64,000 nucleotides of DNA, from contig OZ281494.1 in assembly GCA_965637545.1 (NCBI GenBank), forward strand, positions 5,084,001 through 5,148,000, in the 5' to 3' direction. The stretch's first letter is position 1, and every line of letters starts with the position of its first letter. Source of the DNA: Phallusia mammillata. Its lineage: Eukaryota. Made by a program: the position numbers and the translations under genes. Under the pieces are notes generated by a model. That model was not told the DNA's origin and searched no databases. It worked only from the letters and a program-made list of their open reading frames with translations. Shown piece after piece: positions 1-64,000 of the stretch.

Positions 1-3000
1 CACCAATTTCACAATAAGATTGTAGGCCTCGATTGCTTCCAAAAATTTACTGTTGTCTGGTAAAAATTCTGCTGCTGAAATTATCTTTTCTAAGTGGTTA
101 AATACAGCAACAAGAAGAAAATATGCTTGCTTTTCAGTTTTAAATATTTTGTCGTTATTTAATATCTGTCGTAATTCTGTCGAAGTTTCTGAATTGAAAG
201 CAAATTTAGGAAATCGTTCAATCATTGCTTCCGCTGCAAGAACAAATAACCTTGCAAATTCTTTTTTCTCCAATTCTAATTTGCAATAAACTGCCATTGA
301 TTTTTCTAATAACTTTACATAAACCCTAACGGAATGTGAGCAAAAGAGAGAAACTGATTTTATAAGAATTCTGACAATTTCGTCATATGCATACGTAAAG
401 GATTCAGTGCTAACCACTTTGTTTAGCAAAACGATCAAAGACCTGCAGTCATTATCAGTTTTTATGGAATCCAAGGCCAAGTCAAAAACGACAAGAATGG
501 TAGTTAGCAGATCATCATCAAAAATCTTATGACCGCTAATCAACCATTTCAAAAAATTCAAGTATATCTTGCATTTAATGGTTTGCGGATCAAAACACCT
601 GAGTTTTGCTAATGTTGTCGGAAAGCTTTCGTTGTCTTCCAGATCCAACATTGATATCATGGCAGCTCTTCGTCTTTTCTGTAACTTGTCGTCGGGTACA
701 AATTCTGGAAAGCAGCACTTGCCTGTTAGTGTTGAATAGCAATATTGTATAACTTGCTGGTATCGTAAAGTTTACCAAGCATGTCGTGCATCATTGCACT
801 GAATCGAACGAGTTTGTTGGAAGTTTCCTTTTTCAACCCATCATCGACAACCTTGACAAGTTTGCAACAGATTTTAATTGCATAGGGGCGTTGTTGACTG
901 CAGCGACATGCTTGTTTTATGTCAGGCAGATGTTGTAACAAAGATTCGATTGGATTGTAACTTGGTTTGTACGAGATTTTAAAAGCATTTTGCTTTGACA
1001 AGGTTATGGTTTGTTCAGCAAATTCCATCCAGCCATCAATCGCGGAATTATAGTGACCCATCTTTCCTTCACATAACGCTATCGCTTCCTTTACATACAA
1101 AATGTGTAATATGTGTCTTTCGTCCTTGTAGTATTTTTCCATCTTGTCTAATGCATTTTGATAATGCGAGATTGCTAAGAATGGAACTTTGCTTTCATTC
1201 AACAAGCGGTCACCTGCAATCACCATGACTTCAATTAGTTCTGGAACTAAATCGGAATTCTCTTTGCACAAATCGTTCAGAACGTTGACAAACGACTCAA
1301 TGGTATATTCGTCGGTCTCAGAAAATGTTGACTTGCAAAAGTAACCATGTGCCTTTTTCATCAAACTTTGAGTTGTGTCCACGCCCCTTAGTTTTCTTTC
1401 GTTAAGTGCCTGGAACAGCAAAATGCGACCTCGTTCCATATTACTGTCCAAGTGGCAATTTTCTTCAGCTTTGAAAAAATGTTGATAAGCAATTTCATAT
1501 TGACTTTTGCTGTAATAACATCTGCCTAACATTAAGTGAATGTCGGAAATTTCATTAAAAAGATTCCTTTCGTCGTGATTTGAAACGTGTTTCAATTGCT
1601 TCGTAAAACAGTCAATCGCTTGATCGTATTGCTCAAAACGAAACAAAACACTTCCATGTGAGTAAAATACATCAGTTGTGTTTAATGGTTTGAGTCCACA
1701 GTTGCTGTCAAACGATGTAACTAAAGATTCTTGGAACTGAGTTCCGACGCAAATCAAATGTTGCAAGCCTGAAATATACACCGTTTCTAAAACGTCGGAT
1801 CTTTTCTCTCAGGATTTCAGGATTTCAGGATTCGATTTCCCACCCGCTAATGCATCCTTTTGTGCCCCTTGGTCAAAGTACGTTTTTGCACGAGCATAGT
1901 TGGCAATGGCAACCGCAATTTTGATGTCGGCACAAAATTCAGTGTTAATTAACTTCTTTTCATGTAAGCCTTGAATAATATCATATGACGATTCTCCATT
2001 GATCCCAAGCAACATTCCCAATTGTGGTAGCAATATAGTAATTCCTCGGTAAAGATCTTTCTTAACATGAACTGCTTGGCCATGGTTTAACTTGCGATAA
2101 CTGTACTTTGAAATGTCGTTGTGAATATTGTCAACCACCTTGCTCCTGCATTTTTGAATTTTCATTTTTTTAGCAATTTTGTCTCTTATTTGGATGTGAA
2201 AAGTTGCAGCTACTTCTTTACCAGTTGGTTGACCTTCTTTGTTTTCGCCAGAAACAAATACCGAATATGAAATAATATCTGCCAGGTGATAACCTTCCTT
2301 CAGCTCTATTTCCTCATCAACAAACCTCAACATATTATCCACAGTTTGTATCAATTCTGTGTGCCAAGGTTTGTTTTCAGTCGGCAATCTTCCCAATGGA
2401 TTTTTACAAGCATGAGGTAGAAAACCGTCGACGGAGAGTCCGCGTCTTGTTGTAACATCAACAAACCAGTCACCACCTTCTGTCTCAAAATCATTAAGAG
2501 ACTTTATACCCATTGCTGGTAAAATTGTCTCTCCCAGTCCGATGACCATGAGTTGAGCCAACATTGCGTAGTTACGAAAGTAGTTCATCACAACATTGTC
2601 AACTGCGAAGTTATTTTGCAACACCAGAATACTCTCAAAATCTGAAAATGGGGTTACTTCACGTTGTGCGAGAGACCCTAGCCCTAAGACTGCAAACGAA
2701 CATGGAGGTTTGCTCATTATAGTTAGACAATCTTCAAAAACGGTTTTAATGAATTGCGAAAAACTGTGTGCTACAACACCTTGGTATGCTTCCATGGTTC
2801 CTTGAAATTTAAGTTTACTTTCATTGTTTCCACTTTCTTCGTTTGTAAATGGGTACTTAATTTCCAGAAAACTTTTGAGCATTTCTTCTCTCATAACTTG
2901 TAAATTGTTTTGATTTTTTTCTGTCATTGACATGAACAACTCTAAGCTGTTCTCCCGTTCGATTTTACAAAATATAGAATCGTATAAAGAAATCAGTTTC

Positions 3001-3491
3001 TGCTTAGTTGTGTCAAACAAACGTGGCCATTGCTGCGATCGCTCCAATGCAGCTTGATATAAAGCAGCACTTCGCAACGCATCGAATCTGGCAGTTTTGA
3101 GGTCAGAATTTCTAACAAACTTTTTATGATAGACTTCAGCCAACATGAAAATAATGTGAGAAGATTCAAAGGTGTTTTCTTTCTTTCTATTTTCTTTGAA
3201 GACTGTTTTAAGCCGTGTAGCAAGCGTTTTTTCCTGATGATCTAAAAAAGTGTATTTTGTTAGGTTTAACAAATGGTTACCACGTTGGCTACAATTAGGT
3301 CGACAAGATATACGCAAGCAGTGAGTTCTATTGTGTGTTGTGTGTACAGTGTGTGTACAACCATGTTTTGATACCATGAATGTGAAAAGAGAAAGCATTG
3401 CCTGCTCACTAGGCATTGTCTTCGTGTTTCGGGTCGCAATTTGATCTTTGTGTAAGTCAAAGCATGTTTTCTTACCTAAATCATCTTCCAT
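1..3491 (-). pseudogene. NTase-TPR paralogue copy 1 (disrupted; runs off the left edge of the window)
   Basis: 16-nt exon 1 at 3491-3476 (ATG GAA GAT GAT TTA G|GTAAG); acceptor TTTAG| at 3242. ORF 1809-3497 has GLGSLAQREVTPFSDFE. In-frame TGA at 1811-1809 from an (AATCCTGA)x3 expansion. ORF 726-1781 is the TPR part and ends in a second stop (QH-TAA). Homology with further indels continues to base 1 (NDKIFKTEKQAYFLLVAVFNH...EAIEAYNLIV). Confidence 0.9.
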
Positions 3492-4439
3492 TTTCACGGC
3501 GATGTTTTTATGACAATTTGCATTGTCACGTGGTTCAGTAGCTACCCCAGGCTAAACTTAACTTCACTGTCAACAAGTGTCTTACATACACAAGAAATCT
3601 ACAGTCAATACGCTATAGGTTAAACATGTGTTTGATATAAAACCGCTATATATCAAAACCACAAAAATATTTTAAATAAGAAACTGCTCCATACGAAGTG
3701 CCCTATATATTTGCTCCATGAAATAGAACACGGTTGTATAGAATCCATCTGAATCCGCTTAAAACAGCCATGGGTAAAAACCTGTTAGTAGTGGCTCTCA
3801 ACCTTTCTTACCATGTGACCTCTTTGGTTTACTCTGCGATTATCGGTGCGTACCTAGGCCGACTAAATATAATGCACGACATAATTATAAGCTGACAATG
3901 ACTGAAAATCACAACAAACTACAACATCAGTTTATTGTTCGATCATCTACTAACATTGACTTGATTGGAATTAATAAGACGAAACATTTAAAAACCCAGT
4001 AAATACAGAAACTAGCTGCTTCTCCTAAAAGCAATTCAAACTTTGTTTGTTATTTCAACATGGCGTGAACAAATTGAACCAAAATACTTCCACAACTGTG
4101 GGTTATTTTTGTCATACTATAGTTAAAATGTCTCAAAAATGAATGTCACTCTACAACAAAACCTAAAGCGCAGTTACGTGAACAGGCAAAAACAACTCTC
4201 GAATCTGTCCTATAAAAAAGTTCTGTACTGATAATACCTACATCGTATATAGCCTTGTGGAAGGCAGGTTTTATAGCAACCAGCATATCGGCAGCCAGTC
4301 CTCAAATTTACAAGATCAACTTTGCTTTGGTCCCAAGCATTGATCCAAAGTCGCTTTGTCAAAATTTTATCTGGCATTTAAAGGTTGGCTTTTGTGTTTG
4401 TTCTGCAAATACAGGGTAACTGTCTTGGCGGGGTATAAC

Positions 4440-5760
4440 ATTTTAAGACTTTTTATTGAATGGGCTAAGGCCCACCGAACTCCCCGTTAATGTTTGTTGG
4501 GAACACATCGTAGGTTGAAGCAGTAATTTTATTTTATCGAACCTACAATCTTGCGAAGTACCTAGTGAAAGTTATTTCTCCGCTCGCGGCAATACAGAAT
4601 GGACTGTTTTGAACTCGTCCAAGTTTGTTCAAGAGATAGCATAGTTGCTGCCCCTGTCCAACGAAGAGGTAATAGTGTCGTATGACGTCGTGTCCCTTTT
4701 TACAAGTGTCCCAGTGCAATTGGAGATGGACATCGCGTCATCCAGGATTTTTAACGATCATAGCCTAAAAGACAGAACACCTTGGCCCCTCGTTGGATAT
4801 TGTGGACGGTTTGCGGATTTGCTTGGAGCAATCCTTTTTAACATTCAGGGGAAGCTTTTACCAGCAGGTTTAAGACACAGCGATGGGTTCCCCGGTCTCT
4901 ATGGTTGTCGCAAACATGACAATGGAAGCGCTTGGTGGAAAAACCTTATCAACATTTGCCAACTCACAAAGATGTTAACGATTTTTGTGTCATTGATAAG
5001 AACAAGGTTGAGGTATTTCTACGCCATCTCAAAGAGAAACAGCCAGGCATTCGGTTTACCATGGTACTCCAATCGGTAAACTGTCTTCCATTTTTAGATG
5101 TTCAAGCCACAAGAACCGATGACGGTGTCTTGTACTCGAGAGTGTATCACAAGCCCACGAGTACCGGCAGGTATCTCAATTTTCGATTTCATCTCCCCAC
5201 ATACCAGAAAAGAGGGGTGGTTTGTTCCCTAAATGATCAGGCACGACGCTTGTTCACTTATAGCGACGACTGCGAGGCGTAACTGGCAAAGCTTCGCAAA
5301 GCTTTGAAATTTAACGGTCACCCCGACTGGATTCTCCGTGATCGAAACTTCTACGGCATATGTTGCGTGACTTCGGCGTAGCGGTTGGCGTCCAACCTGT
5401 CAATACTCACCGCAAGCTACTGAATCACCCGAAACATCCAATCAACACCTTTTAACAACGAGGTGTTGTATATTATATTCCCTGCGCCGAGTGTCCGTTG
5501 GTATATATCGGGGAAACTGAAAGGTCACACCAACGGGGCAACACAATGAACATCAAACAGACGTAATGGTCAGCGTGCTACAGGCATCTGCTTAAAGATT
5601 AGAGGCCTCATTCGTTATCGCGTGGTGTTTTCCTTGCGTTGTGACGGGCGTGCGTCCCGTTCTTTTTTTGTTTATCGTGCACTGTACTAGTCACATTCAG
5701 TGTTATTTACCCTGATGAAGACGACCTGTATAGGACGTCGAAACGTCGGAATAAATATAC
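4440..5760 (+). mobile_element. Penelope-like retroelement relic (RT plus GIY-YIG endonuclease), frameshifted
   Basis: Fragments read TYNLAKYLVKVISP, VSYDVVSLFTSVP, LPFLDVQATRT...VYHKPTSTGRYLNF and GVVYYIPCAECPLVYIGET, the Penelope RT/GIY-YIG motif order, followed by a hammerhead motif at the 3' end. Confidence 0.88.
5703..5754 (+). ncRNA. Minimal type I hammerhead ribozyme at the 3' end of the Penelope relic
   Basis: CUGAUGA (5712-5718), stem II GACG...CGUC, then GAAAC-GUC (5740-5747). Stem I: CC/GG plus UUAUU/AAUAA around a 2-nt bulge. The palindromic ACGU in place of stem III is typical of Penelope minimal hammerheads. Confidence 0.8.
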
Positions 5761-5849
5761 ATTTGCCAGACGAGCTCTGCAACCAGTTATATTCACCATC
5801 GAAGTATTGTTATGGAGACCAACGTTGAAAGGGATGGGACATCAGGGAC

Positions 5850-5935
5850 GCTATACTAGAGTGTATTGCAGACAGGGTTTGATCTTTGCACACTCCACAT
5901 GGCAAAAACGCGTCTTGAAACATCAAAACAAGAGA
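5850..5935 (+). repeat. Short dispersed repeat, similar to ~37885-37975
   Basis: By-eye match: gtgtattgcagacagggtttgatctttgcacac...gcaaaaacgcgtcttgaaacat vs gtgttgcagacagtgtttgactttggcacac...gcaaaatcgcgtcttaaaacat. Confidence 0.5.
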
Positions 5936-6834
5936 GAAATTGCTTAATAGTTAGTTGAAGTGGGCCAAAGTTGGAAAGACGGCATGTAAACTATGCAGCC
6001 CTCGCAAATCAGTATTAACTTATCTGACCGGCAGTAAAAAAGTTTGGTGACTTCTGGCTTAAACCAAACGGCAACTACAACACCCAATGCCAACAAAAGG
6101 AAGTTTTTGCAAATAGCAAGGACTTCGTTAGCTGAAAAATAAGCATAATTAACCACGAATCGCACGTAAAGTTGTGCTGTTGTTTGGTTGCAGCCAACTG
6201 AACCCTTTATCTGACGGAAAATTTCCTTGTTGTTGTTGGAATACCAAGTCAATTCTTTTCACTGCTAAAACTCAGTCAAGTCTTCGAAAATGGTGACTCT
6301 AGTCGGACTCGAGACCCCATCACTGCTAACTCGTTCAAAACAAGGTGGTTTGTTCCCCTAGGTACCTTCATACCACTTTAAAATTCTAATAGGGGGACAG
6401 ACAGCAAAATAAACGTCACACACACACACCTCTTGTTAGGCGTAGGTTCATGTGTTTCCGGACGATCATGGCACTTATGTATCATTATTGCAATAGTTGA
6501 AATTTAAGGAACACTATACTGTACGCGGATTTGAAAAGTAATTTATTCATAGACATTATTGTCAAAGTGCTGGTGTGTATGGATTTACATTACTTTACAC
6601 ATCTGCCATCCACTTTTTTTCCTAAGTGCTTTTTATACCGTGTTCTACAGCTTGATCGACAACTGTATTGATGATGGCAACAGAGATTGTTGAAACGTCT
6701 GGACGATGTTTGGCAATACACTTTGGCAATAAGGTTTATGAATAAAAAATTACAACGTTAGCACTTTTGCAATAATTCGACTAATTCAGGCCAAACGAGA
6801 GGAAATAACAAACAGCATCCTCCACTCTGACTAT

Positions 6835-8730
6835 TATCTGTGTTGGATGTTGATTAATCACTTATCATTATCACTTAGCAAAGTTTGCTATTTGATTGCG
6901 CCGATACAAAGTACGGACTAAACAAACAACGCAATTGTATGTTTAGTTGTGCAATCATGAGAAGTTTTTGCCAGTCATACTGGGTATGAGGCAATAGGCA
7001 TAGTTTGCTCAATGCGAATGTAGCCTTAGTGAATGTTCTACAAGTCAAAGTAGTTACTGGAGAACGTGAAATCAATTGTTTTATGTCATAATCGATAGAG
7101 TTAGGTCGTAGCTTATATGTTAGTATGTTGATAACCCCGCAATCGTGAACGTTGTTTAGGGTTAATCATTTTTGAAATCAAAATATGTTACATCTCAGTT
7201 AAGACTTGAAAGTGTTCATGGTCATTTAAATGCTGTGGAGTTTAGGATAATGTTTTCTGTATTATGGTTAGCAACAAAAATGTTTCCGGTAATGTTGCGA
7301 TTGAATCTGATTTATACTAGAAAAATAGTTGTATTTCTTCGAGGATTTTTGCCCGACATTTGGACGTAAGGTAAATAGACACTTGACACTAGAGTCAACA
7401 TAGGTGGTTACCAGCAAACGCAGCTGCGTAATTAGCCACACATACATGTCGGTTTCTCTATTTCAACACTATAATTTCTGCTTCGAAGATTTTAGTCAAC
7501 TAGTTTTCAATATTTTTTTGAACGATATATTTAGACTGTTTCATGAAGAACAGGTACAAAGCATAAATCATTTCTTTAAAAACAGAAATATATATTTCGC
7601 CTTGAATACACAGAAAAACATGCGGAATCAGATGACCGACACACACACGCACGCACGCACGCACGCACGCGCGCGTTGGTTTCAGTGGGTGATTGACTAC
7701 TGAATAATAATAAAACGTAAGTCGATGGGACAATTTTCGTTAGTCGTTGTGAATGTTTTACAAGGCCCAAATGAATTGGTACAAAATATTCACGGATTCA
7801 TAGACAATCCTAGCTCCCGTTCCATTTTTTGCTCTATGATTACAAAAGTGACAACAGCTCTTAGTTCAAAGCAAAGAATGCGCGAAAGTTGCAAGTTGCA
7901 AGAGTACAACTTGTCGGCGCGAACACTAAACTGCACTATAAGCACTTCTGTAGATCTGTATCTAGAGGAGCTGTTCTTAAGCGATCCACTTATAAGTAAT
8001 AATGCCTGGCGTTCATTGGTATTCTTCACGCGCTTGCGACCACCCGAAACTGAAATAGAGTGTTTTTTGACAGGGAAGCTCGCCTTCCATCTCGCTATCG
8101 ATCATTTGCACAAGGTCGCATTTTCAATGCTAATAACAATCACAAGCTTTGATCGTTGTTATCGCTAAAGTGTTGGCTCCGCGGTCAGCACGACAACAAC
8201 GTCATTTAACCGCCATTTCCAAGTTTTACACAGATGAACGACACATCGAAGACAAACAAGACCACGTAGCAAACCCTCTTTTTGGGGGGCACTAACAACT
8301 ACTTGGAATTCCTTTGAAGCTCAACTGCTGTATAGAACTTACCGTCATCACGCAAACTTGTTGCTTTAAAGTTTGTTTGGCACGGCTTAAACGCCGTTGC
8401 ATTCAAATGCCATGTTGGTAAAAAGTGTATTCATTGTCAAATAACAAAATATCAACGCCAACCATAGAGTGATTTCCAGTTTCGAGGTTTCTTCCGACAG
8501 ATCTTCTAATCGCGGCAAACAGTTTACTATAAAGTTATGAATGGTTTTCTTCGAATTTACCGTCACCGAAGAACCATGTTTAAAGCTCGTAATATGACGA
8601 AACGCTTTCATCGCCTCATAAAAAGCGCAATCATGTCAGGACTAGTGGGCCTCAAGTAGTCTCACCTAAGTTATGCTAGGAATCAGCACAGCTCGGAAGA
8701 CCAGCAAGCTTTATCGACTCAACATGTTTA
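6835..8730 (+). repeat. Duplicated block A, homologous to 17061-17146 plus 24294-28230
   Basis: Colinear matches such as atctgtgttggatgttgattaatcacttatc, gagtcaacat, aaatgaattggtacaaaa and gggggcactaacaactacttggaattcctttgaagctcaactgctg. A CA/CACG microsatellite sits at the equivalent position in both (7639-7675 and 25211-25262). Confidence 0.9.
7965..8730 (+). mobile_element. Ty3/Gypsy pol relic (RNase H to integrase), degenerate
   Basis: FFTRLRPPETE...LAFHLAI; closely matches the better-preserved copy at 27229-28230; SDRG-QF-like integrase remnant near 8500. Confidence 0.75.
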
Positions 8731-9689
8731 CGGTTGCCGTTACTGTTTCTCGCAAATTCTCTTGCTCGAAACAACATGAAACTTCACCTCAAACGGTTCT
8801 CTCATCGTTAAAGCAATGATACGTAAACTTGGTCAAACTCTAATGTCGTATCACTTGGGGTTTCCGCAGCAATGACCTAGTATGGAAAGAAGCGGACAGT
8901 CCCGATAACGCAACCTCACGATGGTCCTTGGCAGTGGGGCTGCTCACTACTCCACACCGGCCCCTACTTTGGCTGACCCACCAGATCCCAAGCCAGATAT
9001 TTTAATTTAAGGCCAACACACACGCACGCGTCATATCCGTTTACCGCTTTATGTGCCGATTTTTATTCTGTACCTTTCTGGATGTTTCAGCGGTCTGTCC
9101 TTTTTACCTTTTTGAAGTTTGCCCTTTTCATTTCAACGGCGAACCGGACAGATTGTTTTTGTTTTGTTTTTCTTTTACTCTCGTCTGATGCGGCATACTT
9201 GTACATTGTGTCGCACGCATGATTTCGTTAATCTTCACTCAGCACAACGCTAAGAAAATCATGTCATTGCTTTTGTAGTGTTTTTTTACCACTCTTACAT
9301 CTTTTCACATGAACATGCATGGAGACTTGTTATTACAACTAAGCAATTACGGACAGATCTAAAATGCACAAACAAACTTCTTTTTTCTAAAAACACGTTG
9401 TGTTGTAGTGTGCAATATTCTACTTTCCAAATTATTTGTTCCTGCCTTTCTGAAAATTTTAAAAGTGTCAGAAGTTTTAAAATTGACATCGGTTTAGTAC
9501 TTTGTAAAAAAATAAACAAAAAATTTGCTAAGAAATGGTACTAAAAAAATATTTTGTCAAATTTGGAAAAACGTTTATTACTTTTAGATGATAGGAAACA
9601 GGAAAAAACTGGCTGTTAAGTTGAACGTTAAGTCTACAGTTGCTACTGAACCACTTTAAAGAACAAAGAAGAAATAAAAAAATTACAAA

Positions 9690-12600
9690 ATGACTGACGA
9701 TTTAGGTAAAAATACACACAATGTCCAAACCTGTAATTATGAAATGATGAATAACTTTATGTCTTGTATTCTTTTTTAAAGTATCATAGATCAGGGCTTC
9801 TCAAACTGTGGGTCGCGACCCCAACACGGGACAATTTGTAGCACTTAAAAGAGTATTACCGGCCTATTAGCCATATGAGCCAGACATTTTATGCCTACTG
9901 TGTGCAAACAATGCGAAAAAGCAGATACCACAAGCGTCACAATTATAGATTATGACGTCATAAAAACTAAGACTGACAATCTGTGTATCAAGTAAAAAAT
10001 TAATTGGGCTTTTTTAGGCGCCATTAGATGGTATATATATAAAATATAAGTATTTCTTTACATCATAGCCATAAAGGGGTCGCGTAGAAATTTATGTTTC
10101 AAAATAGGGTCGCAGAGCAAGAAAGTTTGAGTAGCCCTGTCATAGATGCCATCTGGCTAACTTAGGCCATCTGAGGCAATGTTAAAAAATAAGTTTTAAT
10201 ATATAAACGCTGCTGGTTCAGTTGCGCAAAAAATTTGGGTACATTTTGACTAAATATAAGTTATCGATACAAAGGGAAAGAAAAATTCGACCTGTTAATG
10301 ATGCATGTGATCTGTTTAGATCGCCAAGAAGAGAAGATTGGTACGCGACTTAGAAAAGTCTGCAATGAGAAGGGAGAAGAAGATGAAGAAAAGATTTCAG
10401 AATCAGCAAACATGATTTCGCATTTGGGAAAGATTTATCATCAAAAATTTTGCCTAAATTCTGACGTTAAAACTGCAAGATTTGATGCGTTGCGAAGTGC
10501 TGCTTTATATCAAGCTGCATTAGTGAGGTTCAAAGCAAATTCCGATGCTTTTCATGCAACTAAGCAAGAGCTGATTTCTTTGTATGGTGATGTTTTTCGA
10601 TTTATTCATAAAAGTGACAATCCAAACGTTTTGGAATTTATAACAAAGAGAATCAGAAACAAATTAACAATAATGAGAAATCAACTCACAAAAAAGTTCA
10701 ACAGAATTGAATACCCATTCAAAGATGAAACCAAACCTAACAAACAAAGTGAAATTGAATTTCAAGAAAAGATGAGAGAATACCAAAATATGGTGACAAC
10801 CAATTTCACGAAAATAATGCAGGGTGTTTTTGAAGACTGTTACACTGTAATGGGCGAACCCCCATGTTCGTTTGCAGTGCTAGGATTGGGATCCCTGGCA
10901 AAAGACGAAGTGACTCCATTTTCAGACTTCGAAAGCATTCTGGTGTTGCAAAACAACGTAAAGGTTGACGATAACGCGATGAACTACTTTCGAAACTACG
11001 CAATGTTGGGTCAACTCGTGGTTATCGGACTGGGAGAAACGATTCTACCAGCAATGAGTATAAAATCTCTCAATGATTTTCAGAAAGATGGTGGTGACTG
11101 GTTTGTTGATGTTGTAACGAGACGAGGACTTTCTTTCCCTGGTCTTCTATCAACTGCTTGTAAAAATCCATTGGGAAGATTGCCGACCAAACACAAGCGT
11201 TGGCACACAGAATCGATACAAACTATGGATGATAAGTTGAGCTTTGTTGATGTGGAAATAGAGCTGAAGGAAGGTTATCACCTAGCAGATATTTATTCAC
11301 GATCAGTATTTGTTGCTGGTGGCGACAAAGAAGGTCAACCAACTGGTGAAGAGGTGGCTGAAACTTTTCACTATAAAATTAAAGAGAAAATTTTACAAAA
11401 GTTAGGACATGAGTTAAATAAACTTAAACTATTTGTTCTCACAAAAAACGACATTGCAACATTCAGTTTTCAAAAGCTCAAACTTGGTCAGCCTGTTTAT
11501 GAAAGCATATATCTTTACAGAGGCGTTACCATATTGCTACCACAATTAGCAATGTTACTGGGCGATATAGGAAATTCATCGTACGGCATTATTCAAGGTT
11601 TACTTGACAAGGAATTAATACATCCTGACTTTGCTGTTGACCTTAAAATAGCGGTTGCTATTGCCAACTATGCTCTTGCAAAAACCTGCTTTGATAAAGG
11701 TGCACAACGGGATAAACCTCCTGATGGAAAAACAAATTCAGATCATAAAGGATCAGACGTTTTGGAAATTGTTTCAATTTCCGGTTTACAACATTTGATC
11801 TGCGTAGGAACTCAGTTTCAAGAATCGTTAGTTACATGCTTTGACAGCAACTATGGAATTATACCATTAAAAAGAAACATCGACAATATTTTGCCTGGAA
11901 GTGTATTGTTTCGTTTTGAGCAATACCAGCGTGCAATTGATTGGTTTAAACTGCAGTTGGAGTGCGTTTCCAATGACGACAATAACGACTTTTCAAAACA
12001 ACTATACCATATTCACCTTATGTTGGGCAGATGTTACTACAGTAAGAATCAGCACCAAGCTGCTTTAAAGCATCTCGAAAAATCCGAATATTATTGCAAA
12101 ACTGAAAATATTTTGGAACGTGGGCGTTTGTTACTTTTCAATGCACTTAACCAACAAAAACTTGGACACATGGATACAACCTTCGAATTAATGAATATGG
12201 CTAAAGATTGTTTATGTCGTGTTCAAAAGTCAGATTCAGACGAATACATTATTGAGTCATTTATCAACACTCTACAAGATTTGTCTAAGGAGAATCCTGA
12301 TTTTGTTCCAGAACTAATTGAAGTCATGGTGATTACAGGCGACCGCTTGTTGAATGAAAGAGACACACCATTTTTAGCAATCTCTCACTACCAGAAGGCA
12401 TTAGAACAGACGGAAAATCACTACATGGACGAAAGACACATATTACTTAAACTGTATGTAAAGGAAGCGATAGCAGTTTGTGAAGGAAAGCTGGGACATC
12501 ATGGTTCCGCGATTGATGGCTGGTTGGAATTTATCGAAAAAAGCAAAAGCCTGGCAAAGCATGATGCTTTGCAAATCTCATTTAGGCCAAAATACAATCC

Positions 12601-15109
12601 AATATTATCTGTGTTACGACATGCGCCAGACATAAAAGAGGCTTTTCTTAGTACTCAACAACGTCCCTATGCAATTAAAATTTGTTGCAAGCTTGTTGAA
12701 ATCGTCGATGATTGGTTAACACTTCGACTTTCTGACAATCTCCTCCGATTTAGTGCAACGTTGAACGACATTTTTGGTGATCTTTATAGCAGAAACAATA
12801 ATAAAAAGTGTCGTAATCTTGCTTTGCAACACTATAGGATGGCAAAGTGGACATTTGCTCAATTGAGTCAAAGTTCGAACTATGCTAAAGACGGGAAGTT
12901 TATACTACGTCAGCTCAAAACATTACCTTATCAACAGAAACCACATTTTCTAGTTTATTTTGATGTTTTAAACCTCTCAATAGCAGCAGTGTTTTGCAGA
13001 ATGTTGATGTGTTGTCAGAGATTCTTGCAGTCGTTGACAAAGTTTTATCTCCGATTGGGTTTCACAAAAATTACAGAGTATTGACTGATTTCCTTTTAAA
13101 ACTTATTCGGCACACAGCTCACAGAGGCGTGAGTGAAAAGATGTTGAGAATTCTAAAGAAATGGGTTACTCTTATTTGTTCACAGGGCGTTTCTGAGTCC
13201 ACAAAAACACTACAGGATTTTGTGGAAATATATTCAAACATGAAAACTAATAAAGAAAAATTTTCCAATTTTCTTATTTTGTTAGTTACAGCAGTGATAG
13301 AAACATTTCCCACTTTAATCTTCGATGAAAAAACAACATCCGAGTTGCAAAAACTTTTACATGATGACAGTGTGGAGAAAACAGAAAAAGAACGCTTTTT
13401 TCTCAATGTTGCTGTGTTTAATCGGGATGAGAAAATGATAGACTTAACAGATGCTGTGGCTATGCTGAAACCACTACCTATCAATACCAAGACTACATTA
13501 TGGATGAGAATGTCAGCAGCAGAATGTTTAAGAAACAATCAAAAATTTTCCGAGGCAATACTGGCGTACAACTTAATCCTGGTGAAACTAACAAACACAT
13601 TAAATATGTCAAACAACGAAAAGCAATTATTACTTGTCCAAGTATTACTCGCGATTGCATGGATTTCGTTTGAACAAAACCAAACAGATCTAGCTGTTAC
13701 ATCGTACAAGCATGCTTTTAGGCATATTGAAAAGGGAATTGTAGTAAGTCAAACTGCAAGCTGGTTGTTTGAAATAGCCGAGAAACTTGAAAAACGCAAT
13801 GCACATGACTTTCTGCTAAGATACAGAAACTTGCTATTGAACAGCAACGCATACACGATTTTAAAACCAACCAGTCTTGAGGAACTGCGCTTGCTTATTC
13901 AATTTACAAACACGCCACATAACGGAATAAATCAAATTCACAGCCGGAAATCCTGTACAAACTCGCCTTGTGGACAAGCCATATACTTTCTTGCGAATAT
14001 CAAATTGAGGAGGTGGTGACAGTCGTTGACTTGCTGCTGGAAAGATTTTTTTCTCTTTCCACACAACTTCCAAGAGCAGTCAACCCTCAACCGTTGGTTT
14101 ATGCATTACATGAAATTGGTAAAAACAAGCTATTTTGTTCTGCAAAACTACTTCAGGAGCAAAGACTTATGGTGGGTAAAAAAATATCATTTTTCTGATT
14201 CGTTGTTTGCGTGAATGTTGTTTTTACCCAGTGCATCATGGTTAACCTTCTCTGTTTGCTTACGGCAGCACCAAAATGTTAATGTGCAATGTTTTTTCTT
14301 CAGCTCTTGATATGCATAAACGTACAATTGTTTGAAACCCGAAGCAAAAAGCGTTCGTAGAACCAGTAATAAACACATTTGTTTTTTTAGAGCACCGTTA
14401 GTGCACTGAAAGAAAATCTTCAGGAATACGATTTTCTTGTGGCTCTCCTAAGCCTTTCAACTATCTTTGTAATAAACAATCTTCCTTTGAAGGCCCAACA
14501 GTGTATACACGAGGGCTTAGAAGTCAAGTCAAGAAATTTAAATGTAAATGACCAGCGGTACGAATAATCTAATTTGGACTTACACTATTTTAACAACATA
14601 TATATTATTGGTATTTTTCCAAACTTTCGATGTATTTTGTACAAGCTGCCATATGTAAATTATGAAGTCGAAAATGGATGTATTTCGAATTTACATACTC
14701 ACAAAAGTTAAATACATTTTAGTTTGTTTGATCAAGCATATGTGTGTTTTACAGATTCAAAGTGGCCTTTTTAGCACAACTCAGCTGGTGCTGTATGAAA
14801 ACGAAGGACCTAACTGCAGCGTGGAAGCATCTTACATCAGCAATGAGAATTTCTGCTTCAATTGCTGGCGACGAAGCATTTCATCGAAAACAGCTCACTG
14901 CTTGTGAGTCCACTACACGCACTGAGGCCACATTGATGGAAACTGTTAAATATTTGTTGAATCTAATCAAAACCGATTATTTTCATACAATGTCTAACCT
15001 GATCCATGTGAATAACATACTTAACTCATACGATGATCTCCAAAATTACGCTCGAACGACTAACTGGTTTGATATTTGTTCTCCTCTGGTTTCCTATACC
15101 AAATTCTAA
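9690..15109 (+). pseudogene. NTase-TPR paralogue copy 2 (two frameshifts, altered catalytic region)
   Basis: Predicted exons 9690-9705 (ATG ACT GAC GAT TTA G|GT), 10320-14171, 14391-14557, 14755-15109. Motif GLGSLAKDEVTPFSDFE at 10889-10933. 4-nt deletions relative to copy 3 near 12980 and 13943 split exon 2 into ORFs 10298-13084, 12994-14019 and 13968-14198. Confidence 0.88.
9792..10139. mobile_element. hAT (Buster/Charlie-type) MITE in intron 1 of copy 2
   Basis: TIRs CAGGGCTTCTCAAACT / AGTTTGAGTAGCCCTG; perfect 8-bp TSD TCATAGAT. Confidence 0.92.
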
Positions 15110-18100
15110 TTAAACCAGACTGGAGAATGTTGTTTGTTTGTTTGTTTTGAGACTGCGCTCACTGGTTTCACTATTTTACTATTTCTCCCTCTAAATCATA
15201 GGCAATTCATGTTCGTCTACAATATATTGTGTAGCAGCTATTGTTTTTTATTGTTCTAATGTGCCAGCTTTATCGCGTCGCCGATACCCGTTGCAGTGTT
15301 TTTTGTATTATCCGTGGGAAACGGTCATAGCGAGTTAACGCCTCAATCATTGTAACACAAGCTTTATAAGAGCCCACATCTCACGATTTAATATATATAA
15401 TAGAATATAAAGATCCCCCTGAAGTAGCAAATGGGCAAGTAAGATTATCGTTTTCGTTGTTTGATTATGTGTGATACGGTTGTTGAATGTGAATAAATGC
15501 AAAAGGAAAGGTCTGCTGCCGATCCGAGTCAACGTGCGTTAGCTGTTAAGGAACTTTCGATAGTCCGTCCCAATCTTTTGCGTGACCGTTAAAACGGAAT
15601 GTGCCAAACATAAACGGCACACGCATATGACTAAGACACTGATTTCTTACCGTCAAAACCTGATTGATTTAGACACGCCCTATTTCCTCCGATAACCAAG
15701 CGCCATTTAGTAACTTCATCATTGCTTTATTTAAGCTTTAATTGAGTTTATTTCGCTTGTTAAATAAACACATAGCGATACAATAGGACAAAAACAATCG
15801 CTAAGCCCAATAATAGCTGCGCAACGTCAAAAAAGTTATGCAATACAAAACAGTTAAGGCACAATTGGTGGAGAGTAACTGGACGCGCTGCAGCTACACC
15901 GGATTATAATGCGTCATGTGACACGAAAAGTAAGGTTGGTGCACTGGGGTGGAAGTGTTGGTAGGATCAGTCGAGAGGGGCCTCCAAAACAACACCCTTT
16001 TTACTATAAGTACTATACTTCGGATTATTATTGTGTTATTAGTTATGTTGTAAATAGAGTCATGCACATTACATGAAGTTGAAGACAATGTATTAACCTT
16101 TGAGAAAAAAAAGAGAAAAAATGCAAACACAAATAAATAAACAAAAAATAATAAGATACGGCAGTGACCAGTTCCACGACATATGCATTATCTACCCAGA
16201 ATCTCATGACTTCATGACAAAATGCTGTAGTTGGTAAAAAAGCGACATTATACACAGCAAACTTGCGGAGAAAATTCCAGTTCCAGTCATAGGTTGTGCA
16301 TTAAGCTCATGTAGTGAAATATTTAAAGATATGAGGCGGGCAAAGCTTTAACGAAAACCAGGCGGTGATGCCTGTAGCATTAAGAAGAAATCTTCAAATA
16401 CAGACATAAGCACGTCGTGTTATACTTGTACATAAAGGTTCAAACTTGAATCTACCATCTACCATCAACCAATACATCAAAAAACTTTGCACTTACCCAA
16501 AGACCTCAACAATGCATTATTTCGAAAGCTACTTAAACGAGTCTCGCCGAATTAAACCAGATGGTAGGACAAAAGACCAACAGTTTAAACAGCAACCTAT
16601 TGACCACAACATCTGCATCTAGTCTAGTGTGTTGCAGACAGTATTTGACCTTTGTACACCAACCCATGGCGCAAAACTATAAAGCACATCGATTCCCGAA
16701 TCAACCCAAATTACGCTTACGCTCAAAGCAAATTAAATTTAACATGCGCCGTAGCGAGTATTTTCTTGCGGTTAGGTTTTACTACAAGGTATTTGCCCAG
16801 TTTATTACCCACATTGGCCCAAATCAAACGGGAAAGTGCACATCAAAAATGTATTGCGAAACTACAAATAGAATATTTTGCTTGATTTTGAATTGACTTG
16901 TTTACTTCTAAAAATATTTGAAAAATGATAATGGCACATTTAATATTATAGCATAAATAAATTATTTCAACGTTAACAATTGTGCAGTATTTCGAATAAT
17001 TGAGGTGAAACGAATTGAAACAAGTAGCAAACAGCATCTTGCGTTCAGACCAGGTACACTAATATCTGTGTTGGATGTTGATTAATCACTTATCCTTATC
17101 ACTTAGCAAAGTTTGCTATTTGATTGCGCCTATACACAGTGCGGACCCAGTCTGCAGAGTATGGCAGTTCCCGACGAGATCTCGCGCGTGCAGGACCAAC
17201 ATGTCCCGCGTGCGCGCGTGCAGGATCTCCAAAACCGCGTGCAACAACAACAAGCCCGCGTGCAAACGATAAATTAACTCCTTGCAAAGTTGTAACGAAA
17301 CAGGCATAACTAAACCCTTCTGGGCCAAATCCCTTCAATAAAATTTCCTTTTCTAGCAAAAAGTACCGATTGCGTATTTTCACACTTACTTGTGCACAAT
17401 TTATGGTATGTTGTGAGTAGGCTACCGTATTTACTCGCATGCCCCGATTGTCAGTCGCATTTGTAACACTAATATATTGCTACATAAAACAATTGTGTGT
17501 CAACAAATTGCGCTCGATTGTAAGTAGCACAAACGGCAGGGTAAAACACTTGATGCGCACAATCAAATAAACACGGTATCGTGTTTGTCATTTTTAAAAC
17601 GCTTATTCAGAACAAAAAAATGTTCAAGTGCCAATGGTTTAGTGCACTGCCCTAGAATGGATTTTTTAATGACTGTGCTGATGAAGACATCTCCTATCGG
17701 AAAAGTGCAAGGTTTCAATAACTGCTCTGATAACGAAAACAACTCCCGCTGCACCGAAGTGACAAAAACGCCGAAGAAGCTTCACAGTAGGTGGTTGCAT
17801 TGGTCTGTAAAGTCCCAACATAGTCATTGCTGGCTTCTAGAGTTTGTTAACGTCAGATGCAGCCATTGTGTCTAAAATATAGCCGTTGTTTAAATGACAA
17901 AGCTCAATTTTCTGCAAACAATGCAACTTAGTTGTTGAGAGCAGGTTAATATTACAGTAATCTAATTTAAAAAAGTCAATGCATCAGTTGAATTGTAGTT
18001 AATGTTGTCAAAACTGCGCGGTTTTTAAATACACCATTATAGGCTTATAGTGCAAAACAAAAATACGTAAAGTAGCAGTTAAATGCAGCAATTATCTTTT

Positions 18101-19346
18101 GGGTTTAATTATTCTGCAGGCTACCTTTATATGATATTATCAAGCAAATTTCAGTATGTCATCGCCAAGCAAGTCACCTTCATCTGAAAAGCAAAAGTTT
18201 CTGTCTTCGTTTCATTATGGGAAGTCCGGCAGCAAACCTGCTTCAGTAAAGTCCAGCACAAAACGAACACAAGAGGACTTACATTTTTGTTTAAAATGTA
18301 ACAAGACCATTTCTCGCGGTAACCCTGCCTCGCGAAAGAGACACGCGGAATCCGTCCACAAAAATGACGCATTGTATGACCCCAAAAAGTTTATAGTACA
18401 AAACGACCATATTAAAGCGGTCGAAGCAAGAAAGGCAATACAAACACCACGATTCGAAGAAACGGACACGGAAGATGTCGTATCTTCTTCCATGTCAATT
18501 ACAGAAGGAGCTGATAGTAATGTATCTCAGACGGCAAATACGACTGTGAACCTTCTGCTGCAAGCACATCGTTTGGACAGGATGTTCTTATGCGTCAAAT
18601 AAGCGACAATCTTGATCAGTTGGTAAAAAAAATGAAAATTTCCGAAGAGGACGTAAAACTACCAAACACAACCGAGGATGCGAACAACTTGAAAGTTCTT
18701 GAAGATGCAACATGTTTGCACGAAATAAAAGGATCCGGATTTGAATTTTATGTAAATGATGATGGTGCAATGGTAAGGTGCGAAGTTTGTTTTCAACATT
18801 TGTGCGAGGACAATCCATATATCAAAAAGGTCAAGGAACCTTGGTTAGCCAAAAGATCTTTGATGAATATTGACAAAACAGCTGGAAATTCTTTGTCTTC
18901 CGGTCTGGATATAAGCGCTGAACGCTTAAAGAACATAGTTGCAGGACCCAACCAAACCTGGTACAGCTTCAAAAGCATGCTGGTTGAGCACGCGAGTTGT
19001 GCGTCCAAACGAAATGGGGGTTTAGGCCACTACAAGGCTTTAGTTTGGAAGAAAAAGAAGAACCGTGTAAGAGGGAGGTTAACGGAAGTGGTGGCCAATC
19101 AACTAAGCTGTGCTCTCTTGTTGGTAAAAGTTAAAGCTGCAACACTTCATTATGAATCAATGATTGCATTTCTGCATTGCTGTGCCTCTGACGTTGGCAA
19201 CATAGGTCATGGCAGGAATCAGTTTAATCAAATGCTCAACGTCTTTCAAGTCCACCTAAGTCGGAAAACAAAAGAACTTTTAACGACACCACTCGCATCA
19301 ACCGGTTTAATGCCACATTTTGCTACAGCATCCGATAAGTGTACAC

Positions 19347-19688
19347 CAGCGGTTCCCAAACTGGGGTCCGCGGTCCTTTAGGGGTCCGTGAGGCAATTTT
19401 GGGGGGACCGCGAAGTGGTTGAAGTAATTCTATAATTCTCAGTTTGTGCCACTAAATAAGTTTAAATCAAAGTAGAATTAAAAATCGACTGTCTCCATTG
19501 CTAAACAATAGCCTTTATTGTATGACAGCTATCACAAAATGCAATTGTTTCGCGCACAAACCAGCTAAAATCCTGGAATCAACTTTCGTTTTTATGAAAT
19601 ACAGATTTAGGCTTAAGGACCGCGAGCACTCGAAATAATAGCAAAGGGACCGTTTTGAAAAATATATGAAAAAGTTTGGGAACCACTG
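19347..19688. mobile_element. hAT MITE nested in the transposase
   Basis: TIRs CAGCGGTTCCCAAAC / GTTTGGGAACCACTG; TSD GTGTACAC / GTCTACAC (7 of 8). Confidence 0.9.
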
Positions 19689-20166
19689 GTCTACACCAAA
19701 CCGCGTAACAAACCATGCTATTATGATACTAGTGCGCTTTAAGGGAAAGAAAATTTCCATACCTATCGACGCCCCTACTGTATACCAGTTTGCAGAGGAA
19801 AGTGTGGTCGAAGGCGGTACTGCTTCTCATTTAGCTCGTCAGATATCGGAGGCGTTGTGCGGAACCTCTGTTCAGCTGCAGCAGCAGCAGCAACTGACGT
19901 ACTTAGTAGCACATCATGCTGATGGACAGTATCAAGCCAGGCAGTTTGAATCGACTTTAAAACAGGTTTATCGCGATGCCTGCTGGCCCGAGTACCACGA
20001 AACTTTTTTCGTCGTTGCTTGGGACACGGCCCACTGGATGGATTGTGCCCTTGTGGACATAAAAAACAAGGACTGTAAAGGTTTTTTTGATCGATTAATA
20101 AAGCGGTCAAACAAGTTCAACATAATGTTTGGCAGAGGAAAAGGAGCCGCTGAGTACCAAGCCACT

Positions 20167-22515
20167 CTGCCGTCTTTTGGAAAAACCTAGTAAGCGACAT
20201 ATTTTTCAAAATGCGTTTTTTTAGTGGAATGTCTACTTAAGGTTGGCTAGTTTTCTGTGTTAAAATTTGGAATTTGAAAGATATCTAGTTATCGATATAT
20301 TTACGGTTAAAAAAACCTAGTAAGTGAAACACAACGCTAAAAGTATTTGGCAAAACCTAGTATTGCTGTTTAACCAATCATGACGGTCGAGTTCGTCACG
20401 TGACAACTTTTTTCTCACAGCTGAGTGTTGTCGCCTTGTTCACTTATCTATTGCATTGTGATTTAGTTTTGTTTGCTATTAAGTAAATACCGGTATTTTA
20501 AGTTTGTTTAGCTGTAACTATACCATCCAGTTTCAGTGTTTGTTTAATATGGCTACCACAAGAGGAAAACTAATCTTGGCCCTTAAAAAAAACAAAGAAT
20601 GAAGCTCTAGTTTCCAGTAAGTTTGGATTAAGAAACTTGTTTGCTAGGTTACACTTCTGAAGACATTAAGGTAGAAAAAAAGTTGAGATTAGAAACAGAT
20701 TGTTAATGTCCAAGAGAATAAAAGTTTGAAATGTTAAAGTTCATGTAAGTACACTTTGATTTCAGCACTATAGCCATAAGCAAAAAAATACCACATAGAT
20801 TTGGCTCAGAATCAGATTAAGAAACAGGTTATTGTGCTGAAATTAAAACCGCATGAGTGGATGACATTAATCATAACGTGAGTAGTTGTTGTCATTTGCA
20901 GTCTTATCTGACATGACTACTGAACATCATTCAACCCATCAAATGATTAGGATTCAAAACTATTTCAGCTCCAAGATGACAGTTCTTGGTTAGGAAGAAT
21001 TGTGCCACTGGACCAAGATTTGGATAGTTTACCCAAAGAAAATCCATATGTTACAATTTCATCTAAGCTTCAAAGTTTACATGCTGAACCTATTAAAGGT
21101 ATTTTTCTTTCACGCTTGAAACCTTGCATGATGTTAATTTATGTTGTTAAAAGTTAATGATGATTTTTAGCTTATAAAATATAAATGTTCACAAACAGAT
21201 AAACATAATCATTTAAGTTTGCTCATCTCAAAGTTAACCATTCCAATGTTTTATTAATATTGATAAGTTTTCATGTCTAAAAATATTATAAAAACTGCTG
21301 GTCGCAGGACTTTGCTGGAAGAAGGAAATTCATGAAGGGCACTATTCATAAAACTGCAATGTTGGAGCAAAGATATCCTGCTGCTGTCTGAACTGCCTGG
21401 TTGCTGTGGTGCCAAGCTCACAGTTTGTAAAGTGTTTTATATAAACAAATTTGGGAATAAAAACTGATTGTTTATAACTGAATATACTAAATGGTGCAAC
21501 TCTAGATTGATAGTGTTTTTTACCTTTCTTTTTGACTAGTTTTGTAAATATATGACAATTTAATAATGAAAAAAGAATACTGACAAAACCTTTTTAAGGC
21601 AAACAAGCCTTTTTTCCAAACTTACTGAAAGCTGCATGGAGCTTTGTTCTTTTTTTCTTTCTTTAAAAGGTCCAAGATTAGCTTTCCTTGTGTGGTAGCC
21701 ATACTAGATTTTGTAGTTTAACAAACTATATTTACCGGTTTTGTGATAACATACTGTTATAAGATAAAAATGTGTATAGTAAATCCTTAAATAGTGTATA
21801 GTAAAACCTTAAATAAAATATACAAAGAAAAGCTACCTTTCTAGATGTTATATGTTGTTGTTTTTCATTTGTTATGTAAAAACATTTTTGGGGGTGTCAT
21901 TCAATTGATGGTTAAATTGCTTGATGTTTTTCGTGTTAGACTTTTGTAGCATGGTAAGTTAACCACATCTAGAACTCACAAAAGTTTATGACATGTTTTG
22001 CAAAAGTATCTTTGCCATGTGCTTGTGATGTTGTTGAACAAATATACTTTTTATTGGTCCTCAGCACTAGCATGTTGCTATTGCTAATAAAAGCTTTTTG
22101 ACTGAACATTTGTACTCCATTATTCTTCAAACAGCTTGAAAAATGGTGACTTAAATGTAATAACAAAGTTTATGGAAAAAATAAAAAGCTTCTGTTTGAT
22201 TTGTGAGGGTGATAAAGCAAAAAAAATCCATCTATTTTTCTGAGCCTAGACTTTTCCAAATTTTATTTTAGTTAGTTTTGCATTTCTTATCCGGTAAAAC
22301 CTAGTATATCGTTTTTTCATGGATAATAAACAAACTAACAATATGTCGTGAACCGTAGGTATGCCAAAAATTTTTTACTGTAACGTGTTTGTGAAAAACA
22401 CCAAACAGGTAGACAAAAAAATTATTTTTGGATGCTAACCAACATCAAACGCGTTTTGTGCTTTTTCTCGAAAACTTGAAAATTGCAGTTACTAGGTTTT
22501 ACCAAACGACGGCAG
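20167..22515. mobile_element. 2.35-kb non-autonomous TIR element with a 4-bp TSD, superfamily unassigned, nested in the transposase
   Basis: 27-bp TIR CTGCCGTC(T/G)TTTGG(A/T)AAAACCTAGTAA; TSD CACT (20163-20166 and 22516-22519); internal AAAACCTAGTA repeats. Excision restores the host reading frame. Confidence 0.88.
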
Positions 22516-24659
22516 CACTAAACAGCGTTACGACTTAAAGGGTCATGTTGCAAAAACGTACGCAACAACTAGGTTTACAAGTAGCGCTAACGAACAATTT
22601 AGCAGCATATACACCAGTTACGAGGCTTTGATCCGTGCATTTGAGAAAAATCGTGAAACTGCTGATGAATGTGAGGAGATGAAATACCTCATCAAGGGAC
22701 GTGATTTTTGCATTGACCTTTGTGGTGTGCTAGATTGTCTTGCTCCCATCATCAAGATTATGATTAAGTCACAAAGTTTGAATCAAAATTTGTGGCACAT
22801 AACGAAATGGTGGCCAAAATTAAAAGCAATAATTCAAAGAATGAAATTAAACCTGTCCAAACAGGTTGAAGAAAAATCACTCTGTCTAGAAAACACATTG
22901 TTTCCTAAACTTTACCAGCACTTTATCGACATATGTTCCGAGGAAGGAAAGTTCTGCAACATAAAGTTGGAAGATGGTTGGGTTGTTTGTCCAAACAATG
23001 AAGAAATTACCACCGGGTCTGTCAAAAGGAAGGTAATTGAATGGAAGATGCGACAACCTAACGATTGCTTGACTGATTTAATTGGCTTATGTGATGCTTT
23101 GCAAAATCGACTGGACGCACGCATGACGAAATGCGTGCCGGCAGCAGCTGACATTTTGGCCGATTGTATGTACCTGCCCGACATTTTGCGTTTGGTTACT
23201 GGAAATGTTCATCAGTTCACCACGGGGGAAAGGGCCAGACCGGAAAACCATGGAAATGATAGCTTTGCCAAGTTTTTCAAGTACGTGTGCTCTCTGAATC
23301 ACGTGAAGGTTTTATGCGGGACAAGTCCGTCTCTCAATTTACATCCTGTTTACGCTCAAAGAGTTTTAAGTGTATTTAAGCAAATTATTTTTCGAGTTGT
23401 TTGGGAAAACTTTGCTCAATGTAGAAACGAATGGTTTGATTTAGAAGTGGGTGGCATTGGGTCATCAAAACTGCTTCGATTCGAAGTTTCTTGTTCAGAA
23501 ATGGATTTGGAAGATAGCTACAAATTTACATTTGAAGATGGTATCTGTCTCGCAGCTCTAAATGAACTTGCTGTTTACCAAAGCTTTTATACGAACGAGG
23601 AACTGTTTACAGCTGCCGGTAAAGAGTTTTGCATTGCTCTCGATGTCGCCTTGGCAATGGGTGGGTCCGAGGCAGTCGTTGAATCATACTACTCAGTAAT
23701 GAAAAGTCAATTAAAAACCGGAGGTCAAGCAAACGACACTCTTGTCCGACGGTCAAACGTTGATTGGGTGTACCCAATGCCTATTCAATGCAGAAACACA
23801 TTAAAAGAGATGGCAGCACTCTACCTCGACGGATGTGACGAATACAAATTGCCTAGCCACCAGGTGCCTATATTTATTGATGACAGAGGTCGAGCACGTT
23901 ACACTGATAGCAAGGTCCTTTCACGATTAGGTCAACGAGCTTCGGGTTTTATAATTAATGATCAAGATTAACATTTCCAATTTGACTTTCGTTACGTAAC
24001 GTGTTTTTGTTTATTCGTGTTCCTTCTATTCTTGTTATTATTTTTCAATTCATTCGTTTCCGTTCTTTTTATCTTGAATCAGTATGAAAACACCCTACTT
24101 ACCGTGAATATAACAACCTGTCTGTTGATGCTTGCGCATTCCGTTACTACAGCAGTTTTTCATTCATTGTTTTTTGTTTAAACATTGGCGTGCCAAAAAA
24201 AAATTCCGCGTGCAGTAACGAAAAAATGGCGTGCAAATTTTTTTTTTTTGAAAAAACAACTCGCGCGTGCCGCTGCCATACTCTGCAGACTGGGTGCGGA
24301 CCAAGCAAACAACGCAATAGTGTGTTAAGTCGTGCAATCATGATAAGTTTTTGCCAGTCATACTGGGTATGTTGCGAAAAGCATAGTTTGCACAAGAATG
24401 CAGTCTTAATGAGTGTTCTATAAGCCGAAGTGGTTAATGGAGAACGAGAAATCAATTGTTGTAAGTCACAATCGATAGAGTTGGTCATGTTTTTAGCTTA
24501 TAGTATAATAGTAACCGTGCAATCAAAAAAGCTCTGTTTGGGGTCAATCAATTTTGAAAGCAAAATAAGTTACATCTCAGTTGAAACTTGAGTGTTCATG
24601 GTCTTTTAAGTGCTTTGGAGTTTAGGATATTGTTTTCTATGTTTCTGATTGCAAGAAAT

Positions 24660-24775
24660 ATGTTTTTTACTTGCTAAAATTGACAGTTATGTTTTTTACT
24701 TGCTAATATTGACAGTTATGTTTTTTAACTTGCAAAAACTGACAGTTATGTTTTTAACTTATTGATATTGACAGT
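24660..24775 (+). repeat. Tandem repeat, ~29-30 bp x4
   Basis: Unit TGTTTTTTACTTGCTAAAATTGACAGTTA, degenerating toward the 3' end. Confidence 0.85.
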
Positions 24776-25210
24776 ATCGTTTACGAACGAATGTGACAAA
24801 TGTTATCATTGCATTATAAAACTGCCCCGATCTTTGGACTCAACGTAAAAGGACAAACATTTGACACAAGAGTCAACATGAGTGGCTCGTTGGCAAACTC
24901 TAAACGTCAATTAAATTAAGTTGGTAAACACATATGCGTCATTAGCCGCAAAATAGGTCGCTTTTTTCAGTTTCAAGACTATAATTACAGCTTCATAGAT
25001 TTTAGTCATTTAGTTTTTAAATGTTTTTGCATGATTGATTGCATGTAAACTGACGTGATTCATTGACTTTCCCTAAAATTAAGTTAATGCTATGCAGAGC
25101 GCTTATCATTACCGATCCATTTGCTTACTTTCTCGAAAAGTGTAGTGTAATGTAACAGAATCGTGCTACACGGAATTTTAAGTGCTTTACACAAACAACT
25201 ACAAACACAG

Positions 25211-25262
<52 letters not shown>
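25211..25262 (+). repeat. (CA)n microsatellite
   Basis: Direct reading. Confidence 0.95.
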
Positions 25263-25265
<3 letters not shown>

Positions 25266-26111
25266 AAATTTTTCAACACAAAAAGGAACATTCAGCAAAA
25301 ATCAGTCGTAATGTAGGTTTAACTTTTAGACTGCACATTGCTTAATTGTAGAGCCATTGTATATTTCCTTCCTTTTAAGTTATTTGATCTGGCAATGCAT
25401 GGTTACATATTTCATTCCTTAAAACATATTGTGCCTACCACGCTATTATTGCTATGCTACTTTAGTAAAACCACAAAACGCAGAAGCGACGTACTTAACT
25501 CACATGCAACTTCTAAAAGAAACAGCAATACAGTGTAATTACAGTGTAATTATTACACGCTTTACAACCCAGAAGTGTTAGTTTAAGTGGGTGATTCACT
25601 ACCGAATGTTAAAAACGTAAGCAAAATTTTTTTGTCAGTCGTTGTAGATTGTTTACAAGTTCACAAATGAATTGGTACAAAACATTCACGGATGCAAAGA
25701 TAATAATCCTAGCTCCCGTTTCATTTTCTGCTCTGGGATCACAACAGCTCTTAGTTTAAACTTTAAAGCGAACAATGCACAGGGAAAGTCGCATATTGCA
25801 AGAGTACAACTCATCGACGCGAACACTAAACTGCACTTACTCTAAGCATCCACTTCTGTGGATCTGTATCTAGATGGTGCTCTCTGTTCTGTAGGTATAC
25901 TGAATTTTCTTCATGTTGAACAACCATTCAACATAACCCGAAAAGCATATCAAACTTACCACCTTAAGTCGTCTGTAACTTCCAGCAAACTTATCGCGGT
26001 ACAGCTTAAAGAAAAAGTTGCAGCAGACTAATAAACTGTCGTGCGGGTTAGAGTCGGGTTCTTAAACATATTCCATTCAGACCTCTAAAAAAACACGAAA
26101 CACTAACTTAT

Positions 26112-26380
26112 TGGTCAGTATCAATTTTGCTGTCCAAACTGTTGTGTCATCTCGTGAATTGGTGGTCATGTCTTCAATGTATTTGGTAACTGATGTCCAT
26201 AGATAAATTCATTAGTGTCCCTCGTTATCCTATAAGTTCTTCTGTTGTCCGTGGAAAGTGAAACATCAAACACGCCTGAGTGTGTAGGCAAAATATCTTC
26301 TCGATTGCTAAAGAACATGCCGTGTGCAGTTTTAACACGAGATGACACAGCAGTTTGGACAGCAAAATTGATACTGACCA
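26112..26380. mobile_element. ~270-bp MITE with ~45-bp TIRs
   Basis: TGGTCAGTATCAATTTTGCTGTCCAAACTGTTGTGTCATCTCGTG is inverted at the other end with one mismatch. Flanked by AT/AT, but the TSD is ambiguous. Confidence 0.8.
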
Positions 26381-26520
26381 ATGCAATTTAAGGTTTAACC
26401 AACCCAAGGGCTTTTTGACAACATTCGGACATTAGCCATTTTCTGGGTGGACAGATGTTACATTGACTGGTTACTCCTGCCCATCTACCGAGAAACAAGC
26501 AGGGTTTCTATTGTCTATAG

Positions 26521-26835
26521 TAGGGATGTGCAACCTTTGTTACTATGGGGCACAAATACCATTGCCAAAATTGGATTGCGGGCTGCACCTGTGTATAGCA
26601 AAAAGTGATTTTACTTTGTTGCTTACCATATATGCTTAACTAAACAGTTACATTCGCATTTGATTCTAGTCACACATTGCCTGGTCGCAGAAAAATAGCA
26701 TTGGGCGCAATTATCTGCTCAAAATATATAATAGTTAGACACGTTTGTCAGTACATATGAAATCCAAGCGTCTCTGCGGACCGCACAATCTTTAGTGAAG
26801 GGCCGCATTCGAAGTCCGCAGGTTGCCCACCCCTG
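26521..26835. mobile_element. Older hAT (Charlie-type) MITE
   Basis: Imperfect TIRs TAGGGATGTGCAACCT / AGGTTGCCCACCCCTG; TSD not clearly preserved. Confidence 0.65.
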
Positions 26836-26879
26836 ATCTTATAAAATGCCGTTCAGCACGAAAATTGGGACGCATTTAT

Positions 26880-27117
26880 ACGCTGCACGCTGCACGCTGC
26901 ACGCTGCACGCTGCACGCTGCACGCTGCACGCTGCACGCTGCACGCTGCACGCTGCACGCTGCACGCTGCACGCTGCACGCTGCACGCTGCACGCTGCAC
27001 GCTGCACGCTGCACGCTGCACGCTGCACGCTGCACGCTGCACGCTGCACGCTGCACGCTGCACGCTGCACGCTGCACGCTGCACGCTGCACGCTGCACGC
27101 TGCACGCTGCACGCTGC
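26880..27117 (+). repeat. Perfect heptamer tandem array (ACGCTGC)x34
   Basis: 238 bp, no variant units seen. Confidence 0.97.
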
Positions 27118-27129
27118 TATCGCTCATAT

Positions 27130-28230
27130 TTAAGAGACACTATCAGGAAGTCCAACAATCGTTTTGGATTCGATCTTTCCTCGGAGGTACAAACCGCTCA
27201 AGCGAAAGCCACAACCTTTCGTAATTCCTTGCCTGGTGCACCAACTGCTGTGACTACCGATGTATCACAGTACAGTATATCATCGGAGCTGTTCTTAGGC
27301 AATCTACTAATAAGTAATAATGCCTGTCGCTCATTGGTATTCTTCAAGCGCTTGCGACCACCCGAAACTGAAATAGAGTGTCTTTTGAGGGAACTGCTCG
27401 CCTTCCATCTCGCTATCCATCGTTTGCGCTATTTTTTGAAAAGTCGCATGTTTAATGCTAACACCGATCACAAGCCTTTGACCTTTGCTTTCACCAAAGT
27501 GTCCGCTCCCTGGTCAGCACGCCATCTACGTCATTTAATCGCCATTTCTAAGTATTACACAGATGTGCGACACATTAAAGACAAACAAGACGACGTCGCA
27601 ATCGCACTCTCTTGCGATTCCAATCGGGTTTTGGGGGGCACTAACAACTACTTGGAATTCCTTTGAAGCTCAACTGCTGTTTATAACTTACCGTCAACAC
27701 GCAAACTTTTGCTTTACAGTTTGTTGGCACGGTTTAAACGCCATGTTGCATTCTGGTAAAAGGGGTATCCATTGTCAAAACGCAAAATATCAACGCCATG
27801 TGCGTGCACCGCTAGTTAACTACTTATTTTGTCATGCATTTTTCAACATATAAACGTGGACATTGTTGAACCGCTAGCACCCTCAGAGAAACGGATACCT
27901 TCTTACCTCATTCGACCGTTTTACTCGCCGGCTTGAAGCAATTTTTATGCCTGATGCTACAACCATATAGTATACATTAGATTTTCCGTTTCGAGATTTT
28001 TTTCGACAGATCTTCTGATCGCTGCAAACAGTTCACTACAAAGTTATGAATGGTTTTCACCCAGGTTCTTCGAATTTAACTTCACCGAAGAACCATGTTT
28101 AAAGCTCATACTCTGGCGGAACGCTTATCATCGCCTCATGAAAAGCGCAATCGTGTCAGGACTAGTATAGGCTCCCCTAAGTTATGCTAGGAATCAGCCC
28201 AGCTCGGAAGAACAGCAAGCTTTACCCAAT
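27130..28230 (+). mobile_element. Ty3/Gypsy pol relic (RT connection, RNase H, integrase)
   Basis: ORF 27229-27666 reads PGAPTAVTTDVS...RELLAFHLAI...FLKSRMF..TDHKPLTFAFTK...WSARHLRHL, typical of Ty3/Gypsy RNase H; integrase remnants near 28010-28200. Confidence 0.88.
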
Positions 28231-28934
28231 CCAAAATTTATCATTGCCTCAAGTTTGATTTATCTATAAATTACCGATCAGTCATACATGGGCAGTTGTT
28301 ACAGTCCATGGCTAAAAGTGGGATAGACACTTGTTTATACCCCTGAAATTTAACATCGGCCTTTTGATGGCCCGCTCGTGCAATATGCACTGTGCAAGTA
28401 CGATAACACTTGGGTGTTCCAAACATAAATATGTCAAAATTAAGATAACCCTTACATGTCCCAAGCCTAAACACGAGAAAACTACATACCTCGGCGCATG
28501 GCAAAAATGACACAACATTTTTAATTCGTACACTTTGTATTAAAAAGAACATTTCGCTTTCAATCAATGCTGCCAGTGATGCCCGTAGTGCACGTCCTCA
28601 TTCCATTCCCCAGCTCTTGCTCACAGTGTAATAAAACATCTGTAAACAGAATGACTGCAAGTTAGTTCAGACTTTTAAAACTTACACATGTGATGCGAAA
28701 AATAAAAGGCTAAACCGACTTGTTGAAAAGTAGACGTCATAATTCTGCAACTTATTACACACACAACAACTATTTTAGTCTATTTTGTTTCAAGACAGTT
28801 AGTTAAAAGAACTTGAACATACACACCAAGAACTTACCACTTATCACAGACGGTGTACATCACGGTTTCCCAAACCTATGCTGGTACGTTTTTTGCTTGA
28901 AGATTCTAAATAATTCCTTTAATATCACAGACTA

Positions 28935-30811
28935 GAAAGATAGAAAAACAGTACGAACAAGCACACAAAGTTGTTAAAAAGAGTTGTAGAGACGACAAAA
29001 AGTTTTGGACTGAAACGCTATGTGCGGACGCACAGAAAGCAATGAACAGAAATGACACTAGAGCGCTATTTGGAATAATTAGGCATCTGACAAAGACAGG
29101 AAAAAGCTCCAGTGTACCAATTAAGGACAAAACTGGAAAAACTCTTCTAACCGAGGAAGAACAAAACATGCGATGGTACGAACACTTTAAGGAAATTCTG
29201 AACCAACCAGAACCTTACGAACTGCCTACTTTTGAAGATGAAGATGGACCAACGATGGAAGTAGATATGGGTGACATCACAACAGAAGAAATTTCCAGTG
29301 CACTGAAAAAACTCAAAAACAACAAAGCTGCAGGTCTCGACCAAATTTCTGCTGAGATGCTAAAAAATGGAGGGAATGCACTGATTGCACAGTTGACAAA
29401 GCTATGCAACTTATGTTGGAAAATGCAGACTGTACCATCTGATTGGAAAAAAGGAGTAATTGTGAAACTTCCAAAAAAGGGAAATCTAGGCATTTGTGGT
29501 AATTGGCGAGGAATCACACTGCTATCTGTTCCAGGGAAAGTGTTCTGCTGCGTGCTTCTGCACAGATTAAAGACATCCTTAGATGAGAAGTTGAGAGAAG
29601 AACAGGCAGGCTTTCGATACAACAGGTCGTGCTGTGACCAGATCTTTGTTCTCAGAAACATTGTGGAGCAGTGCCTTGCATTTCAGAAACCCCTGTTTGT
29701 CAACTTCATTGACTTCAGGAAGGCATTTGATAGTGTGCATCGCAACACTGTATGGCAGGTGTTACAAAAATACGGTGTTCCACTCAGGTTTATAGATACC
29801 TTCAAAAACATCTACGAAGGATCGAGCTGCTGCGTAAAAGTTCAGTCAGGAAACACAGAGTTCTTTAGAATCAACACAGGTGTGCGCCAAGGCTGTGTCT
29901 TATCACCCCTACTATTCATTACCACTATCGACTATGTGATGAGAAAGGCAATGAATTATCCAAAGTTCGGCATCTCATGGACAAACCACAAGCGTCTTAC
30001 AGATCTCGACTTTGCAGATGACATCGCCTTGCTCGCAGAGTCGATGACAGATCTTCAAGAAATGACCAACTCATTGGCCAAAAATGCAGCAACAGCCGGT
30101 CTGACGATCAACAGCGACAAGACTAAGTTACTTCGAGTTGGAGGGGAAACTCAGTCCAACGTACATTTAACCATCAATGGAATTGAGCCTATTAACAACA
30201 TCACAAGCTTTACCTATCTTGGCAGTGTGTTCACAACAGATGCTGATGTGGAGGCCGACATAAATGCCCGCATCGGAAAAGCTGCTTCGGCCTTCAGAAG
30301 GCTCAAAACAGTTTGGTCAAGCTCGAAGGTTTCGAAACTGGTAAAGATCAAACTGTACCAGTCAATTGTAATGCCCACCGTTCTATATGCCAGTGAAACC
30401 TGGAAAATGACAGTCAAGCTGAAAAAGCACATAAACGCTTTCCATCAGCGTTGTCTTCGAAGGATCCTAAATATCACATACAAGGACCACATTACAAATG
30501 ATGAGGTGTACCAAATTAGTGGTACCAAGCCTTTATGCGCCATCATGTCGACGCGGAGATTTAGACTTGCAGGGCATGTGTTACGCATGTCAGACGAACG
30601 GGCTCCAAAAATCGCTATGAGCTGGACACCGCAAGGGAAAAGAAAAAGAGGTAGACCAAAGCTTACCTGGAGGGAGACTTTCCGCAAAGATCTAGAAATG
30701 AGAGGGTTAAACATAAAGGAGATAGAGGAAATTGCAAAAGACAGAAAAAAGTGGAACAATCTTGCTGCCCAATGCGCCCAAGAGCGTGGGAAACTATAAT
30801 AATAATAATAA
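28935..30811 (+). mobile_element. 5'-truncated RTE-clade LINE, apparently young
   Basis: 14-bp TSD AATATCACAGACTA (28921-28934 and 30812-30825); (TAA)n tail; RT frame open from the 5' junction; no APE endonuclease region. Confidence 0.93.
29042..30799 (+). CDS. RTE-type reverse transcriptase (partial ORF)
   Basis: Motifs NWRGITLLSVPGK, FIDFRKAFDSV, GVRQGCVLSPLLF, LDFADD, YLGS and C-terminal GKRKRGRPK. Confidence 0.93.
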   Translation: MNRNDTRALFGIIRHLTKTGKSSSVPIKDKTGKTLLTEEEQNMRWYEHFKEILNQPEPYELPTFEDEDGPTMEVDMGDITTEEISSALKKLKNNKAAGLDQISAEMLKNGGNALIAQLTKLCNLCWKMQTVPSDWKKGVIVKLPKKGNLGICGNWRGITLLSVPGKVFCCVLLHRLKTSLDEKLREEQAGFRYNRSCCDQIFVLRNIVEQCLAFQKPLFVNFIDFRKAFDSVHRNTVWQVLQKYGVPLRFIDTFKNIYEGSSCCVKVQSGNTEFFRINTGVRQGCVLSPLLFITTIDYVMRKAMNYPKFGISWTNHKRLTDLDFADDIALLAESMTDLQEMTNSLAKNAATAGLTINSDKTKLLRVGGETQSNVHLTINGIEPINNITSFTYLGSVFTTDADVEADINARIGKAASAFRRLKTVWSSSKVSKLVKIKLYQSIVMPTVLYASETWKMTVKLKKHINAFHQRCLRRILNITYKDHITNDEVYQISGTKPLCAIMSTRRFRLAGHVLRMSDERAPKIAMSWTPQGKRKRGRPKLTWRETFRKDLEMRGLNIKEIEEIAKDRKKWNNLAAQCAQERGKL

Positions 30812-31011
30812 AATATCACAGACTACACTGTTCGCCATTGTTGTATAGCAAACGACAATTCCATTTAAGCTGTCTTGAAAGTTGCTGACAAGGTTTCGAA
30901 AAAGTCATAACAGTGACATTGTAAAACCTCTCACACCAACTGCCACACTTTGTAATAAACACGAGGCACAAGTAGCAAATAATTAGCCTATCACATTCAA
31001 ATACATACTCA

Positions 31012-34000
31012 CAACTAAGCAAAAGCTGATTTCTTTGTATCATGATGTTTTTCGATTTATTCATAAAAGTGACAATCCAAACGTTTTGGGATTTATAACA
31101 AAGAGAATCAGAAACAAATTAACAATAATGAGAAATCAACTCACAAAAAAGTTCAACATAATTGAATACCCATTTAAAGATGAAACTAAACCTAACAAGG
31201 AAAGTGAAATTGGATTCCAAGAAAAGATGAAAGAATACCAAAATATGGTGACAACCAATTTCACGAAAATAATGCAGGGTGTTTTTGAAGACTGTTACAC
31301 TTTAATGGGCGAACCCCCATGTTCGTTTGCAGTGCTAGGATTAGGATCCCTGGCTAAAAACGAAGTAACTCCATTCTCAGATTTTGAAAGCATTCTGGTG
31401 TTGCAAAACAATGTTGAGATTGACGATGCTGTGATGAATTACTTTCGAAACTACGCAATGTTGGGTCAACTCGTGGTTATCGGACTGGGAGAAACGATTC
31501 TACCAGCAATGAGTATAAAGTCTCTGAATGATTTTGAGTCAGAAGGTGGTAAATGGTTTATTGATGTTGTAACGAGACGCGGACTTTCTTTTGACGGTCT
31601 TCTACCTCATGCTTGTAAAAATCCATTGGGAAGATTGCCGACCGAAAACAAACCTTGGCACACAGAATTAATACAAACTGTGGATAACATGTTGAGGTTT
31701 GTTGATGAGAATTTAGAGCTCAAGGAAGGTTATCATCTGGCAGATATCATTTCACATTCAGTATTTGTTGCTGGTGGCGAAAAAGAAGGTCAATCAACTG
31801 GTGAAGAAGTGGCTGCGAATTTTCACAGTCAAATAAGGATCAGATTTGAAACAAAGTTAAAAAGTCAGAAAAACAAAAGTCAAATTATTAACTCTATGCA
31901 AAACGACATTGCAACTTACAGTTTCCAAAAGTTAAAACATGGCCAGTCCGTTCATGTTAAGAAAGATCTGTACAGAGGAATTACCATATTATTGCCACAA
32001 TTAGCAATGCTGCTTGGCATTGTACTGACCCAGTGGGTAGACAATTAACAACACTGCCGTATATCTGACTCTAATAAACAAACAAACTATCACTGTCGAA
32101 ACAAACCTAAAAAGACGCAAACCGGTTTAACGTTCCCCCATTATATTTCAATAAGGCATGCCACGAAAGCGCCTCTTGCGGCTAAACACGCAACACAAAA
32201 GTCACCGCGCACGAATCAACTGTGAGACATCAATTCTAATGCGTACTCTAGTCACTTAAGGTAGCTTAAGGTAACTTAAGGTAACTTTAGATAACTTAAA
32301 GTAACTCTAGATGACTGATTTTTAGTTTGAAACACGTCGGTCTTTATAGCGTTCAGGTCATATAGTTGTTATGCGGCATAGTTATAAAAACGTACGCCCG
32401 AAAAGATTAACTGTGTTCTAAACCGTAATTATTCTTTAAATTGCTTATAGAAGTGTCAAGTTTAACATGGCTGGAAGCAGATTAAGACGTTGCTTCACGT
32501 TAACACGTAAGGGGACGATAAAACGATAGCCTTAAGCAGTAATTGACCGGTTTAGTGATAAGAAAAACAGGTTTAAATAGCCGGTCAAGCTTTTGTGTAG
32601 AAAAAAGGCGAGTTATGAACGGGTTTGACCGGGCCAATGGCTACGTCACACAATTACATGCAAGTTTTAAAATTAAAAGTCCAAAGTCCGATGTATTTTG
32701 AATTAAAAGTCCAAGGTCCGATACAGCATCAAGGGAGATTCTGGTTACGAAGTTATCCAATGCTTACAAGAAAAAAAATTGATAGATGATGACTTTGCTG
32801 TTGACCTTAAAATTGCGGTTGCCATTGCCAACTATGCTCGTGCAAAAACCTATTTCAACAAAGGGGCGCAATGGGATGCATTAGCTGGTGGAAAAGCCAA
32901 TCCCAATCAGAAAGGAACCGACGTTTTGGATATTGTTTCAATTTCCGGTTTGCAACATTTGATTTGTGTCGGAATTTACTTCCAAGAATCATTGGAAACA
33001 TCGCTTGACAACACTTGTGAATTTAAACCACTAACAAGAACTATCGACAATATTCTTCCAGGGAATGTTTTGTTTCGTTTTGAGCAATACGATCAAGCGA
33101 TTGCCTGGTTTACTACGCAGTTGGAATGCGTTTCCGGAGACTTTATAGAGATCGTACCCGAACAAATCTCCCGCATTCACCTTATGCTCGGCAGATGTTA
33201 CTACAGCAAGAATCAATACGATATTGCTTCCCATCATCTCATTGAAGCCGATAATAATTGCAAATCTGAAAATGATTTGGTACGAGGTCGCATTTTGCTT
33301 TTCCAGGCACTTAACGCACAAAAACTAGGACAAGTAGAAAAAACTCATAGTTTGATGGAAAAGGCTTACGATTGCTTTAGCAAATCGAAATCGTCCGAGG
33401 CAGACGAATACACCCTTGAATCGTTTGTGGATATACTACAATATTTATGTAAAGCCAATAACGATTTGGTTCCGGAACTAATTGAAGTCATGGTTATCGC
33501 TGGGGACCGTCTTTTGCATAAAAACAATGCACCATTCTTAGCAATCACGCATTACCAGAACGCCTTGTATGAGATGGAGAAATACTATAAGGACGAAAGA
33601 CACACATTACTTATGATATATGTTAAGGAAGCCACAGCGATATGTGAAGGAAAGTTGGGTCATTATGTTTCCGCGATTGATCTCTGGTTGGATTTTACCC
33701 AAAGGAGTATAAACATGCTAAAGCAACATGCTTTTGAAATCTCATTTAGACCAGGGTACGACCCGATCGACTCCCTGTTAAAACATGTGTCCGACATAAA
33801 ACATGCATTGTACAACAGTCAACAACGTCCCTATGCAACTGAAATTTGTTGCAAGCTTATCAAGATCGTCGATGAGTGGCTAACACTTCGACCTTCTGAC
33901 AATCTCTTTCGATTCAGTGCAACGATGAACGACATTCTCGGAGATCTTTACAACATAAGCAATAAAAAAAAGTTTCATAATCTTGCTATTCAGCACTATA

Positions 34001-36197
34001 GGAAGGCAAAGAAGACTTTTGAACTGTTGGATCCGAGTACGACATACTCTAAAGATTGTGAATTTATTCTACGCCTTCTCAAAACATTACCTCTTCGCTT
34101 TTTAATGTTTAGTGCACTACATTTTCAAGATTATTTAAATGTTTTGAAGCTTTCATTGGACGACTGCAGTGTCCTAGAGAACACTTATTTGTTATCGGAA
34201 ATTCTTACAGTTGTTGACTCGCTTATAGATTCAGCAAGGGATCGCGATAATGACTGCGAAGTATTGACTGATTTCCTTTCAAAACTCATTCGGTACACAG
34301 TCCACAAGGGCGTGAGTGAGAAGATGTGTAAAGTTCTTGTGAAATCGGTTACTCTCTTTTCTTCACTGAATTCTGCTAAATCCACAAAAACAGTACAGGA
34401 AATTGTGGGAATATATTCAAACATGAAAAATGATAAACGAAAATTTTCTAATTTTCTTATTCTATTAGTCACAACAATCATAGAAACATTTCCCAGTTTG
34501 ATGGTTAATGTACAAACAACATCCCAATTGCAAAAAATTTTACATGATGACAGAGTAGAGGAAACAGAAAAAGAACGATTTTTCCTCAACGTTGCTGTGT
34601 TTAATCGTTTTCAGCAAATCATAGACTTAACAGATGCTGTGGCTCTGCTGAAACCACTACCTATCAACACCAAGGCTACAATATTAATGCAAATGTCAGC
34701 AGCAGAATGTTTAAGAAAAAATCGAAATTTTTCCGAGGCAATAATGGCATACAACCTAATCCCGGTAGAGCTAACAAACACATTAAATATGTCAAACGAT
34801 GAAAAGCAATTAATACTTGTCCAGGTTATGCTCAGAACTGCTTTAGTTTGGTTGGAAGGGAATCAATCAAATCTAGCTGTTTTATCTTTCAAACATGCTC
34901 TGCAGCACATCGAATCTCTGGAAAAGAAAAATATTGTGTTGGATCAACCTGTAAGCCAGTTGTTTAAAATAGCCGAGCAGTTACAAAAACGCAATGCACT
35001 TGACGATTTTCTCATATACAGGAACTTACTGCTAAACGGGGACTTACACAACATTTTAAAACCAACTAATATTGAGGAACTGCATTTGCTTGTTCAGTTT
35101 ACAAACACGCCATATGATGGAATAGATCGAGTTGACAGATTACCAGAAATCCTGTACAAAGTTGCATTGTCGCCAATGTTAAGTTCTTGTAATGATGAAG
35201 ATAATCAGAAGAAAGTCGTTGATTCACTGCTTGAAAGCATTGTCGCCCTTTCAACCGAACTACGTTCTGATGTCGATCTCCAACCATTGGCTTATGCACT
35301 ACGCGAGATTTGCAAAAACAAACTAGATTGTTCTGCACATCTACTTCAGAGCCTGATTTCTTCGGTAGGTAAAATATAGTGTCAACTCATTTGAACTATC
35401 TTTGCTGGTGTTGTTATTGGCCAAAACGTAACACAACTTTACCTAAATCATTAGTGTTGCTTTGCTATACTTCTGCTTCTGTTAATGTACATAAACGTGA
35501 CATTTTTCCAACCGGGAACAGAAGGTCTTGTATGAGTAACAAACAAATTTGTGTTATTCAGAGCTTGATTTTTTCATTGGAGAGAAAACTTCATCTGTAC
35601 GATTTCCTTGTAGCCCTACTGAGCTTTTCAACTATCTTCATGGCAAAGGATCTTCCATCTGACGCCGTACGTTTTCTATTGAAAGGCTTGAAAGGAATCA
35701 GACAAAGAAAAATGCGTGCAAAAGAGCTGGAAAGGTAGGAATAATTTGTTAAGATTTAACACTTTAACATATATCATCGTCATCTCTACTAATTGTTCTT
35801 CCTATTTTGCAACGTTGCTGTTCATACACATATTTATACATATCTATAAATAAGTTACAAATTTTAGATTTTGTACAGTTAAACACGTATATATTTTAAC
35901 AGGTTTGAAGTGGCTTTTTTAGCACAACTCAGTTGGTGCTGTATGAAAACGAAGGACCTGACCGCAGCGTGGAAGCATCTTACACCAGCATTAAGAATTT
36001 CTGCTTCATTTGCTGTTGACGAAACATTTCATCAAAAACAATTGACAGTTTGTGAGTCCAAATCACGCACTAAGGAGACATTGATGAAATCTGTCAGATA
36101 TTTGTTGAAGCTGGTCAAATCCGATTATTTTCATCAAATTCCTGGACCGCCTTGTGACTTTTACTCAGACACATATACATTATTACCCTCGTACTGA
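31012..36197 (+). pseudogene. NTase-TPR paralogue copy 3 (5' end lost, interrupted by a solo LTR)
   Basis: Homology starts abruptly at caactaagcaaaagctg; exon 1 and about 80 codons are absent. Motif GLGSLAKNEVTPFSDFE. Removing 32021-32725 plus one TSD restores GIKGDSGYEVIQ in frame. Exon 2 ends 35364; exons 35562-35734 and 35903-36197. Confidence 0.9.
32021..32725. mobile_element. 705-bp solo-LTR-like insertion
   Basis: Starts TGTA, ends TACA; 4-bp TSD GCAT (32017-32020 and 32726-32729); non-coding; internal ~10-bp tandem (TAACTTAAGG) and a duplicated 3' motif. Confidence 0.82.
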
Positions 36198-39100
36198 TTC
36201 GATATTTGGTTACCTGTTGTTTGACTGACACATAGGATACCAAATTCTAACTAGAGCTAAAACTGTTTTGGGTTGCAGCCAGAGATGGCACTCAATGGCT
36301 GTACATTTGCGTTCTAAACCAGTTCTGTACTATAAAAGTTTGCAATGCATTGTTCTGCTCACTGTTTTATGTCCAGCTTATTCCGGCGACTTAACGCTTA
36401 GATTACGAGATCAACTTTTATAGCATTACTCCAAAGTGACTTTGTCACAAATTAACTGGCATTTGGCGCTTGTGTTTGGTTTGCAAATAACCCTATTGCT
36501 TTCGCGACGTATACTTTAGTAGGACTGTTTATTACATGTGCGAAAAATCTCTGCCAATGTTTTTGTGGGGCCCTTGTGTGAAATATCGTATATGGTGAAA
36601 GCTGAATACATAATCGGAAGGCTAAATAATAAATATGCGAATAATCCACAATTTTGCACATACGCAATACGTATTTAACGCAATTTGTAGAGTGCATGGT
36701 TTTACGTTTATTGGCTAACTTCATTATTTTTTGTGCTAAAATGTTAATTTTATTTTATCAGTCTAAGGATTTAGTTTTGATCCACCAAAACATGTCCTTT
36801 TTCAATTCTGACGACGAGTTGTTTTATTACCTGAAATAAATTATTGCTTTTCTTCGCCCGGTTTGATGCCGCAAACAAAAAATGCTTGCTTTGTTGTAGT
36901 AGTTTAGCTTGTTAAATCGTGCACAATCTGTTTCGTTGGCTGATTGTTCATTCTGGGGCGATATTAGACCTTCGATAACAAGCGGGCTCGAAAAGGTTTA
37001 TTGGGTAAGACTTGAAAGAGGGGGAAAAGTAATCAAATTTTTTCCACCTGACTATAGCGCTAAGACGTAACAGAAGTTACGAACTTCAGAGTCAGTTTAA
37101 GCCGTTTTCTTTGCATTGTCCTACACCACATGTTATAAATTATTATTGACCAAAAGTATCCAGAAAATTTGCAAAGTGACAACTTTAGTAATAGATCATA
37201 ACCATCAACAGCATGTCTTAACTGACGATCACTGCTTTTTTTAAAAATAAAATAAAAATATTTGGCACTAAAACAAATAGAGAAATGGTAGAGAGAAGGT
37301 AGGGAGAATTGGTAAGAAATGGTCCTGCCTCGAATACCTTAGAAACTCCATCGGCACCCACCGCCGTTGATATATCCCTACATAGGCGTACCTTTCCTAT
37401 TTTTCTTATCTTTATTTTCATTTTTTATCCCTCGATTCAGTGCCCAGGGTTGCGCTTGTTTTGTTTGGGTTTTGAGCTTGGTTCAGATAGCGTTGATAGT
37501 TTGAAACAGTAATATCTTGTTTCAGTGTTTTACTGCTTTTATTATTTTTTAGCGTGTTTGTTTTAGCAATCATTTTTATATCGACTTGTATTTCAATTGC
37601 AGGAACTGATGATGTCACGCTGGAGAAATATATATTCCTTTATTTAAACCAACTGAATCTCTTTAACCAAGGTTTTTATAGTCCATTGGTTTTAATGTAT
37701 TATTCAGAAAATTTGCAATTACCCTAAGACCCCAATTAACTGCAGCCGTTGGTTCGAATCAAACCCAGCTGATAGGAGTAAAAAAGAGCATCAGTTTATA
37801 CACGTAACGTGCACGACAAATGGAATCTTTATCACATAAATATGGTAATGAAGTAGCAACAAAGTAAGGAGCGAGATATCAGGGAGGTAACACTGCATCG
37901 GAGCGTGTTGCAGACAGTGTTTGACTTTGGCACACCAACTAGAGCAAAATCGCGTCTTAAAACATAAAGCAGTTGCGTCTACTTATGACACTCGTTTTAC
38001 GAAGTACAGAATTGTCTCAGCAGTTTGTTGAATCTTGAGACAAAGCGCTAACGCTAGCCCTTATGATTAAAAGCTGGTTCATGCAAGATGCCCATGGCAC
38101 CTCAATAACACAACAAATTTTGCTACCTTACCAATTATAATTCGACTTATATATCAGCTATTGCTGACAGGCATAATATAAACTTTATAGAGCTCTGATG
38201 GCAAATGTAATTTTATTCCGACGTTTTGACGTCATATACAGGTCGTCCACATCAGTGTAAATAACACTGAGTGCGACTAATACAGTGGATGATAAACAAA
38301 GGAAAAAAGAATAGAACGCAAGCACGTCACAACGCAACGAAAACACCGTGCTTGCATTTGCCAGAAGAGCTCTATAAACTTAATGATTCGACCTAGTTAG
38401 GTATTCAAACCTAAACTAATAACACCACCCACAGGATTCTCCGTTTCAGGTCAGATACTCTGGTACTTGTGTTGTGGTGCTAGTTAGGCACATCGTCCTG
38501 ACTCTCATCATTAATTAAGCGAAGTTCGCTTTTTGCATGCAGGTAAACAAAGAGCGACTACACAAAACACGAAATAGTGTGTTTGGCGCTCATAAGTTAA
38601 AAATTCCATTTCTGTTATATGTTACAACAGATACCGTAAATACTGGATTTTATTAAGTGGTCCACAGTTTTCAGTGCAACTGAAAAAGGGCTTAACTGAC
38701 TCGTTGGGGAGGAACCATTGGCACACTCAGTTGTGTATAGTTTTAAGATGTTAATTTCAGATATGCTTTCTTTTACCTCGACAAATAAATTCAACCCCAC
38801 AGAAAAAGGTTTAGCGCTGCGAAGATTATCCACGTTATTTCGAACAGCATACTTCCTTGTGTTTTTAAACAGTGATTAATGGCTTCGATGGTCGTGCTAT
38901 GTGTCATTCAACTGTCATCTTCCATTCGGGCTTTATTGATTCGTGATCCACGTGCGATATCCGGTGATTGTGAGACTTCGAAACTCAATATACCTCAATA
39001 TTTCCAAAGGAAGAACTTCTTAAACTCCGGTGCTTGTTGCAGCAGTCTAACAAGTATGTGTTGGTTTTTATGGATATCAGAGTGTGCGTTTTTGCAATCA

Positions 39101-39780
39101 CTAGTCTCTGCAGTATTTTAACTTTGCAAAATATGTCGTAATGACAATTGCACAGCAGTTTGATTTAGCTTACATGCAGGAATATACTAAAACGGAAATA
39201 GTAACAGTCGTGCAAACATGTTAATCATTTGTCGGTCATGCCGGTTATGTTGCAAGAGGAATAAGATCAAACAAAAACGGATGTAACTTTGTTGCAGACT
39301 CCAATGTAGATGATGAAGATAAGAAGACAAATACGTTTTCCCAAAGCAAAAGGAGTCGTAGCTCAATTAGCAGTACAAATTGTGTAACTTGTATTGAAAA
39401 ATGCAGTGTTGAAAGTTTAATTGTTGAATCCCTAATAAGGTCTAACATAGTTTCAATATACGAATATGCATCCTATTTGTGTCCTATTTGACTTTTTGGA
39501 CGGTTGTAAATAAGAGTGGTGTTGTTGGTTTTGGTAATTTATGCATGAATGTAGATTGGTTAAAGAAGTGGAGACGTTTTTGGAAAATGTGTTTTTCCAA
39601 CACGTCAGGAAAAAAATATTTATTTTTAGTTGCTACTCTACATTCATTCTCTAAGTTTTAAAAATTGTAGTTCGTTGCTGTTTGTCTTGGTTAAACTAGG
39701 CCAAATTTTTACTTGCAACTGCTTCTGACTTAAATATGTGCAACAATCAAAAATAAAAGAACTTCAACAACAACATCAAC

Positions 39781-42700
39781 ATGGAAAGCCGGTTAGGTAA
39801 GAAACTAATTTCTACAATTGATACAAATTGTAACAAAATACAATTTTCGATTTGCAAGACACGTTTTTCATGAACATCAACGTCATTTAAAAAAATTGCA
39901 TATAAAAACACATTTTTGTATACCTGAATGCTCTGAGCTTTTGACGAAAAAGTGGAAAAAAAATCCACTAAACCGAATGCTGTCATGCACTTTCAGAGCA
40001 ACAAGAAAGAGAACTTGTGGCGAAACTTAAAACATTCTGCAATGCGAAGGGAAAGGAAGAAAATATTTTTGAATCCTCCAAAATTATTGCTTCATTAGGA
40101 GAAGTCTACCATAAAAAATTTAACTATAACACAGTGCTAAAACTGGCCAGATTCGATGCATTGAAAAGTGCTGCCTTGTATCAGGCTGCATTAGAGCGAT
40201 GTAAGAAAAGGCCAACTTTGTTCCGCGCAATAAAACAAAAATTAATATCCTTGTACGATGATATATTTTGTGCAATCGACCAAAGAAACAACACAGAATT
40301 GATGGCAGAGATAATCAAGCAAAGTAGGAATAACTTAGATGCAATGAGAAATCAATTGATAGAAAAATTTAACCAAATAAATTACCCTTTCAAACTTGAA
40401 ACTAAAAGCAATAAGGAAGAAGAGATTAAGTTTCAAACTGTACTAGAAGAATACCAAAATGTTGTAACTGAACAATTTACTCAACTTATGAGAAATATTT
40501 TTGATCGTTGTTCCAAAGTAATAGGCAAACCCCCATGTTCTTTTGCAGTGCTGGGTTTAGGGTCTCTAGCCAAAAACGAAGTAACACCTTTCTCTGACCT
40601 TGAAAGTATTATTGTGTTGCAAAACAATGCTGTAGTTGACGATACTGTGATGAACTATTTTCGAAACTACGCAATGATGGCTCAACTTGTGGTCATCGGA
40701 CTGGGAGAGACAATTCTACCAGCAATGAGTGTAAAGTCTCTGAACGATTTTGAGACAGAGGGTGGTGACTGGTTTGTTGATGTTGTAACGAGACGCGGAC
40801 TTTCTTTTGATAGTCATCTACCTCATGCTTGTAAAAATCCATTGGGAAGATTGCCGACCAAAGAAAAACCTTGGCACACAGAATTGATACAAACTGTGGA
40901 CAATATGTTAAAGTTTGTTGATGAGGAAATAGAGCTGAAGGAAGGTTATCACCTTGCAGATATTATTTCACATTCAGTATTTGTTTCTGGAGGCAGCAAG
41001 GAAGGTCAACCATCTGGTGAAGAAGTGGCCGCAACTTTCTATAATTGCATACAATCGAAAATTGACAAAAAGATGAAAAGTCAGACAAGCAAGAGAAAAC
41101 TTATTGCAACTATTCAGGAAGACGTTTCAACGTACGGTTTTCATAAGTTGAAACATGGACAATCAGTTCACGTAAAGAAAGATCTTTACAGAGGAATTAC
41201 AATATTAATGCCACAATTAGCAATGTTGCTGGGTATCAAGGGAGGATCGTCATACATAATTATTCAGCGTTTATTTGAATGTAAAATTATAGATAACGAA
41301 TTTTGTCTCGATCTTAAAATTGCTGTGGCCATTGCCAACTATGCTCGTGCGAAAACCTACTTTGATAAAGGGGCACAATGGGATGTTCTATCTGGTGGAA
41401 AATCCCATTCTAAACAAGTAACAGACGTTTTGGAAACTCTTTCCATGTCAGGTTTGCAACTTTTGATTCGTGTAGGAACTCAGTTTCAAGAATCGTTGGC
41501 AATATCGTTTGACATCGAATGTGGAGTCAAACCATTAAAAGTAAAACATAAAAAGTATTTCCCACTCGGAAAGATATTCTTTCGTTTTGAGCAATATGAT
41601 CAGGCAATTGAATGGTTTGAGAAACAATTGGAACATCTTTTAGTGAGCTACGAAGATAACTCTTATATGAAAATCTCATACGCTTACCTAATGTTGGGCA
41701 GATGTCATTACAGCAAAAATCAACATGAAGCTGCTTCTGCATACTTCTATAAAGCTGAAAAATATTGTCATGGAGAAAACAATTTGCAACGTGGTCGTAT
41801 CCTGCTTTTCCAGGCACTTAGCGAACGAAAATTAAAAGGCATAGACACAACTCAAAGTTTGATGAAAAGGGCTCATAATTGCTTTTGCAAGTCAAAATTA
41901 TCCGAGACGGATGAATACACAATGGAGTCATTTGTCGTGATTCTGCAAAGTTTGTGTGAAGCAAATTTTGATTTAGTACCAGAACTAATTGAAATTATGG
42001 TGATTACAGGTGACCGCTTATTGAATGAAAGCAATGCACCATTTCTGGCAATCTCGCACTACAAGAATGCATTGTACGAGATGGAGAATTACTATAAGGA
42101 TGAAAGACACATATTACACATTTTGTATGTAAAGGAAGCGATAGCAGTTTGCGAAGGAAAGTTGGGTAATTATGATTCAGCGATTGATCTCTGGTTGGAA
42201 TTTGCAGAAGGGACCAAAAACACGCCAAAGCAGCATATTTTCGAAATCTCATTTCAGCCAGGGTACGACCCAATCGAATCTCTGATACAACGTCGGTCTT
42301 ACATAAGACAAGCTTTTGTGGACAATCAACACCGCATCAATGCGATTGATATCTGTTGCCAACTTGTAAAGATTGTCGATAAATGGTTGAATAGTGACTC
42401 ATCTAAGAAACTTCTACGATTCAGTGCAATGATGAACGACCTTCTTAGCAATCTTTACGAAAGAAACAAAGCTTACGATCTTGCCATTCAACACTTTAGA
42501 ATTGCGAAAGAGGTTTTTCTTGGTTTGTACCCAACGTCAAATTATGGCGAGGACAAAGAAGTTCGTCTTCGTCTACTTAACACAACAACTGGTCGAGTGG
42601 CGACAAAAGATATTTGCATGTCAGCATTAAAAGTGTTTGTCAAACTAGATCCAATGCAAACAGAATTTTATTTGTATATGGACGTTCTAAACAGATGTTG

Positions 42701-44758
42701 GGAAACATATGAGAGTCGGCTGACATCGGGATTTTGTTTGTCTCACGATAATGATTTGTTATCTGGAATTCTTACTGTTGTTGATTTGGGTTTAATTTCA
42801 GTTAAGGACTGTAATGACTGCAGATTGATGTTAAATTTTGTTCTGACTCTGGAACGCCATTCAAACACTACGTCTATAGACAATACACTGGTCAAATTTT
42901 TCATAAAATTGTTTCCAAGTTTTTGTTTGAGTACCCCAGAAAGCTTTAAGCATTTAGTTGAAGAAACCGTGGCGATTTATCGCAGTCCAAACAGGGAGGA
43001 AAAAAATATCCGTAATTTCCTGATACGTTCTTCTGCAGCAATGATAAACAAGTTCCCAAGGTTTGCATTCAATGTGCAAACGTCAACTGAAATAAGAACC
43101 ATTTTAAACGATGATAATATATTTAAAACAAAAATAGAAGAATTTTATCTTCGAGTTGCAGTTTTTAACCATTTTCAAAAGGTGAACGATCTACCAGAAG
43201 CTTTGAAGATGTTGGAACCGTTTCCTGTAAACACAAAAACGACGATATTGATGCGGATTTCGGCTGCAAAATATCTGGTGGCAAATGACAAATATACTGA
43301 GGCAACTATTGCTTACAATCTTGTCGTGACAATGGTGGCTGAGAACTTAGACATGTCGAACATTGAAAAGCAATTAATACTGGTCCGTGTAACGCTTCAC
43401 AATGCACTAACATTAATTCTTCAAAACCACCCACAACTTGCCATTTTATGGTGTGAAGATGCCCTAAATCATATTGAAAGCTATATGGAATATACAGTTG
43501 AAGATGTTACAGTGGATGAATTTAAAACACAGTTGGTAAAAATAGCCGTTAAGCTAAAGCAAAGCGAGGCACATGATGAGCTAACAAAATATAGGGCTTT
43601 GCTGTTGAATGGAAACGTAAATCTGATTTTGAAACCAACCAATATCGAGGAACTACATTTGCTTATTGAGTTGACAAACACGCCACATGTTGCAATAAAT
43701 CGAATTGACAGATTGCCGGAAATCCTCCTTAAAGCCGCATCTTCGCCAGTTTTAGTTTCTTGCAATGATACAAATAGTAAGAAGAAAGTCGTTGATTTGC
43801 TGCTTGAAAGAATCTTGGAAATTGCAACCGAACTTCCAAGTGGCTCTGATCTCCGACCCCTGGCCTATGCTTTGCGAGCGATTTGTAAACAACGACTTGT
43901 TTGTTCTGTTGAACTCTTACAAGAAGTGAACTCTATGGTAAGTGGATCAAGATTTCAACTTTTTCTTGGACCTTTTTGCGTGCCTACATGATTAGGACAA
44001 CATCTGTAGCATAAACCTGTAAAAATTCTCTGTTTTCGTTCTTACCGAAATTAAGAAATATCTGTTGGGTTTAGTTACAAAGAAAAGTCGCGTATATTTT
44101 TCAGAAATTCGTCGCTACGATAAAAGAAACTCTTTCGTTTGACGATTTCCTTGTGGCTATGCTGGCCCTTTCGACAATCTGCATGGTAAACCACCTTCCG
44201 TCCAAATCACAGCAATGCCTTCGTGAGGGTTTGCAAATGTTTAGAGGAAAAGAAAGTCCTGAAGACGACGTCTTACTCAGCCGTCAAAAGTGCGTTTAAC
44301 TTAGGCAAAATTGACATAAAACAACGCAAACCGTTATCCTATAATCTTAATCCTATAAAAATCCTATATCCAATAAATTATAGTCAAATCTAATCAATCC
44401 TCCCATTTGTAACTACCATACACTTGTACAGTATCACTTCTGATCGAATTACTACACTAACGTTAATGTGCATTTATGTTTTGGCAGGTTCCAAGTGGCC
44501 TTTCTTACTGAACTCAGCTGGTGCTGCATGCAACTGAACGAACCAATACAGGCCTGGAAGCATCTTACTTCGGCATTAAGGCTTTCCGCACAATTCGCCT
44601 ATTGCCCAGAAAAGTATCAAAGACAGTTGGTGTCTTGCGAATTGATTTCCCGCAACATGGCAACATGGACAAAAGCTGTGAAATATTTGTTGGTTTATTT
44701 TGAACGCGATTTCTTCAACATAATTGCTGAAAGTCGATTAGGATTTCAAAATGCGTAA
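39781..44758 (+). CDS. NTase-TPR paralogue copy 4, intact: nucleotidyltransferase (DUF294/GlnD/GlnE-like) plus TPR solenoid, predicted 1470 aa
   Basis: Predicted exons 39781-39796 (ATG GAA AGC CGG TTA G|GTAAG), 39997-43937, 44105-44289, 44488-44758 total 4413 nt in one open frame. Motif GLGSLAKNEVTPFSDLE at 40560-40604. TPR-like units GKIFFRFEQYDQAIEWF and LMLGRCHYSKNQHEAASAYFYKA. Exons 3-4 have homologues in copies 2 and 3. Confidence 0.88.
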
Positions 44759-44848
44759 TATCGAAATAAGGTTGTCATTTCAAGGCTATTTTTGCCGAGT
44801 AAAATCAATTCGGCAATTTGAGATTTGAAACCACAGTATGTTCTAAGC

Positions 44849-45403
44849 CAGGGGTGGGCAACATACGGCCCGCGGGCCGGATCCGGCCCGCGACGGGATT
44901 TTGAGCGGCCCGCAGACAGTTTCTGGTCTTGCATGATAATGTGGCCCACGGCCACAGTCTTCCGCAATCCCCTGCTACTCGCTTACTGCGTCAAATTGTA
45001 GTTGTAACGGACAGTAACGCTCCCCACTACCAAAAAACTTTCCCGCCGTTGTAACCATCGCACCATACGTCCATTGTTACGACATAACTGCCAACCTTGT
45101 GGGTGGCCTGATTTCTCGGTTTTCTTTCTTTCCACACGTGTAGCCTAGTTAGTGTTTCAGCAGTACCTAAGTCTGTGGTGTATGCATTAAATTTGCTGTG
45201 GTGAATAATTCTATGTTATATCAGTTAGATTGTTTGGACTGTATTGTAATTGCGTTCTTGATTGTATTTAGTTTAGGTGGTCAAAAATCCGTTTTAAATC
45301 ACTGGATAAATACGCGATTAATATATCGATTCAGGAATCCGGCCCGCCAAGTACTTCATTTTCCCATATCAGGCCCGCCGACTGGAGAAGTTGCCCGCCC
45401 CTG
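44849..45403. mobile_element. hAT (Charlie-type) MITE
   Basis: TIRs CAGGGGTGGGCAAC / GTTGCCCGCCCCTG; perfect TSD TTCTAAGC. Confidence 0.93.
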
Positions 45404-45689
45404 TTCTAAGCGGTCTTTTTTCTACGTGTTTTCAATTCTTAATATATAACTTAAAAAACTTATTATTGTACATAAAATTAATACAGAAAAGAAGTAGTAT
45501 AACTACATGATAACAGGATTCCACTGCTTGTCTGCTAAATGTCTTGCCAATCTGTGTAAATAATTGTTGGAACGATGTTGAAAATACTCTCTGATGCATA
45601 GTGACCAAAATTTTATCTTATACCTTTTCTCAATGAAAGCTTTTTTTTAGATACCTTCAAAATACGCTGTTTTTATTGTTTTTGTGGAC

Positions 45690-45850
45690 ATTGTAGTTGG
45701 GATCGTCAGTGCCATTTTCTGCTTGACTTTCTCGATTATTCACCAATGTGTCTCAAAAATGTTCGGCTGTCCGCAAGTTTATTTCACGCAACATGGCAAC
45801 ATGTGTGTACGCTGTTTAAATAATTGTTGAATCTAATTGAAACCAATAAA
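45690..45850 (+). pseudogene. Degenerate duplicate of the NTase-TPR terminal exon
   Basis: atttcacgcaacatggcaaca...gctgtttaaataattgttgaatctaattgaaacc matches copy 4 (atttcccgcaacatggcaaca) and copy 2 (gttaaatatttgttgaatctaatcaaaacc); contains stops and an indel. Confidence 0.7.
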
Positions 45851-45900
45851 TCCAGGCGGGATCGATAAACAATCAAGTTCATAAACAATTGTTAACATGT

Positions 45901-46012
45901 CGGCAAAATACATACATACGTAAGCGCACGGCAAAATACATACACATGTAAGCGCACGGCAAAATACATACACATGTAAGCGCACGGCAAAATACATACA
46001 CATGTAAGCGCA
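45901..46012 (+). repeat. 28-bp tandem repeat x4
   Basis: Unit CGGCAAAATACATACACATGTAAGCGCA, head to tail with no spacers. Confidence 0.93.
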
Positions 46013-47718
46013 TGCCGCTGTGGATCACATTTCGTTTTTACACCTTGACTGCTTTAATTGAACTTGAAACGTAGGCCAACATCTTACACTGCAGGTTTCG
46101 TGTCACACTGAGTTTAATACTTTGTTTGTGATTCACATTGACTGATTCCTATGTTTTGTCATCAATAGATGGTGTGTTTGTGGTCGAGTACCTTTTGTGG
46201 TCGAGTACCCTTCTTAAAATTCCTGGTTTAGTACATATTCATTCACTTTGTTTGTTTACTTACTCATTTACACTTTATTCTTATGTTTGTTGTCCAACAA
46301 TGTTTGTCACAACACATTTGTGTATCGTTAAAATTATCCTTCTTCTTACAGTCTCGCGCACTTCTAATCGTGATGTTGATCGGGCGCATATGCGCCTCAC
46401 AATGTACGTAATGATTTGTTATTCCTTGTACCGGTGTCGCAAAGTCGTATTATAGTGTTACACATCCGTGCACTCCTATGAGCTCTTTTATGCGTGAAAA
46501 TGTCAATTTTGCGTTTTACGGTAAGACGTTAGTGCAGGGTAACCTGGTATTTTTCAAATGCAGTTGGCGCACTATCTGTCGCTGTAAATAGAAGTGGGAA
46601 TTCTTTCTACAATTATTCAGATTAATTTGTCGATGTCGAATATGTAAAACACAGTACGGAATGTAGAATTACCTAACTAAGTTTACATATTAGTCGCCGC
46701 AAAATCTTGCTTAGCTTCCTCAGTGTTGTTTGCATAGTGTTCGTTAGATTACGTTAAACATATGTTTCGAATCTATTTAGCTGAATGTGGAAAATATCAA
46801 TTATTCCAAATCAAATTAATCTGTACACATATTATGTTGTATAATAGATATTATACGGGGCTTAAGGAACTCAATGCCTTTAACGTTACGTCATATTCGT
46901 ACATCCGGTTGCATTTTCAAAATAGAACGGTGGCTGTTCGCAACCTGCAGGCCTATCATTCACATCACACATGCCAGATTATTAAAGAGATTTTACATGG
47001 CGCAAAACCATGCTCAGCGGATTTTAATTGTTATGGCAGGTTGCATTGAATTGTTGGGGAATTTTCTTAAGTAACTACGACTTATACTGCATCATTTCTA
47101 GTTTATTACTAATTTATGAACTAAACAACTGTCCTATCCGATTTTGTTGTTAAGGTTTTTCATCTCTCACATCATTGGAACACGTGGGACACAAGAACAA
47201 GAAGGTCCAAGAAGACTTTTATAATCTTAAGATGACAGTCGCGTGAAAATAGATACCAACCGACAAAACCACTTCGTCGACGCGATGTTTTATAAGTGGG
47301 TGTAAAATGTAAAATAATAATAAAACCATAACAATCAATCATTAGGTATTGCGTTGCGGATGCAAATCGATAAGGGTCTCCCATGGGCTGTTTCCTTCAC
47401 ACCCACAGTCTTTGCCGTTACGTCATCTTCATGTAATGAAAAATAAAAAAACACTACCAGTAGCTTGAACGAAATGCTAAAACCATTGCCTATAAATGCA
47501 AAAAAAAAGCATTAATGCAAATGTCTAAGTAATCAGACATGTTTAAAACAACGAAAATTGTTTACCTCTGGGTATAAGAATTCAGGTCACTCTTAAACTT
47601 TGAAACACATTTGGGTGAAAAGTATGTAAACTTGTGGTTTAGAAACCGTTTAAACCTGTGCGGTATAATTTAATCACGAACAAGGACAAAGTTAAGATAC
47701 AAAAACAACACTGAAGTT

Positions 47719-48027
47719 CAGGGGTCGGCAACCTTTTAGGCGACGCGTACCAAATTGCTTGTTATTTCCATGTGTTAATGACTTTGCGTGCCAACGTTTT
47801 TCTGAATAATAGTGGTTCGTGCCGGCTGATATCAATAATAAAGAGAAACGAGAGTGTTTTGTGGGTGTAAGACTGTATTTTAGGACATTGGTATAAGAAA
47901 AACTGTAAACACGCAGTGTAACAGGTTAAACTGTTACTTCAATTTGACACGCAAATCGGTTGGCGTGTCATGCAAAACCACCTCGCGTGCCAACTTTAAC
48001 ACGCGTGCCACGGGTTGCCGACCCCTG
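47719..48027. mobile_element. hAT (Charlie-type) MITE
   Basis: TIRs CAGGGGTCGGCAACC / GGTTGCCGACCCCTG; TSD CTGAAGTT / CTGTAGTT. Confidence 0.9.
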
Positions 48028-49789
48028 CTGTAGTTGTTTAGTACAACAACATAGCGAACAAAAAGCAATGTATGTATATATACAATTAAGTTAGTTAAGA
48101 AGGATGGTGTTTACAAAATAAAGAATTTAGCTAGCTTATAGATATCTTTTTGGTTTATATTTCTACACGTTTATGAACATGCCGTTTAAATTTAGCCTTT
48201 GTAAAAACACCTGTCAAAGTTGTGGTAACTAAAACCTACATCTGAAGTTCTAATCCGACAGGAAAGCATTTTATGTCTCATCATTTAAAATGCAGTACAG
48301 CACAACAATTCCTTGCGACCCGTTCACCAAGCTGTGAATGTACATGAACACCTCGTTCGAAATCTCGCTTCTAAAATCTGTAAAAATGCCATCATCCAGG
48401 TTCCGCCAAGCATGAGAAAAAATGATTTCGCTGCTCGTATTGCATCCTTTTTTCTATATCTTCACTTCTGTTTCGCATCTTTTTCGAGTTCAAAATCACA
48501 TACGTTGTCTTCAGTATGATCAATTAGTTGACCGTTGCATAAAATATTGGAGTACCCGGATTCAACCAGCATATGTCATACTTGAGAAATCGTTCAGAAA
48601 TCTTGTTTATACGTTTGGCATTTATTGAATAACATCTGGGCTTTCATGTACATATCAAGGCGAAACCCCACGCCCGCAGCTGAAACAACAATAAACAGCG
48701 GAATAATCCAATTCCAGCCGATGAAAAGGGAGATTTTAAATCGTTGCAAAGGCTCTTGTGCTCGAAAAATGTACAAGAATAAGGTTGCCATTAGTAGACG
48801 AATTCCTTCCACAAGGGACCACTCTCCGAAAACAAAGCATGTCTTCGAGATGCTCATCTTACCTTAATGCCTATTGGTATGTTAATAGTTTCCAAAGACA
48901 AGCACAAAGTCAAGCACCTATTATTTAAGATATAATATATAATACAGTCGAAGACTTATCGAGTTTGGCCACTTTTTGTTGTGCTCGATTGTTGTCTGCA
49001 TCCCAGAGTCGTAAGTCAGGCCGCGTTCGGGCTTAAGTTTCTAAAAAGCGGGTTTGATTCGGCCCCTTCACACTCTGTGTCAGTAATGTGTTGTTTTGTC
49101 TGATTACACCCACATTGCCATACGCCGTTACGTCATCTTGACGCAATATCCGTTGTCTATTAATATCTTAAGAAGGAAACCGCAGTTGCTCATATTGTTC
49201 TTATAAAGTTCTTAGTGGGTGTTACTCTCAGTACTTGCAGTTAACTGGCATGTAAGGATTTTATCATTTTATTTCTTCGTGCAAAGTATGATTGTTAGTA
49301 ATGTCACTAGCACGTAGCAGTAACCAGGCACCAATAAAACCCAAAGCAAAAAAAAATGTTGAAAGCATATACTGACTACGGTAGTGTGTTGCAAACCCTG
49401 GCACTATAAGATCGACAAAATTTAATTCTTTAATCTACAGCCCTTAGTCAGTCGCAAATAATCGAGGTACAGATACGTACGTCAATGTTAAGCTGTTGAT
49501 GCAAGCGCCAACTCATAAGGACTCACAACATACTAATACTTAATGCTAATAGTGCTGTTTATGAAATTGAAGAACGAGTATAAACCAACTACAGTATCAG
49601 TTTCTAGCTATTTATGATAATGTTTACTTGAATATGAAATATTGATGTTTTATGTCTGTATTGTTTGTACACAGGACTTCAGTAAACCAAATTGATTGTT
49701 GATAGTAAACCCAACTGATTACTGCTTTATAGTTCAGTGTGTTGCCAAACGTAACTGGGTTAGCAATGACCAGAAAAGTTTCCAGCGAC

Positions 49790-52789
49790 ATGGAACATTG
49801 TTTGGGTAAGAATATATTGTACATCGACATTTAAAGTATGTTCTATTGTATTTTAGCTAATTTCTAATTATATCAAAACAGTTACACGAAGCATGAAGCA
49901 TGAAGTTTATAGCAACGAAAATAGGACTAGACTCGTGCATGTTTTGACGTGTTTTGGCATGTACAAAGGAATCGTTCCTTATACGGAAATCAAAGACACT
50001 GTGCTTCAGTTTGCAGTTATTCGGACGTCATTTATAGAAATGTATTAACTTGTTTATTGTAACACATTTAGGGGTTCTGTTACAAAATTTTCTAATTTTG
50101 CGTTGCGCTAATCTTGCTCTGATGAATAAATTGTTTAAGGCAATGAATATACTTTTTATTTTTTGGCAGACTTCGAAGAAGCAAATCTGGCTCCGCAATT
50201 GAGAAAGAATTGCAATATCAGAGGGGAAGAAATAAACATATTTGAAACTTCCAAAATTATTTCATCGCTGGGGGAAATCTACCATGAAAAGTTCAACAAA
50301 TACCATGACCTGAAAACTGCAAGATTTGATGCTTTACGAAGTGCTGCTTTGTATCAGGCTGCATTGGAGCGGTCTATAGAATGGCCAACTCTGTTTGACA
50401 CAACCAAATCAAAACTCATTTCTTTGTATGATTCTGTTTTTGGTGCAATTAACAGAAAAGACTATTCAAAGTTGTTTGCATCGATAGTAGAGAAATGTCG
50501 AAACCAGTTACAAACGATGAGAAAGCAACTAGAAGCGGAATTCAATCAAATTGAATACGCGTATCAAGACGAAACCAAAGACCACAAAGAAAATGAAATC
50601 GTGTTTCAAGGAAAAATGGAAGAATACCAAGATAGGGTGACTAAGTGTTTTACCGATTTTATGAGAAATGTTTTTAATGACTGTTCAAGCATTATGGGCG
50701 AACCCCCATGCTCATTTGCAGTGCTAGGATTGGGATCTCTTGCAAAACAAGAAGTAACTCCATACTCAGATTTCGAAAGTATTCTGGTGTTGCAAAATAA
50801 CTTCGAAGTTGACGATACAGTAATGAATTACTTTCGTAACTACGCAATGTTGGGTCAACTCGTGGTCATCGGACTGGGAGAAACGATTCTACCAGCAATG
50901 AGTGTGAAATCGCTGAATGATTTTGAGACGGAGGGTGGTGACTGGTTTGTTGATGTTGTAACAAGACGCGGACTTTCTTTCGACGGTCTTCTACCACACG
51001 CTTGCAAGAATCCATTGGGAAGATTGCCGACTGAAAACAAACCTTGGCACACAGAATTGATACAAACTGTGGATAATATGTTGAGGTTTGTTGACGAGGA
51101 AATAGAGTTGAAGGAAGGTTATCATCTGGCAGATATTATTTCTCATTCAGTATTTGTAGCTGGTGGCAACAAAGAAGGTCAACCATCTGGTGAAGAAGTG
51201 ACTTCAACTTTTCACAGTCTTGTAAGGCAGAGAACCGGAGAAAGAATCCAAAACCAAAAAAGAAAAACCAAAATTATTGACACTATTCTAAGCGATATTG
51301 CAGCATATAGTTTTCGAAATTTGAAACATGGGCAATCAGTTCATGTAAAAAAAGATCTGTACAGAGGAATTACCATATTGCTACCACAACTAGCAATGTT
51401 GGTTGGCATCAATCGAAAATCATCATATGACATTATTCAGAGTTTGTTAGAAAAACAAATAATTACCAGCGAATTTTGTATCGATCTTAAAATTGCGGTT
51501 TCCATTGCCAACTATGCTCGTGCAAAAACCTACTTTGACAAAGGGGCACAATGGGATGCATTAGCTGGTGGAAAATCGAATCCTGACCAGAAAGGAACCG
51601 ACGTTTTGAAAACTGTTTCCATTACCGGTTTGCAACGTTTGTTTTGTGTCGGAACTCAGTTGCAAGAATCTTTAACAAAATCGTTTGACAACAACTGTGA
51701 ACTCAAACCGTTAAACACAACCACTGTATGTTTCTCGCTCGGAAGTGTTTTGTTTCGTTTTGAGCAATACGATCAGGCGATTGACTGGTTTATAAAACGT
51801 TTGGAAGATATTTCAACGAACGAGAAGAAAGTCTCTTCAAGCGAAATCTCTAACATTCACCTTATGATAGGCAGATGTTACTATAGTCAGAATCATCATG
51901 AGGCTGCATCTGAACATTTTTATGAAGCCGAAGAAATTTGTCAAAAAGAAGATAGTTTGCAACGTGGGCATATCTTGCTTTTTCAGGCACTTAGCGAACG
52001 AAAACTTAGAGGCATGGACACAACACAAAGTTTGATGAAAATGGCTCAAAATTGCTTTCGTAGCTCACAACCTAAACCTTCAGACGTCTATACGATTGAG
52101 TCGTTTGTTGACACACTACAAGATTTGTGTAAAGACAATTCCGATTTAGTTCCAGAACTAATTGAAGTCATGGTGATTACGGGTGACCGCTTGTTAAATG
52201 AAAGCAACGCACCGTTTCTGGCAATCTCGCATTATCAGAATGCCTTGTACGAGATGGAGAAATATTACAAGGATGAAAGACATATGTTACTTAGTTATAT
52301 GTAAAAGAAGCCATAGCAGTTTGCGAAGGAAAGTTGAGTCATTATGATTCCGCGATTGATGGGTGGATGGAGTTTATTGAACGAAGCAAAAATATGCTGA
52401 AGCAGAATGCTTTTGAAATCTCATTTAAGCCAGGTTACAGCCCAATCGAATCACTGCTGCGACATTCACCCGATATGAAACAAGCATTTTGTGGCAATAA
52501 AAATCTTAGTCATGCAACTGTAATTTGTTGCAAACTTGTCAAGATTGTAGATGCTTGGTTGCATCGTGATTCCTCTAACAAACTCCTTCGATTCAGTGCA
52601 AAGATGAACGACGTGCTTGGTGAACTTTACGAACGAGACAAGAATTACAATCTTGCGATTCAGCATTACGAAGTGACGAAGTCGATTTTTAACATTCTGT
52701 ATCCAAACTCGACATATGCAAAGGACAAAAAAATAACTCACATGGAATGTTCTGCGTCTTCCATAAGCGACAAAATGCAGGACACTTGA
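49790..52789 (+). pseudogene. NTase-TPR paralogue copy 5 (1-nt frameshift, 3' half absent)
   Basis: Exon 1 at 49790-49805 (ATG GAA CAT TGT TTG G|GTAAG); exon 2 from 50170. Motif GLGSLAKQEVTPYSDFE. 1-nt deletion near 52293 (CTT AG TTA TAT). Homology fades near 52730 and exons 3-4 were not found before the next gene. Confidence 0.85.
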
Positions 52790-54192
52790 AAAAAAAACTT
52801 TGACTAGAAAATCTTAATATAAGGCTCAAACCGGGTAATGAGGCAATCATCTTTCTTTTTGTTCGTATCATTCGCACTGTTCTTGGCATTGTATTTTTGA
52901 TTTAGTTTTTGTTAAACATTAGTAGACGATTTATAAATAAGCTTAAATGAACACATCTTTGCTTTCGAGTAAAAGCATGAAGTTATTGCAAATTTTCAAA
53001 ATGTCTTGAGAAAGCAGCTGACGTATGATGTTTAACAAATATCACTTGTAAAAATCAGAATGAGAAACAATGTATACAACTGGTGTTCTGAAAAGGAACT
53101 AGAAATTGGGTGATTCCAATCTGACACAGTAGCGCTTCAGTAACTAAAGTGGGCTATGACTAGGAAAAAATATTTTTCAAGTGTAGGTATTTGCATTGTC
53201 ACCTACATATTTGCATTCGATTTTAGGAACACTATTATTTATCCATTTTTTTAATCGGTTTTGTGTCTATGACTTTTAGTAGACAACAAAATGCCCAAGT
53301 TGGCATTTTTCATTGCTTTAATTTAATTCAAATTTATTCCATGTCTCACAAACTGTGTGTATTATATTATAAATCACGAGTCACCAGAGACTCAGTAAGT
53401 TTTTAGTCATGTCTTACAATGCATTATTCATATACCTTAAACAAAAAAAAAATATCATTACAACAAAAACTTTTAAAAAAAAGGCTGTTTGTTTGCAAAC
53501 ATGCTGCAGCTATAACCTGTAACCGATTCGAAAAGAGGACTAGTTATTTACTTACTTTGAAGTCAACCTACGCAAAGAAGTTTTGCACTCTTTGCAGCGA
53601 CAGTAGAATTATACAACTTTTTATATGCCTGAGAAGGTCTGTGCAAATATTTGACCGGCATTGAGCAAATAATGGAAGCCATGAAATCAATAGTGGTTTG
53701 GGTCACATGCTGTTTGCCGATTTCTTGTGCAGACATGTTTGTGGCTGCTCTGTTAGCATAAAAAATAAAAGTGATTCAGAAAAGGTCAGAAAAGGTTTTT
53801 GCCTAACAGTGACATAGATTTGTTTATACTGAACTTATGTGAAGCCCATCATATTGTGTGGTAGGTAAAGTCAAAAAGTTAAACAGCAAAACTACAAGTT
53901 CTATCAATAAAATCACATTTTGTTTAAAATTGCAACAGTTGAACAAAACTATTAGTAAAAGAACTAACTTAATTGTATTCACATAATAGAAAGGGTTTTA
54001 AATGCAGACGAGCATGTTGGATCAAAACGTACATACATAACTAAGTAAATAGCTTCTAAACTTGTCAGCAGTCAGGCTATCAGCTAGTGGTAAAACACTA
54101 TTAGCTCGGGTTAAATATATTGTAAAATCATAAACGCTATTGCTATTAAGGTTCCAAACATCATTTCCGAGCAAGACAGTAAGGTGTTGACA

Positions 54193-57100
54193 ATGAAATC
54201 TAGGATTATAATTTCGTCTGTGGTAATCGCTGTACTTGGTGTCGGTATCGGTGTTATAATCGGTTACTTCAGTCATCCAGCTGAAAGAGCGCCATCTGTC
54301 GGCTGTCAGCAACCGGAGGAAGATGCTTCGATCCAGACGAGACTCATGGATGAAATGAAGAGCGAAAACATTATGAATAACCTGGAGTAAGTACTAGACA
54401 AAAGAATAATTGCGCAGAAAACATCTTGGTACTTAAAACAAGCATGATCAACGTAACATAAAAAAATTGGCAAGCATAACTATGTTTCTTATAGAACTCT
54501 GACGAAACGGCCTCACATTGCTGGTCGTGACGTAGATGAAGTGGATCTGGTGAATTTAATCAAATCCAGATGGGAGGAAGATGGAATGGACTCGGTTCAA
54601 GTACCCGAATACGACGTCCTTCTTTCCTACCCGAAACAGGGTGATTCCAACTACGTCGCCGTGTTGCTTAGCAACGGAACTGAAACCGATATTTCGCAAC
54701 GCAAAGAACTTGTCCTGGATCCTGAACAAAATAACCCGGATGTTGTTGATCCATTTAACGCATACTCGGCAGCAGGACAGCCAGAGGTTAGTCTAATTTC
54801 AAAAACGCATTAGCTTGTTAAAACAAATCCCGGGGAGTAAATGCTGTCATAATAAACGGATTAACTTAGTAAAGCTGCTAATTCAAGTCTCTTTTCAGGA
54901 TGATTTGGTTTACGTAAACTTTGCAACGATTGAGGACTTTATGAACTTAAATCGAACCCTCAACATTGACACAAGAGGAAAGGTTTGTATAGCAAGATAT
55001 GGAAGAATATTTCGTGGTGACAAAGGTACTGATTAAACATATTTCCCGTTCAAACAACTAAAGATTTTTCTATCACAGCCGAACACGCACAAGAATACGG
55101 CTGCATTGGTCTCATCTTATATTCGGATCCTGCTGACTACTCAGTTCCTTGGGCTGGAGTTTACCCCGATGACTGGTACTTACCTGGGACTGGGGCTCAA
55201 CGTGGGACCTTGTGGGTAGACAATGGAGACCCCCAGACCCCAAATTACCCTTCAATATGTGAGTGCAGAATCAGCTCAATCAGTTTTACTACTTTTACGA
55301 GTAAATTCACCAACACTTTATTGCGCTTTTATGACCATCAAATTTTATTTATTATTTAACGTCTGTTGTGCTCTGTGTGTCGTTTAAATTTTAAACAAAC
55401 TATAAATGTTTGGATCAATTGGTAACAGCGTAAACATGTTTTAAACCACTTTGTAGCATTCAAACGCGCTCCAATCTTTGTGGTCAAGTTTTTGAAACAA
55501 AGATTCAACGGATTTTTTTAACGTTTTAGCAACTGCTTGGCGAAAACCAATTAATCAAATCCGCCTTCCGAAAATCCCGGTAACTCCGATCGGTTACGAT
55601 GATGCGGTGAAGTATTTGTCGAAACTGGATGGAGATGAAGTGGAGGAACCGTGGAGAGGAGGACTCAACATCACTTACAGATATGGACCCGGATTTGCTG
55701 CTCCGCATGAAAACAGGTTATGGCATTTACAGTGTTATAAACGGGTTAGTTAAAGTCGTTGTGTTATGTTATTGAATCAAAAAAACAGTTTTAAACTGAA
55801 TGCTATCATCTAAACCTGTTGCAAACCCAATGTTCTTCTTTTAAATCAACACAAACAAGCACATTTTTCCAATGAATGTGTTTTTGCAGCAAGATGAAGA
55901 TGTCTGTGAAAACTGAAAACGAAGTGGCCAAGACGCATAACGTTATCGGATACATTCGTGGAAGCTACGAACCTGGTATTTAACCAAGTAGTTAGTACAT
56001 GTATTTCTGTTTTACATAAAAGTACTTTACCTATTGACGCAGATCGTTACGTGATCTTCGGTAACCATAGAGACGCGTGGGTTTTCGGAGCAATTGATCC
56101 CTCCAGTGGAACAGCAGTGATGTTGGAGATGACAAGAGCTTTCGGGAAGATGTTGAAGGAAGGATGGAGACCGAGAAGAACTCTGGTGTTTTGTAGTTGG
56201 GGAGCTGAAGAGTATGGATTGATTGGATCAACTGAATGGGTCGAAGTGAGCTTGGTGTATATAATACCAATGTGTGCAGCTAAAACAGGAAAAGCATGCT
56301 CATGTTTCACGCTGCGGTAATATACAACGAGGTATTCTACTTCTAGACCAGGGGTTCTTAACCTGGGGTGCTCGCACCCCCAAGGGGTGCGAGAACTGTT
56401 CCTAGGGGGTGCGGGGGTGCTGAATCATTAAGGTTGGTTAGGTCTATTCTATTTAAGCCATTACAGAAGGGGGAGCGAAAATTGGTTAGTGATTTGAAAG
56501 GGGGTGCGAAAATTGGTTAGTGATTTGAAAGGGGTGCAGCAAGGAAAAAAAGTTAAGAACCACTGTTCTAGACTTTAAAACAAAAGATAGTAAGCTTATA
56601 CCTCCTCGTGTCGATGCATGAAGGCATGAGACAAATAAGCGCAAAATGTAACAAGTATGTCTTGCCTTGATGTCATATTATGGGAATAAAACGTTAAAAT
56701 TCGTAAAAATCGTTCGTTAGTAGAACGTTAGCCTCTGATAGGCTTATGTGGGCTCGAATGATGCAGCAAGCTGGATTTTTGGCCTTTGCTTTTGTCGCAT
56801 TCGAGGCCTTGGAAGACAGGCTTGTATTGGTACAACGCCTCTAACGGGTCTAGCGTACTCTGATCGTTCAAAACTCTAATCGTACTATTTGTCAACTAAG
56901 TTTGTAACATACAGAAAATCATTTTTGCAGGAGATGCAGAAAGAACTTCAAGCCCGGGCAATTACGTACATCAACGTAGACATTGCTGTGCAAGGAAACT
57001 TTTCATTCAGAGCCGGGGGTGTTGCCAGTTTAGGAAAGCTCATTTTTGATGTGGCTAAAGTCGTTCCCAACCCGGATGAGGCGGAAACTGCAGCTGGAAG

Positions 57101-58587
57101 AAACATGGTTTACGATACCTGGGTTGATCGGATACCAAATCAAGAAGGAACAAATCCAAGGTCCGGTTTATTCTGTAGATAACAATCAATATTTGATCAC
57201 ATTTTAAGCATTTTATGCTAACTGAAGTATTCATTTCAATTCTGAACTGTATTGTATGAAGCTAATTTCGCTCAAGATCTAAAAAACACAGGTGATAACA
57301 TGTTTTGGTCTCGTTTCCGTTTGTGTAGTTTCGGATCACTGGGCTCGGGAAGCGACTACGCAACGTTTCTCCAAGCTATAGGAATCTCTTCTGTTGATAT
57401 GCGCTACACATACGACACGGTACAGTCATTATTTGTTTTGAACAATAAAACATCGTAAAAGTTTAGTAGTAAATAAAATTGCAACAAAACTCATTTGGGC
57501 CAACCAGAATGTAACATGCTTCATGTTTCAATTTATATTTTGTAACGCATAAAACAGTTTTTTTTAAACAACAAACAAATATCAATTGAATTTGTTGTCG
57601 ACAGAGCATCGGTCTAGCATCCTACCCTGTCTACCACTCGGTGTACGAAACATTTAGCCTTGTTACAAATTACGTCGATCCTGATTACTCCTGCCACCTA
57701 GCGACAGCGCGGATGTGGGGCGAAGTTGGAAGACGCTTGGCTGAATCAACCATTTTACCAATTGATGCAACCTTATATGCTACAGACCTCAAAGAAAAAT
57801 TTGATTCTTTGAATGCGTTTTACGGTGCATCAATGCAGAATCAAGGCATTGATTTAGGTGGGAGTACAGTTGAATGTAAATTAAAGTTTGTTTGTTTTTT
57901 GCCAGTTGCTCATTTATTTTTGCTTTTAATTAACTAAATTGATTCATATTGCCTCAATCGTGTTGAAATTAACTTTTGTAAAAACTTTTGTACGTGCTTT
58001 TTTGCAATGTTTACTTTAACAAGAGCCAACATATTGCTCCATACTGTGTGCCAGTATACGTGAGCAGTTTCTAATATTTTAACAGGTCAGTTGGAAAACG
58101 CCATTGTTCAATTCACTTCATCAGCAATTGAATTACACACAAGAATCGATAACATTGATAAAACAGAGTAAGCTAGAACTGTAACAATTTCTGTTTTAAC
58201 ATTTTACACTGCATTTAATTTTCAGCCCTTCAGCGGTGAGAGTAGTAAACGATCAACTGATGCAACTGGAAAGAGCTTTTATTGATCAGAATCCATTACC
58301 TGGACGAACTGCTTACAGGTGAAACTTTAATCTTCCAAAACACACAACCTCAACTTATATGGTACACATGACTGTAATATTATGTAATGCATTTTAGACA
58401 TGTTATATCAGCTCCCAGTCAACACAACACTTACGGTAACACAGCTTTTCCTGGAATCGTGGACGCCATGTTTGATATTGACGATGGTGACACAGAAGCA
58501 TGGGATGAAGTGAAAAGACAATATTCGATCGTTGTGTTTCATGTCCTTTCTGCTGCTGCAACTCTTAAACCAGTTGTACCGGTGTAG
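54193..58587 (+). CDS. FOLH1/NAALAD2-like: Glutamate carboxypeptidase II / NAALADase-like M28B metallopeptidase, copy A (13 predicted exons, intact)
   Basis: N-terminal type II TM anchor; motifs [84 protein letters not shown] and FPGIVDA. Splice phases are consistent across all introns. Exact orthology not determinable. Confidence 0.93.
56349..56565. mobile_element. hAT MITE in intron 7 of GCPII copy A (absent from copy B)
   Basis: TIRs CAGGGGTTCTTAAC / GTTAAGAACCACTG; perfect TSD TTCTAGAC; internal ~31-bp duplication. Confidence 0.93.
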
Positions 58588-59897
58588 AAATTTTATACAG
58601 TAGATTATTGTTATACAGTAGATTAATTAGCATTTGTATTAGGGCCCTAATTACGTTTAAAGGCACTTTGCGCTTTTCAAAAACGAAAAGACTATTCTTC
58701 ATAATTTCGCAATGGCAAAGAAGAAAACTTATTTATATTTAAATGACAAAGAATTGTAAGTGAGTATATGTCAGAATATTCTTTGTGCCATATGCAATCA
58801 TCTTAGTCATGTTGTTACTATATGTGTATGATGTTGGCCAATGCTTTTTGTGTGGGCGCATCATCGCTGTGTCATTGATGTTTAATGAAACCATAAAGCA
58901 ATCTTCTTTCAAAAAAAACGGTTAAAGTTTAAAAGCATTCGTAGAAAACATGGAGAGAGGCAAGAAAATAAACTGGAAGCACAAGTGTAAAAGAAGCTTG
59001 CCAAACTTGGCATTTCAACTTCAGTCAGAGTGTAGCAAAAATAAACAGAGGTAGGAACGAGGCTAATTCTGGATTGAAAATTCTGGATCGAAGAAACAGA
59101 AGTGAACCTTACTTGCTCCCAGCGCGAAAACTTGAATACACAACGAGAATCGTGAGCGTACAGAAGACTGCCTGCCTAAACAACATCAACGGAATTGCTT
59201 GGATTTATTTTATAATGCCACAACTTAAACGGGCTTTTTTGTTTGCTTTAAAACCAGCGCACATACGTTTGCACATGCGAGCTTAGCAAATATTTGACGG
59301 ACATTTAAAGTGAGGTGAAAATGGGGTATGTCAGGTGCAGTGTCACATGTTTTTGCAGACTCAGTAAAGTGATATGCATGTGCAAGCACTGCAACGAGAC
59401 AAAGAGTGCTGCGAAATGCCCTATGTCCATTTTGCTGAACAGTTAGTCAACATCAGGTATTGTGAGAAAAATAAATGAAATAAAGAGCTTTCGACGGGAA
59501 AAAATACAATTACCATAAGCGACGAGTAACAAAATGTGATGTAATGTATTTTATAGCTATTACATTAATACAAGCTACTTACATGAGTCGGTTGCAGGGT
59601 GTGAATTTGAATGTTAGATTTGGTGTTATTAATAGCCACTAGTTTTACCTTTCAGCTGCCATGCAGTTGTACCTCAAAAGATATGGAATTTCATCACAAA
59701 GACTGTTAGTTTTTTTATTAATAACTGCACTAATCCAACCATTTTTATTTTAACATTTAAATTATTTGCAGCACTGTCAGAAAATTTGCCCAAAATTTTA
59801 AACCCCGCGATCAACAGAGCAACATTGTAGTTATAAAGCTTGAACAGTTCATTGCATTCCTGCAGCAGACAGTGAAAATTATTAAGTAGCATTGACA

Positions 59898-62800
59898 ATG
59901 AAATCTCGGGTCATTATTTCATCTCTGGTAATCGCTGTACTTGGTATCGGTATCGGTGTTATTATCGGTTACTTCAGTCATCCAGCTGAAAGAGCGCCAT
60001 CTGTCGGCTGTCAGCAACCGGAGGAAGATGTTTCGATCCAGAAGAGACTCATGGATGAGATGAAGAGAGAAAACATCAAGAATAACCTGGAGTAAGGGTT
60101 TGATTAAAACGAAAACTACTTTCAATACCTTTATCTTCTTAGTAAGCACTTTTAAAAGAGCAAATGTATTTTGTTGCAGAATTCTGACGAAACGACCGCA
60201 CATCGCTGGTCGTAACGTAGATGAAGTGGATCTGGTGAATTTGATCAAATCCAGATGGCAAGAATATGGAATGGATTCGGTTCAAGTACCCGAATACGAC
60301 GTCCTTTTATCCTATCCGAAACAAAACGATTCCAACTACGTCGCCGTGTTGCTTAGCGACGGAACCGAAACCGATATTTCACAACGCAAAGAACTTGTTC
60401 TGGATCATGAACAAAACGACCCGGATGTTGTTGATCCTTTTAACGCATACTCGGCAGCAGGACATCCAGAGGTTAGACGTAAAATTTTTTGGGGGGTTTT
60501 AAAAACTTAATTTAATTGCCATAGTTACTAACTTTTGTTCTACAAACGAAGAATGATTAAGTTTACGTAAACTTCGGAACCATTGAAGACTTTATGAACT
60601 TAAATCGAACACTGAAAATTGACACTAGAGGAAAGATTTGCATCGCTAGATATGGAAGAATATTTCGTGGTGACAAAGGTAATTATCCGTTATGCGTATA
60701 TTTCCAACACACTTATCTTTATCTCATAGTAATCTTTATCCCACAGCCAAACTTGCACAAGAATACGGATGCGTTGGTCTCATCTTATATTCTGATCCTG
60801 CTGACTACGCAGTTCCATGGGCGGGGGTTTACCCCGATGACTGGTACTTACCCGGGACTGGGGCTCAACGTGGAACCTTGTGGGTGGATGATGGTGATCC
60901 CCAGACCCCAAACTACCCATCAATAGGTATGTGAGAAAATAATCGTGTAATGATATCTTAACGATAAAATAGCAAAATTCACAAGTTGACAAACACGTGA
61001 TAAGCTACAGACAGTGCACACAGTTTTGACCTATGAGGTCTTACCAGTGCGGCTGGTGACGCGACATCGGCCGTATGAGCTAATATGGCCAGCTTACGGC
61101 ACGCATGTTCAAAAATACACTTGTATGAAAATAATAAAAGATTAACTTTTGATGAGCGTTTGGCAAAAATCAATCTCTTTTATTGTGTGAGCGATGAACA
61201 AAATGAAACGCTTGTTCTGTCCACTTTAACAGGAAAATCGACAAAATATTTTACTGTACTTCGGGGACAATCAAATTTGTCAATCATTCACAGTCATTGT
61301 TTACAGTTAAGTTCGATAAAATTTATGGCTGTGCAACCATGCAAGTTTTGTGTGAATGTAATTTAATATCGATTTAAACACAACCAAAGTGTATGGTGCA
61401 AAAAGTTTCTAAAATAAAACGACTGCAAATGTATGTCCAAGGAAAAGCTGTTTTTACGATTTCAAATGTATCAAAAAACAGGTAAATAAATTTTCAGCAA
61501 GTGCTTGGCGAAAACCGATTGATCAAATTTATCTCCCGAAAATTCCGGTAACCCCGATCGGTTACGATGATGCGGTGAAGTGTTTGTCGAAACTTGATGG
61601 AGATGAAGTGGAGGAATTGTGGAGGGGAGGACTCAACATCACTTACAGATATGGACCCGGATTTGCTGCTCCGCATCAAAGCAGGTACTTTTAGCAACAA
61701 CCGAAAAATAAAATAATTAATTATTATTATTACCTGTTCGTTTTTTTTAGTCGAATATTATAAACATTTTTTGTGCTACTTTTCAAAAAATTTTGACTTC
61801 GTGTTTTGAAACATTTTTTTTATTTGAAACGATTTGTCGCAGCAAGACGAAGATGTCGGTGAACACTGCGAACGAAGTGGCCAAAACCCATAACGTAATC
61901 GCATACATTCGTGGAAGCTACGAACCTGGTATTTAACAAAGTTCCCACGTTTTGCGAATGTTTATGCAGAAAGTAAAATAACCTCAACTTAAAATACAGA
62001 CAGGTACGTGATCTTCGGTAATCATAGAGATGCGTGGGTTTTCGGAGCAATTGATCCCTCCAGTGGAACAGCAGTGATGTTGGAGATGACACGAGCTTTC
62101 GGGAAGATGTTGAAGGAAGGATGGAGACCAAGAAGAACTCTGGTGTTTTGTAGTTGGGGAGCTGAAGAGTATGGACTGATTGGATCAACTGAATGGGTCG
62201 AGGTGAGACAAAAACTCTCAATTTTGTGTCAATGCCTTCAATAAAAATCGGAGCTTCTTGTAACCAAAACCTTTTTTAAATCATATTTAGTTACTCGAAC
62301 ACGACAAAATTCCTAGTTATTTTGTTTGCACTAAGATTTGAAATTAGATGCATGTAAAGTAATTTTTACAGTCTTTTCTGCTTTTATGAAGGAGATGCAG
62401 AAGGTGCTACAAGCACGAGCAATCACATACATCAACGTGGACATTGCCGTAGTTGGAAACTTCTCCCTCCGGGCATCGGGTGTTGCCAGTTTACGTAATC
62501 TCATCTTTGACGCGGCGAAAGTCGTTCCCAACCCGGATGAGGCAGAGATTGCGGCCGGTCGAAACACCGTTTACGATACCTGGGTTGACCGGGTCCCAAA
62601 TCAAGACGGAACACACCCAAGGTCAAACCATGTTAAAATTCATGGGCGTACCATGTAGATTTAAACTGTTAAAAAAATCCACTACTACCAACACGTTTTT
62701 AACAAGTTGTTGTAACACTCATTGTACGCTGTGACATTTCGAAACAAGCCTGTTTGAATATTGCAAACTGTTTAGTATGCTTGGAAAAATACATACACTC

Positions 62801-63954
62801 TGTGTGCAACGTATATCTTTATCTGATAGGTTTGATTCGTTGGGATCGGGTAGCGACTTTACAGCATTCATTCAAGCCATTGGGATTTCGGCACTGGACT
62901 TATACCACGATTACGACGGGGTTTGTGAAGCACATATGCATATAAAACAATACTTAAAAGTATTAAAAACTTTATCAAACACAACTTTGCTTTGTCCAGA
63001 GCATCGGTCTAGCTTCGTATCCAGTCTACCACTCCGTTTATGAAACGTTCAGCCTAGTTACAAATTTTGTCGATCCTGATTTCCACTGCCACCTAGCGAT
63101 GGCTCGAATTTGGGCAGAAACTGGAAGAAGGCTGGCAGAATCAACTATTTTACCAATTGATGCTACGCTTTATGCTGAAGACCTCAAAGAAAAGTTCGAC
63201 TCCTTAAAAACTTATTACGGTGTGTCAATGGAAAATCAAGCCATTGATTTAGGTAGGAGGTTCAAAAAGTTAGAAAAACATTTTTTAATATTATTTTCCC
63301 TATATCAAAACTTGTTTTCTAGTTGCCAAATAATTTTCGCTTTTGTCCAACCGAGTTGCCTCTACGTTGGCTTAGTCACCTCTTACGAGAAGCAACACTT
63401 AGCTCTCTATTTCATAAAATATAAGTCAACGTGTTTAAGTACTTTTACAGGTCAGTTGGAAAAAGCCATTGCACAATTCACTTCATCAGCAAATGAACTA
63501 CACACAAGAATCAACAACCTAGATAAAACAGAGTAAGCTAAATGTGCTGGTCTTTGCTGCGGTATTCTATGTTACGTTGTCTTCCATTTCAGCACTGTAG
63601 CAGTGAGAGTAGTAAACGATCAACTGATGCAACTGGAACGAGCTTTCATTGATCAAAATCCATTACCTGGAAGAACTTCTTACAGGTGAAAAACCTAATT
63701 GGTTCAAACACAACCTTGCTAAGATTGGAACTCTCAACCCTTATACTTTGTTTGGTCATTTCAGACACGTTATATCAGCACCCAGTCAGCACAACACTTA
63801 CGGCAACACAGCTTTTCCTGGAATCGTGGACGCCATGTTTGATATTGACGATGGTGACACAGAAGCATGGGACGAAGTGAAAAGACAATATTCGATCGTT
63901 GTGTTTCATGTCCTTTCTGCTGCTACAACTCTTAAACCAGTTGTACCCGTTTGA
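59898..63954 (+). pseudogene. FOLH1/NAALAD2-like: Glutamate carboxypeptidase II-like copy B, same exon layout, in-frame TAA in exon 3 (null allele or young pseudogene)
   Basis: Exon 3 begins AAT GAT TAA GTT TAC (TAA at 60558-60560) where copy A has GAT GAT TTG GTT TAC. The other exons checked splice in frame and the Zn ligands are retained. Confidence 0.78.
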
Positions 63955-64000
63955 AAACCAAATCTTTTGTCAGTTATAACAAATGCAGTTGTTTGTTATA

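Follow-up and report, generated by a model that had tools for sequence, protein, structure and literature searches.

Does this locus encode nucleotidyltransferases (NTases) with an active site of the bacterial protein-modifying kind, as in GlnD, GlnE and DrrA, or one nearer to that of cGAS and OAS, and what would such a module do in an animal? The original prediction favoured the first answer, from a G-x11-D-x-E signature seen in five gene copies and a downstream aspartate seen in four of them.

One intact gene among five paralogues

A six-frame regular-expression scan of the whole window (the entire 64-kb stretch of DNA analysed) for the signature GSLA-x2-EVTP[FY]SD[FL]E returned exactly five matches, one in each predicted paralogue (Table 1). 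The downstream aspartate was likewise found in four copies, as GLSVD in the minus-strand copy and GLSFD in copies 3, 4 and 5; copy 1 reads GLSFP and has lost it. The copies share 59-73% pairwise identity and, as paralogues, are therefore not independent evidence for the motif; the depth of its conservation is the real test.

Copy 4 is the only intact member in the window, and the other four are broken. Copy 1 is probably a pseudogene, and a tblastn map of the copies revealed no C-terminal third of copy 5. The micro-exon of copy 4 splices in frame onto the acceptor cag/AG at 39997. An ATG micro-exon followed by GTAAG is also present in the minus-strand copy, and the acceptor is kept in all four aligned copies. 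As listed, the open reading frame of copy 4 (40017-43991) encodes 1324 amino acids, or about 1336 with the micro-exon. Between paralogues, dN/dS is lowest in the NTase (0.16-0.31), where dS is 0.55-0.8, indicating that the copies worked as genes for most of their history. Two other open reading frames in the window (18156-20190 and 22628-23971) bear no relation to the NTase family.

Table 1. Positions of the gene copies and of the parts of copy 4 in the window.
Feature	Position	Strand	Evidence or remarks
Signature matches, plus strand	10889-10933, 31344-31388, 40560-40604, 50733-50777	+	Six-frame regex scan
Signature match, minus strand	2678-2634	-	Six-frame regex scan
Minus-strand copy	1..3497	-	Two in-frame stops and a frame change; continues beyond window start; GLSVD kept
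Copy 1	10298..14177	+	Spread over three frames; D265 replaced by Pro
Copy 3	30987..35379	+	First ~65 aa missing; immediately behind a reverse-transcriptase ORF; ~700-bp insertion (32022-32724) splits the gene
Copy 5	50163..52789	+	Single frame change near 52290; stops at ~aa 849
Copy 4, start micro-exon	39781..39796	+	16 nt, ATGGAAAGCCGGTTAG, then GTAAGA donor; read directly
Copy 4, main exon	39997..43991	+	Uninterrupted; ORF list, tblastn map, splice reading
Copy 4, pol-beta-type NTase core, ~aa 160-330	40494..41006	+	Pfam DUF294 on aa 144-220; AlphaFold; fold matches
Copy 4, catalytic signature, G182-S183 ... D194-L-E196 (GSLAKNEVTPFSDLE)	40560..40604	+	Regex scan; conservation
Copy 4, E231 in GETILP motif	40707..40709	+	Family-specific conserved acid
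Copy 4, D265 in GLSFD	40809..40811	+	Candidate third catalytic carboxylate; conservation
Copy 4, helical domain after NTase, ~aa 331-470 (DUF294_C / HEPN-like)	41007..41426	+	Pfam, fold matches
Copy 4, long helical arm, degenerate TPR-like, aa 471-1324	41427..43988	+	Pfam TPR_12 on aa 517-581 only

Profiles and predicted fold place the module with DrrA and GlnE

G-x11-D-x-[DE] spacing is generic to pol-beta nucleotidyltransferases, and the motif alone does not separate families; the family argument is therefore carried by profile and fold. Pfam DUF294 (PF03445, cutoff 21 bits) matched copy 4 at 29-31 bits, as well as all 56 aligned animal members and all 16 bacterial relatives described below. 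SidM_N (PF20879, cutoff 27 bits) scored just under its cutoff on copy 4 (23.5-26 bits) and matched 31 of the 56 animal members, and DUF294_C (PF10335) matched 27. By sequence, the best solved structure was DrrA (E 0.0098 with the single protein, 1.7e-5 with a profile). UniProt labels the amphioxus relatives 'Protein-PII uridylyltransferase N-terminal domain-containing protein'. By contrast, no Mab-21/OAS/CD-NTase Pfam profile matched copy 4, and NCBIfam offered neither a GlnD equivalog nor another informative family. Pfam placed only DUF294, a weak SidM_N and TPR models on copy 4, with no Rab-GEF or P4M (PI4P-binding) domain and no HD or ACT domain after the NTase; there was also no second NTase module and no GlnE-specific match in Pfam or NCBIfam. 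With SidM_N below cutoff and neither GEF nor P4M present, copy 4 is, judged by its domains, a relative of DrrA rather than DrrA proper.

An AlphaFold model of 380 residues (aa 101-480 of copy 4) covering the NTase and helical domain (pLDDT 84.5, pTM 0.87) led to the same enzymes. In Foldseek, DrrA, GlnE-N and GlnE-C were the only matches below E 0.1, each with a probability of 1.00. VIA-align ranked DrrA (Z 22.5), GlnE-N (Z 22.2) and GlnE-C (Z 19.8) first, with 289-303 residues aligned; the highest-scoring unrelated fold reached Z 6.7 and DncV Z 4.0, and neither search of the copy 4 model listed cGAS or OAS. The structure search thus favoured DrrA and GlnE (Z at least 19.8) over an unrelated fold, and together with the DUF294 match it supports the assignment of the site to the GlnD/GlnE/DrrA type in the original prediction. 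In the ESM Atlas, the model matched a eukaryotic 'Protein-PII uridylyltransferase N-terminal domain' cluster (TM 0.87) and bacterial DUF294+DUF294_C proteins with sensor domains (TM ~0.70). The predicted two-domain fold, an NTase core (strands at 176-180 and 197-201) followed by a HEPN-like helical domain, superposes on the solved GlnE and DrrA members. For the helical part of the model, matches to HEPN domains scored Z 5-6, and the match to DrrA residues 210-331 scored Z 7.9.

A short helical stretch lies ahead of the NTase in copy 4. The C-terminal arm diverges fast, with paralogue identity of 37-43%. A phmmer comparison of the arm with 120 other family members gave a single weak TPR-type match (P0020), and language-model features of the C-terminal 844 residues weakly resembled TPR/SPO22 proteins. 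A Walker A motif is missing from copy 4, as are Pfam matches to NB-ARC and NACHT, and so no STAND P-loop module sits between effector and repeats.

The active site is conserved from animals to bacteria

To gauge the depth of conservation we aligned 56 animal modules (octocoral, annelid, amphioxus and tunicates; 29-41% identical to copy 4) with 16 bacterial ones. The closest bacterial relatives belong to intracellular bacteria, namely Chlamydiae (Parachlamydiaceae and Rhabdochlamydiaceae), Holosporaceae and one gammaproteobacterial metagenome-assembled genome. They were found by a genome scan with a 10-row core alignment; the full-module alignment, used as a single animal-specific pattern, had no match in bacterial genomes. 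Scored against the animal profile, they match along the whole 350-residue module (up to 297 bits), and their domains are arranged as NTase-DUF294_C-TPR or NTase-NB-ARC-DUF7779-TPR, with NB-ARC in only four gammaproteobacterial relatives.

G182, S183, D194 and E196 are invariant across all 72 modules. In module numbering, G82, S83, T90, S93, D94 and E96 are invariant in the animal set and kept in 16 of 16 bacterial members. The second acid is glutamate in every one of the 72. The GlnE and GlnD motifs quoted for comparison in the original prediction hold in the fetched E. coli sequences, which read G161-x11-D173-x-D175 in GlnE and G93-x11-D105-x-D107 in GlnD (GRGELHPLSDVD). G-X11-D-X-D is the form given for DrrA and GS-ATase (PMC12409994), and a degenerate form, Gly-X11-[DE]-X-[DE], has also been described (PMC8097203). 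In hhalign comparisons with one E. coli sequence each of GlnE and GlnD, the G-S...D-x-D block was recovered at E 0.0038 and 8e-4, respectively.

The aspartate of GLS[FV]D had also been proposed as a third carboxylate. Of the downstream aspartates, D265 alone is conserved family-wide, with 54 of 56 animal and 16 of 16 bacterial modules retaining it (70/72). Conservation rather than geometry makes it the candidate third catalytic carboxylate. By eye, FD-x-H-L...PL resembles V-D223-M-R-L...PL of GlnE (D223 counted from the fetched sequence). hhalign paired the D223 region differently from D265, with a low probability of 8.7%, and we did not trust this extension because it falls on a confidently predicted helix. 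An acid that might bind metal or substrate instead, judging from the alignment, is E231 of the GETILP motif, which 56 of 56 animal and 15 of 16 bacterial modules retain. In the helical domain, 15 of 16 bacterial modules retain the conserved K387, R392 and R444. A further acid, D255 (WFVD), is invariant in animals, but its presence in just 9 of 16 bacterial members led us to reject it as the third carboxylate.

A predicted sensor-coupled protein NMPylase and its alternatives

We lean towards the view that the copy 4 family consists of sensor-coupled protein NMPylases, a predicted activity that we rate somewhat above an even chance. The members would be large cytosolic animal proteins, with copy 4 as the intact representative in the window, built from an N-terminal helical stretch, an NTase of the GlnE/DrrA/DUF294 type, the DUF294_C domain that always accompanies it and a TPR-like arm of ~850 residues. 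D194, E196 and D265 would hold two Mg2+ ions, while the G182-S183 loop together with K387 and R392 of the helical domain would hold the NTP phosphates. An NMP (AMP or UMP) would then be moved onto a protein hydroxyl, which is that of a tyrosine in all three characterised relatives (GlnE, GlnD and DrrA, according to reviews), and the variable arm may pick the target or sense an activating ligand.

Alternatively, once the TPR arm has sensed a ligand, the enzyme could make a cyclic or linear oligonucleotide as a diffusible signal, in the manner of cGAS-like and other minimal nucleotidyltransferases, with no protein modified. Such chemistry is compatible with the fold, and a sensor joined to an NTase, like the bacterial relatives fused to NB-ARC and TPR, fits signal-generating immune enzymes; Hailong HalB (9dbh), a minimal NTase that makes oligodeoxyadenylate, is a weak fold match (Z 5.4). 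However, the shared tyrosine chemistry of GlnE, GlnD and DrrA, the poor score of the CD-NTase DncV and the lack of any cGAS, OAS or Mab-21 match argue against it, as does the absence of a visible receptor or effector partner gene in the window. We regard a messenger synthase as unlikely.

Could the family instead lack catalysis, as a scaffold or a pseudoenzyme that binds nucleotide, with this array as a decaying remnant? The stops, frame changes, insertions and truncation in four of the five copies, and the loss of D265 from copy 1, are in keeping with such a view. So too is the lack of a transcript over 39700-44100 in four small data sets from the organism that are putatively RNA. This evidence is weak and no proof of silence, since these runs are available solely as contigs and were labelled RNA by guesswork; among the listed data sets, no RNA containing the locus is on record. 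The missing transcript and the broken copies also count against the NMPylase reading. On the other side, the Gly-Ser pair, the Asp, the Glu and D265 are unchanged or almost unchanged across 72 sequences, which is unexpected for a pseudoenzyme; dN/dS is lowest in the NTase, and copy 4 retains a clean frame of 1324 codons. This makes a dead enzyme distinctly unlikely.

A third alternative keeps the catalyst and reverses the reaction: AMP or UMP would be removed by phosphorolysis or hydrolysis, as by GlnE-N, for example to undo AMPylation by intracellular bacteria. GlnE-N uses the same G-x11-D-x-D site (PMC8097203), and the closest bacterial relatives live within eukaryotic cells. Transfer is the commoner activity among relatives (DrrA, GlnD and GlnE-C), although the sequence gives no sign of direction, and we consider a de-NMPylase very unlikely. 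As an observation in its own right, the AMP-removing GlnE-N domain (1v4a) matches the model as well as the AMP-adding domains do, which counts against protein NMPylation as the main reading.

Where an NMPylase of this kind would act is a guess. A role in biotic conflict or self/non-self recognition is probable on circumstantial grounds: the genes are expanded in tandem, many copies have decayed, the arm is variable, and bacterial NB-ARC/TPR (STAND) relatives carry the enzyme at the effector position. PADLOC assigned copy 4 to no known defence family, giving only a weak generic TPR match, which keeps the immune role circumstantial; the Pfam lists of animal homologues contain no Death, TIR, CARD or NACHT domain. 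The bacterial relatives touch the PADLOC candidate model PDC-M70A over 46 residues (E ~1e-5).

The copies are animal genes

The least credible alternative, that the genes are bacterial DNA from symbiont contamination or a very recent transfer, draws on a main exon without introns and on nearest non-animal relatives in Chlamydiae, Holosporaceae and a gammaproteobacterium, and we dismiss it in view of the 16-nt start exon with its GT...AG intron and acceptor conserved in four copies, the animal-type retroelement insertions within an array whose GC content matches its surroundings, a paralogue dS of 0.55-0.9 with only 26-44% identity to bacterial proteins, and the placement of animal sequences from cnidarians to chordates on a single side of one branch (support 100/98). 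The locus is also present in DNA runs of three studies. The copies are thus animal genes and not contamination.

Animal genes with introns, in large families with fast turnover, encode a GlnE/DrrA-type module whose site is intact and deeply conserved. In reviews of AMPylation, FICD and SelO are the sole AMPylases credited to eukaryotes, and enzymes of the GlnE and DrrA kind count as bacterial (PMC8097203, PMC12409994); a 2015 survey found DrrA-like proteins limited to Legionella (PMC4454073). Among openly accessible papers, our search turned up no work on this animal family. An active module would be a writer of protein nucleotidylation new to animals, with a link to effector-like proteins from Chlamydiae and other bacteria that live inside cells, and a testable candidate for a sensor-coupled effector. 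In its fullest and more doubtful form, the proposal is of a third endogenous class of animal NMPylases beside FICD and SelO, present in many marine animals from octocorals to invertebrate chordates and inherited from or shared with intracellular bacteria. In its large families the variable TPR arm might sense a pathogen or non-self ligand and trigger AMPylation or UMPylation, in the manner of DrrA, of a protein belonging to the host or to an invader. We hold this as possible but tentative; if true, it would add a new effector chemistry to animal innate immunity or allorecognition.

Comparison with known enzymes

DrrA/SidM, a Legionella pneumophila effector (PDB 3nku, 6yx5), is the top solved match by both sequence and fold (289 residues). 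Its signature is GSLAKAQATEYSDLD, against GSLAKNEVTPFSDLE in copy 4, and the helical domain aligns too, including VK...R. The second acid is Asp in DrrA and Glu in the animal and bacterial family, which also has a 20-35-residue insert with GETILP between the DxE strand and D265. Copy 4 has no Rab-GEF or PI4P-binding domain, and its gene is the animal's own rather than that of an injected effector. Both NTase modules of E. coli GlnE match the whole 380-residue model and share the G-x11-D-x-[DE] site followed by a helical domain. Identity is only 11-14%, however, and copy 4 has one module instead of two, a TPR arm in place of the PII-regulated linker and no evident link to nitrogen control. The GlnD motif aligns to the copy 4 site and Pfam puts its domain in DUF294, whereas the HD and ACT domains of GlnD are missing from copy 4. 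Bacterial DUF294 proteins carry CBS, cNMP-binding and Cache sensors that are absent from copy 4, where the sensor-like part is the C-terminal TPR arm.

With cGAS, OAS and the CD-NTases (Mab-21-type), copy 4 shares the pol-beta superfamily and a generic G[GS]...[DE]x[DE] site, but differs from them in its Pfam and fold matches as set out above. FICD/HYPE is a functional analogue in layout, joining a TPR module to an AMP-transferring enzyme (PMC12409994). It has a Fic fold rather than a pol-beta NTase, and is a single conserved gene of demonstrated activity, whereas the animal DUF294 family is large, variable and lineage-specific, and its activity is predicted.

The chlamydial, Holosporaceae and gammaproteobacterial relatives share with the animal family the DUF294-helical-TPR core, identical active-site residues including D-x-E and FD(G), and multigene expansion. 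Some add NB-ARC, methyltransferase or AAA-like modules, or F-box and OTU domains as reported in PMC4209131. They are presumed to act on the host, whereas the animal proteins presumably act on the animal's own or an invader's proteins. The Neochlamydia NEX2 family, F-box-(OTU)-DUF294-TPR, has been proposed to act within host cells (Domman et al. 2014, PMC4209131) and, going by the description in that paper, has the same DUF294-TPR layout as the animal family.

A GlnE/DrrA-type nucleotidyltransferase

Tblastn across the window found five paralogous genes (a minus-strand copy and copies 1, 3, 4 and 5), 59-73% identical to each other. A six-frame pattern scan of the window recovered exactly five matches to GSLA-x2-EVTP[FY]SD[FL]E, one in each gene, and the downstream GLS[FV]D is kept in four of the five (GLSFP in copy 1), both as originally predicted. 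Because the copies are paralogues at this level of identity, their agreement is not independent evidence; independent support for the motif comes from conservation tests on animal and bacterial modules. The catalytic signature of copy 4, the sole uninterrupted copy, lies in an open frame of 1324 codons, whose numbering we use for residues.

Pfam assigned copy-4 residues 144-220 to DUF294 (PF03445; 29.1 bits versus a cutoff of 21), and the DrrA model, SidM_N, scored slightly under threshold (23.5 bits versus 27). By sequence, DrrA was the sole match among solved structures (E 0.0098 with the single protein, 1.7e-5 with the family profile), and DrrA GSLAKAQATEYSDLD aligns over GSLAKNEVTPFSDLE of copy 4. 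A word-indexed search returned 294 homologues, at most ~41% identical to copy 4. The majority are from amphioxus, several with two or three modules per protein, and others are from the tunicates Clavelina and Phallusia, the octocoral Dendronephthya and the annelid Owenia. Many bear the UniProt name 'Protein-PII uridylyltransferase N-terminal domain-containing protein'; the kind of enzyme is already known and its domain automatically annotated in databases. Across our alignment of 56 animal modules, Pfam found DUF294 in 56/56, SidM_N in 31/56 and DUF294_C in 27/56.

An AlphaFold model from this alignment (pLDDT 84.5, pTM 0.87) matched DrrA (6yx5) and the N-terminal (1v4a) and C-terminal (3k7d) parts of GlnE in Foldseek, with probability 1.00 and E 5e-7 to 7e-6; there was no other match under E 0.1. 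VIA-align, run without Foldseek pre-filtering, gave Z 22.5, 22.2 and 19.8 for the same three over 289-303 residues, followed by DrrA fragments (Z 8.7 and 7.9) and an aminoglycoside nucleotidyltransferase (Z 6.7). The CD-NTase DncV reached Z 4.0, and neither cGAS nor OAS was among the matches listed. In the ESM Atlas, the nearest cluster was the eukaryotic family itself (TM 0.87), followed by DUF294+DUF294_C proteins of bacteria that carry CBS, cNMP-binding or Cache domains as sensors (TM ~0.70). Structure search, the test set in advance to refute a GlnE/DrrA-type rather than cGAS/OAS-type active site, favoured no unrelated fold, and that reading therefore stands.

Conservation of the active site

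Conservation of residues (copy-4 numbering) in 72 modules
Residue	Motif	Animal	Bacterial
G182, S183, T190, S193, D194, E196	GS...TPxSDxE	56/56	16/16
E231	GETILP	56/56	15/16
D255	WFxD	56/56	9/16
G261		56/56	16/16
D265	FD	54/56	16/16
K273		56/56	14/16

Given these counts, D265, which sits after a hydrophobic stretch (G-[LIFV]-x-F-D), is the only downstream Asp conserved family-wide and, from sequence, a candidate third carboxylate; E231 is an alternative candidate ligand. By eye, V-D223-M-R-L...P-L of GlnE resembles the family's FD-x-H-L...P-L. When hhalign was run with one GlnE sequence, the D265 stretch paired differently (8.7% probability); we distrust this alignment because a GlnE strand then falls on a helix that the model predicts with confidence.

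The GlnE and GlnD motifs quoted in the original prediction are present in the fetched E. coli sequences (G161-x11-D173-x-D175 and G93-x11-D105-x-D107, respectively). G-X11-D-X-D is reported for DrrA and GS-ATase in reviews (PMC12409994, PMC8097203), the latter adding a degenerate form with [DE]. In 72/72 family members the second acid is Glu, a hallmark of the family. The spacing G[GS]-x9-13-[DE]-x-[DE] is generic to pol-beta nucleotidyltransferases, so the motif alone cannot tell GlnE/DrrA from other pol-beta branches; the discriminators are the flanking T-P-x-S-D residues, the profile and the fold. Within the helical domain, 15/16 bacterial modules conserve K387, R392 and R444, and S-V-K-T-H-I-M-R of DrrA aligns with the family's V-K-x4-R, suggesting a putative NTP-binding role for these residues.

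Bacterial relatives

Scanning one genome per species with the motifs ExTP[FY]SD[LF]E and FDGx[ML]P[WHY]A[CS]K yielded 16 bacterial loci (26-44% identity) from Parachlamydiaceae, Holosporaceae, uncultured Chlamydiae, Rhabdochlamydiaceae (among them the complete chromosome of a Dictyostelium symbiont) and two gammaproteobacterial MAGs. The animal profile covers the whole ~350-residue bacterial module, at up to 297 bits. Some loci have an architecture identical to that of the animal genes, NTase-DUF294_C-TPR; others join the NTase to a methyltransferase or an AAA-like ATPase. In one Rhabdochlamydiaceae MAG (L009:4534-7251), a class-I methyltransferase domain precedes the NTase module and the TPR arm is absent. 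One Gammaproteobacteria MAG holds five module paralogues (L014-L018) on two chromosomes (OZ257147/OZ257148), and four of the five proteins, 1700-2300 aa long, are NTase-NB-ARC-DUF7779-TPR. Architecturally these four are STAND proteins whose N-terminal domain, at the effector position, is a DrrA/GlnE-type NTase; the papers searched contain no description of them. In Neochlamydia, the 50-member NEX2 family (F-box-(OTU)-DUF294-TPR) was reported to consist of proteins that probably act on the host (Domman et al. 2014, PMC4209131). A 2015 survey had confined DrrA-like proteins to Legionella (PMC4454073).

In an unrooted maximum-likelihood tree of the 72 modules, a single branch parts animals from bacteria (ultrafast bootstrap 100, SH-aLRT 98), and the family may have had a single origin in animals. 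The window copies group with both named tunicate sequences, in a clade of 32 rows (100/99). The tandem modules of GlnE are echoed in three Branchiostoma proteins (P0001-P0003) whose gene models each contain two or three such modules, at ~432-635, 828-1023 and 1221-1537 in P0001; alternatively, these may be gene-model fusions of adjacent copies.

Old duplicates and later decay

Features in the window
Feature	Position	Strand	Basis
Signature motif	2678	-	six-frame pattern scan
Signature motif	10889, 31344, 40560, 50733	+	six-frame pattern scan
Copy-4 start micro-exon, 16 nt, then GTAAGA	39781-39796	+	splice reading
Copy-4 acceptor, joining micro-exon in frame	39996/39997	+	splice reading
Copy-4 open frame	40017-43991	+	
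RVT_1 ORF, 585 aa	29042-30799	+	
RT-RNase H fragment	27229-27666	+	
ORF 66% identical to that fragment	7725-8168		
Copy-3 insertion, ~700 bp	32022-32724		
Long ORFs (447, 263, 174, 148 aa)	22628-23971, 18156-20190	+	

The acceptor is common to all four copies with aligned upstream regions, and the minus-strand copy retains a similar ATG micro-exon and GTAAG. The latter copy has two in-frame stops and one frame change; copy 1 is spread over three frames and no longer has D265; copy 3 lacks ~65 N-terminal residues and is split by the insertion; copy 5 has one frame change and ends at ~residue 849. Between copy 4 and each paralogue, dN/dS is 0.16-0.31 in the NTase and 0.24-0.42 where dS is <1 (dS there 0.55-0.9, saturated elsewhere), indicating old duplicates that evolved under constraint and decayed later. 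The C-terminal arm is the most divergent region (37-43% identity), with a single Pfam TPR match and, in copy 4, no Walker A motif. Four small putative RNA data sets from the same organism gave no contig on the copy-4 locus, which does not imply silence; among the listed sequence runs containing the locus, none is recorded as RNA.

Proposed function

On balance, we lean towards the copy-4 family being Mg-dependent protein NMPylases: the NTase would transfer NMP to a protein, and the variable TPR arm would select the target or sense a ligand. Rival readings are a nucleotide-signal synthase, a de-NMPylase, as in GlnE-N, and a pseudoenzyme. A further rival, contamination, conflicts with the splicing, the retroelements, the composition and the tree. 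Reviews name FICD and SelO as the only eukaryotic AMPylases (PMC8097203, PMC12409994), and our full-text search of open papers found none on the animal family. A role for these putative NMPylases in conflict or recognition is plausible on circumstantial grounds: the genes are expanded in tandem, many copies have decayed, the arm is variable, and some bacterial relatives are STAND fusions. Among the Pfam matches listed for the animal homologues there is no Death, TIR, CARD or NACHT domain, and PADLOC found no known defence family.

Other elements in the array

Retroelement remains lie within the array; one of them, the reverse-transcriptase ORF (RVT_1, E 3e-35), immediately precedes truncated copy 3. 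The long ORFs match no Pfam family and resemble neither the NTase-TPR family nor the rest of the window; a transposon, or an exon belonging to some other gene, could account for them. The copy-3 insertion falls between residues ~407 and ~406 and could be a non-autonomous mobile element. Short units resembling GGTAACTTAA are repeated in tandem within it, and 'AATTAAAAGTCCAA[AG]GTCCGAT' is present in duplicate close to the 3' end.
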